Virus genome (UHGV): UHGV-0076394 | DNA length: 34,814 bases | Reading direction: 5' to 3' (one strand) | Source: a virus | Part shown: positions 1 through 34,814 of the stretch, one piece after another | Layout: every line of letters begins with the position of its first letter | Position numbering within the stretch: the stretch's first letter is position 1 | Translations under genes and position numbers: made by a program | Notes under the pieces: generated by a model | Told to the model about the DNA's origin: nothing | The model's database searches: none | What the model saw: only the letters and a program-made list of their open reading frames with translations

Positions 1-10
1 TTAGCAAGGT

Positions 11-28
11 TGTGTACATTTGTACACA
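11..28. promoter_or_regulatory. Palindromic candidate operator TGTGTACA-tt-TGTACACA upstream of the TetR-family gene
   Basis: Perfect 8-bp inverted repeat with 2-bp spacer, about 22-39 nt upstream of the likely ATG at 50; TetR regulators commonly autoregulate through such dyads. Confidence 0.4.
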
Positions 29-49
29 ATTGCAGAGAGAGGAAATGAC

Positions 50-586
50 ATGCGTCGCGCTAACGATCCGCAACGGCGAGAAAAAATTATCCAGGCCACG
101 CTGGAGGCGGTGAAACTTTACGGAATACATGCTGTTACGCACCGCAAAATTGCTACCCTTGCCGGGGTACCGTTGGGATCGATGACCTACTATTTTTCAG
201 GAATTGATGAGTTGTTACTGGAGGCGTTCAGCAGTTTTACTGAGATCATGTCCCGGCAATATCAGGCATTTTTTAGCGATGTTAGTGATGCTCCGGGCGC
301 ATGCCAGGCTATCACCGATATGATCTACAGCTCACAGGTTGCAACGCCGGATAACATGGAGCTGATGTACCAGCTCTACGCGCTGGCTAGCCGAAAACCG
401 CTATTAAAAACGGTAATGCAAAACTGGATGCAGCGCAGTCAGCAAACGCTCGAACAATGGTTTGAACCCGGAACCGCCCGCGCGCTTGATGCGTTTATTG
501 AGGGGATGACGCTGCATTTTGTCACCGACCGTAAGCCGCTATCGCGCGAGGAGATTTTGAGGATGGTTGAGAGGGTTGCAGGGTAG
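50..586 (+). CDS. TetR/AcrR-family transcriptional regulator (host gene flanking the prophage)
   Basis: ORF 20..586; N-terminal HTH-like segment ([37 protein letters not shown]) typical of TetR family; ATG at 50 is preceded by a GAGAGGA Shine-Dalgarno, the track start at 20 is a TTG. Confidence 0.8.
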
Positions 587-690
587 TAGATAAGTTTTAG
601 ATAACAAAAAACCCATTTATGTAAACGGGTTAATGAAAACAACAAGTTAGATTAAAAACAATAAGTTAGGTTGGTGGTCAGTGGTGGTTA
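587..690. other. Candidate attL region (host-prophage junction) with short direct repeats AAGTTAG(A/G)TT
   Basis: AT-rich 100-bp spacer between the host TetR gene stop and the 3' end of int; in P2-like phages attP lies immediately 3' of int; two copies of AAGTTAGxTT at about 647-670; no tRNA-like sequence seen. Confidence 0.35.
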
Positions 691-1743
691 TTACGGGGTA
701 ATGCCAACCGCTGCCGCCACTTTGTCGCCACTTGGCAGCGTTGCCAGAGGATTGAAACGGAGCGCCGTTTCCAGATGATCCGGTGCCAGATGTGCGTAAC
801 GCATAGTCATTTTTATATCGTGGTGTCCGAGAATTTTTTGTAAGGCCAGAATGTTTCCACCCGACATCATGAAGTGCGCCGCAAACGTATGGCGCAGAAC
901 GTGTGTGAGTTGACCGCGAGGGAGCACGATAGACGTTTTTTCCATCACGGATAAAAATTGAAAATAGCAGTCTGTGAAGAAATTGAACCCATCAAGCGCC
1001 ATGATCTCTTCGTAAAGCTCTTTACTGATAGGGATGCTTCTGTTTTTCTTCCCCTTCGTTCTTACAAAGGTAATTCGGTATTTGGTCACCTGTGAACGAG
1101 TAAGATTTACGGCTTCTCGCCAGCGTGCGCCTGTGCTTAAGCATATCTTAACTACCAGTGCTAGAATTGGGTCCTGACGTTTGCAATCAGCCAGTAATTC
1201 AACAATCTGCTCATGGGTAAGCCATGCCATCTCTTTTTCTGCGATGGTGAATTTTCGCATGTTCTCCAGTGGGTTCGGATACGACCATTCGCCCAGACGG
1301 GATAGTTCGCTAAAAACACTACTTAGATAGCTTTGCTCCAGGTTAATGGTGACCGGGCTTGCTCCTTTCTTCCATTTCTCGCTGAAGTAGATCTCGCCTG
1401 TCAGGCGTTTATCTCGATAGTGGGCAAACATTTTAGAGGTGAGATCGGTTGCAAGAGGATTGCCCAGAGCGTCAACCATCAGCAGCAATTTGTCATAGAC
1501 ATGCTGCCCAGCAGTCAGAGATTTACCATGTAGTTTGAACCATAGCTCAACCACGTCTTTCAGGGTTCGACGATCCACTGATTCGCCCAGCCATGGCTTT
1601 GATTCGGTTTCTTCCATAGTGTGACGCTCAAAAGCCAGAGCTTCGCCTTTGGTGGCGAATTGTTTACGCACACGACGCCCACTTCGTCCGGCGGGGTAAC
1701 ATTCGCAAAGCCATTTCCCTGTGGTGAGTTTTCGTACTGCCAT
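691..1743 (-). CDS. int: Tyrosine site-specific integrase (P2/186 type)
   Basis: ORF 691..1899 minus; C-terminal catalytic region with ARWREA, HVLRHTFA and MRYAHL motifs; start set to the internal ATG at 1743 (MAVRKLTTGKW...) which has a GGAGGG Shine-Dalgarno 8 nt upstream. Confidence 0.9.
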   Translation of the reverse strand: MAVRKLTTGKWLCECYPAGRSGRRVRKQFATKGEALAFERHTMEETESKPWLGESVDRRTLKDVVELWFKLHGKSLTAGQHVYDKLLLMVDALGNPLATDLTSKMFAHYRDKRLTGEIYFSEKWKKGASPVTINLEQSYLSSVFSELSRLGEWSYPNPLENMRKFTIAEKEMAWLTHEQIVELLADCKRQDPILALVVKICLSTGARWREAVNLTRSQVTKYRITFVRTKGKKNRSIPISKELYEEIMALDGFNFFTDCYFQFLSVMEKTSIVLPRGQLTHVLRHTFAAHFMMSGGNILALQKILGHHDIKMTMRYAHLAPDHLETALRFNPLATLPSGDKVAAAVGITP

Positions 1744-1931
1744 AAAAAATGCCCTCCAGTAGAGAGCATTTTTACTGTATGTATAACCAGTGTCAATGTA
1801 TGAAATCCTACGACCATACATCTCACTGAAGCCATAATGAAGTTGGCTATTCTTTTTGCTATGTGAGCATGTAACTTTTGCGGTTAACCTGCGGCTCATT
1901 TTTATTTTAGACGCAGATATAAAAGCAAAAG

Positions 1932-2123
1932 TTATCGTGAGTTTTTAGTACAGATTTTTTTGGATTTACTAATAGTTCCATCATTGCAAACGAATTTGCC
2001 ATCTGAGGTACAGTGAGAAACACCTCCCTTTTTCCCTGAGCAGGGATAATTTCTAGCATAGGTAGTTAGTGGGTTTAATAACAAAGAACATGACAAAACC
2101 ACAAAAAATACCTTACCAAGCAT
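1932..2123 (-). CDS. Small secreted cysteine-rich protein (63 aa) with N-terminal signal peptide; candidate lysogenic-conversion cargo
   Basis: Strong Shine-Dalgarno (GGGAGGAAA) before the ATG; hydrophobic signal-like N-terminus [23 protein letters not shown]; mature part has four Cys; AT-rich; sits between cI and int on the same strand. Confidence 0.5.
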
Positions 2124-2138
2124 AGTTTCCTCCCGGTA

Positions 2139-2714
2139 CTATTTAACATACTTGACTGTTAAACTTATAATTTTACCAATTATTTCAATGTCTTCTATCT
2201 TACATTCGAAGGCTCTGTTTCCACCCTCGACGAAGATTCTTCCACCGGGTAAACGAGTAATGTCACGGATCGTTACTTCGCCATCAATACTTATTACCCA
2301 TTTACCATCACGTATATCATCAAATTCTTTATCACAAATAAATTCAGAATTGTTATCTGTGATGACAAAAGGTTTTTTAAACGTAGAGGGTAGAAATCCC
2401 TTATCAAAAATATAAAAACCGTCTTCACGCAAGGCACCATCAGATAATACATATTTAGCAACTTCCATAGTATTTGTATTACCTGAAGTTTGCTTTGAAC
2501 CATGTCCGGTTGTGAGCCAATTAAGCGAGGTGCCCGTTTCAAGGGCGCACTGGATTACCCATTCTGCTGGGAATGAGTCACGCATGTAGCGTGTGGCGAG
2601 TGTACTTTTAGAGATTCCTAAATGATCGCACAACGCCTGTCGAGTTTTGAATCCATAAGCTTCTACCATGCGCTCTATAGCGCCTCGTCCGCCTTTCTCC
2701 AAATTCATGGTCAC
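2139..2714 (-). CDS. cI: CI-like immunity repressor (186 type)
   Basis: 191 aa; N-terminal HTH-like region (AYGFKTRQALCDHLGISKSTLATRY... CALETGTSLNWLTTG); position and orientation match phage 186 cI relative to int and apl. Confidence 0.75.
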   Translation of the reverse strand: MTMNLEKGGRGAIERMVEAYGFKTRQALCDHLGISKSTLATRYMRDSFPAEWVIQCALETGTSLNWLTTGHGSKQTSGNTNTMEVAKYVLSDGALREDGFYIFDKGFLPSTFKKPFVITDNNSEFICDKEFDDIRDGKWVISIDGEVTIRDITRLPGGRIFVEGGNRAFECKIEDIEIIGKIISLTVKYVK

Positions 2715-2833
2715 TCCAAGTGAACTTTTATCTTGACGATTTCATTGTGCGATCGTATGTTTATGGTGTTCACAAAATACAAACGATCCGTATTCGTCCT
2801 GATTAATCATCATTAAACGAGGAATGTTGCATC
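2715..2833. promoter_or_regulatory. Divergent early promoter/operator region between cI and apl (pR/pL-like switch region)
   Basis: 119-bp intergenic region between divergent cI and apl/cox genes; contains TTGACG and A/T-rich -10-like hexamers and repeated ACGAT-containing elements; by analogy to the 186/P2 lysis-lysogeny switch. Confidence 0.5.
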
Positions 2834-3055
2834 ATGAGACCTAACATTTCAATCACTCTTACCACGCCTCATGTGACTATTGAGCGCTATAGCGAGCTGA
2901 CAGGGCTGTCCATCGATACCATCAATGACATGTTGGCTGACGGACGCCTTATCCGTCACCGTTTGCGCAAAGATAAAAAACGCGAAAAAGTGATGATCAA
3001 CATAGCAGCCATGACCGTTGATGCGCTTTCAGAATGCAATCTAAACCTTAATTAG
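2834..3055 (+). CDS. Apl/Cox-like small DNA-binding excisionase and switch regulator
   Basis: 73-aa basic protein encoded first in the rightward early operon, divergent from cI; the slot occupied by apl in 186 and cox in P2. Confidence 0.6.
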
Positions 3056-3087
3056 TTCGATTCTGAAATACATCAGAGGCATTGACC

Positions 3088-3597
3088 ATGTTTGATTACC
3101 AAGTTTCCAAACATCCACATTTTGATGAAGCCTGTCGTGCATTTGCACTGCGCCACAATCTGGTGCAACTGGCAGAACGTGCAGGCATGAATGTGCAGAT
3201 TCTGCGGAACAAGCTGAACCCAGCTCAGCCTCATCTATTAACCGCACCAGAAATCTGGCTGCTTACCGATCTGACTGAAGATTCAACGCTGGTAGATGGT
3301 TTTCTGGCACAGATTCATTGTCTGCCATGTGTACCGATTAATGAGGTGGCAAAAGAGAAACTGCCACATTACGTCATGAGTGCAACCGCAGAGATCGGGC
3401 GTGTTGCTGCAGGTGCGGTATCTGGCGATGTAAAAACCAGTGCAGGTCGTCGTGATGCTATCAGCAGCATTAACTCTGTAACACGACTGATGGCGTTGGC
3501 TGCTGTTTCATTGCAGGCCCGTTTACAGGCTAACCCTGCGATGGCGAGTGCAGTTGATACCGTGACCGGCCTCGGTGCTTCATTCGGTTTGCTGTGA
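3088..3597 (+). CDS. cII: CII-like lysogeny establishment regulator (186 CII type)
   Basis: ATG at 3088 with AGAGG Shine-Dalgarno; 169 aa; position after apl; recalled similarity to 186 CII ([19 protein letters not shown]... [23 protein letters not shown]). Confidence 0.7.
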
Positions 3598-3604
3598 GGT
3601 GCTT

Positions 3605-3901
3605 ATGCTGACGAAAGAACCATCATTTGCATCGCTGCTGGTAAAGCAAAGCCCGGCAATGCACTACGGTCACGGCTGGATCATGGGTGAGGATGGAAAA
3701 CGCTGGCATCCATGTCATTCACAAGATGAATTGCTGTCTGAATTGACCACGAGGAAACGGAGAAAGTCAAAATGTATGCAGCGGAAAGTGAAGTGGTTTA
3801 TCAGTTTTGTTACAGAGGGGAGAGTTATTCAGTACCTGAAGATGATTTGCTCTGTTGTTATCCGTCGTTGTCGGGCGATGGCAGTTACTTTTTCACGCTA
3901 A
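3605..3901 (+). CDS. Hypothetical early protein (true 3' end uncertain)
   Basis: ATG at 3605 with GAGGT Shine-Dalgarno directly after the cII stop; the first ~55 codons look protein-like, the distal part overlaps the next gene in another frame and is Cys/Arg-rich. Confidence 0.35.
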   Translation: MLTKEPSFASLLVKQSPAMHYGHGWIMGEDGKRWHPCHSQDELLSELTTRKRRKSKCMQRKVKWFISFVTEGRVIQYLKMICSVVIRRCRAMAVTFSR

Positions 3902-3996
3902 AGGATGGGACGTTTTTACGGGGAGAGCAGGTTAAAGAGACGGTACGAAAAAATGTATCTCCCCTTGAGCGTTACCGTAAGAACAAAGAACGATAG
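3772..3996 (+). CDS. Hypothetical small early phage protein (74 aa)
   Basis: ATG preceded by GGAGAAAG Shine-Dalgarno; compact acidic protein. Confidence 0.5.
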   Translation: MYAAESEVVYQFCYRGESYSVPEDDLLCCYPSLSGDGSYFFTLKDGTFLRGEQVKETVRKNVSPLERYRKNKER

Positions 3997-4018
3997 GTGC
4001 GTTTGGGGGATATGAAGT

Positions 4019-4360
4019 ATGGCAATTAATGGCGCTGCGGCGACTGTTCCATTAAGCCCCGGAGAACGCCTGAATGGACTTAATCACATTGCGGAATTAA
4101 GGGCGAAAGTATTTGGCCTGAATATTGAGTCAGAGCTTGAGCGGTTTATTAAAGATATGCGTGATCCACGGGATATCAATAACGAACAAAATAAACGGGC
4201 ACTGGCTGCCATATTCTTTATGGCAAAAATTCCAGCTGAACGTCATAGCATCAGCATTAATGAGCTGACCACTGACGAAAAGCGGGAGTTGATTAAAGCA
4301 ATGAATCATTTTCGTGCAGTGGTGAGCTTATTTCCCAGACGGCTAACCATGCCGAATTAA
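4019..4360 (+). CDS. Hypothetical early phage protein (113 aa)
   Basis: ORF in the early rightward operon, closely spaced with neighbours. Confidence 0.5.
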   Translation: MAINGAAATVPLSPGERLNGLNHIAELRAKVFGLNIESELERFIKDMRDPRDINNEQNKRALAAIFFMAKIPAERHSISINELTTDEKRELIKAMNHFRAVVSLFPRRLTMPN

Positions 4361-4427
4361 CCAACTAATGAAATTAATGGCGTAAACCCGCCGGGCATCC
4401 CTTTATCTAAATTCAGGAGAATTGATT

Positions 4428-4661
4428 ATGCGTAATATTGAAACCCTCTCGACCAAAACCGGACCGGATGACGCAGGGCTTAATATTTTACTGACAGAGG
4501 CTCGTCTGGAAGAACGCCGGGCAAGGGCTGAAGCAATGGCAGCTCGCCTTGATAGCCTGGCGTGTCATATCACATCCCGCCAGCTAACCCACGTCGAAGC
4601 GGCAGAACTGCTTCGTGTGACTGCTGAAGCAATCCAGAACGAAGCGCAGGAGATCCACTAA
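4428..4661 (+). CDS. Hypothetical early phage protein (78 aa)
   Basis: ATG at 4428 preceded by AGGAGA Shine-Dalgarno (the track start at 4422 is a TTG); stop overlaps the start of the next gene. Confidence 0.5.
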   Translation: MRNIETLSTKTGPDDAGLNILLTEARLEERRARAEAMAARLDSLACHITSRQLTHVEAAELLRVTAEAIQNEAQEIH

Positions 4662-4888
4662 TGGCTGATGCAATGGATCTCGTACAGCAGCGCGTTGAAG
4701 AAGAACGCCAACGCCATATCCGTGCTGCCCGTGCCAAAACGCCGGGCGTGTCCCGCGTGCTTTGCATTGAGTGTGAAGCGCCAATTCCGCCAGCACGCCG
4801 CCGTGCCATTCCGGGTGTGCAGCTTTGCATTACCTGTCAGGAAATCGCAGAGCTGAAAGGCAAACATTACAACGGAGGTGCTGTATGA
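4661..4888 (+). CDS. TraR/DksA-family C4 zinc-finger protein
   Basis: 75 aa with CIECEAPIP...CITCQ (CxxC-N17-CxxC) characteristic of the DksA/TraR zinc finger; common just upstream of gene A in P2-like phages. Confidence 0.7.
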   Translation: MADAMDLVQQRVEEERQRHIRAARAKTPGVSRVLCIECEAPIPPARRRAIPGVQLCITCQEIAELKGKHYNGGAV

Positions 4889-5742
4889 GCACCATCCTGA
4901 AATGGGCGGGAAATAAAACTGCCATAATGTCCGAACTGAAAAAACATCTTCCTGCTGGCCCGCGACTGGTTGAACCTTTCGCGGGTTCCTGTGCTGTGAT
5001 GATGGAGACGGATTATCCCAGCTATCTGGTTGCGGATATTAATCCTGATTTAATCAACCTCTATAAAAAGGTTGCCGCTGATTGTGAATCGTTTATATCT
5101 CGCGCCAGAGTTTTATTTGAGATCGCAAACAGGGAGGTGGCTTATTACAACATAAGGCAGGAGTTTAATTACTCAACTGAAATTACTGATTTCATGAGAG
5201 CGGTATATTTCCTGTATCTCAATCGTCACGGTTACCGTGGTTTATGTCGCTATAACAAGAGCGGGCATTTCAACATTCCCTACGGTAATTATAAAAATCC
5301 GTATTTCCCTGAAAAAGAAATTCGCGCATTTGCAGAAAAGGCCCAGCGAGCAACGTTTATCTGCGCCAGCTTTGATGAAACGCTGGCGATGTTGAAGGCG
5401 GGGGATGTGGTGTATTGCGATCCGCCGTATGACGGTACGTTTTCCGGCTATCACACTGACGGCTTCACTGAAGATGACCAGTATCACCTGGCATCTGTTC
5501 TTGAACATCGGTCATCAGAAGGACATCCGGTCATTGTTTCTAACAGTGACACATCCCTGATCCGTTCGCTGTATCGCAATTTTACTCACCACTACATCAA
5601 GGCAAAACGCAGCATCGGTGTGGCAGCTGGCGAGGGTAAATCAGCAACAGAAATCATTGCTGTTTCCGGGCCGCGCTGCTGGGTGGGATTTGATTATTCG
5701 CGTGGCGTGGATAGTTCTGCCGTGTACGGAGTACGTGCATGA
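4885..5742 (+). CDS. dam: DNA adenine methyltransferase (Dam-like, N6-adenine, D12 class)
   Basis: Start at the internal ATG 4885 (GGAGG Shine-Dalgarno; ATGA overlap with the upstream stop); N-terminal LKWAGNK, AdoMet-binding EPFAGS and catalytic DPPY motifs. Confidence 0.85.
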
Positions 5743-8153
5743 GTCATGCCGATATGAACAACTGCTGCGGCTTTAACGAAGCTGCCGCATCGTTCTCATG
5801 GAACAGCCCGAAAAAGGCCATTAACCCTTATCTGGACCCGGTGGAAGTTGCGCCGGTTTCTACGCTTTCAAACCTGATCACTCTGTACGCTGCCGATAAC
5901 GAGCAGGAACAGCTGCGCCGTGAGGCGCTGAGTGATCAGGTTTGGGAGCGTTATTTCTTTAATGAATCCCGTGATCCTGTCCAGCGCGAAATGGAACAGG
6001 ATAAGCTCATTAGTCGGGCAAAGCTGGCGCATGAGCAGCAGCGTTTTAATCCGGATATGGTCATTCTGGCGGACGTCAACGCCCAGCCTTCCCATATCAG
6101 CAAGCCGCTGATGCAACGTATTGAATACTTCAGCAGCCTGGGCAGGCCAAAGGCTTATTCCCGCTATTTACGTGAGACGATTAAGCCATGTCTGGAACGA
6201 CTGGAGCATGTACGCGACAGTCAGCTATCTGCATCTTTTCGCTTTATGGCAAGCCATGAAGGGCTGGACGGCCTGCTGATCCTGCCTGAAATGAGTCAGG
6301 ATCAGGTGAAACGCCTGTCCACCCTGGTAGCTGCGCATATGAGTATGTGCCTTGATGCCGCTTGTGGCGATTTGTATGCCACCGATGACGTTAAGCCAGA
6401 AGAAATCCGCAATACATGGGAAAGGGTGGCAGCGGAAACCCTGCGTCTGGATGTCATCCCGCCTGCGTTTGAGCAACTCCGTCGGAAAAGAAACCGCCGT
6501 AAACCCGTGCCCTATGAACTCATTCCGGGTTCGCTGGCGCGTATGTTGTGCGCCGACTGGTGGTATCGGAAATTATGGAAGATGCGTTGCGAATGGCGGG
6601 AAGAGCAGTTGCGTGCAGTCTGCCTTGTCAGCAAAAAAGCATCTCCTTATGTCAGCTATGAAGCCGTGATGCATAAACGTGAGCAGCGCCGTAAGTCGCT
6701 GGAGTTTTTCCGTTCTCATGAACTGGTGAACGAAGACGGCGACACGCTGGACATGGAGGATGTGGTAAACGCCAGCAGCAGCAACCCAGCGCATCGCCGC
6801 AATGAGATGATGGCCTGTGTTAAAGGTCTGGAGCTTATCGCGGAAATGCGCGGTGACTGCGCCGTTTTCTACACCATCACCTGTCCGTCACGTTTCCATT
6901 CCACGCTAAATAACGGCAGGCCCAACCCAACCTGGACAAATGCGACGGTAAGACAAAGCAGTGATTATCTGGTCGGCATGTTTGCTGCATTTCGTAAGGC
7001 GATGCACAAAGCCGGATTGCGGTGGTATGGCGTGCGGGTGGCTGAGCCGCATCATGACGGTACAGTTCACTGGCACCTGTTGTGTTTTATGCGCAAAAAA
7101 GACCGCCGCACCATCACTGCATTACTGCGTAAGTTTGCCATCCGTGAAGACCGCGAGGAGCTGGGCAATAACACTGGGCCGCGCTTTAAGTCTGAGTTGA
7201 TTAACCCGCGCAAAGGTACGCCAACAAGCTACATCGCGAAATACATCAGTAAGAACATTGACGGGCGTGGTCTGGCTGGCGAGATCAGCAAGGAAACGGG
7301 GAAATCCCTGCGTGATAATGCTGAATACGTTAATGCCTGGGCGTCTCTGCATCGTGTTCAGCAATTCCGCTTCTTTGGCATTCCGGGGCGTCAGGCTTAC
7401 CGTGAACTGCGATTGCTGGCTGGTCAGGCGGCAAGGCAACAGGGGGACAAAAAAGCAGGTGCGCCGGTACTGGATAACCCGCGCCTTGATGCCATTCTGG
7501 CTGCTGCTGATGCTGGTTGTTTTGCCACCTACATCATGAAGCAGGGTGGCGTACTGGTTCCCCGCAAATATCACCTCATCAGAACTGCTTATGAAATCAA
7601 CGAAGAGCCGACCGCCTATGGCGATCACGGCATTCGTATTTATGGCATCTGGTCACCTATTGCAGAGGGCAAGATCTGCACTCATGCCGTGAAGTGGAAA
7701 ATGGTTCGTAAGGCCGTTGACGTTCAGGAGGCGGCAGCCGACCAGGGCGCTTGCGCCCCTTGGACTCGTGGCAATAACTGTCCCCTTGCTGAAAATTTGT
7801 ACCAACAAGGGAAAGACAAATCAGCTGATGGGGATACCAGAACGGATATCACCCGTATGGATGACAAGGAGTTGCACGATTACCTGCACAGTATGAACAA
7901 AAAAGAACGCCGGGAACTGGCTGCAAGGTTACGCCTGGTGAAACCGAAACGGCGTAGAGACTACAAACAGCGAATTACAGACCATCAACGACAGCAGCTC
8001 GTCTATGAACTGAAGTCCAGAGGATTTGATGGCAGCGAGAAAGAGGTCGATTTACTCCTTCGCGGCGGCAGCATTCCGTCAGGAGCAGGCCTGCGTATTT
8101 TCTATCGGAACCAGCGTTTGCAGGAAGATGATAAGTGGCGGAACCTGTATTAA
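5739..8153 (+). CDS. A: Replication initiation endonuclease (P2 gpA / 186 A family, rolling-circle initiator)
   Basis: 804 aa; ATGA overlap with dam; HxH metal-binding motif (VHWHLLCF) and Tyr-containing segment (YIAKYISK) typical of gpA-type nickases. Confidence 0.85.
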
Positions 8154-8247
8154 TTACGCGGATTAACAATTCGTGCTCTTAATAATACCAGGCATATCAG
8201 GCTGATGAACGTAAAAAAACGTTTTACATCAGTAAGATTATTATATA

Positions 8248-8263
8248 CTGTAAATATAAACAG
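8248..8263. promoter_or_regulatory. LexA box (SOS operator) CTGTAAATATAAACAG
   Basis: Exact CTGT-N8-ACAG with an AT-rich centre, about 45-60 nt upstream of the small ORF at 8307, overlapping -10-like hexamers. Confidence 0.7.
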
Positions 8264-8306
8264 TGGTTATGTATACAGTATTGCTTGTGGTGTCATAGGA
8301 GGAAAG

Positions 8307-8495
8307 ATGCAGGACTATTTTTTGGAGTCTTTGAAGCTCCAACGCATTGATTTTTTTCTTAAGCTTGTAGCGGCTAGTGAGTGTAGTGATGAAGAGAAGG
8401 GGCTGGCCCTGCAGTGGGTTTCTGAACTGACAGATGAACTCATGGCAAAAATCAGAAGCCACGAATACAACCGCTCAATGGATGTCATCAGCTGA
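8307..8495 (+). CDS. Small SOS-regulated protein (62 aa), possible Tum-like antirepressor module
   Basis: ATG at 8307 preceded by AGGAGGAAAG Shine-Dalgarno; directly downstream of the LexA box; in the slot that holds tum in 186. Confidence 0.45.
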   Translation: MQDYFLESLKLQRIDFFLKLVAASECSDEEKGLALQWVSELTDELMAKIRSHEYNRSMDVIS

Positions 8496-8505
8496 GGGGA
8501 CTTTT

Positions 8506-8739
8506 ATGCGCATTGAAATAATGATCGATAAAGAGCAGAAGATTAGCCAGTCTACCCTAGACGCCCTTGAATCAGAGCTTTACCGCAATCTGCGCCCCCT
8601 GTATCCCAAAACGGTAATTCGTATCCGTAAAGGTAGCTCTAACGGTGTGGAACTGACCGGACTGCAACTGGACGAAGAAAGGAAACAAGTGATGAAAATT
8701 ATGCAGAAGGTGTGGGAAGACGACAGCTGGCTGCATTAA
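8506..8739 (+). CDS. dinI: DinI-family protein (77 aa)
   Basis: ATG at 8506 with GAGGGGA Shine-Dalgarno; MRIEIMIDKEQ...LESELYRNL...WEDDSWL matches the DinI family pattern (MRIE...acidic C-terminus with W); co-transcribed with the LexA-controlled ORF. Confidence 0.7.
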   Translation: MRIEIMIDKEQKISQSTLDALESELYRNLRPLYPKTVIRIRKGSSNGVELTGLQLDEERKQVMKIMQKVWEDDSWLH

Positions 8740-9123
8740 GAAACGTTGCTGGCGTCTGAACTTGCTTCTGGCGTCAGCAAGGTTGAACAACGAGCTATGC
8801 GAGGCGTTAGCCATCTGATCAAAAGACATCAAATATCATATTGTATATCGTGGTCAAACGCTGGAAACAATCATTCCCGATCAGAGGGGCTTCTTTCAAT
8901 GTCCAAAAGAGTGAGATAGAGGATACAGGATGGGAAGAGCTTTTGATTAATTATCGTCCAAGTTTTTCAAAAGCTTCTTATCTGGCGGTCGATACATGAT
9001 TTACTGTTGGATATGGTATTTAAAATTAATCTTTACACTGTGGTATATGCAGAATAGGATATTATCAATACAATCAAACTGTTTTCATACGGTTATTAAT
9101 ATTGCAATGTTATAGGTAATGTC

Positions 9124-10242
9124 ATGTATCTTTTCAAGTATTACCGTCCGGACTTCTTCTTCGAGAAAGCTATTCGTTATAATGAATTATATTTTTCCGC
9201 TCCTGCGCAATTGAATGATCCCAATGATCTCAATATAGATTATCGCTTCGATAATAAATTGAAATTATGGGATATTTTATTGCGTTCTCCTTGCGATAAA
9301 TCCTATAAAAATTTGAGTCACATATTGGATTTGAGTAATTTGAAAATACATAAGGGATTGAATCGTATTTTTAGAGGAAAAAAAATAAAAAGTAGCATTG
9401 AGTCATTAGATAGCCTGTTTGACTCACACGTTGATGAGATACGTAAGATCATAGATGATGGTTTACTACCTATCAATGTGATTAATTCTGCTATTTATGG
9501 AAATATTCCTGAACCACGCCAATATTTGGTTTCACTTTGCGAGAACAGTATCAAAGAAAGGTTGTATAGGAAAATAGTTCCTGCAGTATTCAGTGTGTCA
9601 TTTTCAGCTAATGCGTTAGATCGTATGATGTGGGCGCATTATGCTGCTGGCTTTAGTGGTTGTGTTGTGATTTATGAAACGCAGGATTTTAATATTGATG
9701 GTATACCCTATACTGGAATGAAGCTAAGAGAAAATTTATTTTCATCAGATAAATTTAATTTTCCAGTTAAGCCAATAAAATATAGTAATCAGGCTAAAGA
9801 GGTTTCACTTCTAGACCCAAGCGCAAATGTTGCAGAGTTATTTTTAACTAAAAATAGATTTTGGAGATATGAAGCTGAATATCGAATGTTTATTCCGGAG
9901 GCAAATGCAGGAATAGGGAGTGAGCGGCATGTTCAAAGACGCGTAAATCGAAATATTGGACATATTTTTCATCATGATGCTAATGTTGTTAAAGGGATCA
10001 TTTTTGGTCCTAGAATGTGTGAAATGAAAAAAGAAAGCATATGGAATTGTATCAAGTCAAATATGGAGAATTCAAATTCAACAATATGTTATTTTTTTGA
10101 CTCTGAGTTATCAGCATCAGGAAAGATTACTATTTCAAAAGGGCAACGAGCGGAAAAAATGAAAAATTTCACTTTGTTCAGGAACAAGTTAAGTCAGACG
10201 GAAATGGCTAAAGTTTTGAAGGAAATTGGCATTACGAACTAA
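9124..10242 (+). CDS. DUF2971-like protein (372 aa), AT-rich accessory gene
   Basis: N-terminus MYLFKYYR...NELYFSAPAQLNDPNDL and internal MWAHYA / FWRYEAEYR motifs as recalled for DUF2971; strongly AT-rich compared with flanking phage genes. Confidence 0.6.
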   Translation: MYLFKYYRPDFFFEKAIRYNELYFSAPAQLNDPNDLNIDYRFDNKLKLWDILLRSPCDKSYKNLSHILDLSNLKIHKGLNRIFRGKKIKSSIESLDSLFDSHVDEIRKIIDDGLLPINVINSAIYGNIPEPRQYLVSLCENSIKERLYRKIVPAVFSVSFSANALDRMMWAHYAAGFSGCVVIYETQDFNIDGIPYTGMKLRENLFSSDKFNFPVKPIKYSNQAKEVSLLDPSANVAELFLTKNRFWRYEAEYRMFIPEANAGIGSERHVQRRVNRNIGHIFHHDANVVKGIIFGPRMCEMKKESIWNCIKSNMENSNSTICYFFDSELSASGKITISKGQRAEKMKNFTLFRNKLSQTEMAKVLKEIGITN

Positions 10243-10308
10243 CCTAACAACAGTGCATGCCTATGCTGCCTGAATTTGCATGACCGTTTGAGGATCGTTT
10301 TTGCTAAG

Positions 10309-10332
10309 GCCCGCCAGAACTGGCGGGCTTTT
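10309..10332 (+). terminator. Rho-independent terminator GCCCGCCAG-aa-CTGGCGGGC-TTTT
   Basis: Perfect 9-bp GC-rich stem, 2-nt loop, followed by TTTT; 67 nt downstream of the DUF2971-like gene stop. Confidence 0.7.
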
Positions 10333-10377
10333 GCGTGGATCAGGCACCTGCATGAAAACCACTACACAAAGCGGGTA

Positions 10378-10396
10378 GGCGTGGCGGGGATACGAG
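10378..10396. other. Candidate cos (cohesive end) core GGCGTGGCGGGGATACGAG
   Basis: First 13 nt equal the start of the 19-nt cohesive end recalled for phage 186 (GGCGTGGCGGGGA...); lies in a GC-rich backbone-like segment between the two AT-rich cargo genes; not verified. Confidence 0.3.
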
Positions 10397-10472
10397 CGCG
10401 CGGAAGCAGTTTCACATATAATTCGATTGGTGTAATCTGAGCTACAACTTAAGAAAAGAGGATGAGTTAATC

Positions 10473-12212
10473 ATGGAATTGCACGCATATACTAGAACCA
10501 TATCAGAATTACTTTCTGTTAATAGAAAATATGTTGTTCCAAGATTTCAACGCGAATATTCTTGGGTAAAAGAACAAATTAATGAGCTTTGGTACGATGT
10601 AATATCTAATATAAAATTAGAGAGTGATTTCACATATTCTAATAATGAGTATTTTATTGGTTCTTTAGTTTTGGTTGGAGATGAAACAGGAAGGGAGATG
10701 CAAATAGTTGATGGTCAGCAACGACTTACAACTCTTACAATTTTTCTTTCCGTTTTATGCGAGGCGTTCAAATCAAACAATCAATCAGATTTAGCGTCTG
10801 CCCTATTTGAAAATTATATTGAAGGTCGTGATGATGATGGTAAGAAATTCTTTAAATTAATAAATGAAACGCCTAAACCTTTTTTTCAGAAAAATATCCA
10901 GCATATTAATAAGGCAGATGACATCCCACAGACACAAGAAGAGCGAAATCTCTTGTCAGCATATAAAGAAATTACATCGTTAGCCTCAAAGGAAAAGTTG
11001 GAAAAATATTTTTCAGTAGAAATTAATACTGAGGATAATTATTCCAGTGTATTAAAGGCAATTAGGGATCAGATTTTAAGATTCCTAAAGATAATTTTCA
11101 TTACTGTTAATGAAGAGGACGAGGCGTATACAATATTTGAAACATTAAATGCTAGAGGGATGAATTTAAGTTTTGTAGATTTAATCAAAAATAAATTATT
11201 TAAAGCGTTAAATGACCCACATCCAAATGATGATGCAAAAGATAATTGGAAGGCTATACGTACTACTTTAATGCAAAGAAATGGTGTAGGGACTTTTGAG
11301 AATTACATGAGGCACTGGTGGGTGTCGAAGTATGCTTATGTGAGCAATGAAAATCTTTATAAATCCTTTATTGGCAAATGGCGTAAGGGGGAAATTAATC
11401 CGGCAACCTTTATTGACGAATTGAAACAGGATGCCGAATTGTATGTACGCTTGTCATCTCCTTTGGAGAGTGATTATCCACAAATGGAAGACAAACAGTT
11501 ATTTCATTCGTTGAATGCAATTAGGCTATTTGGTATAACACAGTGTAGACCTTTTTTATTAGCCTTACTAAAGGCGAAGCAGCAAAAGAGATTACGTCAA
11601 TGTGATCTTTTAAAAGCAGTTAAATATATTGAAAATTTTCATTTTGTATTTAATGCGGTATGTTCATTAAGACCGTCAGGGATAGAAGGAGCATATTCTA
11701 AGGCCGCAAGATCTATAAATTCACCAAATGCTACAAAAGCAACTAATGGAACAACAATTGACCAGTTATGTATGTTGTTGAGTAATCGCAAGCCGGAAAT
11801 TTCTGTATTTACTGAACATTTTAGGGATATATTGTTTACTGATGACAACTCCAAACAAAAAAGATTAGTTCAATATATTATAAATAAATTTGAAATGGCC
11901 CGTCATAATGGAGATGAGTATCGTCCTAATTCTATCTCTTTAGAACATGTAATGCCTCAAAGTGCTGGCGACGATAAGGAAATAGGAATGGTTGGAAATA
12001 TAATCCCCCTGTCAAAAGAACTTAATGAGCAAGCTGGTGATAAATCATTGGCACAAAAGCTTTCTATCTATTCTCAATCGGAGTTTAGATTGACAGAAGA
12101 GTTTGTTAGTGAACTTGAAACCATTTACCATAATGAATGGAATCTCCAGTCTATTATTCAGAAGACGGATAGGATGGCTGGTGAGGCTTATATGATTATT
12201 TGGAGTCATTAA
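10473..12212 (+). CDS. DUF262/DUF1524 two-domain nuclease (GmrSD-like type IV restriction family)
   Basis: N-terminal DUF262 signatures VPRFQREYSW and DGQQRLTTL; C-terminal DUF1524-like His-Me segment SLEHVMPQS...GNIIPLSKELN; AT-rich. Confidence 0.75.
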   Translation: MELHAYTRTISELLSVNRKYVVPRFQREYSWVKEQINELWYDVISNIKLESDFTYSNNEYFIGSLVLVGDETGREMQIVDGQQRLTTLTIFLSVLCEAFKSNNQSDLASALFENYIEGRDDDGKKFFKLINETPKPFFQKNIQHINKADDIPQTQEERNLLSAYKEITSLASKEKLEKYFSVEINTEDNYSSVLKAIRDQILRFLKIIFITVNEEDEAYTIFETLNARGMNLSFVDLIKNKLFKALNDPHPNDDAKDNWKAIRTTLMQRNGVGTFENYMRHWWVSKYAYVSNENLYKSFIGKWRKGEINPATFIDELKQDAELYVRLSSPLESDYPQMEDKQLFHSLNAIRLFGITQCRPFLLALLKAKQQKRLRQCDLLKAVKYIENFHFVFNAVCSLRPSGIEGAYSKAARSINSPNATKATNGTTIDQLCMLLSNRKPEISVFTEHFRDILFTDDNSKQKRLVQYIINKFEMARHNGDEYRPNSISLEHVMPQSAGDDKEIGMVGNIIPLSKELNEQAGDKSLAQKLSIYSQSEFRLTEEFVSELETIYHNEWNLQSIIQKTDRMAGEAYMIIWSH

Positions 12213-12221
12213 TAGTTGAAA

Positions 12222-12248
12222 GCCCTATTATTATATCAATGATAGGGC
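12222..12248. terminator. Hairpin GCCCTAT-N13-ATAGGGC between convergent genes (possible bidirectional terminator)
   Basis: 7-bp inverted repeat in the 45-bp gap between the nuclease stop and the portal stop, flanked by A/T runs. Confidence 0.35.
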
Positions 12249-12257
12249 AATTTAATT

Positions 12258-13289
12258 CTACTCTAACACGTAATTACTAAATGAAATTATCGGTTTCTTA
12301 ATCCATTTGTTTAATTCGTGTATGCGTTTTTGTAAGGGAATTAACTCGTTTCTTACAAAAACCTTACTAGCCTTCTCCACATCCCCAAACCCCCCGACAT
12401 TACTAGGCATTATCCCCATCATTTGTGGCGGCACGCGGTGCGCAGCCATCATGTCATCACGGCTCACGTTTTTGATATTCAGAAACTCATCCTTCGCTGC
12501 GACTTCTGACAACGGGATGATCTGAAGCCCGTCCTTTTTGCCGTTAGGCGAGTACATAAACAGGTTGCGGAAGTTACCTGGGCCTTTGGCGCTTTTCATC
12601 GCATTACGGAGGTTGTTCACATCCTCCTGGTTCTGCGCGGCATCGGTCATGTACATGATGAAGCCAGCATGACTACCGTTAATGTAATACTTCCGGCGGA
12701 ACAGCGTGGCGGACTCGTTGAGCAAAGCGGATGGGATGGCAGAAAGATAGCCGGGCAGGCCGTAGATCTCCTGATTAATATCCGGTTCCATCAGATGAAA
12801 AATGCTGCCTTTTGTGAACTGATACGGCTGGGTTGTCATACCGTATTGCACAAACCAGTAGGTATCCAGGTCTAACCCGCGTCGGGTGTATTTCGCCAGG
12901 GCAGGTTCAAGGGCGATCACTTCACCGAAGCGGTTCGTGCGTTTCTCCAGGTAGGCGTTACCAAATACCAGATAGTCCTGCACAAAACGTGAAAACGCCT
13001 GCTGGCTGAGCAGCGGATGAGGGATGTAGGTGCTGGTCAGTATGTTGCACTTTACGGCAATCGGTGAGCTGTGGTGCACGGCGGCGCGAAAGGTTCGCGC
13101 CAGCCCGTCGAAACTCACTGGTGGCTCATACCAGCGGTCCATCTGTACGCATTCCACATAATCCAGCAGTTCTCGGCGGTCCAGAACAGGAACGGGATCG
13201 CCGAAGCTGAATGCTTCGGCTGAAGTCTGGTTTTTATGCTGGATCTGTTTCGTCGCCGCAGCGCGGTTTTTCTTACTCTTTCCCATCAA
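12258..13289 (-). CDS. Q: Portal protein (P2 gpQ family)
   Basis: 343 aa, leftward, immediately downstream of the large terminase with overlapping stop/start; conserved order and size for P2 Q. Confidence 0.85.
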   Translation of the reverse strand: MMGKSKKNRAAATKQIQHKNQTSAEAFSFGDPVPVLDRRELLDYVECVQMDRWYEPPVSFDGLARTFRAAVHHSSPIAVKCNILTSTYIPHPLLSQQAFSRFVQDYLVFGNAYLEKRTNRFGEVIALEPALAKYTRRGLDLDTYWFVQYGMTTQPYQFTKGSIFHLMEPDINQEIYGLPGYLSAIPSALLNESATLFRRKYYINGSHAGFIMYMTDAAQNQEDVNNLRNAMKSAKGPGNFRNLFMYSPNGKKDGLQIIPLSEVAAKDEFLNIKNVSRDDMMAAHRVPPQMMGIMPSNVGGFGDVEKASKVFVRNELIPLQKRIHELNKWIKKPIISFSNYVLE

Positions 13290-15052
13290 AAAATCTCCAC
13301 AATATTGCTGGTATTGGCGGACTCGCCCTGCAGCGGTTCGTTAAACAGTGCGTGCATTGTTGCCCAGGCCAGATCGGCATGGCTGGCTTCTTCGCTGCGG
13401 CTGGCTTCATAGGTCGGGCGGTTGCCGCTGGCGGTGGTGGCGCGGCGGATTGCCATAAATGACTGCGCTATGTCGGTGTGTCCGGCGTCAAACTCCAGAC
13501 GGCGGTGGCTGATAATGTCATAGGCCTTGAGTACCAGGGCGTTTTTAACATTGGGGTTGTAGACAAACTCCCGGACGGCAGGAAAGAACGCTTTCACGTT
13601 CTCATAAACTCCGTGACCGACACCTGTCGAGTCGATGCCGATATAAGTCACGTTGTACTGTTCGGTCAGTTTTTTGATGGCGTCAGCCTGGGCGCGAAAG
13701 TCCATCCCGCGCCACTGGTGACGCTCAAGAATGCGAAACTTGCCGCCCGGCACGGCTGGCGGTGCCACCACCACGCATCCGGCGCTGTCGCCGTTCTGCG
13801 TACCTTTGGCCGGGTCATAACCGATCCACACTTCGCGCCAGCCAAACGGGCGCAGTGCCAGTGCATGAAAGTCGGTCCAGACTTCCCAGCTGTCCACCAT
13901 GCACGCCTGCAGCTCGCTGAGCGGGAACACGGACGCGAGATCGTCCACGAACTCGCACATCAGCAGGTTTTGGTATTCGTCCGGGCTGTACTCCATGCGT
14001 AGCTGGTCGAGGTCGAACAGGTTACAGCCGCCGCGCACCGCATCTTCCACGGTGACTATCTGGCGGTATTGCCCGTCAGCGCACAGCAGGCCGGGGGCCA
14101 GATTGTTGTGGGACAGGTCGATGTCCACCTTATCGGCTTTGTTGCGTCCACGGTTGAACAGCGCACCGGACCAGAACGGATAAGCACTGTGGGTCAGGCT
14201 GGATGGCGTGGAAAAATAGGTTTGTCGCCATTTTTTGTGAATAGCCATACCGGAAGCCACTTTGCGCAGCTCCTGGAATTTCGGTATCCAGAAATATTCA
14301 TCCAGATACAGGTTGCCGTGGTAACTCTGGGCCGTGCGGGCATTGGTGCCGAGGAAGTAAAGCGTGGCCCCGTTAGGAAGCACCATCGGATCGCCTTTCA
14401 GCTCCACCTCCACTTCTTTGGCGAAGTCGATGATGTACTGCTTAAAGACGTGGGCCTGTGCCTTACTGGCGGAAAGGAAAATCTGGTTACGCCCGGTAAG
14501 CAGGGCGTCAATCAGGGCTTCACGGGCAAAGTAAAAGGTCGCGCCGATCTGGCGTGACTTCAGCAGGTTGCGGATGCGGTTGGTTTTTCCGGCTTCCCAC
14601 CAGTGGCGCTGGTAGTTGAACATGGAGGAATGGAAGATTTCTTCCAGCTTCTCAATCTGCTCATCGGTGAAAACATTCTTTTCCGGCTGACGGCGTGGGC
14701 CTTTGTTGCGGTTGGCGACGTTAGGGTTTAAGTCGGCTTCGTTGCCGCCATTGTTAAACTTGCCGATCCGCGCGTGGCGCTCCGACTGGCGCGCCAGCAG
14801 GTCAATCTCTTTGAAATCTTTCCCTTCTTTGTGCTCCTTCATGATGAGCTGGCAGTAGCGTGCGGTGGTGGTGAGCTGCATCTGATCCAGCGGCCCATAG
14901 TCACCCCACTTGTCGCGTTTTTTCCAGCTGTGAACGGTTGCAACTTTCTCGCCCAGCATTTCAGCTATGCGGGCTACGCGGTATCCCTGAAAGTACAGCA
15001 GCATGGCCTGCCGACGGGGATCGAGATCTGCGGGTGTCAGTGTGGTGTTCAT
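13286..15052 (-). CDS. P: Terminase large (ATPase) subunit (P2 gpP family)
   Basis: 588 aa; Walker A-like SRQIGATFY; divergent from the O N M L operon as in P2. Confidence 0.85.
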   Translation of the reverse strand: MNTTLTPADLDPRRQAMLLYFQGYRVARIAEMLGEKVATVHSWKKRDKWGDYGPLDQMQLTTTARYCQLIMKEHKEGKDFKEIDLLARQSERHARIGKFNNGGNEADLNPNVANRNKGPRRQPEKNVFTDEQIEKLEEIFHSSMFNYQRHWWEAGKTNRIRNLLKSRQIGATFYFAREALIDALLTGRNQIFLSASKAQAHVFKQYIIDFAKEVEVELKGDPMVLPNGATLYFLGTNARTAQSYHGNLYLDEYFWIPKFQELRKVASGMAIHKKWRQTYFSTPSSLTHSAYPFWSGALFNRGRNKADKVDIDLSHNNLAPGLLCADGQYRQIVTVEDAVRGGCNLFDLDQLRMEYSPDEYQNLLMCEFVDDLASVFPLSELQACMVDSWEVWTDFHALALRPFGWREVWIGYDPAKGTQNGDSAGCVVVAPPAVPGGKFRILERHQWRGMDFRAQADAIKKLTEQYNVTYIGIDSTGVGHGVYENVKAFFPAVREFVYNPNVKNALVLKAYDIISHRRLEFDAGHTDIAQSFMAIRRATTASGNRPTYEASRSEEASHADLAWATMHALFNEPLQGESANTSNIVEIF

Positions 15053-15097
15053 GGCACAAACCTACAGCCTTGAATGAAGGCTTTCCCCGCCTGCGGT

Positions 15098-15115
15098 TTG
15101 TGTGGTTGTCGGTAC
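15098..15115. promoter_or_regulatory. TGT-N12-ACA late-promoter activator element in the divergent P/O control region
   Basis: TGTgtggttgtcggtACA in the 142-bp region between divergent P and O; P2/186/P4 late promoters carry a TGT-N12-ACA dyad centred near -55 for Ogr/B/Delta activators. Confidence 0.45.
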
Positions 15116-15194
15116 AAATACCGCGCATTGTTTCCCTGCCCCCATCACCGCAACCATAAGGCTCCAGTAAGTTTTTTCTAACGGAGCACGGCTC

Positions 15195-16028
15195 ATGACA
15201 GTGAAAGCAAAGCGTTTTCGCATCGGGGTGGAAGGTGCCACCACCGACGGACGCGAAATCCAGCGTGAATGGCTGGAACAGATGGCAGCCAGCTACAACC
15301 CGGCGGTGTACACCGCGCTGATTAACCTTGAGCACATCAAGTCTTATCTGCCGGACAGCACCTTTAACCGCTACGGCAAGGTGACGGCGCTGTTTGCTGA
15401 AGAAATCACGGAAGGTCCGCTGGCGGGCAAGATGGCACTGTATGCCGACGTTGAGCCAACGGAGTCCCTGGTGGAACTGGTGAAAAAAGGCCAGAAATTA
15501 TTCACCTCTATGGAAGTCAGCACGAAGTTTGCTGATACGGGCAAAGCCTACCTGGTCGGCCTGGCTGCTACAGATGACCCTGCCAGTCTGGGCACTGAAA
15601 TGCTGACATTCAGCGCCAGTGCAGCCCATAACCCGCTGGCAAACCGCAAGCAGAATCCTGCCAATCTCTTTACCGCTGCAGAGGAAACGGTGATCGAACT
15701 GGAAGAAATCCAGGAGGACAAACCGTCCCTGTTTGCCCGTGTCACGGCGCTGTTTACCAAAAAAGAGCAGTCCGATGACGCCCGGTTCTCTGATGTGCAT
15801 AAGGCCGTGGAGCTGGTCGCTACTGAGCAGCAAAACCTGAGCGCACGCACCGAAAAATCCCTGTCTGAGCAGGAAGAACGTCTGTCTGAGCTGGAGACTG
15901 CCCTGCAGGCACAGCAGACCGCCTTTAACGAACTGGTGAATAAGCTGAGTCATGAAGACAGCCGCCAGGACTACCGCCAGCGTGCAACAGGTGGTAACGC
16001 CCCCGCTGACACTCTGACCAATTGCTGA
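15195..16028 (+). CDS. O: Capsid scaffolding protein (P2 gpO family)
   Basis: 277 aa; FRIGVEGATTDGREI...INLEH...YLVGLAATDDPASLGTE and C-terminal ATGG...LTNC match recalled gpO features. Confidence 0.85.
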   Translation: MTVKAKRFRIGVEGATTDGREIQREWLEQMAASYNPAVYTALINLEHIKSYLPDSTFNRYGKVTALFAEEITEGPLAGKMALYADVEPTESLVELVKKGQKLFTSMEVSTKFADTGKAYLVGLAATDDPASLGTEMLTFSASAAHNPLANRKQNPANLFTAAEETVIELEEIQEDKPSLFARVTALFTKKEQSDDARFSDVHKAVELVATEQQNLSARTEKSLSEQEERLSELETALQAQQTAFNELVNKLSHEDSRQDYRQRATGGNAPADTLTNC

Positions 16029-16044
16029 TGGAGCACAAAACCCG

Positions 16045-17103
16045 ATGAAGAAGAATACCCGCTTTGCTTTTAACGCTTACCTGCAGCAGCTGGCGCGTCT
16101 GAACGGTGTGGCAGTTGAAGAACTGTCCAGCAAGTTCACCGTAGAGCCGTCTGTACAGCAGACGCTGGAAGACCAGATTCAGCAATCCGCCGCTTTCCTG
16201 ACGCTGATTAACGTCACGCCAGTGACTGAGCAGTCTGGTCAGCTGCTGGGGCTGGGTGTTGGCAGCACCATTGCCGGAACCACTGACACCACCGCGAAAG
16301 AGCGTGAACCTGTCGATCCGACGCTGATGGTCGATGTGGAATACAAATGCGAGCAGACCAACTTTGACACGGTGCTGACCTACGCGAAGCTGGACCTGTG
16401 GGCGAAGTTTCAGGATTTTCAGGTGCGTATCCGTGACGCCATCGTGAAACGTCAGGCACTGGACCGCATCATGATCGGCTTTAACGGCGTGAAGCGTGCG
16501 AAAACCTCCAACCGTAGCGAAAACCCGCTGCTGCAGGATGTAAATAAAGGCTGGCTGCAGAAAATCCGTGAGGATGCACCGGATCACGTCATGGGCAGCA
16601 CCACCACGGGCGGTGAAACCACACCGGGCGCAGTGAAAGTCGGCAAAGGTGGCGAATATGCCAACCTGGACGCCGTGGTGATGGATGCCGTCAATGAGCT
16701 TATCGACGTGGTTTACCAGGACGATGACGATCTGGTGGTGATTTGCGGTCGTGAACTGTTGTCTGACAAGTATTTCCCGCTGGTCAACAAAGAGCAGGAG
16801 AACAGTGAAAAACTGGCTGCAGATATGATCATCAGCCAGAAACGCATGGGTGGCCTGCAGGCCGTGCGTGCGCCGTTCTTCCCGCCGAATGCGCTGCTGA
16901 TCACCCGTCTGGATAACCTGTCCATCTACTGGCAGGAAGACACTCGCCGCCGTTCAGTTATCGACAACCCGAAACGTGACCGGATTGAAAACTTTGAATC
17001 CGTTAACGAAGCCTATGTGGTTGAGGACTACCGCTGCGCCGCACTGGTGGAAAACATCCAGATTGGCGACTTCAGCGCCGCCGCAGCAGAAACCGGAGCG
17101 TAA
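16045..17103 (+). CDS. N: Major capsid protein (P2 gpN family)
   Basis: 352 aa; TRFAFNAYL...KFTVEPSVQQTL...GFNGVKRA...VGKGGEYANLDA colinear with gpN. Confidence 0.9.
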   Translation: MKKNTRFAFNAYLQQLARLNGVAVEELSSKFTVEPSVQQTLEDQIQQSAAFLTLINVTPVTEQSGQLLGLGVGSTIAGTTDTTAKEREPVDPTLMVDVEYKCEQTNFDTVLTYAKLDLWAKFQDFQVRIRDAIVKRQALDRIMIGFNGVKRAKTSNRSENPLLQDVNKGWLQKIREDAPDHVMGSTTTGGETTPGAVKVGKGGEYANLDAVVMDAVNELIDVVYQDDDDLVVICGRELLSDKYFPLVNKEQENSEKLAADMIISQKRMGGLQAVRAPFFPPNALLITRLDNLSIYWQEDTRRRSVIDNPKRDRIENFESVNEAYVVEDYRCAALVENIQIGDFSAAAAETGA

Positions 17104-17106
17104 TCC

Positions 17107-17757
17107 ATGAGCCTGAGTCCCGCACGGCAGCATCGCCTGCGCGTTCAGGCTGAACAGGCCGCCCGCGAGGGCGGCAGTGTTCGCCACGCGTCGGGCTATG
17201 ACCTGATGCTGCTGCAACTGGCGGAAGACCGCCGCCGTCTCAAGGGCGTTCAGTCCACGGTCAAAAAAGCGGAAATCAAGGTGGAGCTGCTGCCGAAATA
17301 CGTCGCCTGGGCAGAGGGTGTCCTGGCTGCCGGAGGCGCTCAACAGGATGACGTGCTGATGTACGTGATGCTGTGGCGCATTGATGCCGGAGATTATGCC
17401 GGGGCGCTGGAGATCGGGCGTCATGCCCTGCGTCATGGCTGGGTGATGCCGCTGGGTAATCGCAATGTGCAGACCGTGCTGGCAGAGGAAATGGCAGACG
17501 CGGCGCAGAGCGCAATGCTTGCCGCCACCGGCTTTGATGCCGATCTGTTGCTGCAGACGCTGGAGCTGACAGACGGTCTGGATATGCCGGACCAGTCACG
17601 GGCGCGTCTGCATAAAGCGATTGGCGCTGTCCTGAGTGAAAGCAACCCGGCTTCCGCCCTTAATCATCTCAACCATGCGTTACAGCTCGATCCCCGCTGT
17701 GGCGTGAAAAAAGACAAACAGCAGCTGGAGCGCAGACTGCGCAATGACAGCCGCTGA
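17107..17757 (+). CDS. M: Terminase small subunit (P2 gpM family)
   Basis: 216 aa; position after N; ...AQDDVLMYVMLWRIDAGDYAGALEIGRHAL... resembles gpM. Confidence 0.8.
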   Translation: MSLSPARQHRLRVQAEQAAREGGSVRHASGYDLMLLQLAEDRRRLKGVQSTVKKAEIKVELLPKYVAWAEGVLAAGGAQQDDVLMYVMLWRIDAGDYAGALEIGRHALRHGWVMPLGNRNVQTVLAEEMADAAQSAMLAATGFDADLLLQTLELTDGLDMPDQSRARLHKAIGAVLSESNPASALNHLNHALQLDPRCGVKKDKQQLERRLRNDSR

Positions 17758-17852
17758 CAGAACGTGCCCCCGCGCACGGGCGGCACGGGGTGGCGAAAGG
17801 CACTGCCACATCAAAACCCCGTCCACCGCCCTCTATTTCAGGAGAAAGCAGC

Positions 17853-18317
17853 ATGAAGTTTGTTGCGCCAGAACAGGCACCGGAACAGGCGGAAATCATC
17901 AGAAACACGCCGTTCTGGCCTGATGTGGACCTGTCGGAGTTTCGCAGTGTCATGCGCACTGACGGCACGGTGACGCAGCCGCGTTTAAAGCAGGTTGCGC
18001 TGTCGGCAATTTCGGAGGTCAACGCAGAGCTGTATGAGTTTCGCAGACGCCAGCAGATGCTGGGATATTCCTCGCTGGCAGAGGTTCCGGCGGAGCAGCT
18101 GGACGGCAAAAGTGAGCGCATTCAGCACTATTTCAACGCGGTTTACTGCTGGGCACGCGCCATGCTCAACGAACGATACCAGGACTATGACGCCACGGCA
18201 TCCGGTGTGAAGCGGGGCGAGGAACTGGCGGAAGCAAGCGGTGATTTGTGGCGTGACGCCCGCTGGGCCATCAGCCGGGTGCAGGATGCGCCGCACTGCA
18301 CAGTGGAGCTTATCTGA
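17853..18317 (+). CDS. L: Head completion/stabilisation protein (P2 gpL family)
   Basis: ATG at 17853 with AGGAGAAAG Shine-Dalgarno; C-terminal LWRDARWAISRVQ...CTVELI resembles the gpL C-terminus. Confidence 0.8.
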   Translation: MKFVAPEQAPEQAEIIRNTPFWPDVDLSEFRSVMRTDGTVTQPRLKQVALSAISEVNAELYEFRRRQQMLGYSSLAEVPAEQLDGKSERIQHYFNAVYCWARAMLNERYQDYDATASGVKRGEELAEASGDLWRDARWAISRVQDAPHCTVELI

Positions 18318-18520
18318 TGAAAGTGCGTGCGCATCAGTATGACACGGTGGACGCGCTTTGCTGGCGTCATTACGGGCGCACGCAGGGTGTCACGGAGCAG
18401 GTACTGAAGGCAAATCCGGGGCTTGCCGAATACGGCCCCTTTTTACCTCACGGGCTGCAGGTGGAGCTGCCGGACATTCCGACCACCACCACCGTGCAGA
18501 CCGTCCAGCTATGGGACTGA
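18317..18520 (+). CDS. X: Tail protein X (P2 gpX family)
   Basis: 67 aa; ATGA overlap with L; conserved position. Confidence 0.75.
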   Translation: MKVRAHQYDTVDALCWRHYGRTQGVTEQVLKANPGLAEYGPFLPHGLQVELPDIPTTTTVQTVQLWD

Positions 18521-18523
18521 ATT

Positions 18524-18739
18524 ATGACGCTTGAGCGAATCAGCGCCTTTATCACGTATTGCATCGCCGTCGTGCTGGCCTGGCTGGGCGATTTGTCCAT
18601 CAAGGATGCCTCAACGCTGGGCGGCCTGATGATTGGTGTGCTGATGCTGGCTATCAACTGGTACTACAAACACAAAGCCTACCAGCTTCTGCGCGACGGG
18701 CAGATCTCGCGGGAGGACTATGAATCCATCAATCGTTAA
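18524..18739 (+). CDS. Holin (two predicted transmembrane helices)
   Basis: 71 aa with two hydrophobic segments and a charged C-terminus; immediately upstream of and overlapping the endolysin gene. Confidence 0.65.
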   Translation: MTLERISAFITYCIAVVLAWLGDLSIKDASTLGGLMIGVLMLAINWYYKHKAYQLLRDGQISREDYESINR

Positions 18740-19232
18740 ACGCTGCCTTGTCGGGGCCGTGCTGGCTATTGCTGCCACGCTGCCGGGTTTTCAGCAGGTT
18801 CACACCTCCGTGGAAGGGCTGAAACTGATTGCCGATTACGAAGGCTGTCGTCTGCAGCCGTATCAGTGCAGCGCGGGTGTCTGGACCGACGGCATTGGTA
18901 ATACGTCAGGCGTCATTCCCGGCAAAACCATTACGGAGCGACAGGCAGCAGAAGGGCTGATCTCCAACGTGCTGCGTGTGGAGCGGGCGCTGGAAAGGTG
19001 TGTGAAGCAACAGCCGCCGCAGAAGGTGTATGACGCTGCGGTGTCGTTTGCCTTCAACGTGGGAACGGGCAATGCCTGCAGTTCCACGCTGGTGAAATTA
19101 CTCAATCAGCGGCGCTGGGCAGATGCGTGCCGACAGTTGCCGCGCTGGGTTTATGTGAAAGGTGTTTTTAATCAGGGGCTGGATAACCGCCGTGCGCGGG
19201 AGATGGCCTGGTGTTTACAGGGAGCAAACTGA
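18720..19232 (+). CDS. K: SAR endolysin, T4-lysozyme fold, P1 Lyz type (Glu-Cys-Thr active site with regulatory cysteines)
   Basis: GGGAGGA Shine-Dalgarno; weakly hydrophobic Gly/Ala-rich N-terminus (RCLVGAVLAIAATLPG) typical of a signal-anchor-release domain; catalytic segment YEGCRLQPYQCSAGVWTDGIGNT has Cys where T4 lysozyme has Asp20, the spacing seen in P1 Lyz. Confidence 0.7.
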   Translation: MNPSIVKRCLVGAVLAIAATLPGFQQVHTSVEGLKLIADYEGCRLQPYQCSAGVWTDGIGNTSGVIPGKTITERQAAEGLISNVLRVERALERCVKQQPPQKVYDAAVSFAFNVGTGNACSSTLVKLLNQRRWADACRQLPRWVYVKGVFNQGLDNRRAREMAWCLQGAN

Positions 19233-19233
19233 A

Positions 19234-19611
19234 ATGAAAAAGAAATTAATCAGCGGACTGTTTCTGATGTTATGGATGGCGCTGTTAATCGCAGCAATGG
19301 TGTATCCGCAGGGGATTTTTCCGGTACTGGCAGCGTCCGGTGTCTGGGTAGCCTGTTTGCTGACATGGGCGGTAATTCCGGTAGCACTGGCTGCGTTAAT
19401 TAAGAACGGCCCGCTCTGGCAGGAGTTGAGGGCATCTTTGCTGAAGAAAATTACCCGAAAAGAAAACGTATTTATCAGCTGGGTGATGCGATTGCTGATT
19501 GTCGTCAGTCTCGCCTGGACGGGGTGGGCTATTACCCTGGTCTTTTATCTACTGACCGTTATTGCCTTCTGGATCACCCGTAATCAGATGGCACAACAGG
19601 TAGCAGCATGA
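19234..19611 (+). CDS. lysA: LysA-like membrane protein (lysis timing/antiholin-like)
   Basis: ATG at 19234 directly after the K stop; about 125 aa with several hydrophobic helices; position of P2 lysA. Confidence 0.6.
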   Translation: MKKKLISGLFLMLWMALLIAAMVYPQGIFPVLAASGVWVACLLTWAVIPVALAALIKNGPLWQELRASLLKKITRKENVFISWVMRLLIVVSLAWTGWAITLVFYLLTVIAFWITRNQMAQQVAA

Positions 19612-20036
19612 ACCGGTTGCTGCTGGTTGTGCTGGCGTTATTACTGGCGGCGCTGGGCTGGCAGACGTGGCGGCTGGCTGATGCCAGCCAGACCATCAGC
19701 ACGCAGGCAGACGAGCTGCAGAGCAAAAGCCAGGCACTGGCAAAGAGCAACAGCCAGCTTATCAGCCTGTCCATTCTGACTGAAACCAATAACCGGGAGC
19801 AGGCGCGGCTCTATGCCGAAGCTGAACAGACCAGCGCACTGCTGAGACAACGACAACACCGGATTGAGGAACTGAAACGTGAGAACGAGGATTTACGCCG
19901 CTGGGCTGATACTCCTTTGCCTGCTGACATTATCCGGCTGCGGGAACGCACCACACTCACCGGAGGTGCAGCTTACCGTCAGTGGTTGTCCGCGAGTGAC
20001 GCCGTGTCGGTTGGGGCAGGCAGCGCCGCGCACTAA
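19608..20036 (+). CDS. lysB: LysB, Rz-like inner-membrane spanin
   Basis: N-terminal transmembrane segment then coiled-coil-like charged region; contains the embedded lysC frame. Confidence 0.7.
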   Translation: MNRLLLVVLALLLAALGWQTWRLADASQTISTQADELQSKSQALAKSNSQLISLSILTETNNREQARLYAEAEQTSALLRQRQHRIEELKRENEDLRRWADTPLPADIIRLRERTTLTGGAAYRQWLSASDAVSVGAGSAAH

Positions 20037-20169
20037 CGGTGATCTGAACGTATTGCTGGATGAAACGGAGGCCGCCTGGGCGGTCTGTGCAGACAAAGTG
20101 GACATGATTATTGCGTGTCAGGAGCGAAACAGTGAACAAACCACAATCCCTGCGCCACGCCCTCAATAA
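19879..20169 (+). CDS. lysC: LysC, Rz1-like outer-membrane lipoprotein spanin (embedded in and extending beyond lysB, +1 frame)
   Basis: GTG start; lipobox LTLSGC then Pro-rich mature region; classic embedded/overlapping Rz1 architecture. Confidence 0.65.
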   Translation: MRTRIYAAGLILLCLLTLSGCGNAPHSPEVQLTVSGCPRVTPCRLGQAAPRTNGDLNVLLDETEAAWAVCADKVDMIIACQERNSEQTTIPAPRPQ

Positions 20170-20563
20170 AGCGGTGCCTTATGTCCGCAATAACCCGGAC
20201 AAATTGCATCTGTTTGTGGATAACGGTTCGCTGGTTGCCACGGGGGCCAGCTCCATGTCGTGGGAGTACCGTTACACCCTGAACGCGGTGATTGAGGATT
20301 TCAGCGGCGACCAGAATCTGCTGATGGCCCCGGTTTTGCTGTGGCTGCGTGATAACCAGCCCGATGCCATCAATAACCCGGCGTTACGGGAAAAGTTATT
20401 CACCTTTGAGGTGGATATTCTGCGCAATGATGTCTGTGATATCAGCCTGAACCTGCAACTGACGGAGCGTGTGCTGGTCAGCACTGACGGGAGTGTGTCG
20501 AGTGTTGAAGCGGTAGCGGAACCCGATGAACCTGATGAAATGTGGACGGTGAAACGTGGCTGA
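20132..20563 (+). CDS. R: Tail completion protein (P2 gpR family)
   Basis: Probable GTG start at 20132 with AGGAG Shine-Dalgarno; ...LHLFVDNGS...RYTLNAVIEDFSGD...VLLWLRDNQPD... resembles gpR. Confidence 0.75.
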   Translation: MNKPQSLRHALNKAVPYVRNNPDKLHLFVDNGSLVATGASSMSWEYRYTLNAVIEDFSGDQNLLMAPVLLWLRDNQPDAINNPALREKLFTFEVDILRNDVCDISLNLQLTERVLVSTDGSVSSVEAVAEPDEPDEMWTVKRG

Positions 20564-21002
20564 ACTGCAGAAGGTGGACGACTGGCTGAGTGCCTTGCTG
20601 GCGAATCTGGAGCCAGCCGCAAGAAGCCGCATGATGCGCCAGCTGGCGCAGGAACTGCGCCGGACACAGCAGCAGAACATCAGGATGCAGCGCAATCCAG
20701 ATGGCAGCAGTTATGAGCCGCGACGGGTAACAGCACGCAGCAAAAAGGGGCGCATCAAACGTCAGATGTTTACAAAGCTGCGCACCACAAAATACCTGAA
20801 AACTGCCGCCAGCGCCGATTCTGCCAGCGTGCAGTTTGAAGGTAAGGTGCAGCGCATTGCCCGCGTTCATCACTACGGCCTGCGTGATCGCATCAGTCGA
20901 AGAGGACCGGAGGTCCGTTACGCAGAGCGTCGTCTCCTAGGCGTAAATGATGATGTGGAAACTGTCATTCAGGATGCTTTGCTAAATTGGTTACAGAGAT
21001 AA
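20556..21002 (+). CDS. S: Tail completion / virion morphogenesis protein (P2 gpS family)
   Basis: 148 aa; GTG start overlapping the R stop; conserved position. Confidence 0.75.
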   Translation: MAELQKVDDWLSALLANLEPAARSRMMRQLAQELRRTQQQNIRMQRNPDGSSYEPRRVTARSKKGRIKRQMFTKLRTTKYLKTAASADSASVQFEGKVQRIARVHHYGLRDRISRRGPEVRYAERRLLGVNDDVETVIQDALLNWLQR

Positions 21003-21028
21003 ATAAAACCACATTTATAAAATTTAGT

Positions 21029-21895
21029 TTACTTTTTACTGATAAATGGATTCCTATCAATCCATGAGTCCCAGTTTATATAATTGTCATCAAATCCTAT
21101 GAATTTCATTAGTACAAGTGGCACCAGTAAATTCAAATTTGATGAGTAATCTTGAATTTCAATTTTGCCATCTGAGTTTTTTTCATCAAGATAGGCAATG
21201 TATTTACCATTGTGGAACAGCGAGTGACGGAGTTTGCAGTAATGCATAATGTTTCTTTGAGCTAATGTATGTCCTGTTTTTTCGACATTAAAACCATATT
21301 CTTTTAAAACCTGAGTGATTATTTGTGGTGTTTTGGCAGGGGAGTAGTCATTTTTAATAAATCTGCAAAGTGCTTCTAGTGCCGAGAATAATAAATAATA
21401 TCTGACGTCGATATAATTTATTGAGTCGCGGAAAGCTAGCATTGATTTAAAAAATGATGTTCTAAAGGCATCTTGTTTTAGCATGGCTTTACTATTTAGT
21501 TTTTCCATGGCTAAGCAAATAAAATTTTCTCGGCTGTTTGGTGCAAAATAATCTTCCATGATGATAATGCCCGCACCCTTATCTCTTTTTTTGTCAAGCT
21601 TTTTGGGTAGAGATGGTTTGAAATTGAAAGGGGTTTCATCATTTTCAAGTTCTCCTGAAATGATTACATTTTTTTGTTCAATAAAACTAAGAACTGCTTG
21701 TAAATCAAAAATAAGCTGCTGTTGAGTGGCGTAGTTATTCGAGTTTGGTTTGAAAAAACCAGTGAGGATGTACCTATCATTAGCCCAGCCATTTTTTTTT
21801 AACTCACTCCATGAACTGAAAATAGGAGTTAACTCACCACCGTCAAATGTGATTTTTTTAGTGAAATTAAATCCATAAATTGCGATTTGTGTCAT
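21029..21895 (-). CDS. AT-rich accessory protein (289 aa) with R-x4-H motif; candidate HEPN/Abi-like defence protein
   Basis: Minus-strand gene inserted between S and V; ATG at 21895 preferred over 21943; contains CKLRHSLFHNG (R-x4-H); markedly AT-rich. Confidence 0.55.
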   Translation of the reverse strand: MTQIAIYGFNFTKKITFDGGELTPIFSSWSELKKNGWANDRYILTGFFKPNSNNYATQQQLIFDLQAVLSFIEQKNVIISGELENDETPFNFKPSLPKKLDKKRDKGAGIIIMEDYFAPNSRENFICLAMEKLNSKAMLKQDAFRTSFFKSMLAFRDSINYIDVRYYLLFSALEALCRFIKNDYSPAKTPQIITQVLKEYGFNVEKTGHTLAQRNIMHYCKLRHSLFHNGKYIAYLDEKNSDGKIEIQDYSSNLNLLVPLVLMKFIGFDDNYINWDSWIDRNPFISKK

Positions 21896-21924
21896 CTTAA
21901 ATACCTTAGAAATTGTTTCTCTTT

Positions 21925-21942
21925 TGTATGGTTCTCCATACA
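21925..21942. promoter_or_regulatory. TGT-N12-ACA dyad (TGTATGG-ttct-CCATACA), candidate late promoter pV activator site
   Basis: Perfect 7-bp inverted repeat conforming to TGT-N12-ACA about 50-65 nt upstream of the V start codon, in the short region shared with the divergent cargo gene. Confidence 0.45.
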
Positions 21943-21990
21943 TACGCTCTGTATTACATCACTCTACCCGGTTGTGCAAGGATCGCTCTC

Positions 21991-22569
21991 ATGAACGCAC
22001 AATTAACCGAAATCATGCGCCTTATCACCAACCTGATCCGCACTGGGGTAGTCACCGAAGTGGACCGGGAAAACTGGCTTTGCCGGGTGAAAACGGGCGA
22101 CCTTGAAACCAACTGGATCAGCTGGCTGACGCTGCGTGCCGGGAATGCCCGCACATGGTGGCGACCATCGGAAGGTGAGCAGGTAGTGCTGCTGAGTCTG
22201 GGCGGCAATCTGGAGACTGCCTTTGCGCTGCCCGCTGTCTATTCGAATCAGTTCGCACCACCGTCGAAGTCGGCGGACGCCTGCGTGACAGAACATCCTG
22301 ACGGTGGCTGGTTTGAATACGAACCCGCCACCGGGCGCTGGTATGTCAGGGGCATCAAATCAATGGTCATTGAGGCCGCTGACAACATCACCATGAAAAC
22401 CAGTGAGTTTGTACTGGAGGCTGACCGCACGCGTATTAACAGCGAAGTAGTGATCAATGGTGGCGTTACCCAGGGCGGCGGTGCGATGAGTTCTAACGGA
22501 ATTGTGGTTGATGCACATCAGCATACTGGCGTCCTGAAAGGCGGCGACACAACCGGAGGCCCGGTATGA
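21991..22569 (+). CDS. V: Baseplate spike / assembly protein (P2 gpV family)
   Basis: Start at ATG 21991 (MNAQLTEIMRLITNLIRTG...); ...WLTLRAGNARTWWRPSEGEQV...SNG..H.H match recalled gpV features. Confidence 0.85.
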   Translation: MNAQLTEIMRLITNLIRTGVVTEVDRENWLCRVKTGDLETNWISWLTLRAGNARTWWRPSEGEQVVLLSLGGNLETAFALPAVYSNQFAPPSKSADACVTEHPDGGWFEYEPATGRWYVRGIKSMVIEAADNITMKTSEFVLEADRTRINSEVVINGGVTQGGGAMSSNGIVVDAHQHTGVLKGGDTTGGPV

Positions 22570-22925
22570 CGCTTTATAGCGGGATGAACAATACCAGCGG
22601 TAAAGCCATTACTGATATTGACCATCTGCGCCAGTCGGTGCGGGACATTCTGCTGACACCGCAGGGTAGCCGCATTGCCCGTCGTGAATATGGTTCTCTG
22701 CTGTCGGCACTGATAGACCAGCCACAAAATCCAGCATTACGCCTGCAGGTCATGTCGGCAGTGTATGTGGCGCTGAGTCGCTGGGAGCCACGGCTGACGC
22801 TGGACTCCATCACCATCAACAGTAATTTTGACGGTTCAATGGTGGTGGAGCTGACCGGGCGGCGTAATAACGGTGTGCCTGTTTCCCTTTCCGTATCAAC
22901 AGGAGCAGAGAATGGCAGTGATTGA
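22566..22925 (+). CDS. W: Baseplate protein W (gp25-like, P2 gpW family)
   Basis: 119 aa; ATGA overlap with V; conserved order. Confidence 0.8.
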   Translation: MTLYSGMNNTSGKAITDIDHLRQSVRDILLTPQGSRIARREYGSLLSALIDQPQNPALRLQVMSAVYVALSRWEPRLTLDSITINSNFDGSMVVELTGRRNNGVPVSLSVSTGAENGSD

Positions 22926-23820
22926 CCTTTCGCAGTTGCCTGCGCCGCAGATTGTGGATGTGCCGGACTTTGAGACGCTGCTTGCCGAACGCAAGGCAGA
23001 ATTTGTGGCGCTTCATCCGAAAGATGAACAGGAAGCTGTGATGCGTACGCTGGAACTGGAATCTGAACCCGTCACTAAATTGTTGCAGGAAAACGCTTAC
23101 CGTGAGTTGCTTCTGCGACAGCGCATTAACGAAGCCGCACAGGCGGTGATGGTGGCTTATGCCATAGGGGGCGATCTGGACCAGCTCGCCGCCAATTACA
23201 ACGTGAAACGACTGACGGTGACACCTGCTGATGATGACGCTGTGCCGCCCGTTGCGGCTGTGATGGAAAGTGATGAAGCGTTACGCCTGCGTGTGCCTGC
23301 AGCCTTTGAAGGGCTTTCAGTTGCGGGGCCAACTGCCGCTTATGAATTTCATGCCCGAAGCGCCGACGGTCGGGTGGCGGATGCCAGTGCAACCAGTCCG
23401 GCACCTGCAGAGGTGGTGCTGACTGTCCTTAGCCGCGAAGGCGACGGAACAGCAGAAAAAGATCTACTGGATGTGGTGGAAAAAGCCCTGAACAGTGAGA
23501 ACGTCCGCCCGGTGGCTGACCGTCTGACGGTTCGCAGCGCAGAAATCATCCCGTACCGGGTGGATGCCACCATTTTTCTCTATCCGGGACCGGAAGCAGA
23601 GCCGGTAATGGCAGCGGCAAAAGCCAGTCTGCAGAAGTATATCGCCAGTCAGACGCGGCTTGGTCGGGATATTCGCCGTAGCGCCATCTTTGCCGCGTTG
23701 CATGTTGAAGGTGTGCAGCGTGTGGAACTGGCTTCGCCGCTGGCGGATGTGGTCCTGAACAAAACGCAGGCGGCATCATGTACGCAGTGGAGCGTGACCA
23801 ACGGGGGAACGGATGAATAG
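22912..23820 (+). CDS. J: Baseplate protein J (P2 gpJ family)
   Basis: ATG at 22912 with AGGAG Shine-Dalgarno; IDLSQLPAP...HVEGVQRVELASPLADVVLN colinear with gpJ. Confidence 0.85.
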   Translation: MAVIDLSQLPAPQIVDVPDFETLLAERKAEFVALHPKDEQEAVMRTLELESEPVTKLLQENAYRELLLRQRINEAAQAVMVAYAIGGDLDQLAANYNVKRLTVTPADDDAVPPVAAVMESDEALRLRVPAAFEGLSVAGPTAAYEFHARSADGRVADASATSPAPAEVVLTVLSREGDGTAEKDLLDVVEKALNSENVRPVADRLTVRSAEIIPYRVDATIFLYPGPEAEPVMAAAKASLQKYIASQTRLGRDIRRSAIFAALHVEGVQRVELASPLADVVLNKTQAASCTQWSVTNGGTDE

Positions 23821-24418
23821 TCTGCTGTCACCGGGTTCAACGCCACTGGAGCGCCGACTGGCGCAGACCTGTCGCGGGATTTCTGAACTGCAGGTGCCAC
23901 TGCGTGACTTGTGGGATCCGGCAACCTGTCCGGTCAGTTTCCTGCCTTATCTCGCCTGGGCGTTCTCTGTGGATCACTGGGACGAGGACTGGACGGAAAG
24001 CGTCAAACGCCAGGTGGTGAAGGATGCTTTTTATATTCATCAGCACAAAGGAACCACCAGTGCCGTGCGGCGGGTGGTGGAGCCGTTCGGCTTTCTGATC
24101 CGCATTATTGAGTGGTGGCAGACCGGAGAAGCACCCGGCACGTTTCGCCTGGATATCGGCGTGCAGGACCAGGGCATCACTGAAGATACCTATCTGGAAC
24201 TTGAGCGACTGATAAGCGATGCCAAACCATGTAGCCGTCACATGATCGGCATGTCTATCAACCTGCAGACTAGCGGCCCGCATTGGGTGGGGGCAGCCAG
24301 TTATCTTGGCGAAGAAATCACGATCTATCCGTATATCAACGAAACAATTATTTCCGGCGGCACCGCGCATGAGGGCGGGGCAGTCCACGTTATTGACACA
24401 GTGAGAGTGAATCCATGA
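23813..24418 (+). CDS. I: Baseplate protein I (P2 gpI family)
   Basis: 201 aa; overlaps J stop and H start; conserved order. Confidence 0.8.
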   Translation: MNSLLSPGSTPLERRLAQTCRGISELQVPLRDLWDPATCPVSFLPYLAWAFSVDHWDEDWTESVKRQVVKDAFYIHQHKGTTSAVRRVVEPFGFLIRIIEWWQTGEAPGTFRLDIGVQDQGITEDTYLELERLISDAKPCSRHMIGMSINLQTSGPHWVGAASYLGEEITIYPYINETIISGGTAHEGGAVHVIDTVRVNP

Positions 24419-26049
24419 GCACAAAATTTTATACCCTGCTGACGGATATTGGCGCGGCGAAACTTGCCAGCGCCGCCGCGCTCGGTGTGCCGCTAAAAAT
24501 TACCCATATGGCGGTAGGCGATGGCGGCGGAACATTGCCAACGCCGGACGCAAAGCAGACTGCACTGGTAAATGAGAAACGCCGGGCTGCGCTGAATATG
24601 CTCTATATTGACCCGCAGAACAGCAGCCAGATTATTGCTGAACAGGTGATCCCTGAAAACGAGGGCGGTTGGTGGATACGTGAAGTGGGCCTGTTTGATG
24701 AGTCAGGGGCATTGATTGCCGTGGGCAACTGCCCGGAAAGCTATAAGCCGCAACTGGCTGAAGGCAGCGGGCGTACCCAGACCGTACGGATGGTGCTGAT
24801 TACCAGCAGCACGGACAATATCACCCTGAAAATCGACCCTGCCGTCGTGCTGGCAACCCGCAAGTATGTGGATGATAAGGCACTGGAGCTGAAGGTGTAC
24901 GTGGATGACCTGATGGCAAAACATCTTGCCGCACCGGACCCTCATTCACAGTATGCACCCAAAGAAAGTCCGACGTTTACCGGGACACCCAAAGCGCCAA
25001 CGCCAGCAGCAGGGAATAACACCACGCAGATTGCGACCACCGCGTTTGTTCAGGCGGCACTGACGTCCCTGATTAATGGTGCGCCAGCCACGCTGGACAC
25101 GCTGAAAGAAATTGCCGCAGCCATAAACAATGACCCGAAATTCAGTACCACCATTAACAATGCGCTGGCACTGAAAGCGCCGCTGTCGAGTCCGGCACTT
25201 ACCGGAACGCCAACAGCACCTACAGCGGCACAGTCGGTCAACAATACACAGATTGCTACCACGGCATTTGTGAAATCGGCGATTGCGGCAATGGTGGGTT
25301 CTGCACCTGCGGCACTGGATACACTGAACGAACTGGCGGCGGCGCTGGGGAATGACCCGAACTTTGCCACGACAATGCTTAATGCACTGGCAGGTAAACA
25401 ACCGCTGGACAATACGCTTACCAATTTGAGTGGAAAGGATGTAGCTGGTCTTCTCGCATACCTTGGTTTGGGAGAAGGCTCTGCATTACCTGTTGGTGTC
25501 CCTGTTCCGTGGCCTTCAGCCACTCCGCCAACAGGCTGGCTGAAATGCAATGGTGCGGCTTTTTCTGCTGAAGAATACCCGGAACTGGCAAAGGCTTACC
25601 CGACAAATAAATTGCCAGATTTACGTGGTGAGTTTATTCGTGGCTGGGATGACGGGCGAGGGATTGATGGGGGGCGCATACTTCTCAGTTGTCAGAGTTT
25701 TGCTTTCCAGGACCATGCGCACGCTCTGCCAACCGGAGTGGGTAATCCGTCATACCAGATGGAAAGCGATATCTATACGGTTTTCAACGATGAACCAGAA
25801 ATACCCAGTGCGGTCCTGAGTCCATCGTCGTCAGGAACATCATGGGACGCAACCAGTAGGGCAGACAAGGTAATCCTTTATCGCAAGGACCTTTCACCAA
25901 CAGGTAATAACAACGAAATAGCGCCCGGATTACCACCATTCAGGACTTACAGGGCATCGACCTCAGACGGTGTTACTCATCCGTCCGTGTACGCATCTGA
26001 AACCCGTCCGCGCAACATTGCATTTAACTACATCGTGAGGGCTGCATAA
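24415..26049 (+). CDS. H: Tail fibre protein (P2 gpH family) with a constant N-terminal part and a switchable C-terminal receptor-binding part
   Basis: 544 aa; N-terminus like gpH; internal tandem repeats; C-terminal conserved fibre-tip block LPDLRGEFIRGWDDGRGIDGGR; a recombination site lies at codons 346-354. Confidence 0.85.
   Translation: MSTKFYTLLTDIGAAKLASAAALGVPLKITHMAVGDGGGTLPTPDAKQTALVNEKRRAALNMLYIDPQNSSQIIAEQVIPENEGGWWIREVGLFDESGALIAVGNCPESYKPQLAEGSGRTQTVRMVLITSSTDNITLKIDPAVVLATRKYVDDKALELKVYVDDLMAKHLAAPDPHSQYAPKESPTFTGTPKAPTPAAGNNTTQIATTAFVQAALTSLINGAPATLDTLKEIAAAINNDPKFSTTINNALALKAPLSSPALTGTPTAPTAAQSVNNTQIATTAFVKSAIAAMVGSAPAALDTLNELAAALGNDPNFATTMLNALAGKQPLDNTLTNLSGKDVAGLLAYLGLGEGSALPVGVPVPWPSATPPTGWLKCNGAAFSAEEYPELAKAYPTNKLPDLRGEFIRGWDDGRGIDGGRILLSCQSFAFQDHAHALPTGVGNPSYQMESDIYTVFNDEPEIPSAVLSPSSSGTSWDATSRADKVILYRKDLSPTGNNNEIAPGLPPFRTYRASTSDGVTHPSVYASETRPRNIAFNYIVRAA
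24967..25404 (+). repeat. Tandem duplication inside H encoding two ~73-aa tail-fibre repeats (NNTQIATTAFV...DTL.E.AAA..NDP.F)
   Basis: Residues ~185-257 and ~258-330 of H are clearly homologous to each other. Confidence 0.6.
25451..25476. other. Left inversion crossover site (gix/hix-like) inside H
   Basis: 26-bp sequence whose reverse complement TTCTCCCAAACCAAGGTATGCGAGAA shares the half-site plus core TTCTCCCAAACCAA with the site at 27137-27162; 15 bp (TTGGTTTGGGAGAAG) are identical in inverted orientation. Confidence 0.6.
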
Positions 26050-26654
26050 TGGCGAAAGCAAAATTAAACAGTGCGTTTATTGCCACCGTGGCAGGAGAAA
26101 TCACTGTGTACAACTACCGGGGCGACACCCGCGAATACATATCCTCATCGGTTGAGTATCTGCCTGTGGGGGTGGGTATTCCTGCCAATTCCTGTACCGA
26201 TGCGCCCGGCACACATAAGGCTGGTTATGCAATCTGCCGTTCTGCAGATTTTAACTCATGGGAATATGTGCCAGACCATCGCGGTGAAATTGTCTATGGC
26301 ATCGAAACGGGGGAATCAAAAGAAATTACTGTGCCGGGGGATTACCCTGAAAATACGACCACTTTTGCCCCATTAACGCCATACGATAAATGGGATGGTG
26401 AGAAATGGGTAACAGATACCGAGGCACAGCATAGCGCCGCAGTAGATGCAGCAGAAGTACAGCGCCAGTCTCTGATTGATGCTGCTATGGCTTCCATCAG
26501 TCTGATTCAGCTGAAATTGCAGGCCGGACGTAAACTGACGCAGGCAGAAACAACCCGCCTTAACGCTGTGCTGGATTACATTGACGCGGTGACGGCAATA
26601 GATACCAGCACCGCGCCTGATATTATTTGGCCTGTATTCCCTGAGACTGATTAA
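26049..26654 (+). CDS. G: Tail fibre assembly protein (P2 gpG / Tfa family)
   Basis: 201 aa; start overlaps the H stop; position of P2 gene G. Confidence 0.75.
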   Translation: MAKAKLNSAFIATVAGEITVYNYRGDTREYISSSVEYLPVGVGIPANSCTDAPGTHKAGYAICRSADFNSWEYVPDHRGEIVYGIETGESKEITVPGDYPENTTTFAPLTPYDKWDGEKWVTDTEAQHSAAVDAAEVQRQSLIDAAMASISLIQLKLQAGRKLTQAETTRLNAVLDYIDAVTAIDTSTAPDIIWPVFPETD

Positions 26655-26844
26655 CCTCAATCAGTATTGGTTCGCCTTTCTCATTAATTGTTAGCTCCAT
26701 GCCCTGAGGAATTTCTGTCATAGTAAAAAACCAGTTGTCCTCCGGTAATTCAATAGCCCCGGTCACGTCATGAAGACCGGGGATTACTTCAGTCAAAGTA
26801 ACTGGATTAAACAGGCGCACAATAAACCCTCCATGAAAAAGCAT
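26623..26844 (-). CDS. Putative alternative tail-fibre assembly/chaperone protein (G')
   Basis: Small minus-strand ORF (start taken as the internal ATG at 26844) immediately downstream of the alternative fibre C-terminus, convergent with and overlapping the 3' end of G. Confidence 0.3.
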   Translation of the reverse strand: MLFHGGFIVRLFNPVTLTEVIPGLHDVTGAIELPEDNWFFTMTEIPQGMELTINEKGEPILIEVNQSQGIQAK

Positions 26845-27136
26845 TTGGTGATGGTCTGCCGTCGTACATCTGGCAGCGGACATAAAAACCGGTATTAGTG
26901 ACCCGGTCATCCACGATCATTGAAACGTGAACATTATTAGATGTGCCCACATAATCCGTTCCTATTCTTTCCGCTATGCTGATAAAACGTGAAAGCTTAG
27001 GTAGCGCAATTGGGTAAACGACTTTAGCCAGTCCATTATCATTAGATCCACCGGTTCCAAATACTTCTATTGCACCATCTGACCAGCGTACCCATGCACC
27101 ATTGGCATTAGCTCCTCGCTGAATGACATATCTGGC
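26807..27136 (-). CDS. Alternative tail-fibre C-terminal segment (Hv'), silent in the present orientation
   Basis: Minus-strand ORF 26807..27190; its codons 11-18 (FLNVGLGE) are encoded by the inversion site; after inversion H codons 1-354 would join in frame to ARYVIQRGANANGAWVRW...; a separate translation start is unlikely. Confidence 0.55.
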   Translation of the reverse strand, partial: ARYVIQRGANANGAWVRWSDGAIEVFGTGGSNDNGLAKVVYPIALPKLSRFISIAERIGTDYVGTSNNVHVSMIVDDRVTNTGFYVRCQMYDGRPSPNAFSWRVYCAPV

Positions 27137-27162
27137 TTCTCCCAAACCAACGTTTAAGAAAA
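27137..27162. other. Right inversion crossover site (gix/hix-like) TTCTCCCAAACC-AA-CGTTTAAGAAAA
   Basis: Close to the hix/gix consensus (TTCTTGAAAACC-AA-GGTTTTTGATAA); 50 bp upstream of the invertase gene, as in Mu gin and P1 cin. Confidence 0.6.
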
Positions 27163-27217
27163 TGCAGAGATTACGGCTAACTGGCATCATCCCAGATTTT
27201 TATTCAGGGGATTGATC

Positions 27218-27775
27218 ATGCTTATTGGCTATGTACGCGTGTCAACAAATGACCAGAACACCGATTTGCAACGTAATGCACTGAACTGCGCGGGATGTGA
27301 GCGAATTTTTGAGGATAAAATCAGTGGCACTAAGTCCGACAGACCGGGGCTAAAAAAACTGCTCAGGACACTATCGGCAGGAGACACGCTGGTCGTCTGG
27401 AAGCTGGACAGGTTGGGGCGCAGTATGCGGCATCTTGTTACGCTGATAGAAGAGTTGCGCCAGCGTGGCGTGAATTTCCGAAGCCTGACTGACAGTATTG
27501 ATACCAGTACCCCAATGGGCCGTTTCTTTTTTCATGTCATGGGTGCCCTGGCTGAAATGGAACGCGAACTGATAGTTGAACGCACTATGGCAGGGCTGGC
27601 TGCAGCTCGTGCCAAAGGCAGAGTAGGTGGACGCCGTCCTAAGTTGACCACCGAACAGTGGGCACAGATTGGACGTTTACTCGAGGCCGGAGAATCAAGA
27701 CAGCGTATTGCACTGATTTTTGACGTGGGCGTTTCTACCATTTATAGAAAATTTCCGGCGAATAAGAGCAATTAA
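27218..27775 (+). CDS. Serine DNA invertase (Gin/Hin/Cin/Pin family)
   Basis: N-terminus MLIGYVRVSTNDQNTDLQRNAL with the catalytic Ser in the YVRVS motif; C-terminal HTH; about 186 aa. Confidence 0.9.
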   Translation: MLIGYVRVSTNDQNTDLQRNALNCAGCERIFEDKISGTKSDRPGLKKLLRTLSAGDTLVVWKLDRLGRSMRHLVTLIEELRQRGVNFRSLTDSIDTSTPMGRFFFHVMGALAEMERELIVERTMAGLAAARAKGRVGGRRPKLTTEQWAQIGRLLEAGESRQRIALIFDVGVSTIYRKFPANKSN

Positions 27776-27832
27776 TCGCCCTGAATCAGCATTCTTTTGA
27801 TTTTTCCTGTAAGCGGACAAATACCGTCATTT

Positions 27833-27850
27833 TGTGTGAATAACGGCACA
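27833..27850. promoter_or_regulatory. TGT-N12-ACA late-promoter activator element upstream of FI (pF-like)
   Basis: TGTgtgaataacggcACA centred about 85 nt upstream of the FI start codon. Confidence 0.45.
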
Positions 27851-27926
27851 ACTGCGATTAGCTGTTTGTCAGGCACAATCACTTCAACATAGGGCGAAGC
27901 CTAATCCAATCAGGAGGTTCGCCACT

Positions 27927-29099
27927 ATGGCTCAGGATTACCACCACGGGGTGCGCGTTGTTGAAGTCAACGAAGGCACCCGATCCATTACCACGGTGAG
28001 CACCGCCATCGTGGGTATGGTCTGCACGGGCGATGATGCCGATGCAAAAATGTTCCCTCTTAATAAACCCGTGCTGATCACTGATGTGCTGACTGCCAGC
28101 GGTAAAGCGGGTGAGTCCGGTACTCTGGCCCGTTCGCTGGATGCCATCGCTGACCAGGCAAAACCCGTGACCGTTGTTGTGCGTGTGCCGCAGGGTGAAA
28201 CGGAAGACGAAACCACGACCAATATCATCGGCGCAGTGACCGCTGAAGGTAAAAAAACTGGCATGAAAGCCCTGTTATCTGCCCAGTCACAGCTCGGCGT
28301 TAAACCACGCATTCTGGGTGTACCTGGTCACGACACCAAGGCGGTAGCTACTGAGTTGCTGAGCGTGGCGCAAAGCCTGCGTGGGTTTGCTTACCTGTCA
28401 GCGTATGGCTGCAAGACGATACAGGAGGCGATCACTTACCGTGAAAACTTCAGCCAGCGCGAAGGGATGCTGATCTGGCCTGACTTTACGGGCTGGGACA
28501 CGGTGCTGAATGCCGAAGCAACGGCATATGCCACCGCTCGTGCGCTCGGTCTGCGCGCCAAAATTGATGAGCAGACCGGATGGCACAAAAGCCTGTCCAA
28601 CGTGGGCGTGAACGGTGTCACCGGAATTTCTGCTGATGTGTTCTGGGATCTGCAGGACCCGGCAACCGATGCAGGTCTGCTTAACCAGAACGACGTTACC
28701 ACGCTTATCCGCAAAGACGGTTTCCGCTTCTGGGGTTCCCGCTGTCTGAGCGATGATCCGCTCTTTGCCTTCGAAAACTACACCCGAACCGCGCAGGTAC
28801 TGATGGACACGATGGCAGAAGCGCACATGTGGGCAGTGGACAAACCGCTGAATCCGTCGCTGGCTCGCGACATTATCGAAGGTATCCGCGCCAAAATGCG
28901 CAGCCTGGTCAGTCAGGGGTATCTCATTGGTGGTGATTGCTGGCTGGACGAGTCGGTGAACGACAAAGACACTCTGAAAGCCGGGAAACTCACGATCGAC
29001 TACGACTACACGCCAGTGCCGCCACTTGAAAACCTGATGCTGCGTCAGCGCATCACCGATCAGTACCTGGTGAATTTCGCCAGCCAGGTCAGCGCGTAA
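27927..29099 (+). CDS. FI: Contractile tail sheath protein (P2 gpFI family)
   Basis: 390 aa; [31 protein letters not shown]... and C-terminal [23 protein letters not shown] match recalled gpFI. Confidence 0.9.
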
Positions 29100-29108
29100 G
29101 GGGACAAC

Positions 29109-29624
29109 ATGGCTTTACCACGCAAATTAAAACACCTGAACCTGTTTAACGACGGGAACAACTGGCAGGGGATCGTTGAGTCGCTGACGCTGCCGAAATT
29201 CACCCGCAAATATGAGAAGTATCGCGGCGGCGGAATGCCGGGGGCAGTGGATGTGGATCTGGGGCTTGATGACAGTGCGCTGGACACAGAATTTTCCATT
29301 GGTGGTACTGAACTGCTGCTGTTTAAGCAGATGGGCAAAGCCACGGTGGATGGCATCCAGTTGCGCTTTACCGGCTCTATCCAGCGTGACGATACCGGGG
29401 AAGTGCAGGCCGTGGAGCTTGTGGTGCGTGGACGTCACAAAGAAGTGGATTCCGGTGAGTGGAAGACGGGCGAAAGCAACACCACCAAAGTGACCAGTAC
29501 CAACAGCTACGCGAAGCTGACCATCAATGGTGAGGTGCTCTATGAAGTGGACCTTATCAACATGGTGGAAATTGTGGATGGTGTGGACCTGATGGAAGCG
29601 CACCGCAACGCCCTCGGCCTCTGA
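29109..29624 (+). CDS. FII: Tail tube protein (P2 gpFII family)
   Basis: 171 aa immediately after FI; conserved order and size. Confidence 0.85.
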   Translation: MALPRKLKHLNLFNDGNNWQGIVESLTLPKFTRKYEKYRGGGMPGAVDVDLGLDDSALDTEFSIGGTELLLFKQMGKATVDGIQLRFTGSIQRDDTGEVQAVELVVRGRHKEVDSGEWKTGESNTTKVTSTNSYAKLTINGEVLYEVDLINMVEIVDGVDLMEAHRNALGL

Positions 29625-29678
29625 TCTATCTGAACGGCGCGGGATACCGCGCCAGAACCCAATTTACAGGACAACAAA

Positions 29679-29981
29679 ATGAGCGATAAGCAGACTGAAA
29701 AGACCATTCAACTGGATACCCCCATCATGCGCGGTAAAACAGAAATTACCGAAATTGTGCTGCGTAAACCGCAGTCCGGTGCGCTGCGCGGTACACGCCT
29801 GCAGGCCATTATGGATATGGATGTTAACGCGATGATGACCGTGATCCCCCGCATTTCCAGTCCGGCACTGACTGCACAGGAAATTGCAGAGATGGACCCG
29901 GCAGATCTCACTGCCATGTCGGTTGAGGTTGTCACTTTTTTGTTGAAGAAGTCGGTGCTTGCCGGTTTACCGACAGCCTGA
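29679..29981 (+). CDS. E: Tail assembly chaperone E (P2 gpE family)
   Basis: 100 aa; precedes the tape measure gene; contains a T6G slippery site near its 3' end. Confidence 0.8.
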   Translation: MSDKQTEKTIQLDTPIMRGKTEITEIVLRKPQSGALRGTRLQAIMDMDVNAMMTVIPRISSPALTAQEIAEMDPADLTAMSVEVVTFLLKKSVLAGLPTA

Positions 29982-30115
29982 CGGTTGACGATCTGGTGGC
30001 TGATATCGCCACCATCTTTCACTGGCCGCCATCCGTTACTGACGTTATGCCGCTGACCGAAGTGCTGGAATGGCGGTATAAAGCGATTCAGAGAAGCGGG
30101 GCCAACGATGAGTGA
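29679..30115 (+). CDS. E': E+E' frameshift-extended tail assembly chaperone (programmed -1 frameshift at T TTT TTG)
   Basis: Slippery heptamer TTTTTTG at 29936-29942 in frame T|TTT|TTG; the -1 frame is open from there to a TGA at 30113-30115 and encodes ...VEEVGACRFTDSLTVDDLVADIATIFHWPPSVTD..., ending just after the T start codon. Confidence 0.7.
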
Positions 30116-33100
30116 TAATAACCTGCGCCTGCAGGTCATTCTTAATGCGGTTGACAAACTCACCCGCCCATTCCGTGCTGCACAGGCCAGTTCGAAAGAG
30201 CTGGCTGGCGCAATCAGAAACTCCCGTGACGCATTAAAGCAACTCAATCAGGCGGGTAACAGCCTGGAAAAATTTCGCAAGCTGCAGGCCGATAACAAAA
30301 AGTTAGGCGACAGGCTGAACTATGCCAGACAGAAGGCAAATTTGCTTAGTTCTGAGCTGGAAGCGATGGAACAACCATCACAACGGCACCTTGTGGCTTT
30401 AGGTCGGCAAACGCTGGCAGTCCAACGCCTGGAAGAACAACAAAAATATTTGCAGAAGCAAACGGCGCTTGTGCGTGCAGAACTGTACCGGACGGGAATT
30501 TCTGCGAAAGATGATGCGGGAGCAACTGCCCGTTTAGCCCGTGAAACATCACGTTATAACCAGGAATTGTCGAAACAGGAGGCGCGGCTGAAGCGACTGG
30601 GGGAAGCTCAGCGCAGGATGAATGCAGCGCGTGCCAGTTATGCCCGTTCGCTGGAGGTGCGCGATCGCATCGCAGGAGCCGGAGCCACTACTACGGCTGC
30701 AGGGCTGGCAATGGGTGCGCCAGTGATGGCAGCAGTAAAAAGCTATACCAGCATGGAAGATGTCATGAAAGGTGTGGCAAAGCAGGTCAATGGTCTGCGT
30801 GACGATAATGGCAACCGCACTGCACGTTTTTATGAAATGCAGGATGCCATCAAGGCTGCCAGCGAACAGTTGCCGATGGAAAACGGTGCGGTGGACTTCG
30901 CTGCACTGGTTGAAGGTGGTGCGCGTATGAATGTCGCAAACCCTGACGACAGCTGGGAAGACCAGAAACGTGACCTGCTGGCCTTCGCCAGTACGGCGGC
31001 GAAGGCGGCAACAGCCTTTGAGCTGCCAGCGGATGAACTGTCAGAAAGTCTGGGAAAAATCGCCCAGCTCTACAAAATACCTACCCGCAATATTGAACAG
31101 CTCGGTGATGCGCTGAACTATCTGGATGATAACGCCATGTCGAAAGGGGCAGACATCATCGATGTTATGCAACGTCTGGGCGGTGTGGCTGACCGTCTGG
31201 ATTATCGTAAAGCGGCGGCGCTGGGTTCCACCTTCCTGACTCTGGGTGCTGCGCCGGAGGTCGCAGCCAGTGCAGCAAACGCGATGGTGCGTGAATTGTC
31301 CATTGCCACCATGCAAAGCAAGAGTTTCTTTGAAGGGATGAATCTGCTGAAACTCAATCCTGAAGTGATTGAAAAGCAGATGACGAAGGATGCGATGGGA
31401 ACCATCCAGCGCGTGCTGGAGAAGGTGAACGCGCTGCCGCAGGACAAGCGCCTGTCTGCCATGACTATGTTGTTTGGTAAAGAGTTTGGCGATGACGCGG
31501 CGAAACTGGCAAACAACCTGCCGGAACTGCAGCGTCAGTTAAAACTGACAGCGGGCAATGATGCGCTCGGCTCCATGCAGAAAGAATCCGACATTAACAA
31601 GGATTCACTTTCTGCGCAGTGGTTGCTGGTCAAAACCGGAGCGCAGAACACCTTCAGCAGCCTGGGCGAAACGCTGCGCCAGCCGCTGATGGATATTCTG
31701 TACACGGTGAAAAGCGTCACGGGGGCGTTGCGTCGCTGGGTGGAAGCTAACCCGGAACTGACAGGCACACTGATGAAAGCATCGGCTGTTGTGGCTGCGG
31801 TGACCGTCGGCCTCGGCACCTTAGCGGTGGCGCTGGCTGCAGTGCTGGGGCCGCTGGCAGTGATCCGTCTGGGATTCTCTGTGCTGGGTATCAAAACGTT
31901 ACCTTCCGTTACGGCAGCAGTAACTCGAACCAGCAGCGCGTTGTCCTGGCTGGCTGGCGCACCACTGGTACTGCTGCGACGCGGGCTTGCTTCATCGGGC
32001 AACGCTGCGGGTTTACTTACTGCAGCGTTGTCATCTTTGCGCCGCACGGCATCACTGACGGGAAATGTCCTGAAAACTGTAGCAGGTGCGCCGGTTGCAC
32101 TTTTGCGGTCTGGATTATCCGGTTTACGTGCTGTTGCTGTGATGTTTATGAATCCTCTGGCGGTACTGCGCGGTGGACTGGTCGCCGCAGGCACGGTGCT
32201 GCGAGTACTGGCATCTGGTCCACTGGCGATGCTGCGCGTTGCCCTGTATGCCGTATCTGGTCTGTTAGGTGCTCTGCTCAGTCCGATAGGTCTTGTGGTT
32301 ACTGCACTGGCGGGCGTGGCGCTGGTTGTCTGGAAATACTGGCAACCCATCACCGCATTTCTTGGTGGCGTGGTGGAAGGATTCAAAGCGGCGGCAGGTC
32401 CCGTCAGTGCAGCATTCGAACCGCTTAAGCCCGTGTTCCAGTGGATTGGCGACAAAGTACAGGCGCTGTGGGGCTGGTTTACTGATCTGCTGACGCCCGT
32501 TAAGTCGACCTCTGCCGAACTGCAGAGTGCAGCGGCAATGGGGCGGCGATTCGGGGAGGCACTGGCGGAAGGGCTGAATATGGTCATGCATCCGCTGGAC
32601 TCCCTGAAATCCGGCGTTTCCTGGTTGCTGGAGAAGCTCGGCATTGTCAGTAAAGAGGCCGCAAAAGCAAAACTGCCGGAAAGCGTGACGCGTCAGCAAC
32701 CTGCGACGGTGAATGCAGACGGTAAAGTGATGATGCCATCGGGTGGTTTTCCATCATGGGGATATGGCTTTGCGGGGATGTATGACAGCGGCGGGTATAT
32801 CCCGCGCGGGCAGTTTGGCATCGTCGGTGAAAACGGGCCGGAAATTGTTAACGGCCCGGCAAATGTGACCAGCCGGAGAAATACAGCTGCACTGGCTGCC
32901 GTTGTTGCCGGAATGATGGGCGTTGCTGCCGCGCCAGCAGAGCTTCCACCGTTGCACCCTTTGGCACTTCCCGCGAAAGGTGGAGAAGCAATTGTGAGTC
33001 GCGCAGCCACTGTGCCGCCCGTTCAACGGATTGAGGCACCGACGCAGATCATCATTCAGACGCAGCCAGGACAAAGTGCGCAGGATATTGCGCGGGAGGT

Positions 33101-33185
33101 GGCACGCCAGCTTGATGAACGTGAACGCAGGCTGAAGGCAAAAGCCAGGAGTAACTACAGCGATCAGGGGGGATACGACGCATGA
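30108..33185 (+). CDS. T: Tail tape measure protein (P2 gpT family)
   Basis: 1025 aa; coiled-coil N-terminal third, Ala/Gly/Leu-rich hydrophobic repeats in the middle; position between E/E' and U. Confidence 0.9.
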   Translation: MSDNNLRLQVILNAVDKLTRPFRAAQASSKELAGAIRNSRDALKQLNQAGNSLEKFRKLQADNKKLGDRLNYARQKANLLSSELEAMEQPSQRHLVALGRQTLAVQRLEEQQKYLQKQTALVRAELYRTGISAKDDAGATARLARETSRYNQELSKQEARLKRLGEAQRRMNAARASYARSLEVRDRIAGAGATTTAAGLAMGAPVMAAVKSYTSMEDVMKGVAKQVNGLRDDNGNRTARFYEMQDAIKAASEQLPMENGAVDFAALVEGGARMNVANPDDSWEDQKRDLLAFASTAAKAATAFELPADELSESLGKIAQLYKIPTRNIEQLGDALNYLDDNAMSKGADIIDVMQRLGGVADRLDYRKAAALGSTFLTLGAAPEVAASAANAMVRELSIATMQSKSFFEGMNLLKLNPEVIEKQMTKDAMGTIQRVLEKVNALPQDKRLSAMTMLFGKEFGDDAAKLANNLPELQRQLKLTAGNDALGSMQKESDINKDSLSAQWLLVKTGAQNTFSSLGETLRQPLMDILYTVKSVTGALRRWVEANPELTGTLMKASAVVAAVTVGLGTLAVALAAVLGPLAVIRLGFSVLGIKTLPSVTAAVTRTSSALSWLAGAPLVLLRRGLASSGNAAGLLTAALSSLRRTASLTGNVLKTVAGAPVALLRSGLSGLRAVAVMFMNPLAVLRGGLVAAGTVLRVLASGPLAMLRVALYAVSGLLGALLSPIGLVVTALAGVALVVWKYWQPITAFLGGVVEGFKAAAGPVSAAFEPLKPVFQWIGDKVQALWGWFTDLLTPVKSTSAELQSAAAMGRRFGEALAEGLNMVMHPLDSLKSGVSWLLEKLGIVSKEAAKAKLPESVTRQQPATVNADGKVMMPSGGFPSWGYGFAGMYDSGGYIPRGQFGIVGENGPEIVNGPANVTSRRNTAALAAVVAGMMGVAAAPAELPPLHPLALPAKGGEAIVSRAATVPPVQRIEAPTQIIIQTQPGQSAQDIAREVARQLDERERRLKAKARSNYSDQGGYDA

Positions 33186-33667
33186 TGATGGTGCTGGGAT
33201 TGTACGTGTTTATGCTGCGCACCGTTCCGTATCAGGAACTGCAGTATCAACGCAGCTGGCGACATGCGGCAAACAGTCGGGTAAACCGACGTCCGTCCAC
33301 GCAGTTTCTGGGACCGGAAAACGACATGCTGACGCTTTCCGGTGTTCTTATGCCGGAGATAACAGGCGGCAGGCTGTCGTTGCTGGCACTGGAGCAGATG
33401 GCAGAACAGGGGAAAGCATGGCCCCTGATTGAAGGCAGCGGCACGATTTACGGCATGTATGTGATTGAGGGACTGAATCAGACTAAAACGGAGTTTTTCC
33501 GCGACGGTATGCCGCGCCGGATTGAGTTCACCCTGTCGCTCAAACGAGTGGATGAATCCCTGTCCGATATGTTCGGTGATCTCAGTGCGCAACTGAATAA
33601 TCTGCAGGACACGGCAACGTCTGCCTTAAGCGATATCAGTAAAACGGTGGGAGGGCTGCTGTCGTGA
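33182..33667 (+). CDS. U: Tail protein U (P2 gpU family)
   Basis: 161 aa; MMMVLGLYVFMLRTVPYQELQYQRSWRH...NSRVNRRP... very close to recalled gpU; ATGA overlap with T. Confidence 0.9.
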   Translation: MMMVLGLYVFMLRTVPYQELQYQRSWRHAANSRVNRRPSTQFLGPENDMLTLSGVLMPEITGGRLSLLALEQMAEQGKAWPLIEGSGTIYGMYVIEGLNQTKTEFFRDGMPRRIEFTLSLKRVDESLSDMFGDLSAQLNNLQDTATSALSDISKTVGGLLS

Positions 33668-34764
33668 ATTTCAGCTCTGAACTGCTTAACAAAGGCAACA
33701 AAACTCCCGCATTCAGCATCAGTATTGAGGGCAGGGATATCACCACTGTGCTGGATAACCGCCTGATGAGTTTGACGCTGACGGATAACCGGGGCTTTGA
33801 AGCGGACCAGCTTGATCTGGAGCTGGACGACGCTGACGGAAAAATCGTGCTGCCGCGCCGTGGTGCGGTCATTACGCTGGCGCTGGGCTGGAAGGGGCAG
33901 CCGCTTTTCCCTAAAGGGGCATTCACAGTGGACGAGATTGAACACACTGGCGCACCGGACCGCCTGACTATCCGGGCGCGAAGTGCTGATTTTCGGGAAA
34001 CGCTGAATACCCGCCGTGAAAAATCGTGGCATAAGACCACCGTCGGGGAAGTGGTGAAGGAAATAGCCGCGCGGCACAAGCTGAAGATGGCACTGGGTAA
34101 AGACCTGTCAGATAAACCCGTGGAGCATATAGACCAGACTAATGAGAGTGACGGCAGTTTTCTGATGCGGCTGGCGCGACAGTACGGTGCCATCGCGTCG
34201 GTGAAAAATGGCAATCTGTTATTCATCCGGCAGGGGCAGGGCAAAAGCGCCACTGGTAAACCTCTGCCAGTGATCACTATCACACGCAAGGACGGCGACA
34301 GTCACCGATTTACCCTGGCAGATCGCGGAGCCTACACGGGCGTAATTGCCAGCTGGTTGCATACCCGCGAACCTGCGAAGAAAGAAAGCACCACGGTGAA
34401 GCGTAAGCGCAGAACTAAGAAGCAGAAGAAAGAGCCAGAAGCGAAGCAGGGCGATTACCTGGTGGGTACGGATGAAAACGTGCTGGTACTTAATCGCACT
34501 TATGCCAACCGGAGCAACGCCGAACGAGCGGCGAAAATGCAGTGGGAACGCCTGCAACGCGGCGTTGCGTCATTTTCGCTACAACTGGCAGAAGGGCGGG
34601 CAGATCTCTACACGGAAATGCCAGTGAAAGTCAGTGGCTTTAAACAGCCGATAGATGATGCGGAATGGACCATTACGACTCTGACGCATACCGTCAGTCC
34701 GGATAACGGTTTTACGACCAGTCTGGAGCTTGAAGTGAGGATTGATGATTTCGAAATGGAATGA
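33664..34764 (+). CDS. D: Tail protein D (P2 gpD family, late tail/baseplate hub-related)
   Basis: 366 aa; probable GTG start overlapping the U stop; conserved last tail gene. Confidence 0.85.
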   Translation: MNFSSELLNKGNKTPAFSISIEGRDITTVLDNRLMSLTLTDNRGFEADQLDLELDDADGKIVLPRRGAVITLALGWKGQPLFPKGAFTVDEIEHTGAPDRLTIRARSADFRETLNTRREKSWHKTTVGEVVKEIAARHKLKMALGKDLSDKPVEHIDQTNESDGSFLMRLARQYGAIASVKNGNLLFIRQGQGKSATGKPLPVITITRKDGDSHRFTLADRGAYTGVIASWLHTREPAKKESTTVKRKRRTKKQKKEPEAKQGDYLVGTDENVLVLNRTYANRSNAERAAKMQWERLQRGVASFSLQLAEGRADLYTEMPVKVSGFKQPIDDAEWTITTLTHTVSPDNGFTTSLELEVRIDDFEME

Positions 34765-34814
34765 TTCTTCGCAATAGAGAACTTTTAAGTTTGCAAAATG
34801 GAATAATGCGATAT

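What the first reader, a model, noticed from the sequence alone, without database searches (positions are those of the whole stretch)
1932..2123. Small secreted cysteine-rich protein encoded between int and cI (lysogen-expressed moron candidate)
A 63-aa ORF with a strong Shine-Dalgarno, a typical signal peptide and a four-cysteine mature region lies 15 bp downstream of cI on the same strand, so it is probably co-transcribed with the repressor in the lysogen. The region is AT-rich. P2 has no gene here. A lysogen-expressed exported mini-protein could be a conversion factor or an exclusion protein acting at the envelope.
Basis: partly seen in the sequence, partly recalled or inferred. Interest (0 to 1): 0.45.

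Follow-up and report, generated by a model that had tools for sequence, protein, structure and literature searches.

The report
Prophage YdcA-family exported mini-protein gene
The 63-codon ORF is a real, strongly conserved gene for a small exported four-cysteine protein of the already catalogued but functionally unknown YdcA family, sitting just behind the repressor gene of a 186-like E. coli prophage, so the lysogen probably makes it continuously.

Summary
Window 1932..2123 (-) is a 63-aa ORF with a GGAGG Shine-Dalgarno. It starts 15 nt after the cI stop and ends 188 nt before int, in AT-rich DNA.

It is not an orphan. It passes the NCBIfam cutoff for a YdcA-type model, is Pfam PF27300 'YdcA' and PHROG 6000, and RefSeq calls it 'YdcA family protein'. 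About 12% of complete E. coli genomes carry it, always as cI-ydcA-int.

The 40-residue mature part is under strong purifying selection. The signal peptide evolves freely.

The arrangement cI -> ydcA -> (extra cargo) -> int recurs in Yersinia, Buttiauxella and Haemophilus prophages. In phage HP2 the gene is unannotated and its ATG overlaps the cI stop. P2 and 186 have no gene at this position.

Longer family members fuse the domain to secreted nucleases of three unrelated folds.

Function is untested. My best guess is a periplasmic binding module that interferes with incoming DNA (exclusion). Stress tolerance is the main rival.

Known gene family, ordinary kind of locus, open function: moderate interest.

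The parts
1932..2123 (-). CDS of the 63-aa YdcA-family protein (stop codon TAA at 1932..1934)
   Evidence: ORF list. NCBIfam NF007463 scores 115.8 bits against a cutoff of 93. PHROG 6000. Precomputed PF27300 'YdcA'. RefSeq WP_000900883.1 'YdcA family protein'.
2055..2123 (-). Codons 1-23: predicted Sec signal peptide ([23 protein letters not shown]), cleavage predicted after Ala23
   Evidence: Hydropathy and the -3/-1 rule, worked out by hand. Ala at -1 is conserved across the family. This segment evolves fast, with pN 0.45-0.68 between divergent alleles. Prediction only.
1935..2054 (-). Codons 24-63: mature 40-aa basic peptide with four invariant Cys ([40 protein letters not shown])
   Evidence: Invariant columns P27 C28 S29 K32 G33 G34 C38 F44 C46 G49 S52 C58 in 86 sequences. 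Between divergent alleles pN is 0.04-0.29 while pS is 0.67-0.94. AF2 model has mean pLDDT about 80.
2129..2133 (-). Shine-Dalgarno GGAGG, 5 nt upstream of the ATG
   Evidence: Sequence. Conserved in the other E. coli alleles L108 and L109.
2139..2714 (-). cI repressor gene (186 type), immediately upstream in the same transcription direction
   Evidence: PF07022 + PF16452. 32% identical to 186 CI. RefSeq 'phage repressor protein CI'.
1744..1931 (-). 188-nt spacer between ydcA and int. It has no '-' strand terminator-like site. It contains a promoter-like TTGACA-17-AAAAAT at 1796..1768.
   Evidence: Promoter and terminator scan. The promoter-like count in the region (4) is not above the shuffle expectation (5.3), so that site may be chance.
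691..1743 (-). P2/186-type integrase gene, last gene of the presumed lysogenic operon, next to the prophage end beside rcdA
   Evidence: PF24624 + PF00589. RefSeq annotation. In 186 the pL transcript covers cI and int according to that record's annotation.
2715..2833 (.). cI-apl/cox intergenic switch region, presumed site of the lytic and lysogenic promoters that would drive cI-ydcA-int
   Evidence: By analogy with the annotated pR/pL of 186, HP2 and K139. A '+' strand TTGACG-17-TATGTT lies at 2733..2761. The lysogenic promoter itself was not located: inference.

Best explanation
The ORF is a genuine protein-coding gene of the YdcA family (Pfam PF27300, NCBIfam NF007463). It is a long-standing resident of the lysogeny module of a 186-like E. 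coli prophage.

Proposed sequence of events:
1. In the lysogen the gene is transcribed with cI and int from the lysogenic promoter (inferred).
2. It is translated from its own strong Shine-Dalgarno.
3. The protein is exported by Sec and cleaved after Ala23 (predicted).
4. It is oxidised to a roughly 4.3-kDa, strongly basic, two-disulfide knot in the periplasm (inferred).

The domain is a compact extracytoplasmic binding module. A related two-lobed version, Dis2, sits under the outer membrane on lipoproteins of a type IV secretion machine. The same domain is fused to secreted nucleases of three unrelated folds.

The most likely role for the free prophage-made peptide is to act at the periplasmic face of the envelope on the route taken by incoming DNA. 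It would bind either the DNA or an outer-membrane-proximal component, and so give the lysogen exclusion of superinfecting phage or other foreign DNA.

My estimates for the individual steps: gene and family identity about 0.95; export about 0.85; co-expression with cI about 0.75; exclusion or DNA-entry function about 0.35.
For: Identity:
- NF007463 scores above its curated cutoff.
- PHROG 6000.
- PF27300 'YdcA' is precomputed for this exact protein.
- PGAP names it a YdcA family protein.

Coding and constraint:
- 11 synonymous against 1 conservative change versus the 93.8%-identity allele.
- Between divergent cI-linked alleles the mature region has pN 0.04-0.29 with pS 0.67-0.94. The signal peptide has pN 0.45-0.68.

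Export:
- Canonical n/h/c regions with conserved Ala at -1.
- One source names a relative 'Periplasmic protein'.

Lysogenic expression:
- 15-nt gap after cI and no '-' strand terminator before int.
- In HP2 the ATG overlaps the cI stop (TAATG) downstream of the annotated pL.
- 186 and K139 annotate cI..int as one lysogenic operon.

Recurrence of cI-ydcA-(cargo)-int:
- E. coli.
- Yersinia, Buttiauxella and Pasteurellaceae.
- Haemophilus.

Binding-module reading:
- Dis2 (PDB 7MUC/7MUD chain AN) is the best PDB sequence hit, at E 3e-5 for the single sequence and 2.2e-5 for the profile.
- Dis2 is also the top Foldseek hit for both AF2 models, with probability 0.96-0.98 and 38-39% identity.
- A Dis2 orthologue fragment carries PF27300.
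- Dis2 lies near the outer membrane and contacts DotK, DotC and DotD (PMC8486379; PMC12716638).

DNA link:
- 6 of 20 long family members scanned with Pfam are signal peptide + YdcA domain + nuclease. The nuclease is SNase, Endonuclease_NS or PLDc_2.
- A seventh such fusion, to Endonuclease_NS, is on record for P0097.
- SNase-like genes flank ydcA in 4 alphaproteobacterial loci.

Exclusion precedent and slot:
- K139 Glo is a 'periplasmic protein; involved in phage exclusion' lying between cI and int.
- Sister prophages carry PD-Lambda-1 or a PDC-S20 KAP NTPase in the same slot.
Against: - No experiment or omics data here shows transcription, translation, export or any phenotype.
- The signal peptide was judged by hand, not with a trained predictor.
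- YdcA matches no PADLOC model.
- It is not homologous to Glo.
- Most family members are chromosomal or in unrelated contexts: about 70 of 80 species loci have no cI or int nearby. The family's core function therefore cannot be phage-specific.
- In Moraxella phages the gene sits among morphogenesis genes.
- Dis2 contacts proteins away from the translocation channel, and its loss has only subtle effects.
- The nuclease fusions could mean tethering to the envelope rather than DNA binding.
- The only phenotype reported for E. coli ydcA concerns acid and 3-hydroxypropionate stress (PMC7642389).
Confidence: 0.45

Rival explanations
1. Lysogenic conversion for host fitness rather than defence. The prophage supplies an extra copy of a periplasmic stress-tolerance factor, acting like the chromosomal YdcA under acid or organic-acid envelope stress.
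For: - Chromosomal E. coli ydcA is reported as YdcI-controlled and induced at pH 5. Its deletion made E. coli W sensitive to 300 mM 3-hydroxypropionate (PMC7642389).
- The family is mostly chromosomal and spread over alpha-, beta- and gammaproteobacteria.
- The mature sequence is extremely conserved, which suggests a universal envelope target.
Against: - The cited phenotype is a single growth assay with no mechanism, and it was overridden by yieP deletion.
- This reading does not explain the repeated fusion to nucleases, the Dis2 relationship, or the carriage on phages and small mobilisable plasmids.
Confidence: 0.2
2. The protein serves the phage's own cycle rather than the lysogen. For example, it could prepare or mark the envelope for induction, release, adsorption or DNA delivery.
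For: - In Moraxella Mcat phages the homologue lies among tail and morphogenesis genes.
- In Acinetobacter phages it also lies outside a recognisable cI-int module.
Against: - In the window and in HP2, Yersinia and Buttiauxella relatives it follows cI on the lysogenic strand.
- 186 and P2 are fully functional without it.
- It persists in a defective prophage that has lost packaging and head genes.
Confidence: 0.1
3. It is a disulfide-knotted protease inhibitor, or an antimicrobial or metal-binding peptide.
For: - Weak, non-significant similarity to potato type II proteinase inhibitors (E 0.24-1.8).
- One third-party annotation of a relative reads 'serine proteinase ... inhibitor'.
- Sub-threshold hits of some members to the TerY_C metal-binding domain, best E 0.003.
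- Basic charge and a conserved His37.
Against: - None of these matches reaches significance or a curated cutoff.
- There is no adjacent immunity, export or protease gene.
- A Sec signal alone would leave the peptide in the periplasm of the producer.
Confidence: 0.07
4. It is a chance or decaying ORF with no product.
For: It is short and AT-rich. Older RefSeq annotations call it only 'hypothetical protein'.
Against: - It scores above the curated family cutoff.
- 2167 database clusters match the family profile.
- The substitution pattern shows strong purifying selection.
- The Shine-Dalgarno is conserved.
- The reading frame is intact in 628 of 5426 complete E. coli genomes.
Confidence: 0.01

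Closest known systems
YdcA family (Pfam PF27300; NCBIfam NF007462/NF007463, PRK10040; E. coli K-12 YdcA)
   Same: - Same domain, length class and signal peptide.
- Same four invariant Cys and the [12 protein letters not shown]...F.C.DG..S.SK..C motif.
- It passes the curated NF007463 cutoff.
   Different: - About 57% identical to the chromosomal E. coli copy beside cybB.
- It is carried in a prophage lysogeny module instead of the chromosome backbone.
- The family has no established function, so membership names it without explaining it.
[quoted passage not shown]
   Same: - Only solved relative: sequence E 3e-5 and 2.2e-5.
- Top Foldseek hit for both models.
- Shared motif C-S-K-x-G-G-[IV]-x-x-C ... 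G-[KR]-[FL]-V-C-N-[DN]-G.
- Also a signal-peptide-bearing, disulfide-pinned small protein.
- A Dis2 orthologue fragment carries PF27300.
   Different: - Dis2 has two such lobes and five disulfides, and is a stoichiometric part of a secretion machine.
- The window protein is a single lobe with four Cys, in a prophage with no T4SS genes.
- Papers describe Dis2 as Legionellales-specific with no structural relatives, so the link to YdcA seems not to have been discussed in print.
Glo of Vibrio phage K139 (P2/HP1-related)
   Same: Same position: between cI and int in the PL lysogenic operon. It is annotated as a periplasmic protein involved in phage exclusion. The slot is described as an antiviral hotspot in K139-like phages (PMC9122126).
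   Different: There is no sequence similarity (BLASTP E 0.16). Glo is 137 aa. The resemblance is positional and functional by analogy only.
Small envelope-acting superinfection-exclusion proteins of phages (e.g. [quoted passage not shown]
   Same: A small phage-encoded protein targeted beyond the cytoplasmic membrane and acting at the outer membrane's inner face (abstracts listed).
   Different: - Llp is a lipoprotein, whereas the window protein has no credible lipobox. Cys12 lies too early, position -2 is Leu, and most homologues have no Cys in the signal peptide.
- No receptor partner is known.
- No homology was tested or claimed.

Membership tests
YdcA family (PF27300 / NCBIfam NF007463) | Profile HMM score above the curated cutoff | tested here: met
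   NF007463 scores 115.8 bits against a cutoff of 93, covering profile positions 1-58 of 58. PF27300 is precomputed for the identical protein. That model is not in the local Pfam copy.
YdcA family (PF27300 / NCBIfam NF007463) | Four conserved cysteines and the [12 protein letters not shown] / F-x-C-x-D-G-x-x-S-x-S-K-x-x-C core | tested here: met
   All invariant columns of the 86-sequence alignment are present in the window protein.
YdcA family (PF27300 / NCBIfam NF007463) | N-terminal cleavable signal peptide followed by a single domain of about 35-40 aa | tested here: met
   The n/h/c regions and the conserved Ala at -1 were judged by hand. No trained predictor was available, so this is met at the sequence-anatomy level only.
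Dis2 (Dot/Icm T4SS outer-membrane-cap subunit) | Sequence and fold similarity to a Dis2 lobe | tested here: met
   phmmer E 3e-5. Profile E 2.2e-5. Foldseek probability 0.96-0.98 and TMq up to 0.65. hhalign against a truncated orthologue gives probability 61% and E 7.9e-5.
Dis2 (Dot/Icm T4SS outer-membrane-cap subunit) | Two tandem lobes pinned by five disulfides | tested here: not met
   The window protein has one lobe and four mature-region Cys. The Dis2 description is in PMC8486379.
Dis2 (Dot/Icm T4SS outer-membrane-cap subunit) | Part of a type IVB secretion machine (partners DotK, DotC, DotD) | tested here: not met
   The window is a P2/186-like prophage beside rcdA with no T4SS genes.
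Lysogeny-operon periplasmic exclusion proteins (K139 Glo type) | Encoded between repressor and integrase on the lysogenic strand | tested here: met
   Window order is cI-ydcA-int. K139 order is cI-orf2-glo-int.
Lysogeny-operon periplasmic exclusion proteins (K139 Glo type) | Sequence homology to Glo | tested here: not met
   BLASTP E 0.16, with 7 of 30 identities.
Lysogeny-operon periplasmic exclusion proteins (K139 Glo type) | Reduces superinfection when expressed | not testable with these tools
   This needs plating and adsorption assays with deletion and expression constructs.
Catalogued anti-phage defence proteins (PADLOC-DB 2.0) | Match to a defence-system model | tested here: not met
   0 families at E <= 1e-3 for the window protein. 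Neighbouring-slot cargo in relatives does match: PDC-S20 and PD-Lambda-1.
Bacterial lipoproteins (Llp/Cor-type exclusion lipoproteins) | Lipobox [LVI][ASTVI][GAS]C at the end of the signal peptide | tested here: not met
   The residues are V-L-S-C12, with Leu at -2 and only 7 hydrophobic residues before the Cys. Cys12 is absent from the Yersinia, Haemophilus and most other homologues.
DUF3761 (PF12587), considered as a possible circular permutation of the motif | Profile match | tested here: not met
   Only 1 of 86 family members matches, at E 0.75. The idea came from memory and is dropped.
Disulfide-rich protease inhibitors (potato type II / Kazal) | Significant sequence match to an inhibitor domain | tested here: not met
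   Best E 0.24-1.8 against PDB inhibitor chains.

The most novel reading that the evidence does not exclude
The YdcA domain would be a previously unrecognised extracytoplasmic module that targets DNA, or the outer-membrane-proximal machinery DNA passes through. That would explain three things: its recruitment into a type IV secretion system (Dis2), its fusion to three unrelated families of secreted nucleases, and its stand-alone carriage by phages and plasmids. Temperate P2/186/HP-like phages would then express the free domain from the repressor operon as a minimal 40-residue periplasmic barrier to incoming phage, conjugative or transforming DNA.
Probability: 0.2. Interest if true: 0.65.

Novelty: already known. 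Interest (0 to 1): 0.38.

Why it matters
About one complete E. coli genome in eight carries this gene directly behind a prophage repressor, including relatives in strains C, BL21 and ATCC 8739. Haemophilus, Yersinia and other prophages keep a homologue in the same place.

Despite that, no function is known for the family, and I found no paper that discusses the prophage copies.

If the peptide blocks DNA entry, it would be one of the smallest exclusion factors known. It would also give a handle on the unexplained Dot/Icm subunit Dis2 and on the N-terminal domains of many secreted nucleases.

If it instead improves stress tolerance, it is a very common lysogenic-conversion gene.

Either outcome can be tested with simple genetics in standard strains.

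Tried and rejected
- **Local Pfam copy.** No significant hit for the ORF, because PF27300 is newer than the copy. The family was identified through NCBIfam, PHROGs and precomputed Pfam instead.
- **DUF3761 circular-permutation idea (from memory).** Not supported.
- **Homology to K139 Glo.** None.
- **PADLOC.** No model matches YdcA.
- **Rfam on 1..3200.** Only a sub-threshold CRISPR-repeat match at 735-758, so there is no RNA explanation for the region.
- **Lipoprotein reading.** Rejected on lipobox grounds.
- **Terminator between ydcA and int.** Only a '+' strand hairpin at 1878-1894 that relies on G-T pairs, so it would not form in the '-' strand transcript.
- **Guilt by association in 80 species loci.** Neighbours are heterogeneous. 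Apart from cI/int, cybB and SNase-like genes, no conserved partner emerged. ORF calling there was crude.
- **Isolated phages.** No Escherichia phage genome in the collection carries the gene. The E. coli evidence comes from prophages only.
- **IMG/VR scan.** It returned only near-identical copies and added nothing on diversity.
- **Search with a Dis2 fragment.** Only two truncated orthologues were found, so the profile-profile test is weak.
- **'Conjugal transfer protein' name in UniRef**. I could not trace its basis and treated it as unverified.

Full report
**1. What is in the sequence.**

On the minus strand, window 1932..2123 is an ATG-initiated 63-codon ORF ending in TAA. GGAGG lies at 2129..2133, 5 nt before the ATG. 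The stop codon of the upstream ORF (2139..2714) is 15 nt away.

The upstream ORF is a 186-type CI repressor (PF07022 + PF16452). The downstream ORF (691..1743) is a P2/186-type integrase (PF24624 + PF00589). On the other strand follow an Apl/Cox-position ORF and a CII (PF06892).

The window is a P2/186-like prophage inserted beside rcdA in E. coli.

GC content is 0.345-0.35 over 1801-2200, lower than most of the neighbourhood.

Phage P2 has only a 115-bp gap between C and int. In phage 186, cI and int abut.

**2. It is a real gene of a known family.**

- The product passes the curated cutoff of NCBIfam NF007463 (PRK10040.1-2): 115.8 bits against 93.
- It matches PHROG 6000, function unknown, at E 1.9e-34.
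- It carries the precomputed Pfam family PF27300, named 'YdcA'.
- RefSeq annotates the identical protein, WP_000900883.1, as 'YdcA family protein'.
- The local Pfam copy predates PF27300, so it gave no hit.

A profile search finds 2167 90%-identity clusters. An exhaustive HMMER pass finds 467 50%-identity clusters. They span alpha-, beta- and gammaproteobacteria on chromosomes, plasmids and phages.

The alignment shows a variable signal peptide ending in a conserved Ala. A nearly invariant core follows: [12 protein letters not shown]-x(3,4)-F-x-C-x-DG-x-x-S-x-SK-x-x-C.

**3. Selection.**

648 of 5426 complete E. coli genomes carry the ORF, 628 of them at 80% or more of its length. Against the commonest other allele (93.8% nucleotide identity), 12 codons differ: 11 are synonymous and one is R24K.

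Eight cI-linked alleles from E. coli, Buttiauxella, Yersinia and Pasteurellaceae were compared by the Nei-Gojobori method. Outside the closely related allele pairs:

| Segment | pN | pS |
|---|---|---|
| Mature part | 0.04-0.29 | 0.67-0.94 (saturated) |
| Signal peptide | 0.45-0.68 | not summarised |

This is the pattern expected of an exported protein whose mature part has a specific function. A chance ORF is excluded.

**4. Export (predicted).**

The N-terminus has one Lys, a 12-residue hydrophobic core, Pro18 and T-Y-A before Arg24. It has no twin-arginine motif and no credible lipobox.

The mature peptide would be 40 residues and about 4.3 kDa, with pI 9.7 and four Cys.

I had no signal-peptide predictor, so this is anatomy plus family behaviour, not a test.

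**5. Expression context.**

No terminator-like site lies on the minus strand between cI and int. The hairpin at 1878-1894 is specific to the plus strand.

In the annotated relatives 186 and K139, the repressor-to-integrase stretch is one lysogenic operon.

In Haemophilus phage HP2 (and S2), tblastn uncovered an unannotated 60-aa homologue. Its ATG overlaps the cI stop (TAATG), downstream of the annotated pL. A 254-aa ORF and int follow it.

Co-transcription with cI in the lysogen is thus the natural reading, but it remains inferred.

**6. The slot and its history.**

The exact protein always appears as cI-ydcA-int.

A 69%-identical allele sits in cI-ydcA-KAP NTPase-int. That NTPase matches the candidate defence family PDC-S20.

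Other relatives fill the slot without ydcA:
- vB_EcoM-813R9 carries a PD-Lambda-1 protein.
- Klebsiella phage 4LV2017 carries a 349-aa unknown protein.

Published surveys describe repressor-integrase or integrase-primase intervals of P2-related phages as minor defence hotspots (PMC9122126; bioRxiv 10.64898/2026.02.27.708500).

Comparing the window with the KAP-carrying relative:
- int is 98% identical.
- The first 60 or so residues of CI are identical.
- The CI C-terminal domain is only about 58% identical.
- ydcA is saturated at synonymous sites.

So ydcA is an old companion of the cI C-terminal half, not a fresh insertion.

Among 80 species-representative loci, a cI gene lies directly upstream in about seven. 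This is the largest recurrent context, level with the Escherichia chromosomal cybB-ydcA pair. All other neighbourhoods are heterogeneous.

**7. Structural relative.**

Searching PDB sequences gives one significant hit: chain AN of 7MUC/7MUD. [quoted passage not shown] The E-value is 3e-5 with the single sequence and 2.2e-5 with the profile, and a second, weaker match falls on the second lobe.

A truncated Dis2 orthologue in the protein collection carries PF27300. hhalign gives probability 61% and E 7.9e-5.

According to the papers:
- Dis2 has two similar lobes with five disulfides and lies near the outer membrane.
- It touches DotK, DotC and DotD.
- It is called specific to Legionellales.
- It is dispensable for assembly, with subtle effects on translocation (PMC8486379; PMC12716638).

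The window protein corresponds to a single lobe. It probably shares ancestry and fold with Dis2, but it is not a Dis2 orthologue.

**8. Domain fusions.**

Some family members have two or three tandem domains (sequences).

I scanned 20 longer members with Pfam. Six have the layout signal peptide + YdcA domain + linker + nuclease, drawn from three unrelated folds:
- SNase: P0162, P0289.
- Endonuclease_NS: P0216, P0286, P0268.
- PLD-like: P0231.

A seventh such fusion, P0097 to Endonuclease_NS, is on record in the precomputed Pfam annotation.

No other enzymatic domain recurred. SNase-like genes also flank ydcA in four alphaproteobacterial loci.

Independent fusion to three nuclease folds argues that the domain either binds nucleic acid or places its partner where DNA is met outside the cytoplasm. 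The peptide's basic charge fits DNA binding. The position of Dis2 fits localisation.

**9. Most likely mechanism and rivals.**

Shown: gene, family, constraint, position, structural relative, fusions.

Inferred: export, disulfides, co-expression with cI.

Proposed (about 0.35): the free periplasmic peptide interferes with entry of foreign DNA, giving exclusion. Three things support this: the slot's defence character, the positional analogue Glo of K139 (periplasmic, phage exclusion, not homologous), and the nuclease and secretion-system connections.

Main rival (about 0.2): an envelope stress-tolerance factor like the chromosomal copy. That copy is reported as induced at pH 5, and its deletion sensitises E. 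coli W to 3-hydroxypropionate (PMC7642389).

Minor rivals:
- A role in the phage's own cycle, since Moraxella phages place the gene among tail genes.
- A protease inhibitor, or an antimicrobial or metal-binding peptide. Only sub-threshold similarities support this.

**10. Novelty and verdict.**

The gene and its family are catalogued, and this kind of locus is known, so I rate it 'already known'. The function is open.

A full-text search for the family name or the protein accessions found only incidental mentions. I found no discussion of the prophage copies, of the unannotated HP2 gene, of the YdcA-Dis2 relationship or of the nuclease fusions.

Interest is moderate.

Noticed in passing
[not shown]
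   Followed up: yes
window 9124-10242 (+) and 10473-12212 (+): Two cargo genes lie between the replication gene (GpA homologue) and the portal gene, the classic P2 defence hotspot. A 372-aa protein matches PADLOC candidate PDC-S31 (DUF2971 in RefSeq). A 579-aa protein matches HEC-06/Orf5 and SspE N-terminal models.
   Followed up: partly
window 2143-2171 (+): A near-consensus sigma-70-like site, TTAACA-17-TATAAT (11 of 12), lies on the plus strand at the very 3' end of cI, just past its stop codon. It points antisense into cI. It may be chance in AT-rich DNA.
   Followed up: no
window 2139-2714 (-) compared with L016:3414-3977: CI is mosaic. The N-terminal DNA-binding part (about 60 residues) is identical between the two prophage types, while the C-terminal domain is only about 58% identical. 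int is 98% identical. The exchanged block is therefore the cI C-terminal half plus ydcA (plus cargo).
   Followed up: partly
L016:4198-5529; L006:3591-5267; L007:3567-4616: Sister prophages carry other genes in the cI-int slot: a KAP-family NTPase (PADLOC PDC-S20, PifA-like), a PD-Lambda-1 protein (in vB_EcoM-813R9, annotated there as 'chromosome segregation ATPase'), and an unassigned 349-aa protein in Klebsiella phage 4LV2017.
   Followed up: partly
P0162, P0289, P0216, P0286, P0268, P0231, P0097 (family members): Secreted nucleases of three unrelated folds (SNase, Endonuclease_NS, PLD-like) carry an N-terminal YdcA domain. Other members have two or three tandem YdcA domains (P0153, P0154, P0155).
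   Followed up: partly
L110 (Acinetobacter pittii plasmid pApiMCR53a, 3916 bp), 728-904: A 3.9-kb MOBQ mobilisable plasmid with only five genes carries a YdcA-like gene next to a traD-like gene. Many Acinetobacter and Rhizobium plasmids also encode family members.
   Followed up: no
L107 (E. coli TW14425), 21533-22530: In this strain the same prophage is defective: baseplate V and the terminase large subunit are truncated and joined. The cI-ydcA-int module is still intact and 100% identical over window 1700-2800.
   Followed up: no
L112 (record NZ_CP148400.1, labelled as a 55-kb E. coli plasmid): This 'plasmid' record contains the prophage module together with the chromosomal genes rcdA, ybjJ and ybjI. 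That suggests an assembly or labelling artefact, or an excised chromosomal segment.
   Followed up: no

Follow-up and report, generated by a model that had tools for sequence, protein, structure and literature searches.

A predicted SOS induction operon with a putative colicin-type double operator in a Fels-2/DuoHS-type, P2/186-like prophage

How does a prophage with a 186-type repressor respond to DNA damage when the two halves of the 186 antirepressor Tum seem to be encoded by separate genes? The question arises from a locus in UHGV-0076394, a P2/186-like (Peduoviridae) prophage sequence that we analysed over its whole length of 34,814 nt (hereafter, the window). A sequence-only reading had picked out a LexA box, a 62-residue open reading frame and a DinI-family gene in succession, and had proposed a split antirepressor/DinI arrangement. 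It had also pointed out that phage 186 carries, at this position, a LexA-controlled tum gene with a DinI-like C-terminal part. The 186 annotation agrees: behind gene A, the LexA-controlled promoter p95 drives tum, which encodes a protein of 146 residues; translation from an internal GTG start gives a DinI-like C-terminal product, to which the annotation assigns a role in modulating SOS induction.

The surroundings of the locus are those of a P2/186-like prophage. On the minus strand lie an integrase gene (691–1899) and a gene assigned by Pfam to the 186-type CI repressors (2139–2714), the presumed target of the antirepressor. Cox/Apl-like, CII-like and Dam methylase genes and the usual late genes are also present. 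Replication gene A (gpA; 5739–8153, plus strand; Pfam Phage_GPA, E = 1.6e-127) adjoins the module on its upstream side and marks its position. The 62-residue open reading frame, which we call ORF62 or tumA, lies directly 3′ of gpA on the same strand, ahead of variable cargo and a portal-like gene (12258–13289, minus strand), and the same gene order is found in 186, PSP3, Fels-2 and E. coli HS.

Between gene A and tumA, a stretch of 153 nt contains the putative promoter of the module, Ptum (8223–8251, plus strand). Read by eye, it comprises a −35 element, TTTACA (8223–8228), a 17-nt spacer and a −10 element, TACTGT (8246–8251). The layout is that of the annotated 186 p95 promoter, in which the −10 is also TACTGT and opens the LexA box, and the promoter is identical in E. 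coli HS, Fels-2 and 813R9. A consensus promoter scanner did not call Ptum because its −10 matches the consensus at three of six positions, and this weakness counts against the explanation that we favour. Going by sequence match alone, the promoter is overlapped by a LexA box. Such a box, placed over promoter-like hexamers upstream of the 62-residue frame, had been the starting point of the sequence-only reading, and it is indeed there: the predicted box 1, TACTGTAAATATAAACAGTG (8246–8265, plus strand), overlaps the −10 and has three mismatches to the 20-mer consensus, a match quality (three mismatches or fewer) reached in none of 100 shuffles. Its core, CTGTAAATATAAACAG (8248–8263), is the sole CTGT-N8-ACAG in the window, where 0.43 occurrences of this 16-mer pattern are expected by chance, making it only weakly improbable when taken by itself. 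Box 1 is invariant in four related prophages (the window, E. coli HS, Fels-2 and 813R9), and the LexA boxes of 186 and PSP3 occur at the equivalent place.

Overlapping box 1 is a second, degenerate and putative LexA box, CAGTGGTTATGTATACAGTA (8261–8280, plus strand), with five mismatches to the consensus; the right half has no mismatch, and the left half has GTG in place of CTG. Aligned with the promoters of the colicin N (cna) and cloacin genes, the two SOS boxes overlap at an (A/C)CAGTGG junction and follow, almost base for base, the operators directly upstream of those genes. The likeness extends over the 35-nt operator unit, TACTGTAAATATAAACAGTGGTTATGTATACAGTA, including the ACAGTGGTTAT junction, and matches to this unit at 85–88% occur in small Col-type plasmids. 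By this comparison the operator contains not one SOS box but two that overlap, as in the colicin promoters. The −35 and upstream parts of the colicin and cloacin promoters, however, are unrelated to Ptum, and those promoters drive a bacteriocin gene whereas Ptum would drive a prophage antirepressor. Colicin operators have been reported to bind two LexA dimers (PMC2994835). In contrast to the window, 186 and PSP3 have a single LexA box, which lies about 20 nt nearer the start codon. Among the four close relatives, the operator varies only at three bases in the middle of box 2 (8271–8273). A text search of the literature with the operator sequence found nothing relevant. The putative double operator, of which we found no earlier description for Fels-2/DuoHS-type prophages, is a modest addition to what is known. 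If it acts as such, tumA would be tightly repressed and expressed late or in an all-or-none fashion, unlike the genes behind the single-box promoters of 186 and PSP3.

The tumA-type gene, predicted to encode a CI antirepressor, extends from ATG 8307 to TGA 8495 (8307–8495, plus strand; 62 residues). The strong Shine-Dalgarno sequence that had been noted ahead of it is AGGAGG (8297–8302, plus strand), which is invariant in relatives. A start at ATG 8205, which would give the maximal frame of 96 residues, is not likely because this codon lies upstream of the promoter; RefSeq annotates the 62-residue form in E. coli HS. Many gene callers lengthen the frame to ATG 8205, before the promoter. AlphaFold models TumA as a two-helix hairpin (helices 2–23 and 28–61, pLDDT 87) with Cys26 in the turn. 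The protein reaches the threshold of no Pfam model and has neither an NCBIfam match nor a relative in the PDB, and TumA-type proteins are listed as 'unknown function' in three PHROGs (698, 8554 and 1993) and as 'hypothetical' in RefSeq. In practical terms this is an annotation gap, as TumA goes unlabelled in databases although its function has been published. Some records name the tumA-type gene 'levan regulatory protein', and a literature search for TumA and TumB as words returned nothing relevant.

ORF62 is 100% identical (62/62) to ECHS_RS04495, the 'tum' of prophage DuoHS in E. coli HS, and 97% identical to STM2728 of Fels-2. Pairwise BLASTP of ORF62 against 186 Tum and against PSP3 TumA gave no match, and the comparison of PSP3 TumA with 186 Tum was negative as well; we used profile methods because pairwise search is too insensitive for these 60-residue proteins. 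By hhalign, the ORF62 family aligned with the family of the 186 Tum N-terminal half at a probability of 94.9% (E = 4e-8), with columns 4–44 collinear with columns 4–44, and the PSP3 TumA family aligned with the same 186 family at 89.6% (E = 2e-6). The direct profile link between ORF62 and PSP3 TumA was weak (hhalign E = 0.017; PHROG E = 0.002). Searches against PHROGs were reciprocal: 186 Tum matched phrog_698, to which ORF62 belongs (2.4e-5), phrog_8554 and phrog_1993, to which PSP3 TumA belongs (1e-22), and ORF62 matched phrog_698, phrog_8554 and phrog_1993 in return. On these profiles, ORF62 is a TumA-type homologue of the N-terminal half of 186 Tum.

The search for the ORF62 family covered 1.84 billion proteins and yielded 67 representatives at 50% identity. 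The family (484 clusters at 90% identity) is made up only of small proteins from prophages of Enterobacterales; matches that are longer have additional N-terminal sequence or are repeats or artefacts. The sequence-only reading had made its proposal depend in part on conservation of the small frame, and a defined core is conserved across the family (M1, D3, E7, R13, I14, C26, W37, E40, L41 and L45), followed by a variable tail. Because ORF62 is conserved, a chance open reading frame is excluded.

A DinI-family gene had been described as following 10 nt after the 62-residue frame, and we found precisely this. Past a gap at 8496–8505 lies the tumB-type gene (8506–8739, plus strand; 77 residues), preceded by its own ribosome-binding site, GAGGGG (8494–8499, plus strand). 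Its product belongs to Pfam DinI (PF06183), matching model positions 1–63 of 63 with E = 6.6e-23 and 81.3 bits (cut-off 24.2), and aligns over its full length with residues 1–77 of the solved DinI structure 1GHH. The C-terminal helix keeps the acidic residues E58, E59, E71, D72 and D73. Against NCBIfam NF007893, the equivalog model of chromosomal DinI, TumB scored 42.7 bits, far below the cut-off of 111, and it is therefore a phage paralogue and not the host DinI. It is 41% identical to residues 71–145 of 186 Tum and 78% identical to PSP3 TumB. From these alignments, the DinI-like gene is a TumB-type homologue, the counterpart of the C-terminal half of 186 Tum. The alignment of both frames with 186 Tum, suggested in the sequence-only reading as a check, thus worked in part: TumB aligned pairwise and ORF62 by profile, but ORF62 did not align by BLASTP. 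With TumB matching Tum 71–145 and ORF62 linked by profile to the N-terminal half, the idea of a split Tum holds.

Directly after tumB, where the conserved module ends, folding predicts a stable hairpin without a U tract (8742–8784, plus strand; −23.5 kcal/mol, z-score −3.3, none of 200 shuffles folding as well). A terminator scanner called no terminator there. 813R9 has a homologous sequence, as does PSP3, though there with many substitutions; no such hairpin occurs in E. coli HS or Fels-2, which continue into a gene like orf97 of 186. The hairpin may correspond to the partial terminator t95a or serve to stabilise a 3′ end.

Comparison with known prophages indicates what this pair of genes would do. 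DuoHS of E. coli HS resembles the window in its TumA, in a CI that is 96% identical (differing at 7 of 189 aligned residues) and in the order gpA, tumA, DinI-like ECHS_RS04500. Its promoter and operator match ours save for a few bases, the three central bases of box 2 being different. The two prophages differ downstream, where DuoHS has an orf97-like gene and the window has the hairpin followed by PDC-S31-like and GmrSD-like genes. The Phollow study (Nat Microbiol 2025, PMC12055606) made an in-frame deletion of tum (ECHS_RS04495) in E. coli HS. This Δtum, like lexA(Ind−), abolished mitomycin C-induced lysis and virion formation. The need for a TumA-type gene in SOS-dependent induction has thus been shown for a protein 100% identical to ours, and by analogy induction of the window prophage would depend on tumA and on cleavable LexA.

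Split tum genes have been described elsewhere. Lemire 2011 (PMC3121763) reports that tum is split in two in both Fels-2 and PSP3, citing Bunny et al. 2002 for Fels-2, and that the upstream gene of PSP3 carries antirepressor activity. The suggestion that the small upstream frame is the antirepressor part accordingly finds backing both in E. coli HS, where the identical protein is required for induction, and in PSP3. The Fels-2 operon STM2726–2728 is induced 5.5- to 14.8-fold by mutagen in Salmonella (PMC2225428). Fels-2, with STM2728 and the DinI-family STM2726.1, is like the window in its TumA and in an identical first LexA box, and its operon responds to DNA damage. Its CI differs, being about 40% identical overall to that of the window (68% in the N-terminal domain, 24% in the remainder), and so do its operators. 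The PSP3 record describes tumA as 'similar to 5′ end 186 tum; UV induction of prophage' and tumB as 'similar to dinI and 3′ end of 186 tum'. Like the window, PSP3 has two cistrons after gene A behind a LexA box, and its TumB is close to ours. Its TumA, however, is of another subtype (about 22% identical; phrog_1993 as against phrog_698), its LexA box is single, its tumA and tumB share a frame and are split by a stop codon, and the N-terminal domain of its CI is duplicated.

Phage 186 itself shares with the window the position, the LexA control predicted for the window, the 186-type CI target and homology of both Tum halves. It differs in having one fused 146-residue protein with internal starts, a single LexA box and an N-terminal half that is about 21% identical to ORF62. 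As Lemire 2011 (PMC3121763) relates from Shearwin 1998, 186 Tum binds CI reversibly and prevents operator binding. The Gifsy dinI-gfoA/gftA operons (Lemire 2011) are LexA-repressed and pair a small antirepressor with a DinI paralogue, but there dinI comes first, in the reverse order, and Lemire 2011 describes a different repressor family. In the Gifsy prophages, non-polar deletion of the dinI homologue had no measurable effect on induction (PMC3121763). Given this set of likenesses, we consider the region very probably to be the SOS induction operon of a Fels-2/DuoHS-type, P2/186-like prophage.

Other readings of the locus would assign the parts differently. One makes the DinI-like TumB the trigger of induction, acting through RecA or CI, and reduces the small frame to a leader or coupling peptide. 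It draws on 186, where antirepressor and DinI-like part are joined in one polypeptide and the internal product is annotated as a modulator of SOS induction, and on the spacing of tumA and tumB, which are only 10 nt apart and may therefore be translationally coupled. The genetics point the other way. In E. coli HS, the deletion that abolishes induction is in frame and removes the 62-residue gene by fusing its start and stop codons; the upstream gene is the one reported to carry antirepressor activity in PSP3, and the non-polar dinI deletions in Gifsy were without effect on induction (Lemire 2011, PMC3121763). ORF62 is, moreover, conserved as a protein over a defined core, and we regard TumB as the inducer as very unlikely. 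A further reading would turn the module into an SOS-modulating accessory pair of use mainly to host or prophage, its DinI paralogue damping RecA*, and distinct from the induction switch of this prophage. In its favour, TumA hardly varies among prophages that differ strongly in their CI C-terminal domains and operators, so strict cognate pairing is not evident. Yet a prophage with an identical TumA and a 96%-identical CI needs tum for its induction, and the type of TumA does track the CI N-terminal domain. This reading we hold to be highly unlikely.

We also considered that programmed recoding, through a +1 frameshift or readthrough of the stop codon, might fuse tumA and tumB into a Tum like that of 186. 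The tumB frame remains open as far upstream as 8434, overlapping the last part of tumA, and is offset from the tumA frame by +1 (8307 versus 8506); in PSP3, tumA and tumB share one frame, with nothing but a stop codon and 3 nt between them. But the same-frame relation of PSP3 differs from the +1 relation of the window, so no single recoding mechanism is conserved. No slippery site was seen at AGC-TGA-G, and TumB has a ribosome-binding site and an ATG of its own. Fusions of ORF62 to DinI were absent among the 67 family representatives drawn from 1.84 billion proteins, and stand-alone forms of 63–78 residues are common for the 186-type Tum N-terminal half too. A programmed frameshift joining the genes was rejected on these grounds, and we judge recoding in general to be extremely unlikely.

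If TumA is an antirepressor, its target should be the prophage repressor. The window CI matches Pfam Phage_CI_repr (2.8e-33) and Phage_CI_C (5.4e-29), is 32% identical to 186 CI and matches the 186 CI structure 2FJR; the prophage uses a 186-type CI. TumA is 84–100% identical in phages whose CI is only 38–56% identical overall to that of the window, a seeming paradox that was mostly resolved by splitting CI into domains. In this comparison, which leaves out E. coli HS with its near-identical CI, the N-terminal helix-turn-helix (HTH) domains of eight heterologous ORF62-type phages are 67–77% identical to that of the window, and those of 186 and PSP3, whose TumA is of other subtypes, 41–46%. For the linker and C-terminal domain, the values are 23–42% and 26–27%, respectively. 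The N-terminal domains of the ORF62-type repressors share a near-invariant stretch, SKST(L/M)A..R..RD.FPA(E/D)W(V/I)IQC.LETG. The type of TumA appears to track the N-terminal DNA-binding domain of CI and not the C-terminal domain, a correlation that covers 12 repressors and three TumA subtypes, a thin basis that is confounded by shared ancestry. As to architecture, the CI proteins of Klebsiella phage Kp4860-7 (313 residues) and PSP3 (286 residues) contain two tandem copies of the N-terminal HTH domain, unlike those of 186, Fels-2 and the window, which have a single one.

The cI-cox/apl switch regions of ORF62-type phages differ strongly, and these phages are therefore probably heteroimmune. 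Together with the domain comparison, this suggests that TumA targets the N-terminal domain of CI and could act across immunity types. If so, one near-invariant TumA could induce many seemingly heteroimmune prophages with differing operators and CI C-terminal domains, and cross-induction between co-resident P2-like prophages would be allowed, as has been shown for the Gifsy phages. The combined proposal, of a Fels-2/DuoHS-type switch that has both a colicin-type double operator and a generalist TumA docking onto the CI N-terminal domain, we advance tentatively, as one somewhat short of probable.

At the level of sequence, the anatomy of the module is a LexA operator over a promoter, two close cistrons, both preceded by a ribosome-binding site, and a 186-type CI encoded elsewhere in the prophage. 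We propose the following course of events. In the uninduced lysogen, LexA would sit on the double overlapping SOS operator, covering the −10 and transcription start region of the sigma-70 promoter (we infer occupancy of both boxes), and keep tumA-tumB silent. After DNA damage, RecA* would promote self-cleavage of LexA, and the operon would be transcribed. The two-helix, 62-residue TumA would then inactivate the non-cleavable 186-type CI and so release the early lytic promoter. By analogy with the biochemistry of 186 Tum, TumA most likely binds CI and prevents it from binding its operators. TumB would be co-expressed with TumA and, from its family membership only, probably modulates RecA filament activity and not CI.

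The module is therefore already known: since tumA and tumB of PSP3 are annotated, the split tum of Fels-2 has been published and the identical TumA of E. coli HS has been tested genetically, it represents an experimentally characterised prophage induction switch, real but ordinary. What novelty remains is modest and limited to the colicin-type double operator and the apparent pairing of a generalist TumA with the CI N-terminal domain. Of 5426 complete E. coli genomes, 1124 carry the module, and in them it is annotated as 'hypothetical protein' and 'DinI-like family protein'. It would set the timing of DNA-damage exit from lysogeny in very common prophages of E. coli, Salmonella and Klebsiella, and because about one-fifth of complete E. 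coli genomes carry it, it is relevant to phage-mediated gene transfer and to antibiotic-triggered lysis.

Elsewhere in the window, the interval from tumB to the portal gene contains variable cargo (9124–12212, plus strand), encoded on the strand of the SOS operon. It includes a 372-residue DUF2971 protein, which PADLOC matches to its candidate system PDC-S31 (1e-23), and a 579-residue type IV restriction enzyme of the GmrSD type (Pfam GmrSD_N and GmrSD_C; PADLOC HEC-06, 1e-90). E. coli HS, Fels-2 and 813R9 have other genes at this position.

The tail-fibre genes are closely followed by a gene for a Hin/Gin/Cin-type serine recombinase (27212–27775, plus strand; 187 residues; Resolvase and HTH_7). 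Adjoining it are minus-strand open reading frames (26623–27190) with weak similarity to tail-fibre C-termini, and the region 26623–27775 resembles an invertible segment for tail fibres (host range). A 304-residue frame occupies the site of P2 orf30 among the tail and baseplate genes, on the strand opposite to theirs (21029–21943, minus strand). Neither Pfam nor PADLOC gave a match to it; it belongs to phrog_4373 (unknown function) and is probably an accessory (moron) gene. The integrase frame is 402 residues long in the window as against 343 annotated in E. coli HS. At the integrase end of the prophage is a TetR-family gene (20–586, plus strand); rcdA likewise adjoins DuoHS in E. coli HS, and this TetR-family neighbour suggests that the window prophage and DuoHS occupy the same attachment site.

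Follow-up and report, generated by a model that had tools for sequence, protein, structure and literature searches.

The stretch of DNA analysed here (UHGV-0076394, 34,814 nt; hereafter the window) is a Fels-2/186-like prophage of the P2 family in Escherichia coli, with a length of approximately 34.7 kb that is within the range of viable relatives (SEN8, 35.2 kb). The left part carries, in order, an integrase, a CI-type repressor, a Dam methylase and replication gene A, followed by an SOS operon and two AT-rich accessory genes, while the portal and large terminase genes are the first backbone genes beyond the predicted cos site and are followed by scaffold, capsid, small terminase and tail genes (Table 1). 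A matching SOS layout is annotated in phage 186 (p95, LexA site, tum, orf97 and t95b), and the first accessory gene of the window is located downstream of this LexA-boxed DinI/Tum operon. Pfam matches indicate that the one element encodes both a gpP-type large and a gpM-type small terminase. In E. coli strain 61, which has a near-identical prophage located between rcdA and ybjL, RefSeq labels the small subunit 'terminase endonuclease subunit'; the strain 61 chromosome differs from window positions 8100-12400 at two bases, 8236 and 10376.

Table 1. Features of the window around the predicted cos site, with other prophage features referred to in the text
Feature	Position	Strand	Evidence or content
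Replication gene A	5739-8153		Last gene of the left part
SOS operon	8248-8739	+	LexA box, small ORF and DinI/Tum-like gene; heads towards slot 1 and the terminator of the cos block
LexA box	8248-8263	+	Perfect CTGTAAATATAAACAG; upstream of the small ORF and DinI/Tum-like gene
DinI/Tum-like gene	8506-8739	+	Pfam DinI, 1.3e-22
Slot 1 insert (right end of packaged genome, predicted)	8813-10252	+	33.5% GC; contains the DUF2971/PDC-S31 gene
DUF2971/PDC-S31 gene	9124-10242		Pfam DUF2971, E = 5e-4, just under the family cut-off; PADLOC PDC-S31, E = 1e-23
Conserved module, predicted cos	10253-10403	+	~125 bp right-end arm, 19-nt cohesive end and CGCGCG flank
TGCATG repeats	10254-10282	+	Perfect at 10254-10259 and 10277-10282; degenerate middle copy TGCCTG at 10267-10272
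Hairpin, predicted intrinsic terminator	10309-10332	+	GCCCGCCA-GAAC-TGGCGGGC at 10309-10328, then TTTT at 10329-10332
55-bp core cos homologue	10349-10403	+	TGCAT.AAAACC ... AAGCGGG.., then 19-mer, then.GCGCGC
Predicted 19-nt 5' cohesive end	10378-10396	+	GGCGTGGCGGGGATACGAG; by homology; nicks predicted before 10378 (top) and after 10396 (bottom)
Slot 2 cassette (left end of packaged genome, predicted)	10404-12365	+	33% GC; GmrSD-type gene, AT-rich hairpin and portal tail
GmrSD-type gene	10473-12212		Pfam GmrSD_N, 4e-38, and GmrSD_C, 5e-14; PADLOC HEC-06, 1e-90
AT-rich hairpin in slot 2	12222-12248		-16.5 kcal/mol, z = -4.0
AT-rich last ~35 portal codons, in slot 2 cassette	12258 to about 12365	-	Composition and co-variation with cargo type
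Portal gene	12258-13289	-	Pfam Phage_portal, 5.7e-17
Large terminase gene (gpP-like)	13286-15052	-	Terminase_6N, 3e-65; Terminase_6C, 1.7e-49; Terminase_5, 1.5e-26
Small terminase gene (gpM-like)	17107-17757	+	Pfam Phage_term_smal, 3e-40
304-aa ORF	21029-21943	-	No Pfam or PADLOC match
Resolvase/invertase-family recombinase gene	27212-27775	+	Directly after the tail-fibre and tail-fibre-assembly genes
Gene D ORF	33664-34764		Open, 366 aa, near-full Pfam coverage

Two features of the tail region were also observed. An accessory slot at about 21000-22000 of the window holds an unannotated 304-aa gene, which an IS1 element adjoins in strain 61. Further along, small opposite-strand ORFs lie between the recombinase gene and the tail-fibre genes, an arrangement that suggests a Gin/Cin-type invertible tail-fibre segment.

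The two accessory genes are separated by a 230-bp intergenic stretch with a GC content of approximately 50%. In 200-nt windows, GC content was 0.49-0.51 over positions 10200-10499 and 0.29-0.39 on both sides. A 151-bp block within this stretch had a GC content of 57.6%, compared with 33.5% and 33.2% for the inserts on either side and 54.6% for the portal and terminase genes. Relatives of this block were gathered by an exact search of viral contigs for the 19-mer that forms the predicted cohesive end, giving at least 120 loci. Column conservation across 115 unique sequences anchored on the 19-mer, among the matches listed, was 0.8-1.0 from -125 to +25 relative to the predicted nick and 0.3-0.45 outside these limits, which thus define the 151-bp module. 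The right-hand limit (+25/+26) coincides with the end of P2-P4 identity and of the core shared by these phages. Wherever flanking genes were detectable at the at least 120 loci, the 19-mer was preceded by gpA and/or DinI in the same orientation and followed by a portal gene on the other strand. The 19-mer of the window likewise sits between gene A with its accessory region and the portal gene and reads towards the opposite-strand portal, as is also seen in the 186, P2 and phiCTX records. Among complete E. coli genomes, the block was matched by megablast in 487 of 5426, with 485 matches of at least 80% coverage and 26 of at least 99% identity. No Rfam match was obtained for positions 8100-12400 at E<=1, indicating that the block is not explained by a known RNA family. 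Coding by the small ORFs that overlap it (33, 54 and 25 aa) was unsupported, the conservation pattern being that of a DNA site. The original prediction had described this stretch as a GC-rich backbone remnant; the composition bears out the first part of that description, but the block appears to be a complete, conserved cos module instead of a remnant.

The sequence GGCGTGGCGGGGA, which the original prediction had equated with the start of the 19-nt cohesive end of phage 186, occurs as a sole exact copy in the window (10378-10390); all other window matches to it carry two mismatches and their number is as expected by chance. Comparison with the annotated 186 cohesive end, GGCGTGGCGGGGAAAGCAT, bore this out, as the match is exact over bases 1-13 and amounts to 15 of 19 over the full end. 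The two ends differ in their last bases, AAAGCAT in 186 and ATACGAG in the window. Identity of the 19-mer was 14/19 with P2 and P4 and 19/19 with the Salmonella phage SEN8 (Felsduovirus; KT630647/NC_047753), and the sequence fits the GC-rich end pattern of the P2 family, GGCG(A/T)GGCGGGGA....... In SEN8, GGCGTGGCGGGGATACGAG constitutes bases 1-19, annotated as 'putative cos site', and the end of the SEN8 record aligns with the window up to position 10377. Escherichia phage Cartapus (Elveevirus) has an identical 19-mer at positions 33-51, which fall within a cos annotated as putative. For SEN8, the genome announcement reports GGCGTGGCGGGGATACGAG as the cos site, identified during annotation (PMC5427200), and a literature search for experimental end-mapping of the ATACGAG variant yielded annotation-based statements only. 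We infer cos function in the window prophage, since the SEN8 site is annotation-based and the SEN8 and Cartapus records both label cos as 'putative'. The cut geometry is similarly a prediction for the window, borrowed from the annotation of the 186 record.

Homology extends well beyond the cohesive end. A '55-bp core' cos of P2 and P4 is credited to Ziermann & Calendar (1990) in passages of PMC5694545, PMC3931495 and PMC9594776. This core was re-derived here from a P2/P4 alignment, in which 52 of 55 positions were identical over the stretch from TGCAT.AAAACC to GCGCGC. Gapless identity of the window to the corresponding 55 bp was 41/55 for 186, 39/55 for P2, 42/55 for P4, 52/55 for SEN8 and 51/55 for Cartapus. 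Alignment with P2-family cos sites had been set beforehand as a test by which the prediction could be refuted, and the outcome was positive homology with 186, P2 and P4. The window was aligned with the junction regions of circularised P2, P4, 186, SEN8 and Cartapus, and all six have a common architecture. It starts with TGCATG repeated three times in tandem (at about -126, -111 and -101), followed by an inverted repeat at -70 to -50, found in 186, P4 and the clade of the window and lacking in P2. The sequence TGCAT(G/T)AAAACC...AAGCGGG.. then abuts the cut, and is followed by the 19-nt end and by (C/T)GCGCGC.

The TGCATG motif is under-represented approximately four-fold in the whole window (11 observed, 41.8 +/- 6.7 expected), and 3 of the 11 copies cluster in the 151-bp block, all on the + strand. 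This combination of avoidance and clustering fits a protein-binding role, and the repeats are candidate binding sites for the small terminase. The gpM-like small terminase is the presumed reader of the module as a whole.

Known systems resemble the window to differing extents. The closest are SEN8 and Cartapus, in which the 19-mer and CGCGCG flank are identical to those of the window, the upstream repeats and hairpin are as in the window, and cargo occupies both the cos-portal and the DinI-cos intervals. Their cargo genes differ from those of the window, in which -2 is T rather than C and two TGCA repeats are degenerate; past +26, SEN8 and the window are no longer homologous. SEN8 was plaque-purified and its particles were banded in CsCl (PMC5427200). 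Phage 186 (NC_001317; cohesive end annotated at 1-19) shares with the window the TGCATG repeats, the CGCCAGA.CTGGCG inverted repeat, the TGCAT.AAAACC core, the trailing GCGCGC and a LexA-controlled tum/DinI operon that runs towards cos. In contrast to the window, 186 has no gene between cos and portal gene W, only a 177-bp gap. For P2 and P4, the order of elements in the core and its right-hand limit are as in the window; P2 has cargo (old and tin) on the right-end side only.

Lambda cos consists of cosN and cosB, and a two-subunit terminase introduces staggered nicks beside a binding region built from repeats. The resemblance of the window to lambda is a functional analogy between unrelated sequences; lambda has a 12-nt overhang, as against 19 nt predicted for the window, and in the family of the window, by comparison with lambda, the conserved recognition arm is on the right-end side of the cut. 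P4-like satellites with the cos variant of the window were absent from the 120 sampled loci. One 13.5-kb contig (L045, IMGVR_UViG_2700989567_000009) has an identical 19-mer at 1475-1493 (- strand), with the CGCGCG flank and hairpin and without the TGCATG repeats. This contig encodes a P4-type integrase, RecE/RecT, YdaT, a ParB-HTH protein and IstB-like and DndB-like proteins, with no P2 structural or gpA genes, and it may be a satellite-like element that borrows the packaging signal of the window's clade.

The inserts on either side of the block were then compared across relatives. The gpA-gpQ interval contains compositionally foreign inserts (33% GC) within a backbone of 55% GC, and its contents vary across E. 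coli genomes and viral contigs. Both cargo genes of the window match models of defence candidates at the domain or profile level (GmrSD_N/C, HEC-06 and PDC-S31). The left edge of slot 2 is marked by the end of homology to relatives at +25/+26. A consensus scan detected no sigma-70 promoter for the GmrSD-type gene in 10404-10472, where a TATAAT at 10417-10422 was found without an acceptable -35. Empty and filled states were clearly separated in length among the matches listed. Where slot 1 was empty, the cos block followed 77-79 bp after the DinI stop, with ...GCGAGGCGTTAGC joined straight to the block; where it was filled, 341-3083 bp lay in between. For slot 2, the cos core and the portal gene were 146-181 bp apart at empty and 517-3524 bp apart at filled loci, the value for 186 being 177 bp. 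Slot 2 was filled at 79 of 88 of the listed loci, slot 1 at 59 of 82, and both at 41 of 56.

Clustering of the cargo among the matches listed gave 41 slot-1 types and 62 slot-2 types, with one slot-1 type paired with six slot-2 types and one slot-2 type paired with three slot-1 states. The contents of the two slots assort independently. The same mixing was seen in chromosomes: many E. coli genomes have window positions 8100-10402 in common, after which DUF4062, AAA ATPase or hypothetical genes replace the GmrSD-type gene, while in strain DSM 103246 the GmrSD gene of the window is preceded by another slot-1 cargo, a HEPN protein plus IS2. A repeat search of 8700-12300 identified no target-site duplications or flanking repeats of the inserts beyond one 13-nt exact repeat, and insertion of the cargo by a transposition-type process was thus unsupported. 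Replacement by recombination between conserved flanks is a likely alternative, given the lack of direct repeats. The 13-nt exact direct repeat, TATGCGAGGCGTT, is located at 8796-8808, at the left junction of slot 1, and at 10756-10768, inside the GmrSD coding sequence; it may be due to chance.

Cargo on both sides of cos, as proposed in the original prediction, is therefore upheld by the at least 120 related loci, by the E. coli genomes that diverge after position 10402 and by isolated phages with genes between cos and portal. Two genes occupy this position in SEN8 and a DUF4145 gene in Cartapus. A further example is phiCTX (NC_003278), in which the annotated cosL (1-21) is followed by ctx with its own promoter and terminators and then by Q, an architecture equivalent to slot 2; ctx is on the + strand directly past the cohesive end, and the terminators are followed by the portal gene on the - strand. 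The differences from the window are a Pseudomonas host, a 21-nt end, a toxin rather than a defence-type cargo and another cos sequence. A cosL-Q 'hotspot' of P2-like phages is noted in a passage of PMC5694545, which cites Dodd & Egan (1996) and Nakayama (1999), and sections of Rousset et al. (2022; PMC9122126) and Moura de Sousa et al. (2026; PMC13586616) describe a cos-adjacent defence hotspot between gpA and gpQ. As described in those sections, the P2 gpA-gpQ hotspot matches the window in interval, high turnover and defence-type cargo. However, those sections treat gpA-gpQ as one hotspot 'adjacent to cos', whereas two slots split by a 150-bp cos module are observed here. The identical 19-mer is already published as a cos site, and cargo near cos, on the portal side too, has been in the literature since the 1990s. 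The layouts of SEN8, Cartapus and phiCTX, together with the published gpA-gpQ and cosL-Q hotspots, indicate that the earlier reading was right and that it is established.

The slot-2 cassette extends into the portal gene. Towards the 3' end of the portal gene (12258-12392, - strand), a conserved GFGDVEKA motif is followed by ~35 final codons with an AT-rich composition (0.27-0.37 GC), and the amino acids that they encode differ by cargo type. For 85 loci among the matches listed, members of the same cargo cluster had near-identical portal tails, the GC content of the tail was 0.52 at loci with an empty slot and 0.35 at occupied loci, and tail GC correlated with cargo GC (Spearman rho=0.50, P=4e-6). 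This co-variation indicates that the right junction of slot 2 is within the portal coding sequence, with each cos-to-portal cassette supplying an AT-rich portal C-terminus of its own.

Taken as predictions from comparative sequence data, these observations make it very probable that cos of this Fels-2/186-like (P2-family) E. coli prophage corresponds to 10253-10403, with two independently exchanging cargo slots alongside. The main competing explanation, which we consider improbable, is that the block is homologous to cos but inactive: a decaying site in a domesticated defence island, which persists as a terminator and as flanking homology. The window block departs from the clade consensus at -108 (within a TGCATG repeat), -94, -35 and -2, positions that are 94-98% conserved among the matches listed, and such a loss of activity would be consistent with these four substitutions, which include a private C>T at -2 and change two TGCA-type repeats. 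In a base-by-base comparison, the T of the window at position 10376 (-2 from the predicted nick) corresponds to C in strain 61 and in three further E. coli prophages related to it, and C is also found at -2 in P2, P4, 186, SEN8 and Cartapus. Furthermore, strain 61 has a sister copy with an IS1 element and a gene D annotated as frameshifted (L135, 22779-23476 and 35980-37079), which indicates that some members of the lineage are decaying. However, the closest 26 E. coli genomes are all 99.3% identical to the block, equivalent to one mismatch, so that apart from 10376 the variant block is found in all 26. It occurs beside several different slot-2 cargos, a sign that cassette exchange continues in this lineage. 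Two other, divergent natural lineages also have T at -2, and the 19-mer and CGCGCG flank are intact. The copy in the window lacks IS1 (a 776-bp coordinate offset) and has an open gene D, and its total length fits that of viable relatives.

A second explanation, that the block is mainly a terminator or insulator between cargo cassettes and that the true packaging site is elsewhere in the prophage, centres on the hairpin inside the arm. As RNA, the hairpin has a predicted stability of -25 kcal/mol (z=-3.7; none of 200 shuffles as stable) with a stem of 8-11 bp. Stem pairs are retained in 84-99% of 109 unique blocks and TTTT is directly 3' of the stem in 90 of these 109, among the matches listed. 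This strong, conserved hairpin with a T-run speaks for the second explanation, which is nevertheless very unlikely. There is no second motif copy in the window, where the remaining matches are at chance level; the block can be aligned position by position to the cos ends annotated for 186, P2 and P4, and its place and orientation relative to portal and terminase are canonical; and P2 lacks the hairpin while keeping the remaining cos features, which indicates that the hairpin is an accessory part. The least credible alternative, that the resemblance to the 186 end is a chance match, has nothing in its favour beyond the shortness of a GC-rich 13-mer, for which approximately 0.001 exact occurrences are expected in 2 x 34.8 kb, and is ruled out by the 151-bp homology, the alignment with P2, P4 and 186 and the same gene context at at least 120 loci.

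Within the predicted cos site, the hairpin is likely to be an intrinsic terminator that closes the rightward DinI/slot-1 unit and is embedded in the cos module. A consensus terminator scan did not call it, and its U-run is four long; the scan probably missed the hairpin because the stem can extend into the T residues. In 186, a homologous CGCCAGAGCTGGCG is found at the same place without a T-run, and a separate terminator, t95b, is located upstream. Since the hairpin is conserved in the clade and downstream of a LexA-controlled operon, for which 186 uses t95b, it is best read as a terminator of the DinI operon built into the cos arm, and it may also have a role in packaging. The element had been termed a near-ideal intrinsic terminator: the strong hairpin and TTTT agree with this, although 'near-ideal' is slightly generous for a four-U run on which the scan was silent. 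The predicted terminator is a conserved piece of the cos-proximal block and not a separate feature.

By homology with P2 and 186, the gpM and gpP terminase subunits would, after induction, recognise the ~125-bp arm upstream of the cut, which holds the TGCATG repeats and the TGCATGAAAACC...AAAGCGGG core. Staggered nicking at the predicted positions would then generate 19-nt 5' overhangs, and virion DNA would have the GmrSD-type gene and then the portal gene at its start, and the DinI operon, the DUF2971 gene and the cos arm at its end. Most likely, the hairpin and TTTT in the arm would stop the rightward SOS/cargo transcript before cos. With only -125 to +25 having to be retained, and with two operons converging at their ends on this point, the DNA on each side would be free for replacement, giving rise to two independently exchanging cargo slots, occupied here by two defence-type genes. 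A more general proposal, to which we give even chances, is that the gpA-gpQ 'hotspot' consists of two independent cassette sites pivoting on the 150-bp cos module, that the limits of the module (-125 and +25/+26) amount to a natural deletion map of the minimal in vivo packaging signal, and that cos-to-portal cassettes, carrying their own AT-rich last ~35 portal codons, are exchanged by events with one anchor in the cos core and the other within the portal coding sequence.

This analysis fixes the predicted ends of the virion DNA of the prophage and would place one defence-type gene at either extremity of the packaged chromosome, in slots whose contents are routinely replaced across the P2/186 phage family. 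The increments over the published picture are a comparative delimitation of what cos requires (-125 to +25), the resolution of the hotspot into two independently assorting slots and the finding that the portal tail travels with the cargo. These three points can be of use for the definition of cassette boundaries in defence-island mining and for the design of cosmid or transduction vectors for the clade to which the window belongs.

Follow-up and report, generated by a model that had tools for sequence, protein, structure and literature searches.

Genes, cos and cassette boundaries

The window (the whole 34,814-nucleotide stretch of UHGV virus genome UHGV-0076394 that was analysed) belongs to a P2/186-like E. 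coli prophage. The order around the locus is gpA (5739–8153), DinI, a DUF2971-like gene, cos, a GmrSD-family gene and the portal gene (12258–13289, minus strand). The GmrSD gene is an open reading frame at 10473–12212 on the plus strand, with an ATG start and a TAA stop, and encodes 579 amino acids. It is the only open reading frame of its cassette and is convergent with the portal gene; the initial annotation had placed it next to the portal gene, and the gap between the two is indeed only 45 bp. The DUF2971-like cargo gene (9124–10242, plus strand, 372 aa) lies outside the GmrSD cassette. It scores 21.7 bits against Pfam DUF2971, just below the cut-off of 22, and matches PADLOC PDC-S31 at 1e-23. 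The Dam-type methyltransferase gene of the prophage (4825–5742) is a backbone gene, found irrespective of which cargo is carried.

The DUF2971 and GmrSD genes both have a GC content of 0.333, against about 0.53–0.57 for the prophage backbone. They are 230 bp apart, and this gap contains a GC-rich core of 161 bp (10243–10403, GC 0.565), which bears out the original remark that two AT-rich blocks are parted by backbone-like DNA. Alignment with related phages identifies this “backbone-like” spacer as a t95b-like terminator and the cos packaging site. The conserved P2-family cos region (10252–10403, GC 0.565) matches 75 P2-like phage records from Escherichia, Klebsiella, Salmonella and Yersinia at 87–91% identity, and the matches end at about 10402–10408. 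Within this region a predicted intrinsic-terminator hairpin on the plus strand (10306–10335) would close the DinI/DUF2971 unit. It has an 11-bp GC-rich stem followed by UUUU (−23.4 kcal/mol, z = −3.3) and aligns with the 186 right-end region containing t95b; it was absent from the terminator-scan output and was assessed by separate folding. The predicted cos cleavage site, with the 19-nt cohesive end GGCGTGGCGGGGATACGAG, lies at 10378–10396 (plus strand). It agrees with the annotated 186 cos at 15 of 19 positions and with the P2 cos at 14 of 19, and is the best cos match in the window (runner-up, 13 of 19). The flanks also align, namely the 28-nt GCATGAAAACC...AAGCGGG and CGCGCG after the 19-mer. 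The cos sequence is identical in the loci L001–L004, L009 and L012. By homology, 10378–10396 is thus the probable cos cohesive end. An Rfam search over 8100–12500 returned nothing at E ≤ 0.1; neither spacer nor leader thus contains a known RNA element.

About 7 bp past the cos 19-mer the sequences of related prophages begin to diverge, and this point delimits an AT-rich cassette leader of 69 bp (10404–10472, plus strand). A possible extended −10 element (TGgTGTAAT, 10428–10436, plus strand) was read by eye in the leader, as was a TGn plus TA-AA-like hexamer at the corresponding position in other alleles' leaders; a putative AGAGGA ribosome-binding site lies at about 10456–10462 (plus strand). 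The −10 and ribosome-binding site assignments are of low confidence. The sigma-70 scan of the leader gave no canonical −35/−10 pair, and the regional site count was not above that of shuffled sequences. At the other end, a hairpin found by the terminator scan (12222–12248) lies where the GmrSD and portal genes converge, at the position of P2/186 tQ/tW. Its 11-bp stem has a folding energy of −16.5 kcal/mol on the plus strand (z = −4.5) and −10.9 kcal/mol on the minus strand (z = −2.3), and it is probably a bidirectional terminator. The last 30 or so codons of the portal gene (12258–12350, minus strand) are AT-rich, with a GC content of 0.301 compared to 0.527 in the remainder of the gene. Its sequence follows the cargo: prophages with other cargo have another 3′ end, and L001, which has the same cargo, has an identical one. 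This 3′ end thus travels with the cargo and marks the right-hand limit of recombination for the cassette. Judged from these comparisons, the exchanged unit extends from about 7 bp past cos to the last 30 or so portal codons. In Klebsiella lambdoid prophages the related cassette still carries a degenerate cos together with a 45-codon stub of the portal gene.

Two cargo slots and their distribution

The gpA–gpQ interval of P2-like prophages has been described as a hotspot “adjacent to cos”, variable and AT-rich, with diverse and partly validated defences (Rousset et al. 2022, PMC9122126). Table S5A of that study already contains both DUF262/DUF1524 and DUF2971 arrangements. The locus studied here lies between A and Q, next to cos, and its cargo varies among prophages. 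As cargo, the GmrSD gene is correctly identified but largely ordinary for an already described defence hotspot. The published account treats one region, whereas in this prophage cos splits it into two slots that are exchanged independently. Since the spacer contains cos, the two cargo slots correspond to the two ends of the packaged genome, and the DUF2971 gene is therefore assigned to the right-end slot, the position of 186 orf97 and P2 tin/old. The GmrSD gene, by the same alignments, has its own slot between cos and portal, at the extreme left end of the packaged genome. P2 and 186 carry cargo on the right-end side only (tin/old, orf97). Their cos–portal interval is about 170 bp, and the left-end slot that is filled by GmrSD here is normally empty in them.

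In strain DSM 103246 the GmrSD cassette recurs, but with an LA2681 HEPN protein on its left. Many E. coli genomes, in turn, have the DUF2971 cassette at 98–99.9% identity with cos–portal cargo other than GmrSD: DUF4062, a hypothetical protein of 380 aa or an AAA ATPase of 778 aa. The two slots thus assort independently among E. coli prophages, and the original suggestion of two separately acquired, adjacent cassettes agrees with each occurring with different partner cargo.

The GmrSD allele is present in 4 of 5,426 complete E. coli genomes; IS2 splits one of the four copies, which could hint at a cost. Prophage-borne members of the clade occur in E. coli, Klebsiella, Leclercia, Enterobacter and Hafnia. 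The gene is solitary in seven unrelated contexts, and its cassette contains neither a methyltransferase nor a dnd or ssp partner. These contexts include the P2-like cos–portal slot (E. coli, Klebsiella), a P2-like CI–int slot (Aeromonas) and a lambdoid rep–nin slot, as well as Pectobacterium and cyanobacterial chromosomes. No close homologue was found among deposited phage genomes, where the best match has 26% identity; as far as these searches indicate, the gene is known from prophages and not from deposited phage genomes.

Domains and relatives of the GmrSD protein

The gene product is a GmrSD-family (DUF262 plus DUF1524) nuclease, real, intact and encoded by a single gene. A domain search placed both Pfam families above their cut-offs, as the initial annotation had proposed: GmrSD_N (PF03235) at E = 4e-38 (132 bits, cut-off 33.2) over profile positions 1–199 of 199, and GmrSD_C (PF07510) at E = 5e-14 (52.8 bits, cut-off 23). 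The N-terminal DUF262 or ParB-like NTPase domain spans residues 10–243 (10500–11201, plus strand) and the C-terminal DUF1524 His-Me finger nuclease domain residues 443–569 (11799–12179, plus strand). The signature motifs named at the outset were all located, VPRFQREYSW at residues 22–31, DGQQR(LTTL) at 80–84 and SLEHVMPQS at 489–497. Across 32 homologues every residue of the DGQQR motif (D80, G81, Q82, Q83 and R84; 10710–10724, plus strand) is invariant, as are the QR..W and FxxLN motifs of DUF262, here FQREYSW (residues 25–31) and FETLNARG (222–229). The predicted key nuclease residues, E491-H492 (11943–11948), N509 (11997–11999) and N518 (12024–12026), all on the plus strand, are likewise invariant in this set and fit the His-Me finger pattern (D/E)H...N...N/H. 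In the AlphaFold model (pLDDT 85.5) the nuclease forms a beta-beta-alpha arrangement of strand 489–492, strand 510–513 and helix 515–521. All eight Foldseek matches in the PDB at E ≤ 0.001 are to GmrSD-family structures, namely DndI, SspE or BrxU (E 2e-17 to 1e-5). The fold and every motif by which the GmrSD family is recognised (PF03235 plus PF07510; Machnicka et al. 2015) are found. RefSeq labels the protein merely “DUF262 domain-containing protein”, and NCBIfam gave only a DGQHR domain below threshold (22 bits, cut-off 58.9).

More than 5,700 homologues were found, with about 50% identity reaching as far as cyanobacteria. Comparison with a Klebsiella copy (82% identical) gave pN = 0.10 and pS = 0.77, with synonymous sites saturated. 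Homologue number and pN/pS together argue firmly against a chance open reading frame, and indicate strong purifying selection on the intact frame.

The closest characterised group is HEC-06. The protein matches PADLOC HEC-06 model PDLC04154 at 1.1e-90 (residues 3–577 against profile positions 7–564 of 569), and two more HEC-06 models match the full-length protein at 4e-89 and 5e-88. HEC-06 is a validated single-gene GmrSD-like defence; the tested protein is WP_096851903.1 from E. coli MOD1-EC1687, in which Q79A, R80A, E471A and H472A each abolish defence (Payne et al. 2024, preprint 10.1101/2024.01.29.577857). Q83, R84, E491 and H492 are the equivalents of these essential residues; the comparison covered the first 400 or so residues of WP_096851903.1, with the C-terminal part reached via the motif quoted in the paper. 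The two proteins share DUF262 (DGQQR), a helical linker, DUF1524 (EHxxP His-Me motif) and a one-gene organisation. They are, however, only 27% identical over the 400 available residues, and the tested gene is embedded in a Hma system whereas the window gene sits in a prophage cos–portal slot. HEC-06 works alone and reportedly blocks T4, and a distant homologue of it protects against T-even phages while sparing the unmodified mutant T4-GT7.

Among solved structures, DndI of Salmonella Cerro 87 (PDB 9JFL; PMC11662687) is the nearest in sequence as well as in fold. It matches at 5e-16 (phmmer, N-terminal domain) and superposes with a full-length TM score of 0.66–0.68 (Foldseek). At 596 aa DndI is of the same length class and domain layout, with a DGQQR NTPase and an HNH-type nickase, but overall identity is only about 18–19%. 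DndI is encoded within the dndBCDE phosphorothioation cluster and depends on it; it senses phosphorothioate on the host's own DNA, restricts phosphorothioate-free DNA and is toxic without phosphorothioate (PMC11662687). dndBCD occurs in only 568 of 31,478 genomes (PMC11662687). The 34.8-kb window and the surroundings of the homologues examined contained neither dnd nor ssp genes, and thus showed no genetic linkage of the kind expected for a phosphorothioate-sensing DndI/SspE system. The phosphorothioate-sensing Tyr-25 of DndI aligns with Phe-25, which is invariant in the clade.

Classical GmrSD enzymes, including Eco94GmrSD, a Type IV restriction enzyme for glc-hmC DNA (PMC4437046, PMC4619093), have both Pfam domains in the same order on a single chain and lack a cognate methyltransferase, as here. 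They are nevertheless distant; the PADLOC mREase_IV model matches the N-terminal domain only, at 1e-14. BrxU (PDB 7P9K; PMC8565348) shares GmrSD-family membership, DGQQR and a (D/E)H nuclease motif. It acts alone against modified-cytosine phages and is embedded in a BREX system (PMC8565348). There is no phmmer match to BrxU at E ≤ 0.1, and the Foldseek match (E = 6e-6) has a global TM score of merely 0.31, a domain-level match. The nucleotide-binding RLFDS motif of BrxU is absent, the aligned region reading ELWYDVISN. On these three grounds membership of the BrxU subfamily was rejected. According to its authors HEC-06 itself lacks RLFDS, and its phage range and predicted structure are unlike those of BrxU (10.1101/2024.01.29.577857). 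Of the first description as “GmrSD, BrxU-like”, the GmrSD architecture therefore stands; BrxU-like is too loose a term, DndI being nearer.

Proposed function and significance

We favour, with moderate confidence, the reading that the protein is a stand-alone HEC-06-clade GmrSD enzyme carried as prophage cargo, most likely a modification-dependent Type IV restriction enzyme that protects host and prophage. The enzyme would be expressed in the lysogen. Its N-terminal ParB-like NTPase (DGQQR) may sense or license, and the helical linker would join this domain to the C-terminal His-Me finger nuclease (E491-H492...N509...N518), which would cut. Incoming hypermodified phage DNA would be destroyed, with hmC or glucosyl-hmC of the T-even type as the foremost candidate, and unmodified host and prophage DNA spared, so that host and prophage are protected. 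Antiphage activity, its dependence on modification and the kind of modification are thus expectations, and modified-cytosine specificity is argued from family analogy. Given only 27% identity to the HEC-06 protein that was tested, substrate preference need not transfer. Counted against this explanation are the promoter scan, the IS2-split copy and the rarity of the allele. We note also that the nearest solved relative, DndI, restricts unmodified DNA, which runs against a Type IV reading.

The protein might instead be a GmrSD-family defence nuclease whose mark is not modified cytosine: 7-deazaguanine, 5-hmU derivatives, modified adenine, or a broader or different trigger. Specificity in the family varies widely (glc-hmC, 5mC/hmC, phosphorothioate sensing), and both the divergence between HEC-06 and BrxU and the low identity to the tested protein are consistent with such a shift; the published HEC-06-type phenotypes, on the other hand, all concern T4 and other T-even phages. 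We consider this possible though unlikely. That the protein is a DndI/SspE-like nickase acting on unmodified invaders, restrained by a host mark such as phosphorothioate that stimulates the NTPase, would agree with DndI being the best PDB match, well ahead of BrxU, and with its size and layout. Yet dnd and ssp genes are lacking from the window and from beside the examined homologues, and toxicity without phosphorothioate and the rarity of dndBCD fit poorly with a gene spread over prophages of E. coli, Klebsiella, Leclercia, Enterobacter and Hafnia. The Tyr-25 to Phe-25 difference is weak evidence in the same direction, and we judge this alternative highly improbable.

Equally little weight is given to the absence of any defence role, the gene being an unexpressed or decaying passenger, a phage life-cycle nuclease or an addiction module. 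The leader with no canonical promoter, the single interrupted copy and the rare allele would suit such a gene, but the intact frame, invariant catalytic residues and strong purifying selection would not. The locus is moreover a validated defence hotspot, and members of the clade are found, again as lone cargo, in several prophage slots. The gene is also dispensable for the phage cycle, because P2 and 186 replicate and package with the slot empty.

HEC-06-clade restriction thus remains our preferred reading, and a far more speculative extension can be attached to it. The cos–portal interval may be a distinct, cos-anchored slot whose [cos]-[gene]-[portal 3′ tail] units enter even unrelated lambdoid prophages, with the clade's self/non-self mark perhaps not cytosine hypermodification; taken together we regard this as a long shot. 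If it were true, and if a transplanted cos were still cut by a P2-type terminase, P2-like helpers could package or mobilise foreign prophage or chromosomal DNA.

The main value of the analysis lies in accurate annotation, of an HEC-06-clade GmrSD nuclease with predicted catalytic residues. The clade is conserved at about 50% identity from enterobacterial prophages to cyanobacteria and occupies at least three prophage slots; it is therefore a reasonable candidate for defining HEC-06-type substrate range. For catalogues of hotspots the gain is modest but useful: the P2 “cos-proximal hotspot” would be entered as two slots parted by the essential cos, with cos and the 3′ end of the portal gene as the sites of the cargo's recombination boundaries.

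Gene, domains and named relatives

The ORF that the initial annotation read as a GmrSD-like nuclease lies at 10473-12212 on the plus strand, has an ATG start and 579 codons, and encodes all three of the motifs quoted for it (VPRFQREYSW at residues 22-31, DGQQR at 80-84 and SLEHVMPQS at 489-497). In a domain search both expected Pfam profiles passed their curated thresholds: GmrSD_N (PF03235, formerly DUF262; E=4e-38) over the entire profile and GmrSD_C (PF07510, formerly DUF1524; E=5e-14). More than 5,700 homologues are found, with around 50% identity as far as cyanobacteria. Compared with a Klebsiella copy of 82% identity, the gene shows a non-synonymous divergence of 0.10 and saturated synonymous sites, and Q83, R84, E491, H492, N509 and N518 are invariant in 32 homologues. 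Judged by these comparisons, this is a genuine gene subject to constraint. RefSeq names the product 'DUF262 domain-containing protein', and its full-length PHROGs family (phrog_21165) is of unknown function. The AlphaFold model (pLDDT 85.5) has an alpha/beta N-terminal domain, a helical linker and a beta-beta-alpha element at 489-521.

PADLOC places the protein full-length in HEC-06 (1e-90, residues 3-577), whereas the classical Type IV model matches the N-terminal domain only (1e-14). HEC-06, a single-gene GmrSD-like defence, was validated by Payne et al. (10.1101/2024.01.29.577857), who found that defence is lost in DGQQR mutants (Q79A, R80A) and EH mutants (E471A, H472A). The equivalent residues here are Q83, R84, E491 and H492, although the tested HEC-06 is only 27% identical to the window protein over the 400 residues available for comparison. 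According to a later study, HEC-06 blocks T4, and a distant homologue from Bacteroides protects from T-even phages, though not from the unmodified mutant T4-GT7. A Foldseek search of the PDB with the model returned GmrSD-family structures only: DndI (9JFL; E 2e-17, global TM 0.66-0.68), SspE (1e-14, 0.42) and BrxU (6e-6, 0.31). DndI is also the best PDB match by sequence (5e-16), and BrxU was undetected in the sequence search. 'GmrSD-like' is therefore right on Pfam, PADLOC and fold, and 'BrxU-like' is too specific.

Prophage setting and the spacer between the cargo genes

A P2/186-type (Peduoviridae) prophage of E. coli makes up the window, and E. coli strains 61 and 64 carry the locus at 100% identity and ST95-32 at 99.9%. 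The integrase (691-1899) is followed by a 186-type CI repressor and CII, a Dam-type (D12 class) adenine methyltransferase (4825-5742), replication gene A (5739-8153), a DinI/Tum-like gene (8506-8739), the DUF2971 gene (9124-10242) and the GmrSD gene. The portal (12258-13289) and terminase (13286-15052) genes are on the minus strand, with capsid and tail genes beyond. A Hin/resolvase-type DNA invertase (27212-27775) adjoins the tail-fibre genes and probably switches the fibres. We note that the DUF2971 Pfam score is marginal (21.7 bits, with the threshold at 22), and that the gene matches the PADLOC candidate family PDC-S31 (1e-23) and phrog_1762. A third AT-rich island (21001-21950; GC ~0.32 against ~0.55) holds a 304-residue ORF (21029-21943, minus strand, opposite to the flanking tail genes), which matches phrog_4373 (unknown function; 3e-142) along its entire length and nothing in Pfam or PADLOC. 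This island may be a further cargo slot, possibly the P2 orf30 position.

The compositional contrast first described between the cargo genes and the DNA separating them is confirmed: the DUF2971 and GmrSD genes each have a GC of 0.333, and the 230-bp gap reaches 0.565 in its core (10243-10403), within the ~0.53-0.57 of the phage backbone. Across 75 records of P2-like phages, spanning four genera, positions 10252-10403 are kept at 87-91% identity, with similarity ending at ~10402-10408. This segment contains a strong hairpin with a trailing UUUU (10306-10335; folding energy -23.4 kcal/mol, z = -3.3), in the position of t95b, the terminator of the 186 SOS operon tum-orf97. It also contains the 19-mer GGCGTGGCGGGGATACGAG (10378-10396), similar to the annotated cohesive ends of 186 (15/19) and P2 (14/19) and their best match in the window. 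The flanks align too (left GCATGAAAACC...AAGCGGG, right CGCGCG), and the 19-mer is identical in all related E. coli and Klebsiella prophages compared. By homology, then, the spacer is a terminator plus a predicted cos packaging site, an essential cis element. It follows that the DUF2971 gene sits in a right-end slot, occupied instead by orf97 in 186 and tin/old in P2, and the GmrSD gene in a separate slot between cos and portal, predicted to form the left extremity of the packaged DNA. The latter interval is only ~170 bp long in P2 and 186, where the tQ/tW terminator is its sole content.

Cassette boundaries, exchange and expression

The proposal of two separately acquired cassettes is borne out: the slots assort independently and each cargo is seen with different partners. 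The GmrSD cassette occurs in 4 of 5,426 complete E. coli genomes, accompanied by DUF2971 in three and by an LA2681-type HEPN protein in the fourth (DSM 103246). The DUF2971 cassette, far commoner in E. coli, is also found (98-99.9% identity) with three other cos-portal cargo genes, encoding a DUF4062 protein, a 380-residue hypothetical protein and a 778-residue AAA ATPase. In the DSM 103246 locus (NZ_CP019944, ~4823-7898) an IS2 element interrupts the GmrSD gene, otherwise 99.9% identical, ~187 nt past the start codon. The annotated 561-residue 'DUF262' CDS begins within the IS; its product is missing the first ~60 residues and with them the FQREYSW motif. This one of the four copies is therefore probably inactivated.

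Aligned prophages diverge ~7 bp past the cos 19-mer, near 10404, and become similar again only within the portal gene; the exchanged unit therefore runs from ~10404 to ~12350. On this alignment it comprises the leader, the GmrSD gene, a predicted bidirectional hairpin (12222-12248) and the portal C-terminal tail. The last ~30 portal codons (12258 to ~12350, minus strand; GC 0.30) change from cargo to cargo and match exactly where prophages share a cargo, thus the tail is effectively part of the cassette. This end of an essential gene therefore tolerates considerable variation in sequence.

Lambdoid prophages of Klebsiella pneumoniae very commonly encode a protein with 86% identity to a second allele, from an E. 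coli P2-like prophage. One such Klebsiella locus (L014, 5851-7937) and an E. coli P2-like prophage (L012, 5848-7929) share 76% nucleotide identity, with homology reaching beyond the gene, as in three further lambdoid loci (L015-L017). Within the L014 stretch, ~58 bp from the left of cos accompany a P2-type cos in degenerate form (GGCGTGGCGGGGGTATGTG, 16/19); the leader is also present, as are the final 45 codons of a portal gene of P2 type, now interrupted by an in-frame stop. Evidently, as read from these remnants, cos, GmrSD gene and portal stub moved whole from a P2-like to a lambdoid phage. The boundaries of the transplanted unit, near cos and at the portal 3′ end, are those inferred for the E. 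coli cassette.

A promoter scan of the GmrSD leader found no canonical promoter. All alleles have a TGn and TA-rich hexamer ~35-45 nt upstream of the start codon; the window form, TGgTGTAAT (10428-10436), could be an extended -10 promoter. Read-through past the terminator at 10306-10335 is a second possible route. Upstream of a small ORF and the DinI/Tum-like gene is a LexA-box-like sequence, TACTGTAAATATAAACAGTG (8246-8265), reminiscent of p95, the SOS promoter of 186. SOS control could therefore extend to the DUF2971 gene and perhaps, through read-through, to the GmrSD gene.

Proposed mode of restriction and significance

The best-supported reading is of a solitary Type IV restriction enzyme. 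The ParB-like NTPase domain would gate the His-Me nuclease, which would destroy hypermodified incoming DNA and thereby protect the lysogen. The main caveat is the opposite logic, attack on unmodified DNA, as in DndI, the nearest solved relative. DndI nicks unmodified DNA, its phosphorothioate-stimulated ATPase activity frees it from self DNA, and it is toxic to cells without phosphorothioate (PMC11662687). Against this mode, the clade is always solitary across seven unrelated contexts, with dnd or ssp neighbours absent among the adjacent genes in all of them. Two are the E. coli P2-like cos-portal slot with the window allele and the second allele (54% identical to it); the others are the same slot in Klebsiella, the interval between CI and integrase in a P2-like prophage of Aeromonas, the rep-nin region in lambdoid prophages of Klebsiella, and chromosomal sites in Pectobacterium and a cyanobacterium. 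Moreover, dndBCD is present in fewer than 2% of genomes, a poor fit with a gene hitch-hiking on phages between hosts. The phosphorothioate-sensing Tyr25 of DndI is Phe25 here, which argues weakly in the same direction. The Aeromonas member (52% identical; L101/L102, 6001-7746) lies between CI repressor and integrase, thus this gene type uses several prophage hotspots.

The initial observation is confirmed. Of its interpretation, the domain architecture and the independence of the two slots hold, and modified cytosine is a candidate substrate. Rousset et al. (2022, PMC9122126) described a defence hotspot in P2-like prophages of E. coli, the 'cos-proximal' region from gpA to gpQ, validated several systems taken from it and, in supplementary tables, list DUF262/DUF1524 and DUF2971 arrangements in it. 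A 2026 preprint reports that P2 and P4 swap defence loci rapidly and exchange them with other mobile elements. Finding and context are therefore both known in kind. None of the texts consulted states explicitly that cos divides the hotspot into two slots. The modest additions are this cos-divided slot structure and the fossil-flanked transplant.

Follow-up and report, generated by a model that had tools for sequence, protein, structure and literature searches.

Uncleaved export by the Sec system, tethering and release on depolarisation have been shown for the endolysin Lyz of phage P1 and, in part, for Lys of Haemophilus phage HP1 (PMC9025707, PMC7312051). In P1 Lyz the catalytic cysteine is kept in a disulfide until activation, and the catalytic triad is defined as Glu-8X-Asp/Cys-5X-Thr (PMC3556154). 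HP1 Hol acts as a pinholin and HP1 Lys as a SAR endolysin that depends on Sec, and HP1 Hol killed E. coli without lysis and without release of beta-galactosidase (PMC7312051). For Klebsiella phage KP12 (OM835953), the endolysin, KP12.peg.319, was described as similar to P1 Lyz and as having a conserved SAR domain, within a cassette of the P2 type; it was purified and spotted on K. pneumoniae lawns to validate its lytic capacity, the pinholin candidate favoured was a different gene, peg.280, and the endolysin was treated without analysis of the cysteine triad, export or release (PMC9902359).

The window analysed here is a stretch of 34,814 nucleotides of a viral genome (UHGV-0076394). Its lysis genes lie in a complete P2-like prophage, with tail gene X upstream and homologues of lysA, lysB and lysC downstream. 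The locus is very probably a late lysis module from a P2-like prophage (Peduoviridae), one in which an HP1-family class II holin and a P1-Lyz-type SAR endolysin have taken, as a unit of two genes, the place of the P2-type pair, holin Y and the soluble endolysin K; by homology, the new endolysin would act through the SAR mechanism. The features are as follows:

18317–18520, plus strand: P2 gpX-type tail protein (PF05489, 2.2e-34; 61% identity to P2 X), the upstream boundary of the cassette
18524–18739, plus strand: class II holin with two transmembrane domains (TMDs), HP1 family, 71 aa (PF16080, phrog_20)
18711–18716, plus strand: ribosome-binding site (Shine-Dalgarno) GGGAGG of the endolysin, read from the sequence and lying within the 3' end of the holin gene
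18720–19232, plus strand: endolysin, GH24 (T4-lysozyme fold), P1 Lyz subclass, 170 aa, 7 Cys (PF00959; best PDB match 1xjt)
18744–18791, plus strand: predicted SAR segment C9–F24 (CLVGAVLAIAATLPGF), preceded by K7 and R8 (hydropathy, alignment and co-variation)
18840–18887, plus strand: catalytic motif E41-G-C43-x6-C50-x5-T56 (alignment with P1 Lyz and T4 lysozyme)
19234–19611, plus strand: P2 LysA homologue, 125 aa, with four hydrophobic helices (phrog_162, 2.1e-43; NCBIfam NF038378, 121.8 bits; hydropathy)
19608–20036, plus strand: LysB, Rz-like inner-membrane spanin subunit with a stable N-terminal anchor (TIGR03495, 170 bits; phrog_89)
19879–20169, plus strand: LysC, Rz1-like outer-membrane lipoprotein spanin subunit, in overlapped arrangement (PF23793, NF038368)

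LysC is followed by gpR and then gpS, and the resulting order X-holin-endolysin-lysA-lysB-lysC-R-S in the late operon is that of a P2-type lysis cassette, in agreement with the initial annotation, which had placed the two genes in a P2-like lysis cassette and had described a 71-aa two-helix holin overlapping the start of the endolysin. The two ORFs (18524–18739 and 18720–19232) do share 20 nt, and the position of the ribosome-binding site inside the holin coding sequence suggests that translation of the holin and the endolysin is coupled. P2 LysA itself falls in phrog_162 (1.8e-67), so this family is common to it and the homologue found here, which is a candidate lysis-timing or antiholin protein. 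Read from a GTG start, LysC has a signal peptide (MRTRIYAAGLILLCLLTLSG) ending directly before a cysteine, with the lipobox LSGC, and shares 42% identity with P2 LysC over residues 1–92, the N-terminus included; it is annotated shorter in both RefSeq and KP12. In a promoter and terminator scan of positions 15000–22100 the counts equalled those expected from shuffled sequence. P2 late promoters are activator-dependent, so the yield of such a scan was expected to be uninformative.

The endolysin matched Pfam PF00959 over profile positions 2–125 of 125 (137.3 bits against a cut-off of 22.3, E = 4.5e-40), and its best PDB match by phmmer was P1 Lyz (1xjt, E = 8.2e-27), with the motif aligned residue for residue. 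These alignments show that the similarity to P1 Lyz reflects true homology and not chance. The catalytic region that the initial annotation had reported, E-G-C-x6-C-x5-T, was matched exactly from E41 to T56 (E41-G-C43-RLQPYQ-C50-SAGVW-T56). In a MAFFT alignment C9, E41, C43, C50 and T56 occupy the columns of C13, E42, C44, C51 and T57 of P1 Lyz, C9 shares its column with C11 of HP1 Lys, and E41, C50 and T56 stand in the columns of E11, D20 and T26 of T4 lysozyme, so that the spacing of the Glu-8X-Asp/Cys-5X-Thr triad is found in E41, C50 and T56. The cysteines thus lie at the catalytic positions, in register with P1 Lyz, and the one expected at the equivalent of Asp20 of T4 lysozyme is C50. 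From these columns E41 is predicted to be the catalytic Glu, C43 the caging-partner Cys, C50 the catalytic-position Cys (equivalent to T4 lysozyme Asp20) and T56 the catalytic Thr. The Glu-Cys-Thr triad alone is not diagnostic of a SAR endolysin, because Cys also stands at this position in many soluble relatives that have no SAR segment (alignment; PMC3556154); the diagnostic residue is the third Cys, the one within the SAR segment.

An AlphaFold (AF2) model of the endolysin, built on an alignment of 52 diverse sequences, reached a pLDDT of 94.2 (above 94 for residues 11–30) and has the N-terminal segment packed on the enzyme body; a first run on a shallow alignment of relatives with at least 79% identity (pLDDT 64, catalytic region below 50) was discarded. 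By Foldseek the model matched active P1 Lyz (1XJT) at a TM score of 0.86 and the secreted inactive form (1XJU) at 0.57, as well as R21 and the DLP12 endolysin (0.79 each), P22 lysozyme (0.73) and T4 lysozyme (about 0.6). The predicted structure therefore resembles active P1 Lyz far more than the inactive form, and the P1 Lyz arrangement claimed for this protein is borne out by fold as well as by residue columns. The annotation as a P1-Lyz-type endolysin is correct and more precise than the bare "lysozyme" of RefSeq.

Residues 8–23 of the endolysin are RCLVGAVLAIAATLPG. The segment C9–F24 consists of 16 uncharged residues, 7 of them Gly, Ala or Thr, and C9 stands directly after K7-R8, at the N-terminal edge of the hydrophobic stretch. 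Hydrophobicity was measured as a 17-residue sum on an insertion scale, higher sums meaning less hydrophobic, with values that we take to be those of Hessa et al. 2005. On this presumed scale the segment scored +3.1 and its P1 Lyz counterpart +2.7, as compared with -0.8 for the LysB anchor and -2.8 for TMD1 of the LysA homologue. The N-terminus is thus marginally hydrophobic like that of P1 Lyz, unlike the stable LysB and LysA anchors of the same cassette, and it has the character expected of a SAR segment: uncharged, weakly hydrophobic, rich in Gly, Ala, Ser and Thr, and placed after basic residues. Its earlier description as a weakly hydrophobic, Gly/Ala-rich segment with a Cys was therefore accurate. 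The two other features that mark the P1 Lyz subclass are present too, namely a Cys inside the SAR segment and the predicted inhibitory pair (C43/C50), and C9 is the candidate for the isomerising thiol. No lipobox precedes C9, and a lipoprotein signal was rejected.

The tripeptide A-I-A at residues 16–18 might in principle be cut by signal peptidase I; P1 Lyz has the same A-I-A and is not known to be cleaved at it. On this motif, together with an n-region containing K7 and R8 and a short h-region, one might see in the N-terminus an ordinary cleaved Sec signal peptide, the mature protein being a soluble lysozyme of the periplasm with the C43–C50 disulfide as its only control, if it has any; SignalP-type tools did return a signal peptide for the N-terminus of HP1 Lys (PMC7312051). 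We consider this very improbable. AF2 packs residues 11–30 on the body with a pLDDT above 94, as in active P1 Lyz with its SAR domain retained, the shared A-I-A motif argues against its use as a cleavage site, and an enzyme set free in the periplasm constitutively would kill the host before assembly was complete. Moreover, the cysteine of this segment is invariant within the clade and co-varies with the catalytic-position Cys (17/19 versus 0/7, see below), which would be pointless if the segment were discarded.

Co-variation was counted over representatives of clusters at 50% identity. A Cys in the SAR segment was present in 17 of the 19 SAR-bearing representatives that have Cys at the D20 position, both exceptions looking N-terminally truncated, and in 0 of the 7 SAR-bearing representatives that do not (6 with Asp and 1 with Val; Fisher p = 5e-5). 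C9 was invariant within the clade. The pair C137 and C165 was found in 23 of 26 SAR-type relatives as compared with 2 of 81 soluble ones (p = 5e-18); this C-terminal pair is nearly exclusive to exported relatives, a distribution that points to life in the periplasm. The protein has 7 Cys in all, an odd number, which agrees with a single free thiol both before and after activation. Soluble relatives that lack a SAR segment commonly have Cys at the D20 position and even both members of the C43/C50 pair (28 representatives with ECCT and 23 with ELCT), so the pair by itself does not imply caging. The co-variation of the SAR and catalytic-position cysteines supports the predicted control by disulfide isomerisation and argues against cleavage of a signal peptide; being family-wide, it is independent computational support for the P1 Lyz model.

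The soluble relatives also bear on a different reading, namely that this SAR endolysin is controlled by conformation and topology only, as R21 is, its cysteines being structural and no disulfide being isomerised. The frequency of C43/C50 equivalents in soluble proteins without a SAR Cys means that the pair need not be regulatory, and the model also matches R21 and the DLP12 endolysin well in structure (TM 0.79). SAR segments of the R21 type have no Cys, however, and all three cysteines of the P1 Lyz constellation are conserved here and in register, with the SAR Cys occurring only where the catalytic position is Cys; control of the R21 kind is thus improbable.

Under the preferred reading, control by disulfide isomerisation, the course of events can be outlined by homology. 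i) The endolysin would be exported by the host Sec system and tethered to the inner membrane by C9–F24 with the N-terminus in and the C-terminus out. ii) While tethered it would be inactive, its periplasmic domain holding the catalytic C50 in a disulfide with C43. iii) When the holin triggers and the membrane potential collapses, the SAR segment would leave the bilayer. iv) The thiol of C9 would then attack C43–C50, giving a C9–C43 bond and a free C50. v) The freed N-terminal segment would refold onto the enzyme body. vi) The active muramidase would degrade murein, after which the LysB/LysC spanin would disrupt the outer membrane, with the LysA homologue presumably modulating the timing of lysis. 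Export, tethering, release and isomerisation are each inferred from the relationship to P1 Lyz and HP1 Lys.

The holin passed the Pfam cut-off for PF16080 (HP1 holin family, holin superfamily II; 36.7 bits against 28.8) and failed that for the phage 21 S family, PF04971 (23.2 bits against 26). It falls in phrog_20 (1.9e-26), the same PHROG as HP1 Hol, and RefSeq names it "HP1 family phage holin". Hydropathy places TMD1 at about residues 6–22 and TMD2 at about 30–46, followed by a charged C-terminal tail, KHKAYQLLRDGQISREDYESINR. The TGA stop of gpX is in frame with the holin ATG and lies 3 nt before it, which rules out an N-terminal extension or dual-start motif; a dual-start holin/antiholin was accordingly rejected. 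A PDB sequence search with the holin gave no solved relative, only chance matches to photosystem I helices (E > 0.8), and a search for protein homologues gave only relatives from Enterobacterales, all with at least 56% identity. Searching IMG/VR for related loci with the holin alignment yielded 80, whose holins were all 100% identical, and 75 of these loci had an intact endolysin of 170 or 171 aa with the same motif. Divergent relatives (n = 7, 28–37% identity) were taken from a tblastn search against phage records and comprise P2-like, lambdoid-like and Autographiviridae phages plus HP1. In all seven, the endolysin directly downstream of the holin has a SAR-like N-terminus.

The initial annotation had left open whether the holin is canonical or a pinholin, and rightly so, since family and pairing evidence stand against a hydrophobic TMD1. 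We give about an even chance to a pinholin, which would form only small depolarising channels and make lysis wholly dependent on the SAR endolysin exported beforehand. Its Pfam and PHROG families are those of HP1 Hol, which killed cells without lysis or release of beta-galactosidase (PMC7312051), and the score for the phage 21 S family, although it does not confer membership, is just under the threshold (23.2 versus 26 bits). TMD2 has an invariant G34xxxG38, and the holin and endolysin have been exchanged jointly relative to P2, 186 and PSP3. Pairing with a SAR-type endolysin, as expected of a pinholin, holds here and in 7/7 divergent relatives and a soluble partner in none, a small sample of only eight pairings, and canonical holins also serve SAR endolysins, e.g. 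LydA of P1 (PMC9025707). Besides, the AlphaFold heptamer of KP12.peg.320, identical to this holin, was of low confidence (pLDDT about 51; PMC9902359).

The weakly hydrophobic, SAR-like TMD1 expected of a pinholin is lacking. On the presumed scale, TMD1 of this holin scored -0.8 and that of a Yersinia P2-like relative -2.4, as compared with +3.6 for HP1 Hol, +2.9 to +3.4 for Pseudomonas and Yersinia lambdoid-like relatives, and +4.9 for S21, for which we used what we take to be its sequence. TMD1 is thus stably hydrophobic here and SAR-like in S21, HP1 Hol and the Pseudomonas podophage holins (+2.9 to +4.9). A pinholin mechanism of the phage 21 kind is doubtful for this holin, because TMD1 must exit the membrane, yet it is clearly hydrophobic; in the phage 21 model, a TMD1 unable to leave the membrane blocks formation of the pinhole.

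That both TMDs are stably hydrophobic would suit a canonical class II holin making large holes, the SAR feature of the endolysin then adding a second level of control, redundant in part, like that of P1 beside LydA. P1 is a precedent for combining a SAR endolysin with a canonical holin (PMC9025707), and the P2 LysA homologue is present here, LysA in P2 going with a canonical class I holin. None of the family members examined has a soluble endolysin as partner, however, and the only one tested experimentally acted as a pinholin (PMC7312051). We regard a canonical holin as a serious possibility, somewhat short of even. Whether all HP1-family holins are pinholins is a question that the hydrophobic TMD1 raises and that would be cheap to test.

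Among enterobacterial P2-like holins of the HP1 family, a stably hydrophobic TMD1 is found in this holin, in that of Yersinia phage vB_YenM_06.16-2 and, less clearly, in that of Erwinia EtG. The holins of this group are nonetheless always accompanied by a SAR endolysin, and in this prophage and in EtG by a P2 LysA-type four-helix protein as well. It may be speculated, as a possible but rather unlikely extension, that the holins of this group release SAR endolysins by a mechanism other than that of phage 21, in which TMD1 exits and TMD2 heptamerises, with LysA as a timing partner independent of the holin family.

The cassette was present in 1038 of 5426 complete E. coli genomes and is the ordinary lysis gene set of a very common P2-like prophage of E. 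coli and Klebsiella. It carries little weight as a discovery and has modest practical value.

Compared with known systems, the locus occupies the place of P2 Y-K-lysA-lysB-lysC, with X on one side and R/S on the other in the late O operon, and LysA, LysB and LysC are homologous to those of P2. The first two genes differ. P2 Y, a class I holin, belongs to an unrelated family (PF04550, phrog_175), its match to the holin here being weak (E = 0.003 in a tiny database), and P2 K, which lacks a hydrophobic segment at its N-terminus, is not significantly similar to the endolysin (BLASTP E = 0.2); homology of the endolysin to K was accordingly rejected, and the homology to Y and K that would mark a P2-type cassette throughout is missing. 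The Y/K type is also found in phages 186 and PSP3.

In phage 21, likewise, a class II holin with two TMDs precedes a GH24 SAR endolysin (R21; PDB 3HDE and 3HDF; TM 0.79), and the C-terminal Cys pair is common to the endolysin here and an R21-type relative. R21 differs in having Asp at the catalytic position and no Cys in its SAR segment, and for this reason is without disulfide control, and the holin differs from S21, whose sequence we have presumed, in scoring under the PF04971 cut-off and having a hydrophobic TMD1 and no dual-start motif.

Haemophilus phage HP1 is P2-like, with overlapping hol and lys genes, a holin of PF16080/phrog_20, and an endolysin with a SAR Cys and EGC-x6-C-x5-T. Its Lys shares 34% identity with the endolysin here, whereas the two holins are barely similar in pairwise comparison (BLASTP E = 5.5), TMD1 being weakly hydrophobic in HP1 Hol (+3.6) as against -0.8 here, and the LysA homologue present here is absent in HP1.

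P1 Lyz shares about 35–36% identity with the endolysin, and the GH24 fold, the Cys-bearing SAR segment, E-G-C-x6-C-x5-T with Cys at the Asp20 position of T4 lysozyme, and the C-terminal Cys pair are all in register. The SAR Cys is at the N-terminal edge here (KRC) and several residues inside the stretch in P1 Lyz (C13); about 11 residues that P1 Lyz has inserted behind the FN(V/M)G motif are missing from the present endolysin, and the C94/C120 pair is placed differently from the ERC.../...GC pair of P1 Lyz. In P1, lyz lies away from the holin genes lydA and lydB, whereas the holin and endolysin genes overlap here.

The arrangement of the cassette, which is very common, is already known, having been published for the 97.6%-identical endolysin of KP12 (PMC9902359). 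KP12.peg.316–320 have the same gene order, with identities of 100% for the holin (KP12.peg.320), 97.6% for the endolysin (KP12.peg.319; 4 substitutions), 98.4% for the LysA homologue and 97.2% for LysB. There is essentially no difference between the two, the host record here being of E. coli type (100% identity to E. coli strains 61 and 64).

The window holds a whole P2-like prophage, with the following gene content.

Gene content of the prophage in the window
691-1899, minus strand: integrase
186-type CI repressor
replication gene A
9124-12212, plus strand: AT-rich cargo between the replication region and the portal gene
portal and terminase genes
late operon O-N-M-L-X, then the lysis cassette, then R and S
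18524-18739: holin ORF, 71 aa
18720-19232: endolysin ORF, 170 aa
19234-19611: P2 LysA-family protein, a four-helix membrane protein (phrog_162, NF038378)
19608-20036: LysB, i-spanin
19879-20169: LysC, o-spanin, in an overlapped arrangement with LysB, with an LSGC lipobox
21029-21943, minus strand: AT-rich opposite-strand gene (304 aa, 33.5% GC), after R and S and between tail genes S and V
baseplate, tail-fibre, invertase and tail genes
27212-27775, plus strand: Hin/Cin-type serine invertase (PF00239, 6.7e-53, plus HTH_7), downstream of tail-fibre H and G

The initial annotation had proposed a P1 Lyz-type signal-arrest-release (SAR) endolysin and a small holin in a P2-like lysis cassette, and the two ORFs, overlapping by 20 nt, do lie after X, together with lysA, lysB and lysC and before R and S. 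The ribosome-binding site of the endolysin gene (GGGAGG) is located within the holin gene. P2, 186 and PSP3 instead carry an unrelated class I holin Y and a soluble endolysin K; relative to these phages, holin and endolysin have been exchanged jointly while X, lysA, lysB, lysC, R and S are still homologous, which supports the view that the two form a functional pair. The lysC start differs among public annotations, being a CTG at 19921 in RefSeq (82 aa, just six residues ahead of the lipobox Cys) and that of a 57-aa ORF in Klebsiella phage KP12. We favour the GTG at 19879 as the probable start, given the homology to P2 LysC (96 aa) and a well-formed signal peptide of the lipoprotein type.

The endolysin belongs to the phage lysozyme family (PF00959, 137 bits). 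Its top solved relative by sequence is P1 Lyz in the active form (1XJT, E = 8.2e-27), with which it is in register at every residue of the block EGCRxxPYxCxAGVWTDGIGNT; the N-terminal peptide and catalytic motif quoted in the initial annotation are both present exactly as written there. When P1 Lyz, HP1 Lys, T4 lysozyme and 14 diverse relatives were aligned with it by MAFFT, E41, C43, C50 and T56 fell in line with P1 E42, C44, C51 and T57, E41, C50 and T56 with T4 E11, D20 and T26, and C9 with P1 C13 and HP1 C11. The Cys residues are therefore at, not away from, the catalytic positions, with C50 at the Asp20 position as had been claimed. (Among T4 lysozyme entries, only the D20C mutant, 1qtz, came up in the sequence search.) An AlphaFold model built from a 52-sequence alignment (pLDDT 94.2), in which residues 11-30 are confidently placed on the enzyme body, gave 1XJT as its top Foldseek match (TM 0.86, 173 aligned columns), with a TM of just 0.57 to the secreted inactive form, 1XJU. 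The seven Cys residues are consistent with two pairs that are presumably structural (C94/C120 and C137/C165) and the trio C9/C43/C50, so that one thiol would always be free. The C94/C120 pair is restricted to a close clade, and the pair in P1 and HP1 sits at shifted positions.

At the N-terminus, K7 and R8 precede an uncharged stretch of 16 residues (C9-F24) with 7 Gly/Ala/Thr and one Pro. On a membrane-insertion scale with values after Hessa et al. (2005), read semi-quantitatively only, the best 17-residue window here reaches +3.1, near the +2.7 of P1 Lyz and unlike the true anchors of the same cassette (LysB, -0.8; LysA TMD1, -2.8). The segment is thus marginally hydrophobic, like SAR domains, as first described.

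We searched 1.84 billion cluster representatives with the endolysin, and the best 150, together with reference proteins, were classified and aligned to a profile. Among proteins with both a hydrophobic N-terminal segment and a Cys at the D20 position, the segment contained a Cys in 17 of 19, the two exceptions starting within the segment and resembling truncated gene calls; SAR-bearing proteins with another residue there (6 Asp, the type of the phage 21 endolysin R21, and 1 Val) had none (0/7). The association is significant (Fisher p = 5e-5), although the sequences are related and p overstates their independence. This pattern, the strongest computational evidence of the analysis, is what the isomerisation model would predict and would be hard to square with a cleaved signal peptide. 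Of 26 SAR-type relatives, 23 have the C137/C165 pair (codons at 19128-19130 and 19212-19214), among them enzymes of the Asp and R21 types, whereas only 2 of 81 soluble ones do (p = 5e-18). The pair is a sequence signature of exported enzymes and presumably forms a structural periplasmic disulfide possible only in these.

The Glu-Cys-Thr triad, offered initially as a sign of a SAR endolysin, is present and aligned, but by itself it is not diagnostic. A D20-position Cys, often with a C43 equivalent, is frequent in soluble non-SAR relatives (28 ECCT and 23 ELCT representatives), and soluble GH24 endolysins of the ELCT, EFCT and ECCT types (P0163-P0266 in our searches) carry it widely, so that it is no SAR-specific adaptation. 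The same point has been made for phiCbK gp104 (PMC3556154). It is the third Cys, in the SAR segment, that is diagnostic. The observation is thus confirmed and its interpretation supported. The analysis shows homology, motif register, fold, marginal N-terminal hydrophobicity, Cys co-variation and gene organisation; export, tethering, release and disulfide exchange of the endolysin, as well as the pore size of the holin, are inferred.

Many proteins of 277-296 aa listed in databases as "lysozymes" are fusions of this endolysin with the LysA homolog (P0012, P0024 and about 30 other clusters), the fusion site corresponding to about 19208-19236. Where one G is missing from ...GCCTGGTGT..., the reading frame changes after residue 163 to give ...AREMACVYREQTEM(N/K)KK..., so that W164 and C165 drop out and translation runs via ORF 19162-19611 into lysA. 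This variant, on at least 30 contigs, complete genomes included, is probably due either to decay of the prophage within a single lineage or to a sequencing error that recurs.

The chance that the holin is a pinholin is about even. In favour of such a role, it scores 36.7 bits against the HP1 holin family (PF16080, threshold 28.8) and 23.2 bits, slightly under the threshold of 26, against the phage 21 S family, and it shares phrog_20 with HP1 Hol, with a PF16080 holin from a lambdoid-like Yersinia phage and with the holins of two Pseudomonas podophages (Autographiviridae). Moreover, all seven divergent relatives compared (28-37% identity; Yersinia vB_YenM_06.16-2, vB_YenM_210.17 and vB_YpM_MHG75, Erwinia EtG, Pseudomonas Ep4 and C171, and HP1) are each followed directly by an endolysin whose N-terminus is SAR-like: 4 of P1-Lyz type with the SAR Cys, 1 of R21 type and 2 Asp-type GH24 enzymes (Autographiviridae phages). 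HP1 Hol kills without lysis or beta-galactosidase release, HP1 Lys alone lyses E. coli, and HP1 phage release is azide-sensitive (PMC7312051). TMD1 has an i+4 stripe of small residues (S7, T11, A15, A19, then G22) and TMD2 a G34xxxG38 motif, both invariant within the clade. The holin gene has no dual-start motif, the gene X stop being in frame 3 nt upstream. However, the phage 21 mechanism needs TMD1 to exit from the bilayer, whereas TMD1 here is plainly hydrophobic, with a sum of -0.8 (the Yersinia P2-like relative has -2.4); TMD1 is weak (+2.9 to +4.9) in the phage 21 holin S21, in HP1 Hol and in the holins of the Pseudomonas phages and of the lambdoid-like Yersinia phage. With partner and family evidence pointing one way and TMD1 the other, a canonical holin, the other option named in the initial annotation, is a serious possibility, falling a little short of an even chance.

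Three other loci are worth noting: 1) The cargo at 9124-12212 (33-36% GC vs about 55% in its flanks) encodes a 372-aa protein matching the PADLOC candidate system PDC-S31 (1e-23; DUF2971 match weak) and a 579-aa GmrSD-type (DUF262/DUF1524) type IV restriction enzyme (PF03235, 4e-38; PF07510, 5e-14; PADLOC HEC-06, 1e-90), and probably forms a defence island against phages at a P2 hotspot. 2) The 304-aa gene has the slot and orientation of P2 orf30 and belongs to phrog_4373 (function unknown, 2.8e-142), with no match in Pfam, NCBIfam or PADLOC; in E. coli strain 61, IS1 adjoins a shortened version. 3) The position of the invertase downstream of H and G suggests that the tail-fibre (host-range) segment may be invertible, as in Mu and P1.

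E. coli strains 61 and 64 carry the 1.9-kb cassette at 100% identity. Of 5426 complete E. coli genomes, 1038 have it, in most cases with 95-99% identity, and 33 phage records, almost all derived from Klebsiella prophages, share it at 97%; the holin is found in at least 591 IMG/VR contigs. RefSeq names the products "HP1 family phage holin", "lysozyme", "DNZ54_00345 family protein", LysB and LysC. In KP12 the holin is identical and the endolysin 97.6% identical; the latter was described in 2023 as similar in structure to P1 Lyz (1XJT, TM-align 0.83), having a conserved SAR domain and lying in a P2-type cassette with overlapped spanins, and was purified and spot-tested on K. pneumoniae lawns (PMC9902359). 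The pair offers nothing new: systems of this kind and the phage group are both known, and a near-identical sequence has already been described.

Follow-up and report, generated by a model that had tools for sequence, protein, structure and literature searches.

Introduction

The described systems closest to the gene studied here are prophage-borne single-protein HEPN nucleases that act by abortive infection, namely HepS (PMC13043305), ApeA (10.64898/2026.01.26.701840) and DARNA/PD-T7-3 (10.64898/2026.02.22.705581). HepS, encoded by the Gifsy-1 prophage of Salmonella Typhimurium, is a standalone HEPN protein of less than 250 aa (STM14_3211) that carries an R-x4-6-H site and has no partner gene. 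It resides in an accessory slot of a temperate Salmonella phage, is constitutively present, is triggered by a tail-tip protein and brings about abortive infection by cleavage of tRNA anticodons (PMC13043305). ApeA, a single-gene HEPN defence system from Gao et al. 2020, comprises ~580 aa in three mostly helical domains (N-terminal, Mid and a split HEPN domain with insertions), assembles into decamers or dodecamers and responds to deoxydinucleotides, its N-terminal domains and the HEPN domain jointly forming a regulatory pocket (10.64898/2026.01.26.701840). DARNA is an abortive-infection tRNase of 456 aa from the E. coli mobilome, which combines sensor and effector in one chain, the HEPN domain being located at the N-terminus and a Pds5-like helical domain that senses SSB-presented ssDNA at the C-terminus (10.64898/2026.02.22.705581). 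HEPN domains also constitute the HepT-type toxins (PDB 5yep, 7ae2, 8xdj) and HI0074/TTHA0636, which are ~130 aa long and encoded beside an AMPylating MNT antitoxin. According to a 2013 survey, the signature of a catalytic HEPN domain consists of an R-x4-6-H that closes helix 3, with a polar N, D or H after the arginine, and of an upstream acidic residue in the form of E-x3-[KR] on helix 2, while R-x4-6-H is typically lost in non-catalytic HEPN domains (PMC3710099).

In P2-like phages, the orf30 position has been described, along with the TO and Z regions, as a locus of horizontally acquired genes (PMC3091744; PMC6823313). In P2 itself the orf30 position lies between the late genes S and V and holds Orf30, a protein of 261 aa annotated as nonessential, whose minus-strand gene is flanked by the terminator that follows S and by the activator site of P_V. 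Published analyses of defence hotspots in P2 name the gpA-portal (old/tin), Z/fun and tail-CI loci; the S-V slot is not named in Rousset 2022, Vassallo 2022 or iLund4u 2024, and a 2026 preprint added a hotspot "downstream of GpL / within the late genes", which it resolved no further. To our knowledge, the S-V slot is thus known for horizontal gene transfer and has not been singled out in the literature as a defence hotspot.

In this study, we analysed the occupant of the S-V slot in the virus genome UHGV-0076394, a stretch of 34,814 nucleotides referred to as the window in the following. An earlier note on this DNA had drawn attention to an AT-rich minus-strand gene wedged between S and V and had proposed it as a candidate single-gene, HEPN-like phage-defence protein. 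We herein describe gene, slot, protein family and predicted structure, and compare them with the systems introduced above.

Results

The gene, which we refer to as the cargo gene, is an open reading frame that starts with ATG and encodes 288 aa plus a stop codon (Table 1). The minus-strand frame had been recognised correctly before, its reported length of 289 aa having counted the stop codon. Given the local composition, a frame of 288 codons would stay open by chance with P ~2e-10. An alternative ORF of 304 aa is possible from an ATG at 21943; we prefer the downstream ATG at 21895, because the matching MT... position is where nearly all homologues start and because it is preceded by a Shine-Dalgarno sequence. 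The foreign, AT-rich composition that had been noticed at first sight is evident from a GC content of 0.33 compared to about 0.56 in the flanks, and on a larger scale from 0.31–0.35 across 21000–22000 compared to 0.55–0.60 on both sides.

Table 1. Positions of the cargo gene, its encoded domains and motifs, and neighbouring features in the window (positions refer to the first letter of the window as 1).
Feature	Position	Strand	Basis or remark
gpS-like tail completion / virion morphogenesis gene, flank	20556..21002	+	
Exchanged module versus empty-site relatives, approximate (S 3' end, cargo, P_V region)	20955..21990	.	
Spacer between convergent stops of S and cargo gene, 26 bp	21003..21028	.	
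Cargo gene, 288-aa two-domain protein	21029..21895	-	ORF; PHROG 4373 full-length match 2e-142
Conserved C-terminal tail F268-D-D-x3-N-W-x2-W278	21062..21094	-	
HEPN-like helical domain, residues ~118-265	21101..21544	-	
R223-H-S-L-F-H228, R-x4-H catalytic-type motif, C-terminal end of helix 216-229	21212..21229	-	
E174-A-L-C-R178, E-x3-[KR] motif of HEPN helix 2	21362..21376	-	
Alpha/beta domain at the N-terminus, residues 1-~117; sensing or regulatory role proposed	21545..21895	-	
Shine-Dalgarno AAGG, 8 nt upstream of 21895 ATG	21904..21907	-	sequence reading
TGT-N12-ACA dyad TGTATGGTTCTCCATACA, expected Ogr-type activator box of late promoter P_V	21925..21942	+	
gpV-like baseplate assembly gene, flank	21991..22569	+	ATG at 21991

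The cargo gene converges with S, the distance between the two stops being 26 bp and not 27 bp as previously given, and it diverges from V, as the earlier note had stated, with 95 bp between its start and the V ATG. A scan detected no intrinsic terminator in the 26-bp spacer; in the P2 annotation a terminator is present at the corresponding place after S. Since none was detected in between, late transcription via S could enter the cargo gene in antisense direction. On the other side, the dyad expected to activate P_V has its centre ~57 bp before the V ATG and has counterparts in the annotated P2 activator site and in TGTATCAGCACTGATACA of Klebsiella phage 4LV2017. A consensus scan upstream of the cargo gene gave no sigma-70-like promoter, and expression in the lysogen is therefore assumed. 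By eye, a weak promoter candidate TTGCAC-N15-TGTAAT can be seen on the minus strand at ~21951–21977, on which we do not rely.

The nearest sequenced phages, Klebsiella phage 4LV2017 and Escherichia phage 500465-1, lack ~0.9 kb at this site, while their flanks are ~95% identical to those of the window, and megablast covers only these flanks, 55% of 20400–22700 in two pieces. From the alignment with 4LV2017, the exchanged segment comprises the last ~15 codons of S and all that follows up to the start codon of V. The late promoter region lies inside this segment, the window and 4LV2017 each having a box of their own (TGTATGGTTCTCCATACA and TGTATCAGCACTGATACA, respectively).

The notion that V directly succeeds S in P2-type genomes, from which the earlier note had started, is untrue for P2, where Orf30 lies in between. 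The variable occupancy that it had asked to have confirmed is, however, clearly visible from a census of 80 IMG/VR loci chosen for 97% or higher identity of their V protein to that of the window, 78 of which were interpretable with S and V. In 58 of these 78 loci (74%) the S-V gap is empty and ~77 bp long, and in the other 20 it is occupied by 11 unrelated cargo types of 0.56–2.25 kb. A universal gene with a structural role, which the note had named among the findings that would speak against its proposal, is not what is seen, since 74% of the near-identical tail modules do without any cargo. All 11 alternative cargo types have a GC content of 0.31–0.36 and all but one are located on the minus strand; the family of the present protein is absent from the 20 occupied slots among the 78 loci with near-identical V.

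Only four of the 11 alternative cargo types are recognisable defence genes, and P2 Orf30 is not among the recognisable ones either. The four comprise PARIS, with AriA (418 aa, 7.6e-39) and AriB/DUF4435 (285 aa, 4e-22) at locus L084, an AbiU/AIPR protein (566 aa, 1.7e-24) at loci L082, L087 and L091, a SIR2_2-domain protein (402 aa, 1.4e-21) at locus L055 and a PDC-S15/FRG-domain protein (311 aa, 8.5e-32) at locus L092. Among the other occupants are three proteins of transmembrane appearance as well as two, of 245 aa and 393 aa, that have R-x4-H strings. Kinship of the cargo protein with these two was rejected by hhalign at a probability below 1% each, and the same holds for P2 Orf30 and for the cargo of Cartapus, an unrelated 176-aa gene in the same slot (again below 1% each). 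The cargo gene of the window thus combines the attributes of defence-hotspot cargo in P2-like phages, i.e. a variably occupied site, foreign GC content and known defence systems at the same site in other prophages. As a side result, the S-V slot, judged by the genes found in it, behaves as a defence hotspot.

Against Pfam, NCBIfam and PADLOC the cargo protein gave no match even at E<=10, and no curated HEPN family profile was matched significantly. The PHROG family that it matches, phrog_4373, is annotated as "unknown function". A word-indexed search of 5.8 billion proteins returned 78 relatives, all of them named "hypothetical", and an exhaustive search with a profile, covering 1.84 billion representatives, returned 194 proteins at E<=0.001, in which nearly all full-length members share the same ~280-aa two-domain layout. 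By these searches the family is small and closed. When 60 members were scanned singly, HEPN_Apea (Pfam) and Cas13-ApeA (PADLOC) were the sole families matched by more than one member, with 3 of 60 each and a best E of about 0.005, which is sub-threshold, and the HEPN_Apea signal was not recovered in ten further, most divergent members. Membership in the ApeA clade is consequently not claimed. Comparison of the family sequence profile with PDB chains returned nothing and a Foldseek search of the structural model against the PDB returned nothing significant; the structural similarity is highest to the HEPN toxins of HepT/MNT-type toxin-antitoxin pairs. We found no literature naming accession WP_001579974.1 or PHROG 4373. 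With no Pfam, NCBIfam or PADLOC match, the name "hypothetical" in every source and no paper, the earlier suspicion that the gene may be undescribed proved well placed. The protein is a candidate for an uncharacterised new family of a known kind, the prophage single-protein HEPN abortive-infection nucleases.

An AlphaFold2 model calculated from the family alignment (pLDDT 89.8, pTM 0.89) divides the protein into an N-terminal alpha/beta domain, for which no specific structural relative was found, and a HEPN-like helical domain with helices 121–134, 143–156, 162–181, 189–199, 216–229 and 248–265 and a beta-hairpin at 233–246. E174 and R178 are located on helix 162–181, and R223 to H228 form the C-terminal end of helix 216–229. 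The four-helix up-down core of HEPN domains is present in the model, and the motif ends helix 3 and leads into the connection to helix 4. According to the model, the C-terminal ~60% of the cargo protein has a HEPN RNase fold with conserved residues of catalytic type. The part that had been called unrecognisable, the N-terminal two thirds, is actually restricted to ~40% (residues 1–~117), and the HEPN part is correspondingly larger than the one third implied before.

The string CKLRHSLFHNG, from which the HEPN assignment had originated, is present and contains R223-x4-H228. Among shuffles of the cargo protein 34% contain some R-x4-6-H and 13% contain R-x4-H. Because of this frequency the string alone is weak evidence, and the weight of the motif therefore rests on conservation and structure. 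In a set of 60 homologues with identities to the window protein down to 18%, R223 and H228 are each kept in 59, which answers positively the question of motif conservation raised with the original proposal. At position 224, directly after the arginine, 52 of the 60 have N, 4 have H and 3 have D; E174 is kept in 59 and R/K178 in 58. In an alignment of 39 sequences, E174, R178, R223, L226, F227 and H228 are all invariant. Beyond the HEPN-like domain, the C-terminal tail follows the consensus GFDDxxINWxxWxDRxPF, in which F268, D270 and W275 do not vary among the 39 aligned sequences and W278 is kept in 55 of the 60 homologues.

The S-V slot holds homologues of the cargo protein, again in the same orientation, in Klebsiella phage ST437-OXA245phi4.1 (Gegevirus, 57% identity) and Salmonella phage RE-2010 (Felsduovirus, 35% identity), and the family recurs in this slot across three genera of P2-like phages. 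The gene occurs in prophages of Salmonella, E. coli, Klebsiella and Citrobacter, the exact protein being abundant in Salmonella enterica, with 306 cluster members and at least 1000 contigs, and found also in E. coli and Citrobacter. The identical E. coli gene, WP_001579974.1 ("hypothetical protein"), sits between S and V in a P2-like prophage and was found in 24 of 5,426 complete E. coli genomes, each time as a single chromosomal copy; two E. coli strains carry an allele disrupted by IS1. Outside this slot, the more distant members, at ~40% identity, are lone genes, and two of them are associated with integrases. The one from Halomonas adjoins a true integron integrase (TIGR02249, 399 bits) followed by a cassette-like array, and the one from Vibrio lies beside an integrase in an island. 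The Klebsiella member is located near a resolvase at the edge of a prophage remnant, and the members from Acinetobacter and Shewanella stand solo among housekeeping genes. Neither a conserved neighbour gene nor an MNT-type antitoxin gene was found near the S-V slot homologues or in these five other contexts, and the cargo locus contains neither tandem repeats nor an Rfam RNA. Consequently, the cargo protein must act alone.

Discussion

By analogy with the described systems, we consider it rather probable that the gene is foreign cargo in the S-V slot which encodes a self-contained, single-protein abortive-infection nuclease of the HEPN type. Fold, motif and genomic context uphold the HEPN-like defence protein of the earlier note as a candidate, and it is from these that we infer its activity. 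Of the four findings that the note had listed as speaking against its proposal, the three open to computation were looked for, and none of them was seen. The conserved catalytic-type residues would be expected to confer metal-independent RNase activity at a composite site in a dimer.

We propose a model in which the gene would have been acquired horizontally into the variable S-V (P2 orf30) slot of a P2-like prophage. The lysogen would then make the protein in an inactive, probably oligomeric form, in which the N-terminal alpha/beta domain, possibly together with the FDD..NW..W tail, keeps the enzyme off and senses an infection cue. Activation would expose the R223/H228 site, helped by E174/R178 and probably composed across the HEPN dimer, and would lead to cleavage of host RNA without the need for a metal, with tRNA anticodon loops as the most likely target and mRNA as another. 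Translation would stop, and with it the replication of the rival phage, resulting in abortive infection. For the prophage's own lytic cycle, read-through from S in antisense direction into the cargo gene may be considered a speculative route to self-compatibility.

A more far-reaching reading, which we put forward tentatively and do not expect to hold in all its parts, is that the protein would be the founding member of a compact 288-aa HEPN abortive-infection family with a novel cue and that the S-V slot would be a true defence hotspot. The cue would then be unlike those of HepS, ApeA and DARNA and would be sensed by the N-terminal domain together with the FDD..NW..W tail, and the hotspot would be additional to the old/tin and Z/fun loci.

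Other explanations were weighed against the same evidence. A selfish toxin or addiction HEPN RNase, which would stabilise the prophage or mobile element or arrest growth upon stress, is unlikely, even though the closest structural similarity is to HepT/MNT-type HEPN toxins, members of the family are carried on mobile elements and in integron cassettes, and the IS1-disrupted allele of two E. coli strains might be expected of a costly gene. The search for an antitoxin gave no candidate, be it a conserved neighbour, an MNT gene, tandem repeats or an Rfam RNA, and the other recognised cargos of the slot are defence systems and not toxin-antitoxin pairs. It should be noted that the boundary between toxin-antitoxin systems and abortive infection is blurred, and that a toxin of this kind would overlap with the abortive-infection nuclease that we favour.

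We also regard it as improbable that the protein uses a HEPN-like fold for purposes other than RNA cleavage, as an accessory that binds a ligand or nucleic acid in lysogenic conversion or as a regulator, with R and H serving for binding. The full set of R, polar residue, H and E-x3-R is near-invariant at 18–80% identity, which argues against such a role, as does the typical lack of R-x4-6-H in non-catalytic HEPN domains (PMC3710099).

An RNA or nucleotide enzyme that benefits the phage itself, either in counter-defence against cyclic oligonucleotides or against P4-type satellites or host RNAs, would be in agreement with the position of the cargo gene inside the late region, adjoining the P_V promoter, with the ability of some HEPN enzymes to degrade cyclic oligoadenylate signals (10.64898/2026.02.22.705581), and with a 2026 P2/P4 survey reporting Anti_RM and Anti_CRISPR in 28 P2-like prophages. 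We nevertheless judge it quite improbable, since the cargo gene is transcribed against the direction of both late operons and is missing from most near-identical phages, since homologues in an integron cassette or solo on the chromosome suit a host-protective gene better, and since the sister cargos are defence and not anti-defence genes. A role in tail structure or morphogenesis on which the phage lineage would depend, with the position between S and V as its sole support, is effectively refuted by the variable occupancy, the gene being absent from 74% of the prophages with near-identical V and from the closest sequenced phages, and is contradicted as well by the opposite strand, the foreign GC content, the non-phage homologues and the annotation of P2 Orf30 at the same position as nonessential.

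If the cargo gene indeed encodes a self-contained abortive-infection nuclease, a new and very compact sensor-plus-HEPN family would join the single-protein nucleases of this class. The mechanisms of HepS, ApeA and DARNA have been understood only recently, and a further infection cue could come to light through the new sensor domain. The S-V (orf30) slot would at the same time represent a defence hotspot of P2-like phages that is small, sharply bounded and easy to mine, and from which PARIS, AbiU, SIR2 and PDC-S15 are obtained in addition to about six cargo types without assigned function. With its wide occurrence in Salmonella (at least 1000 contigs), E. coli, Klebsiella and Citrobacter, the gene could therefore affect host range in phage therapy.

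In comparison with known systems, the other occupants of the slot, including P2 Orf30, share with the cargo gene the position, the convergent orientation towards S and divergent orientation from V, the AT-rich composition and the dispensability for the phage. The proteins are unrelated, however, so that the slot is common to them and the gene family is not. The HepT-type toxins have an MNT neighbour that the cargo gene lacks, and the cargo protein differs from them by its extra N-terminal domain, a beta-hairpin insert after the motif and the C-terminal tail. For HEPN proteins of the AbiF/AbiD type, neither an Abi_2 Pfam match nor tandem repeats nor an Rfam family was found for the cargo.

ApeA resembles the cargo protein as a single-gene HEPN defence with non-HEPN domains at the N-terminus, which in ApeA take part in regulation. 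At 288 aa and with an alpha/beta N-terminal domain, the cargo protein is about half as long and of different build, and it matches neither HEPN_Apea nor the PADLOC ApeA model. With DARNA it has in common the proposed union of sensor and effector in one chain; the order of the two is reversed, and no match was obtained from PADLOC, whose library carries PD-T models, e.g. PD-T7-2. HepS is probably the best model for the working of the cargo protein, given that both are prophage-encoded lone HEPN proteins with an R-x4-6-H site and without a partner gene. Unlike HepS, the cargo protein carries the additional ~117-aa N-terminal domain and the C-terminal tail and is encoded in the tail region of a P2-like phage; no PDB sequence or fold match of it was labelled HepS. 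The cargo protein thus did not turn out to be a member of ApeA, DARNA, HepT/MNT or AbiF/AbiD, and in the way it would work it is most like HepS, ApeA and DARNA.

Results and discussion

Comparison of positions 20955-21990 of the window with the empty-site relative Klebsiella phage 4LV2017 showed that the exchanged segment takes in the last ~15 codons of tail gene S as well as the whole promoter region of the late V operon. The TGT-N12-ACA box expected for an Ogr-type activator differs between the two variants of this segment, so that exchanging the cargo between S and V gives the V operon a different late promoter as well. From IMG/VR loci L015-L094, in which occupants were read from the gap immediately upstream of the V match, we found 11 unrelated, AT-rich cargo types in this slot of near-identical P2-like prophages, including recognisable systems (see table) and about six unknown cargos of 393, 262, 314, 250, 245 and 146 aa, which are themselves candidates for new systems.

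Two of these, the 245-aa cargo (L059) and the 393-aa cargo (L019, L023, L080 and L089), carry R-x4-H-type strings, RRDTGVH and RDKIAH, close to their C-termini. Both are possible additional HEPN-like occupants of the S-V slot; by hhalign they are unrelated to the PHROG 4373 family of the window's cargo, and neither Pfam nor PADLOC gave a significant match. The 189-aa cargo of locus L086 and CARTA_14 (176 aa) of Escherichia phage Cartapus, both located in the slot, have the C-terminal string NWKIKIDLFPFCQ in common and appear to form a single family, to which no function is assigned.

Occupants of the S-V slot and features around the second AT-rich island
Feature	Position	Strand	Locus or remark
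PARIS	S-V slot		L084
AbiU	S-V slot		L082, L087, L091
SIR2 protein	S-V slot		L055
PDC-S15/FRG	S-V slot		L092
804-aa ORF	5739-8153		window; gpA position, one flank of island
Island ORFs	9124-10242 and 10473-12212	+ (both)	window
ORFs at portal/terminase position	12258-15052	-	window; other flank of island

Another AT-rich island of the window (9000-12600, GC 0.31-0.40) occupies the well-known old/tin hotspot. Its products are a 372-aa PDC-S31 protein (PADLOC, E 1e-23) and a 579-aa HEC-06/DUF262 GmrSD-like protein (E 1e-90), and the prophage thus carries further candidate defences besides the S-V cargo.

An identical cargo gene in E. coli strain 61 (NZ_CP048326.1; positions 1501-3143 of locus L096) carries an IS1 insertion behind nucleotide 720 (codon 240), accompanied by a target duplication of 8 bp, and strain 64 has the same insertion. 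Since the conserved C-terminal tail is lost together with predicted helix 4 of the HEPN domain, the allele is probably null, which suggests that the gene is dispensable or costly.

In Halomonas (L005/L006, 6693-16800), a homologue with 42% identity directly adjoins an integron integrase gene that is transcribed divergently (TIGR02249, 399 bits). After the homologue come several small genes, all on the same strand (cupin, acetyltransferases, DUF6998), an arrangement that resembles a chromosomal integron with the homologue as its leading cassette.

In P2 a terminator is annotated at the corresponding position, but in the window the stretch separating the convergent S and cargo genes (21003-21028) showed no intrinsic terminator, so that late transcripts may run antisense across the cargo gene.

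Follow-up and report, generated by a model that had tools for sequence, protein, structure and literature searches.

A two-state tail-fibre inversion switch of the Mu/P1 type in the P2-like prophage UHGV-0076394

Behind the tail-fibre gene H of the viral genome UHGV-0076394, a second set of tail-fibre sequences lies silent on the opposite strand, next to a gene for a serine DNA invertase. This arrangement raises the question of whether the intervening DNA is turned around so that one fibre gene can carry either of two ends, and, if so, what kind of system does the turning. The stretch analysed, called the window here, is 34.8 kb long. The locus is very probably a two-state programmed inversion of the Gin/Cin/Pin/Hin family (Fis-dependent serine invertases), situated in the G-FI interval of a P2/186-like prophage. 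Cassettes of this sort, in which a Gin-family invertase turns tail-fibre sequences around, entered the textbooks with Mu and P1; the present switch, in a P2-like prophage of E. coli, is of this classic type, an ordinary and well-known kind of system. A preliminary description had proposed a cassette like Mu G or P1 C on a P2-like tail, which sequence and comparative evidence bear out. For this switch, the evidence establishes both crossover sites, the fusion in frame, the invertase's family, and repeated inversion at exactly these sites in clonal lineages.

The tail genes of the carrier stand in the P2-like (Peduoviridae) order V-W-J-I-H-G ... FI-FII-E-E'-T-U-D, and the P2/186 gene set is complete from integrase to D, as judged by the RefSeq annotation of a near-identical record. 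Pfam places Phage_tail_fib on the P2-type N-terminus of H and Phage_GPD on D. The features of the switch itself are collected in Table 1.

Table 1. Features of the invertible tail-fibre locus, in window coordinates.
Feature	Position	Strand	Description
H, as now assembled	24415..26049	+	544 aa; from the ORF list; Pfam Phage_tail_fib 1-150 (4.5e-65)
H, constant part	24415-25476	+	codons 1-354
Site L	25451..25476	+	26 bp, TTCTCGCATACC TT GGTTTGGGAGAA; inside H; codes ...LAYLGLGE
Invertible segment, core to core	25463..27150	.	1,688 bp, both 15-bp cores counted; exact reverse complement in strain 64, flanks unchanged
Tip A (expressed)	25477-26049	+	codons 355-544; tail-collar domain, Pfam Collar 361-408 (1.3e-14)
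G, tail-fibre assembly protein of tip A	26049..26654	+	201 aa; Pfam Caudo_TAP 2.1e-30
Silent ORF, partner of tip B	26623..26820	-	65 aa; GTG start overlaps the stop of tip B
Tip B (silent)	26807..27136	-	109 codons, ARYVIQRGAN...RVYCAPV*; read after inversion only
Site R	27137..27162	+	26 bp, TTCTCCCAAACC AA CGTTTAAGAAAA; ends 55 bp upstream of the invertase start codon
Serine DNA invertase	27218..27775	+	185 aa; outside the invertible segment; Pfam Resolvase 6.5e-53 and HTH_7 1.5e-15
Candidate enhancer region	27218..27420	+	5' part of the invertase gene; placed by analogy with gin/hin/cin only

Two inverted 26-bp sites resembling hix and gix, with an identical 15-bp core, had been described at the ends of the segment, and a repeat finder confirms both the coordinates and the core. 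It returns inverted arms of 27 nt at 25451-25477 and 27136-27162, 81% complementary and 1658 nt apart. Within them the exact common core, TTGGTTTGGGAGAAG, occupies 25463-25477 on the plus strand and 27136-27150 on the minus strand, extending 1 nt beyond the 26-bp site on its inner side. Each site consists of imperfect 12-nt half-sites flanking a 2-bp centre, which is TT in both when they are read in the same sense, and the distance from centre to centre is 1,686 bp. An exact inverted repeat of at least 15 nt within 24400-27900 arises in only 1 of 300 Markov shuffles. When the window was scanned with TTCTCNNAAACC for both halves, at a threshold of at least 15 of 20 matches, sites L and R alone were found, with 0.2 expected from shuffles. 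The core likewise has no copies in the window beyond these two, so that neither the core search nor the half-site scan of the 34.8 kb reveals the extra crossover sites of a shufflon-like system. This 12-2-12 layout recurs in the gix sites of the Mu genome; site R aligns with Mu gixR, and its position relative to the invertase gene matches that of gixR relative to gin.

The invertase places the system in the Gin/Hin class, as the preliminary description had it. It is 75.7% identical to Mu Gin and 77.3% identical to P1 Cin, and its gene adjoins site R. Against the Mu Gin structures 3uj3 and 4m6f it aligns over its full length (residues 1-184, E 1e-93), compared with an E value of 4e-34 for gamma-delta resolvase. 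The catalytic Ser9 is present, as are Arg42, Lys46, Lys47, Arg50, and Gln150/Arg153/Leu154. In Hin, residues K47, K/R48, K/R51, Q151, R154, and L155 are uniquely conserved among invertases that depend on Fis and an enhancer (PMC3798978). The corresponding residues here are K46, K47, R50, Q150, R153, and L154, as in Gin and Cin. Two phage invertases that were aligned with them and are less closely related lack this contact motif. The adjacent invertase would be the catalyst of inversion, with a predicted dependence on Fis and an enhancer.

Inversion by this family requires Fis and negative supercoiling, and a recombinational enhancer with two Fis sites acts in cis; in gin, hin, and cin, this Fis-bound enhancer lies near the 5' end of the recombinase gene, within it. 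The first 201 nt of the present gene are 70% identical to Mu gin at the nucleotide level, an identity for which coding constraint accounts. Conservation at synonymous sites is flat along the gene, with no peak over codons 16-45, and two convincing Fis cores could not be placed by eye in its 5' part. A search of the DNA from site R to the start codon returned no σ70-like promoter from which the invertase could be expressed.

The segment between the sites carries two opposed cassettes. The expressed one comprises tip A, which matches PHROG tail collar fibre families, and G, which matches phrog_105 (tail fiber assembly) at 1.7e-96. The second was predicted to supply H with an alternative end by exact fusion of codons 1-354 to the silent minus-strand segment. 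Inverting the window in silico at the central dinucleotides does yield an open reading frame of 463 aa, whose residues 1-354 (...GLLAYLGLGE) are common to the 544-aa H and which then continues from ARYVIQRGAN to RVYCAPV and the stop codon. A random frame would stay open for these 109 codons with p ~0.005. Moreover, E. coli strain 64, in which the segment is flipped, has precisely the predicted product; its annotation there is that of a phage tail protein of 463 aa. The free-standing "hypothetical protein" that RefSeq annotates in place of the silent tip is an artefact.

Tip B matches the C-terminus of phrog_2557 (5.3e-14) and, weakly and below the cut-off, Pfam Gp53-like_C (0.0032). With the expressed H proteins of Erwinia aeris and Xenorhabdus khoisanae it shares 61% identity, at their C-terminus. 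An AlphaFold2 model of tip B built without an alignment reached a pLDDT of 40, and one of its 65-aa partner a pLDDT of 51; profile searches of PDB sequences with both families gave chance matches only (E >0.5).

The 65-aa partner bears on the claim that inversion replaces tip and assembly gene by an alternative pair. An alternative tip and a partner gene are indeed present; the partner, at 65 aa and with no match in Pfam or NCBIfam, does not hold up as an assembly gene of the G/lambda-Tfa type. It matches positions 1-66 of the 145 in phrog_5400, and it has 123 homologues across Enterobacterales, nearly all of 57-73 aa. Its relationship to Caudo_TAP proteins is confined to the N-terminal ~55 residues of some of them, as in P0166 and P0173, to whose N-termini it is homologous. 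The idea that it is a truncated form of the 147-aa Tfa found in phages of the 500465-1 and T22 type was rejected, because the two have no similarity and the length of ~60 aa is conserved across genera. Giant repeat proteins that turned up in an exhaustive HMMER search with this ORF were set aside as compositional or repeat artefacts, because the Pfam domains in them are of mixed kinds (Spiralin, DUF285, He_PIG, DUF5979).

The gene neighbourhoods of the homologues are informative. In Erwinia aeris, the P2-type tail cluster runs I - H - small ORF - sheath, with the small ORF in the slot of gpG, and tip B with the small ORF is the only fibre module there. Therefore, tip B and the 65-aa ORF form a real fibre module. 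The small ORF accompanies tips of the tip B type in other genera too. It belongs to a conserved, uncharacterised family of ~60 aa and is probably a minimal fibre assembly or accessory protein that has only the N-domain. A further proposal, which we make tentatively and with nearly as much belief as doubt, is that the family consists of minimal Tfa N-terminal-domain proteins (~60 aa, lacking a Pfam model and a solved relative) that replace gpG for gp53-like tips on P2-type tails and tailocins of Enterobacterales. In that case inversion would exchange one fibre-maturation system for another that works by a different mechanism, and not the tip alone. If the small ORF is the sole maturation factor, tip B and this ORF would make a compact, portable receptor-binding module that could aid the engineering of P2-type phages and tailocins.

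Does the segment in fact invert? A mixture of orientations had been anticipated, and public genomes contain both. Among 5,426 complete E. coli genomes, the cassette is in the orientation of the window in 36 and flipped in 20. Strains 61 and 64, sister isolates which come from the same study and carry the prophage at the same chromosomal coordinates, have flanks that are 100% identical and a reversed segment, with no other difference. The window inverted in silico differs from strain 64 by 1 SNP in 8,612 bp. In strain 64 the outer half-sites, that of site L included, are unmoved, and the breakpoints fall inside the 15-bp core. Both states also occur within further clonal sets (DG342-2 and DG351-2 versus DG341-1; 82.0311 versus 82.0312; M7424 and M00057 versus M11957). 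E. coli W NC_017664 and B-766, which we take to be the same strain, have opposite orientations, and an IS3 within the segment has been carried along. In drafts of Pantoea, Xenorhabdus, and Intestinirhabdus, the segment is a contig of 1.2-1.7 kb with the repeat core at both ends. The cassette explains such breaks in draft genomes as well as the differences at this locus between assemblies of clonal strains, the laboratory strain E. coli W among them.

These comparisons bear on two ways in which the orientations might have arisen without site-specific recombination now at work. Inverted repeats can in principle support inversion by RecA-dependent homologous recombination, and assemblers choose one path through a bubble, so that the flipped state could be an assembly artefact. 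This is so improbable as to be nearly negligible. The identity between the repeats is only 15 bp, far below the length of efficient RecA substrates, and the repeats are built on the 12-2-12 plan of gix sites and lie next to a homologue of Gin. As for assembly, a flipped path is obtained only if the reads support both junctions, and this in itself means inversion. Alternatively, the switch might be a fossil, the orientations in the databases being old fixed alternatives or the outcome of recombination between different prophages. Dead switches do exist, since in the related phage NC_041848 the right site looks damaged and the invertase gene is shorter. It is nonetheless very unlikely that this one is dead: the window has intact copies of the two sites, the two cassettes, and the invertase, and strains 61 and 64, several clonal sets, and the two E. 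coli W assemblies differ in orientation alone.

If the switch is active, the enzyme that flips it could still be encoded elsewhere in the cell, for example by another prophage, with the adjacent gene dispensable or inactive. Gin, Cin, Pin, and Hin cross-complement, and flipping by another invertase of the family is possible for that reason. Several such cassettes coexist in many E. coli genomes, with up to 8-11 matching places per genome, and an opposed tip/assembly cassette of Xenorhabdus khoisanae lacks an adjoining invertase gene. Yet the adjacent invertase is of full length, retains all catalytic and Fis-contact residues, and occupies the canonical position by site R, and the unit of site R and invertase is conserved across cassettes with different tips. 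Flipping in trans is thus an unlikely explanation, and the invertase next to site R is the better candidate.

With that invertase as the recombinase, its dimers would bind both 26-bp sites and bring them into synapsis; cutting at the central TT/AA dinucleotide, rotation, and religation would then reverse the 1.69-kb segment. The N-terminal 354 codons of H and the late promoter would remain outside. In the present orientation, H ends in the collar-domain tip, with the Caudo_TAP assembly gene G behind it. After inversion, its end is the gp53-like tip of 109 residues, the 65-aa ORF comes next, and tip A with G turns into the silent antisense cassette. Given a two-state inversion, a lysogen culture is expected to be a mixture that releases particles with one tip or the other and therefore with two receptor specificities. 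By the precedent of Mu and P1, the two tips would give different host ranges.

The switch might have ceased to serve phage host range and instead diversify a domesticated, tailocin-like particle, or have no phenotype in a defective prophage. Strains 61 and 64 carry the prophage with an IS1 and a frameshifted gpD, and P2-type remnants in Xenorhabdus, described as bacteriocin producers in work that PMC4272514 cites, carry the module of tip B and small ORF. The window, however, is a copy of the strain 61/64 prophage (99.95-99.98% identical) without the IS1 and without the 1-nt frameshift: gpD is unbroken at 366 aa and matches Phage_GPD, and the P2/186 gene set is full by the annotation of the near-identical record. 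We consider this alternative improbable and favour a host-range switch of a phage.

Among the closest relatives of the locus, one group shares its type of carrier and its place in the gene order, H-G-[silent cassette]-invertase-FI. These are the P2-like loci of EPEC E2348/69, Escherichia phages 500465-1 and Cartapus, and the "P2" phage from O157:H43 T22. Site R and the invertase are near-identical among annotated P2-like phages with an invertase, and the invertase of Cartapus has 99.5% protein identity. Unlike the present locus, 500465-1 and the T22 phage have an unrelated silent tip with a 147-aa assembly gene of the Caudo_TAP type. Inversion within clonal cultures has been shown by sequencing and PCR for the P2-like prophages of EPEC E2348/69 (Goldberg et al. 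2014, PMC4272514). Programmed inversions repeatedly target tail-fibre genes (PMC9881135). With flipping of P2-like E. coli prophages already demonstrated experimentally, the locus adds little to biology.

The e14 P segment with PinE and the Salmonella Hin/hix system share the recombinase family and the site architecture. Hin provides the mechanistic model (invertasome, Fis, and enhancer), and the contact residues defined in it are conserved here, but its gene lies inside its own segment and it flips a promoter rather than a coding end; e14, for its part, is a lambdoid remnant. Like Mu G/Gin and P1 C/Cin, the switch has a serine invertase (76-77% identical) just outside the segment by the right-hand site, two inverted 26-bp sites with the left one at the junction of the constant and variable parts of the fibre gene, and two opposed cassettes, each made up of a fibre tip and a partner gene. 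It differs in the length of the segment (1.69 kb versus 3 kb), in the central dinucleotide (TT versus TC), and in having a 65-aa ORF as one partner gene in place of a Tfa of ~175 aa. The constant part of its fibre gene spans 354 codons, compared with ~170 in Mu S by annotated boundaries, and the cassette, unlike those of Mu and P1, belongs to a P2/186-like prophage, in which it separates G from FI.

The switch lies on an inverted repeat, 25451-25477 and 27136-27162 (27 nt, 81% complementary, spacing 1658 nt), which a repeat finder returned as the single outstanding pair. It contains the exact 15-mer TTGGTTTGGGAGAAG, of which the window has just 2 copies, one per strand. The preliminary description of inverted, hix/gix-like 26-bp sites with a 15-bp identical core is thus confirmed. 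Each site consists of a 12-nt half-site, a dinucleotide, and a second 12-nt half-site, and the dinucleotide is TT in both when they are read in the same sense. When the entire window was scanned for half-sites, L and R were the only sites of this type (shuffles expect 0.2), and an exact inverted repeat of at least 15 nt within 24400-27900 arose in 1 of 300 Markov shuffles. In silico inversion at the central dinucleotides converts the 544-aa H into a 463-aa protein that keeps residues 1-354 (...LAYLGLGE) and then continues as ARYVIQRGAN...RVYCAPV; an open reading of that length is expected in about 0.5% of random frames. The proposed in-frame joining of H codons 1-354 to the silent minus-strand segment therefore holds.

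Features of the invertible tail fibre locus
Feature	Position	Strand	Description
H	24415-26049	+	tail fibre
Site L, 26 bp	25451-25476		TTCTCGCATACC-TT-GGTTTGGGAGAA
Tip A, 190 aa			tail-collar domain; followed by G
G	26049-26654	+	assembly gene
Small ORF, 65 aa	26623-26820	-	GTG start overlaps tip B stop
Tip B	26807-27136	-	silent alternative H end
Site R, 26 bp	27137-27162		TTCTCCCAAACC-AA-CGTTTAAGAAAA
Invertase	27218-27775	+	Resolvase and HTH_7 domains

The segment flips, both in this lineage and elsewhere. Strains 61 and 64, two complete E. coli genomes from one Swiss environmental study, carry the prophage at equal coordinates; they differ in the direction of the 1.69-kb segment, between flanks that are 100% identical. 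The window inverted in silico differs from strain 64 by 1 SNP in 8,612 bp, far from the switch. In this alignment the outer half-sites have not moved and identity spans core to core, the pattern predicted by cleavage at the central dinucleotide. When the 3.5-kb cassette in both orientations was searched against 5,426 complete E. coli genomes, 36 carried it as in the window and 20 carried it flipped. Both states occur within clonal sets: DG342-2 and DG351-2 versus DG341-1 (all records 5,067,659 bp), 82.0311 versus 82.0312, and M7424 and M00057 versus M11957. E. coli W reference genomes express the tip B orientation, and tip A is expressed in B-766, which we take to be the same strain; the records of E. 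coli W (NC_017664.1) and B-766 have identical annotated proteins and share an IS3 insertion. This IS3 (1625-2802 in NC_017664.1) lies inside the segment, between tip B and the small ORF, and moves with it. It shortens the small ORF, leaving 62 aa; both orientations of the segment are nonetheless found among assemblies of this strain.

In drafts of Pantoea wallisii, Xenorhabdus santafensis, and Intestinirhabdus alba, the segment stands alone on a contig of 1.25-1.68 kb (1253, 1679, and 1600 bp), which is the whole invertible segment with both ends in the repeat core. Typical assembly k-mers exceed these repeats in length, so such breaks point to reads of both orientations. The ends of the Pantoea wallisii contig encode the same tip pair as the window, collar type and tip B type, so the pairing is widespread.

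The alignment of the invertase with crystallised Mu Gin covers the full length (E 1e-93, against just 4e-34 for gamma-delta resolvase). Its protein identity is 75.7% with Gin and 77.3% with P1 Cin, rising to 99.5% with the counterpart in the P2-like phage Cartapus. Ser9 and Arg42 are conserved. Hin residues 47/48/51 (basic, helix B) and Q151/R154/L155 are reported to be uniquely conserved in Fis/enhancer-dependent invertases (McLean et al., PMC3798978); their counterparts here are K46, K47, and R50 and, for the Fis contact patch, Q150/R153/L154. Residue 114 is the wild-type Met, where crystallised Gin mutants have the Fis-independent Val. At the DNA level, synonymous-site conservation over seven invertase genes gave no regional peak indicative of an enhancer. 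The adjacent invertase is the obvious catalyst of inversion, though another member of the family could flip the segment through cross-complementation.

With the sites, frame, recombinase family, and repeated inversion at sites L and R established, the reaction of the adjacent invertase can be modelled on Mu, P1, and Hin. By that analogy, an invertasome containing Fis would assemble at an enhancer within the 5' portion of the invertase gene, and the TT/AA core would be cut before subunit rotation. A lysogen population would then be a mix of orientations, and the two tips may confer two host ranges.

Both cassettes are intact, and each is used as the expressed form in nature. G, downstream of tip A, encodes a standard Caudo_TAP (tail fibre assembly) protein. 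For tip B (109 aa), no Pfam match passes the threshold (Gp53-like_C, E 0.003); it does match phrog_2557 at the C-terminus of that family. RefSeq calls silent tip B (26807-27190, minus strand) a free-standing 127-aa 'hypothetical protein' with an ATG start beyond site R; silent tip A in strain 64 is likewise annotated alone, as a 207-aa 'phage tail protein'. Such entries are artefacts of annotating a gene whose end is invertible.

The 'alternative pair' of the preliminary description stands in substance, since tip B has a partner gene; the partner, however, is not G-type, but a small ORF resembling the N-domain of assembly proteins. It has no match in Pfam or NCBIfam, no detectable similarity to the co-resident G, and matches positions 1-66 of the 145-position phrog_5400. 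That it is a truncated gene was rejected, given a family of ~57-65-aa proteins and its context in Erwinia aeris and Xenorhabdus khoisanae. Members (60-70% identity) occur in Escherichia, Enterobacter, Salmonella, Citrobacter, Hafnia, Erwinia, and Xenorhabdus and share the invariant core RLFN..T.TEV...H....A..LP...W.F. The P2-type tail cluster of Erwinia aeris reads I - H (316 aa) - small ORF - sheath, with no Caudo_TAP gene and no invertase; its H shares 61% identity with tip B over the last 109 aa, and the gpG slot is filled by the small ORF. In Xenorhabdus khoisanae the tip B and small ORF pair is expressed and the Caudo_TAP cassette is silent. In an exhaustive HMMER search, proteins of 131-147 aa matched the small ORF over their N-terminal ~55 residues. 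In one protein (P0166; BLASTP 45% identity, E 1e-15) the remainder is Caudo_TAP (Pfam 3e-20), and another (P0173) aligns with an hhalign probability of 98.7. Judged from these similarities, the small ORF appears to be a minimal, N-domain-only relative of assembly proteins, in an uncharacterised family. The 3' ends of G and the small ORF overlap convergently by 32 nt (26623-26654). Conservation in the family alignment stops near residue 55, so the tail of the small protein is just translated antisense of G.

The P2-like phages 500465-1 and 'P2' from O157:H43 T22 have the same site R and invertase, but their silent tip is unrelated and is paired with a 147-aa Tfa. Invertase and site together are thus a conserved platform that has received different tip modules. 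In the latter (NC_041848.1, about 3480-3560), the invertase-side site carries a 16-bp insertion, GGTCTTCTCGCATACC, a copy of the left site's outer half, and the invertase gene is annotated shorter (495 bp); this switch may be scarred and inactive. In the P2-type cluster of Xenorhabdus khoisanae, no invertase gene was seen between fibre cassette and sheath gene, despite its silent, opposed Caudo_TAP cassette; where E. coli has the invertase, this cluster encodes a 275-aa protein (5599-6426) that combines DUF7823 and a Tad2-like domain (Thoeris anti-defence).

The window is a P2/186-like prophage, its gene content read from the RefSeq annotation of the 99.95-99.98% identical record of strain 61: integrase, CI, CII, replication, portal, terminase, capsid, lysis, R, S, V, W, J, I, H, and G before the cassette, and FI, FII, E, E', T, U, and D after it, between chromosomal rcdA and ybjL. 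This order places the switch between G and FI. Over 24400-27900 the window and strain 61 are 100% identical. No identical copy of the window was found among the complete E. coli genomes searched, the strain 61/64 prophage reaching 99.95-99.98%. The window and the strain 61 record are thus distinct: the window lacks the 776-bp IS1 of strains 61 and 64 at ~21180 (21176-21183) and has one extra base, which keeps gpD open (intact 366-aa ORF, 33664-34764; marked frameshifted in strain 61 by RefSeq). This IS1 is inserted in the 3' end of a 304-aa orphan ORF (21029-21943, minus strand) between S and V, the position of P2 orf30, with no match in Pfam or PADLOC. Two plus-strand cargo genes between the replication and portal genes, the P2 old/tin hotspot, match candidate anti-phage defence models: 9124-10242, PDC-S31 (DUF2971, E 1e-23), and 10473-12212, HEC-06/Orf5 (DUF262, E 1e-90).

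The mildly novel element of the locus is the small-ORF family alone. This type of switch is already documented in P2-like E. coli prophages: Goldberg et al. (PMC4272514) detected flipping, confirmed by PCR, in two such prophages of EPEC E2348/69; the first has two states, the second four. At programmed inversions, the enriched gene families listed by Milman et al. (PMC9881135) include tail fibre proteins, 'phage tail protein I' neighbours, and tail fibre assembly proteins. The gix sites of phage Mu, read from its genome (TTATCCAAAACC-TC-GGTTTACAGGAA and the partner site), equal sites L and R in layout, and gixR aligns with site R at an equal distance upstream of the invertase gene; their central dinucleotide is TC, whereas that of L and R is TT. 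In kind, the locus matches Mu G/Gin, P1 C/Cin, and e14 P/Pin.
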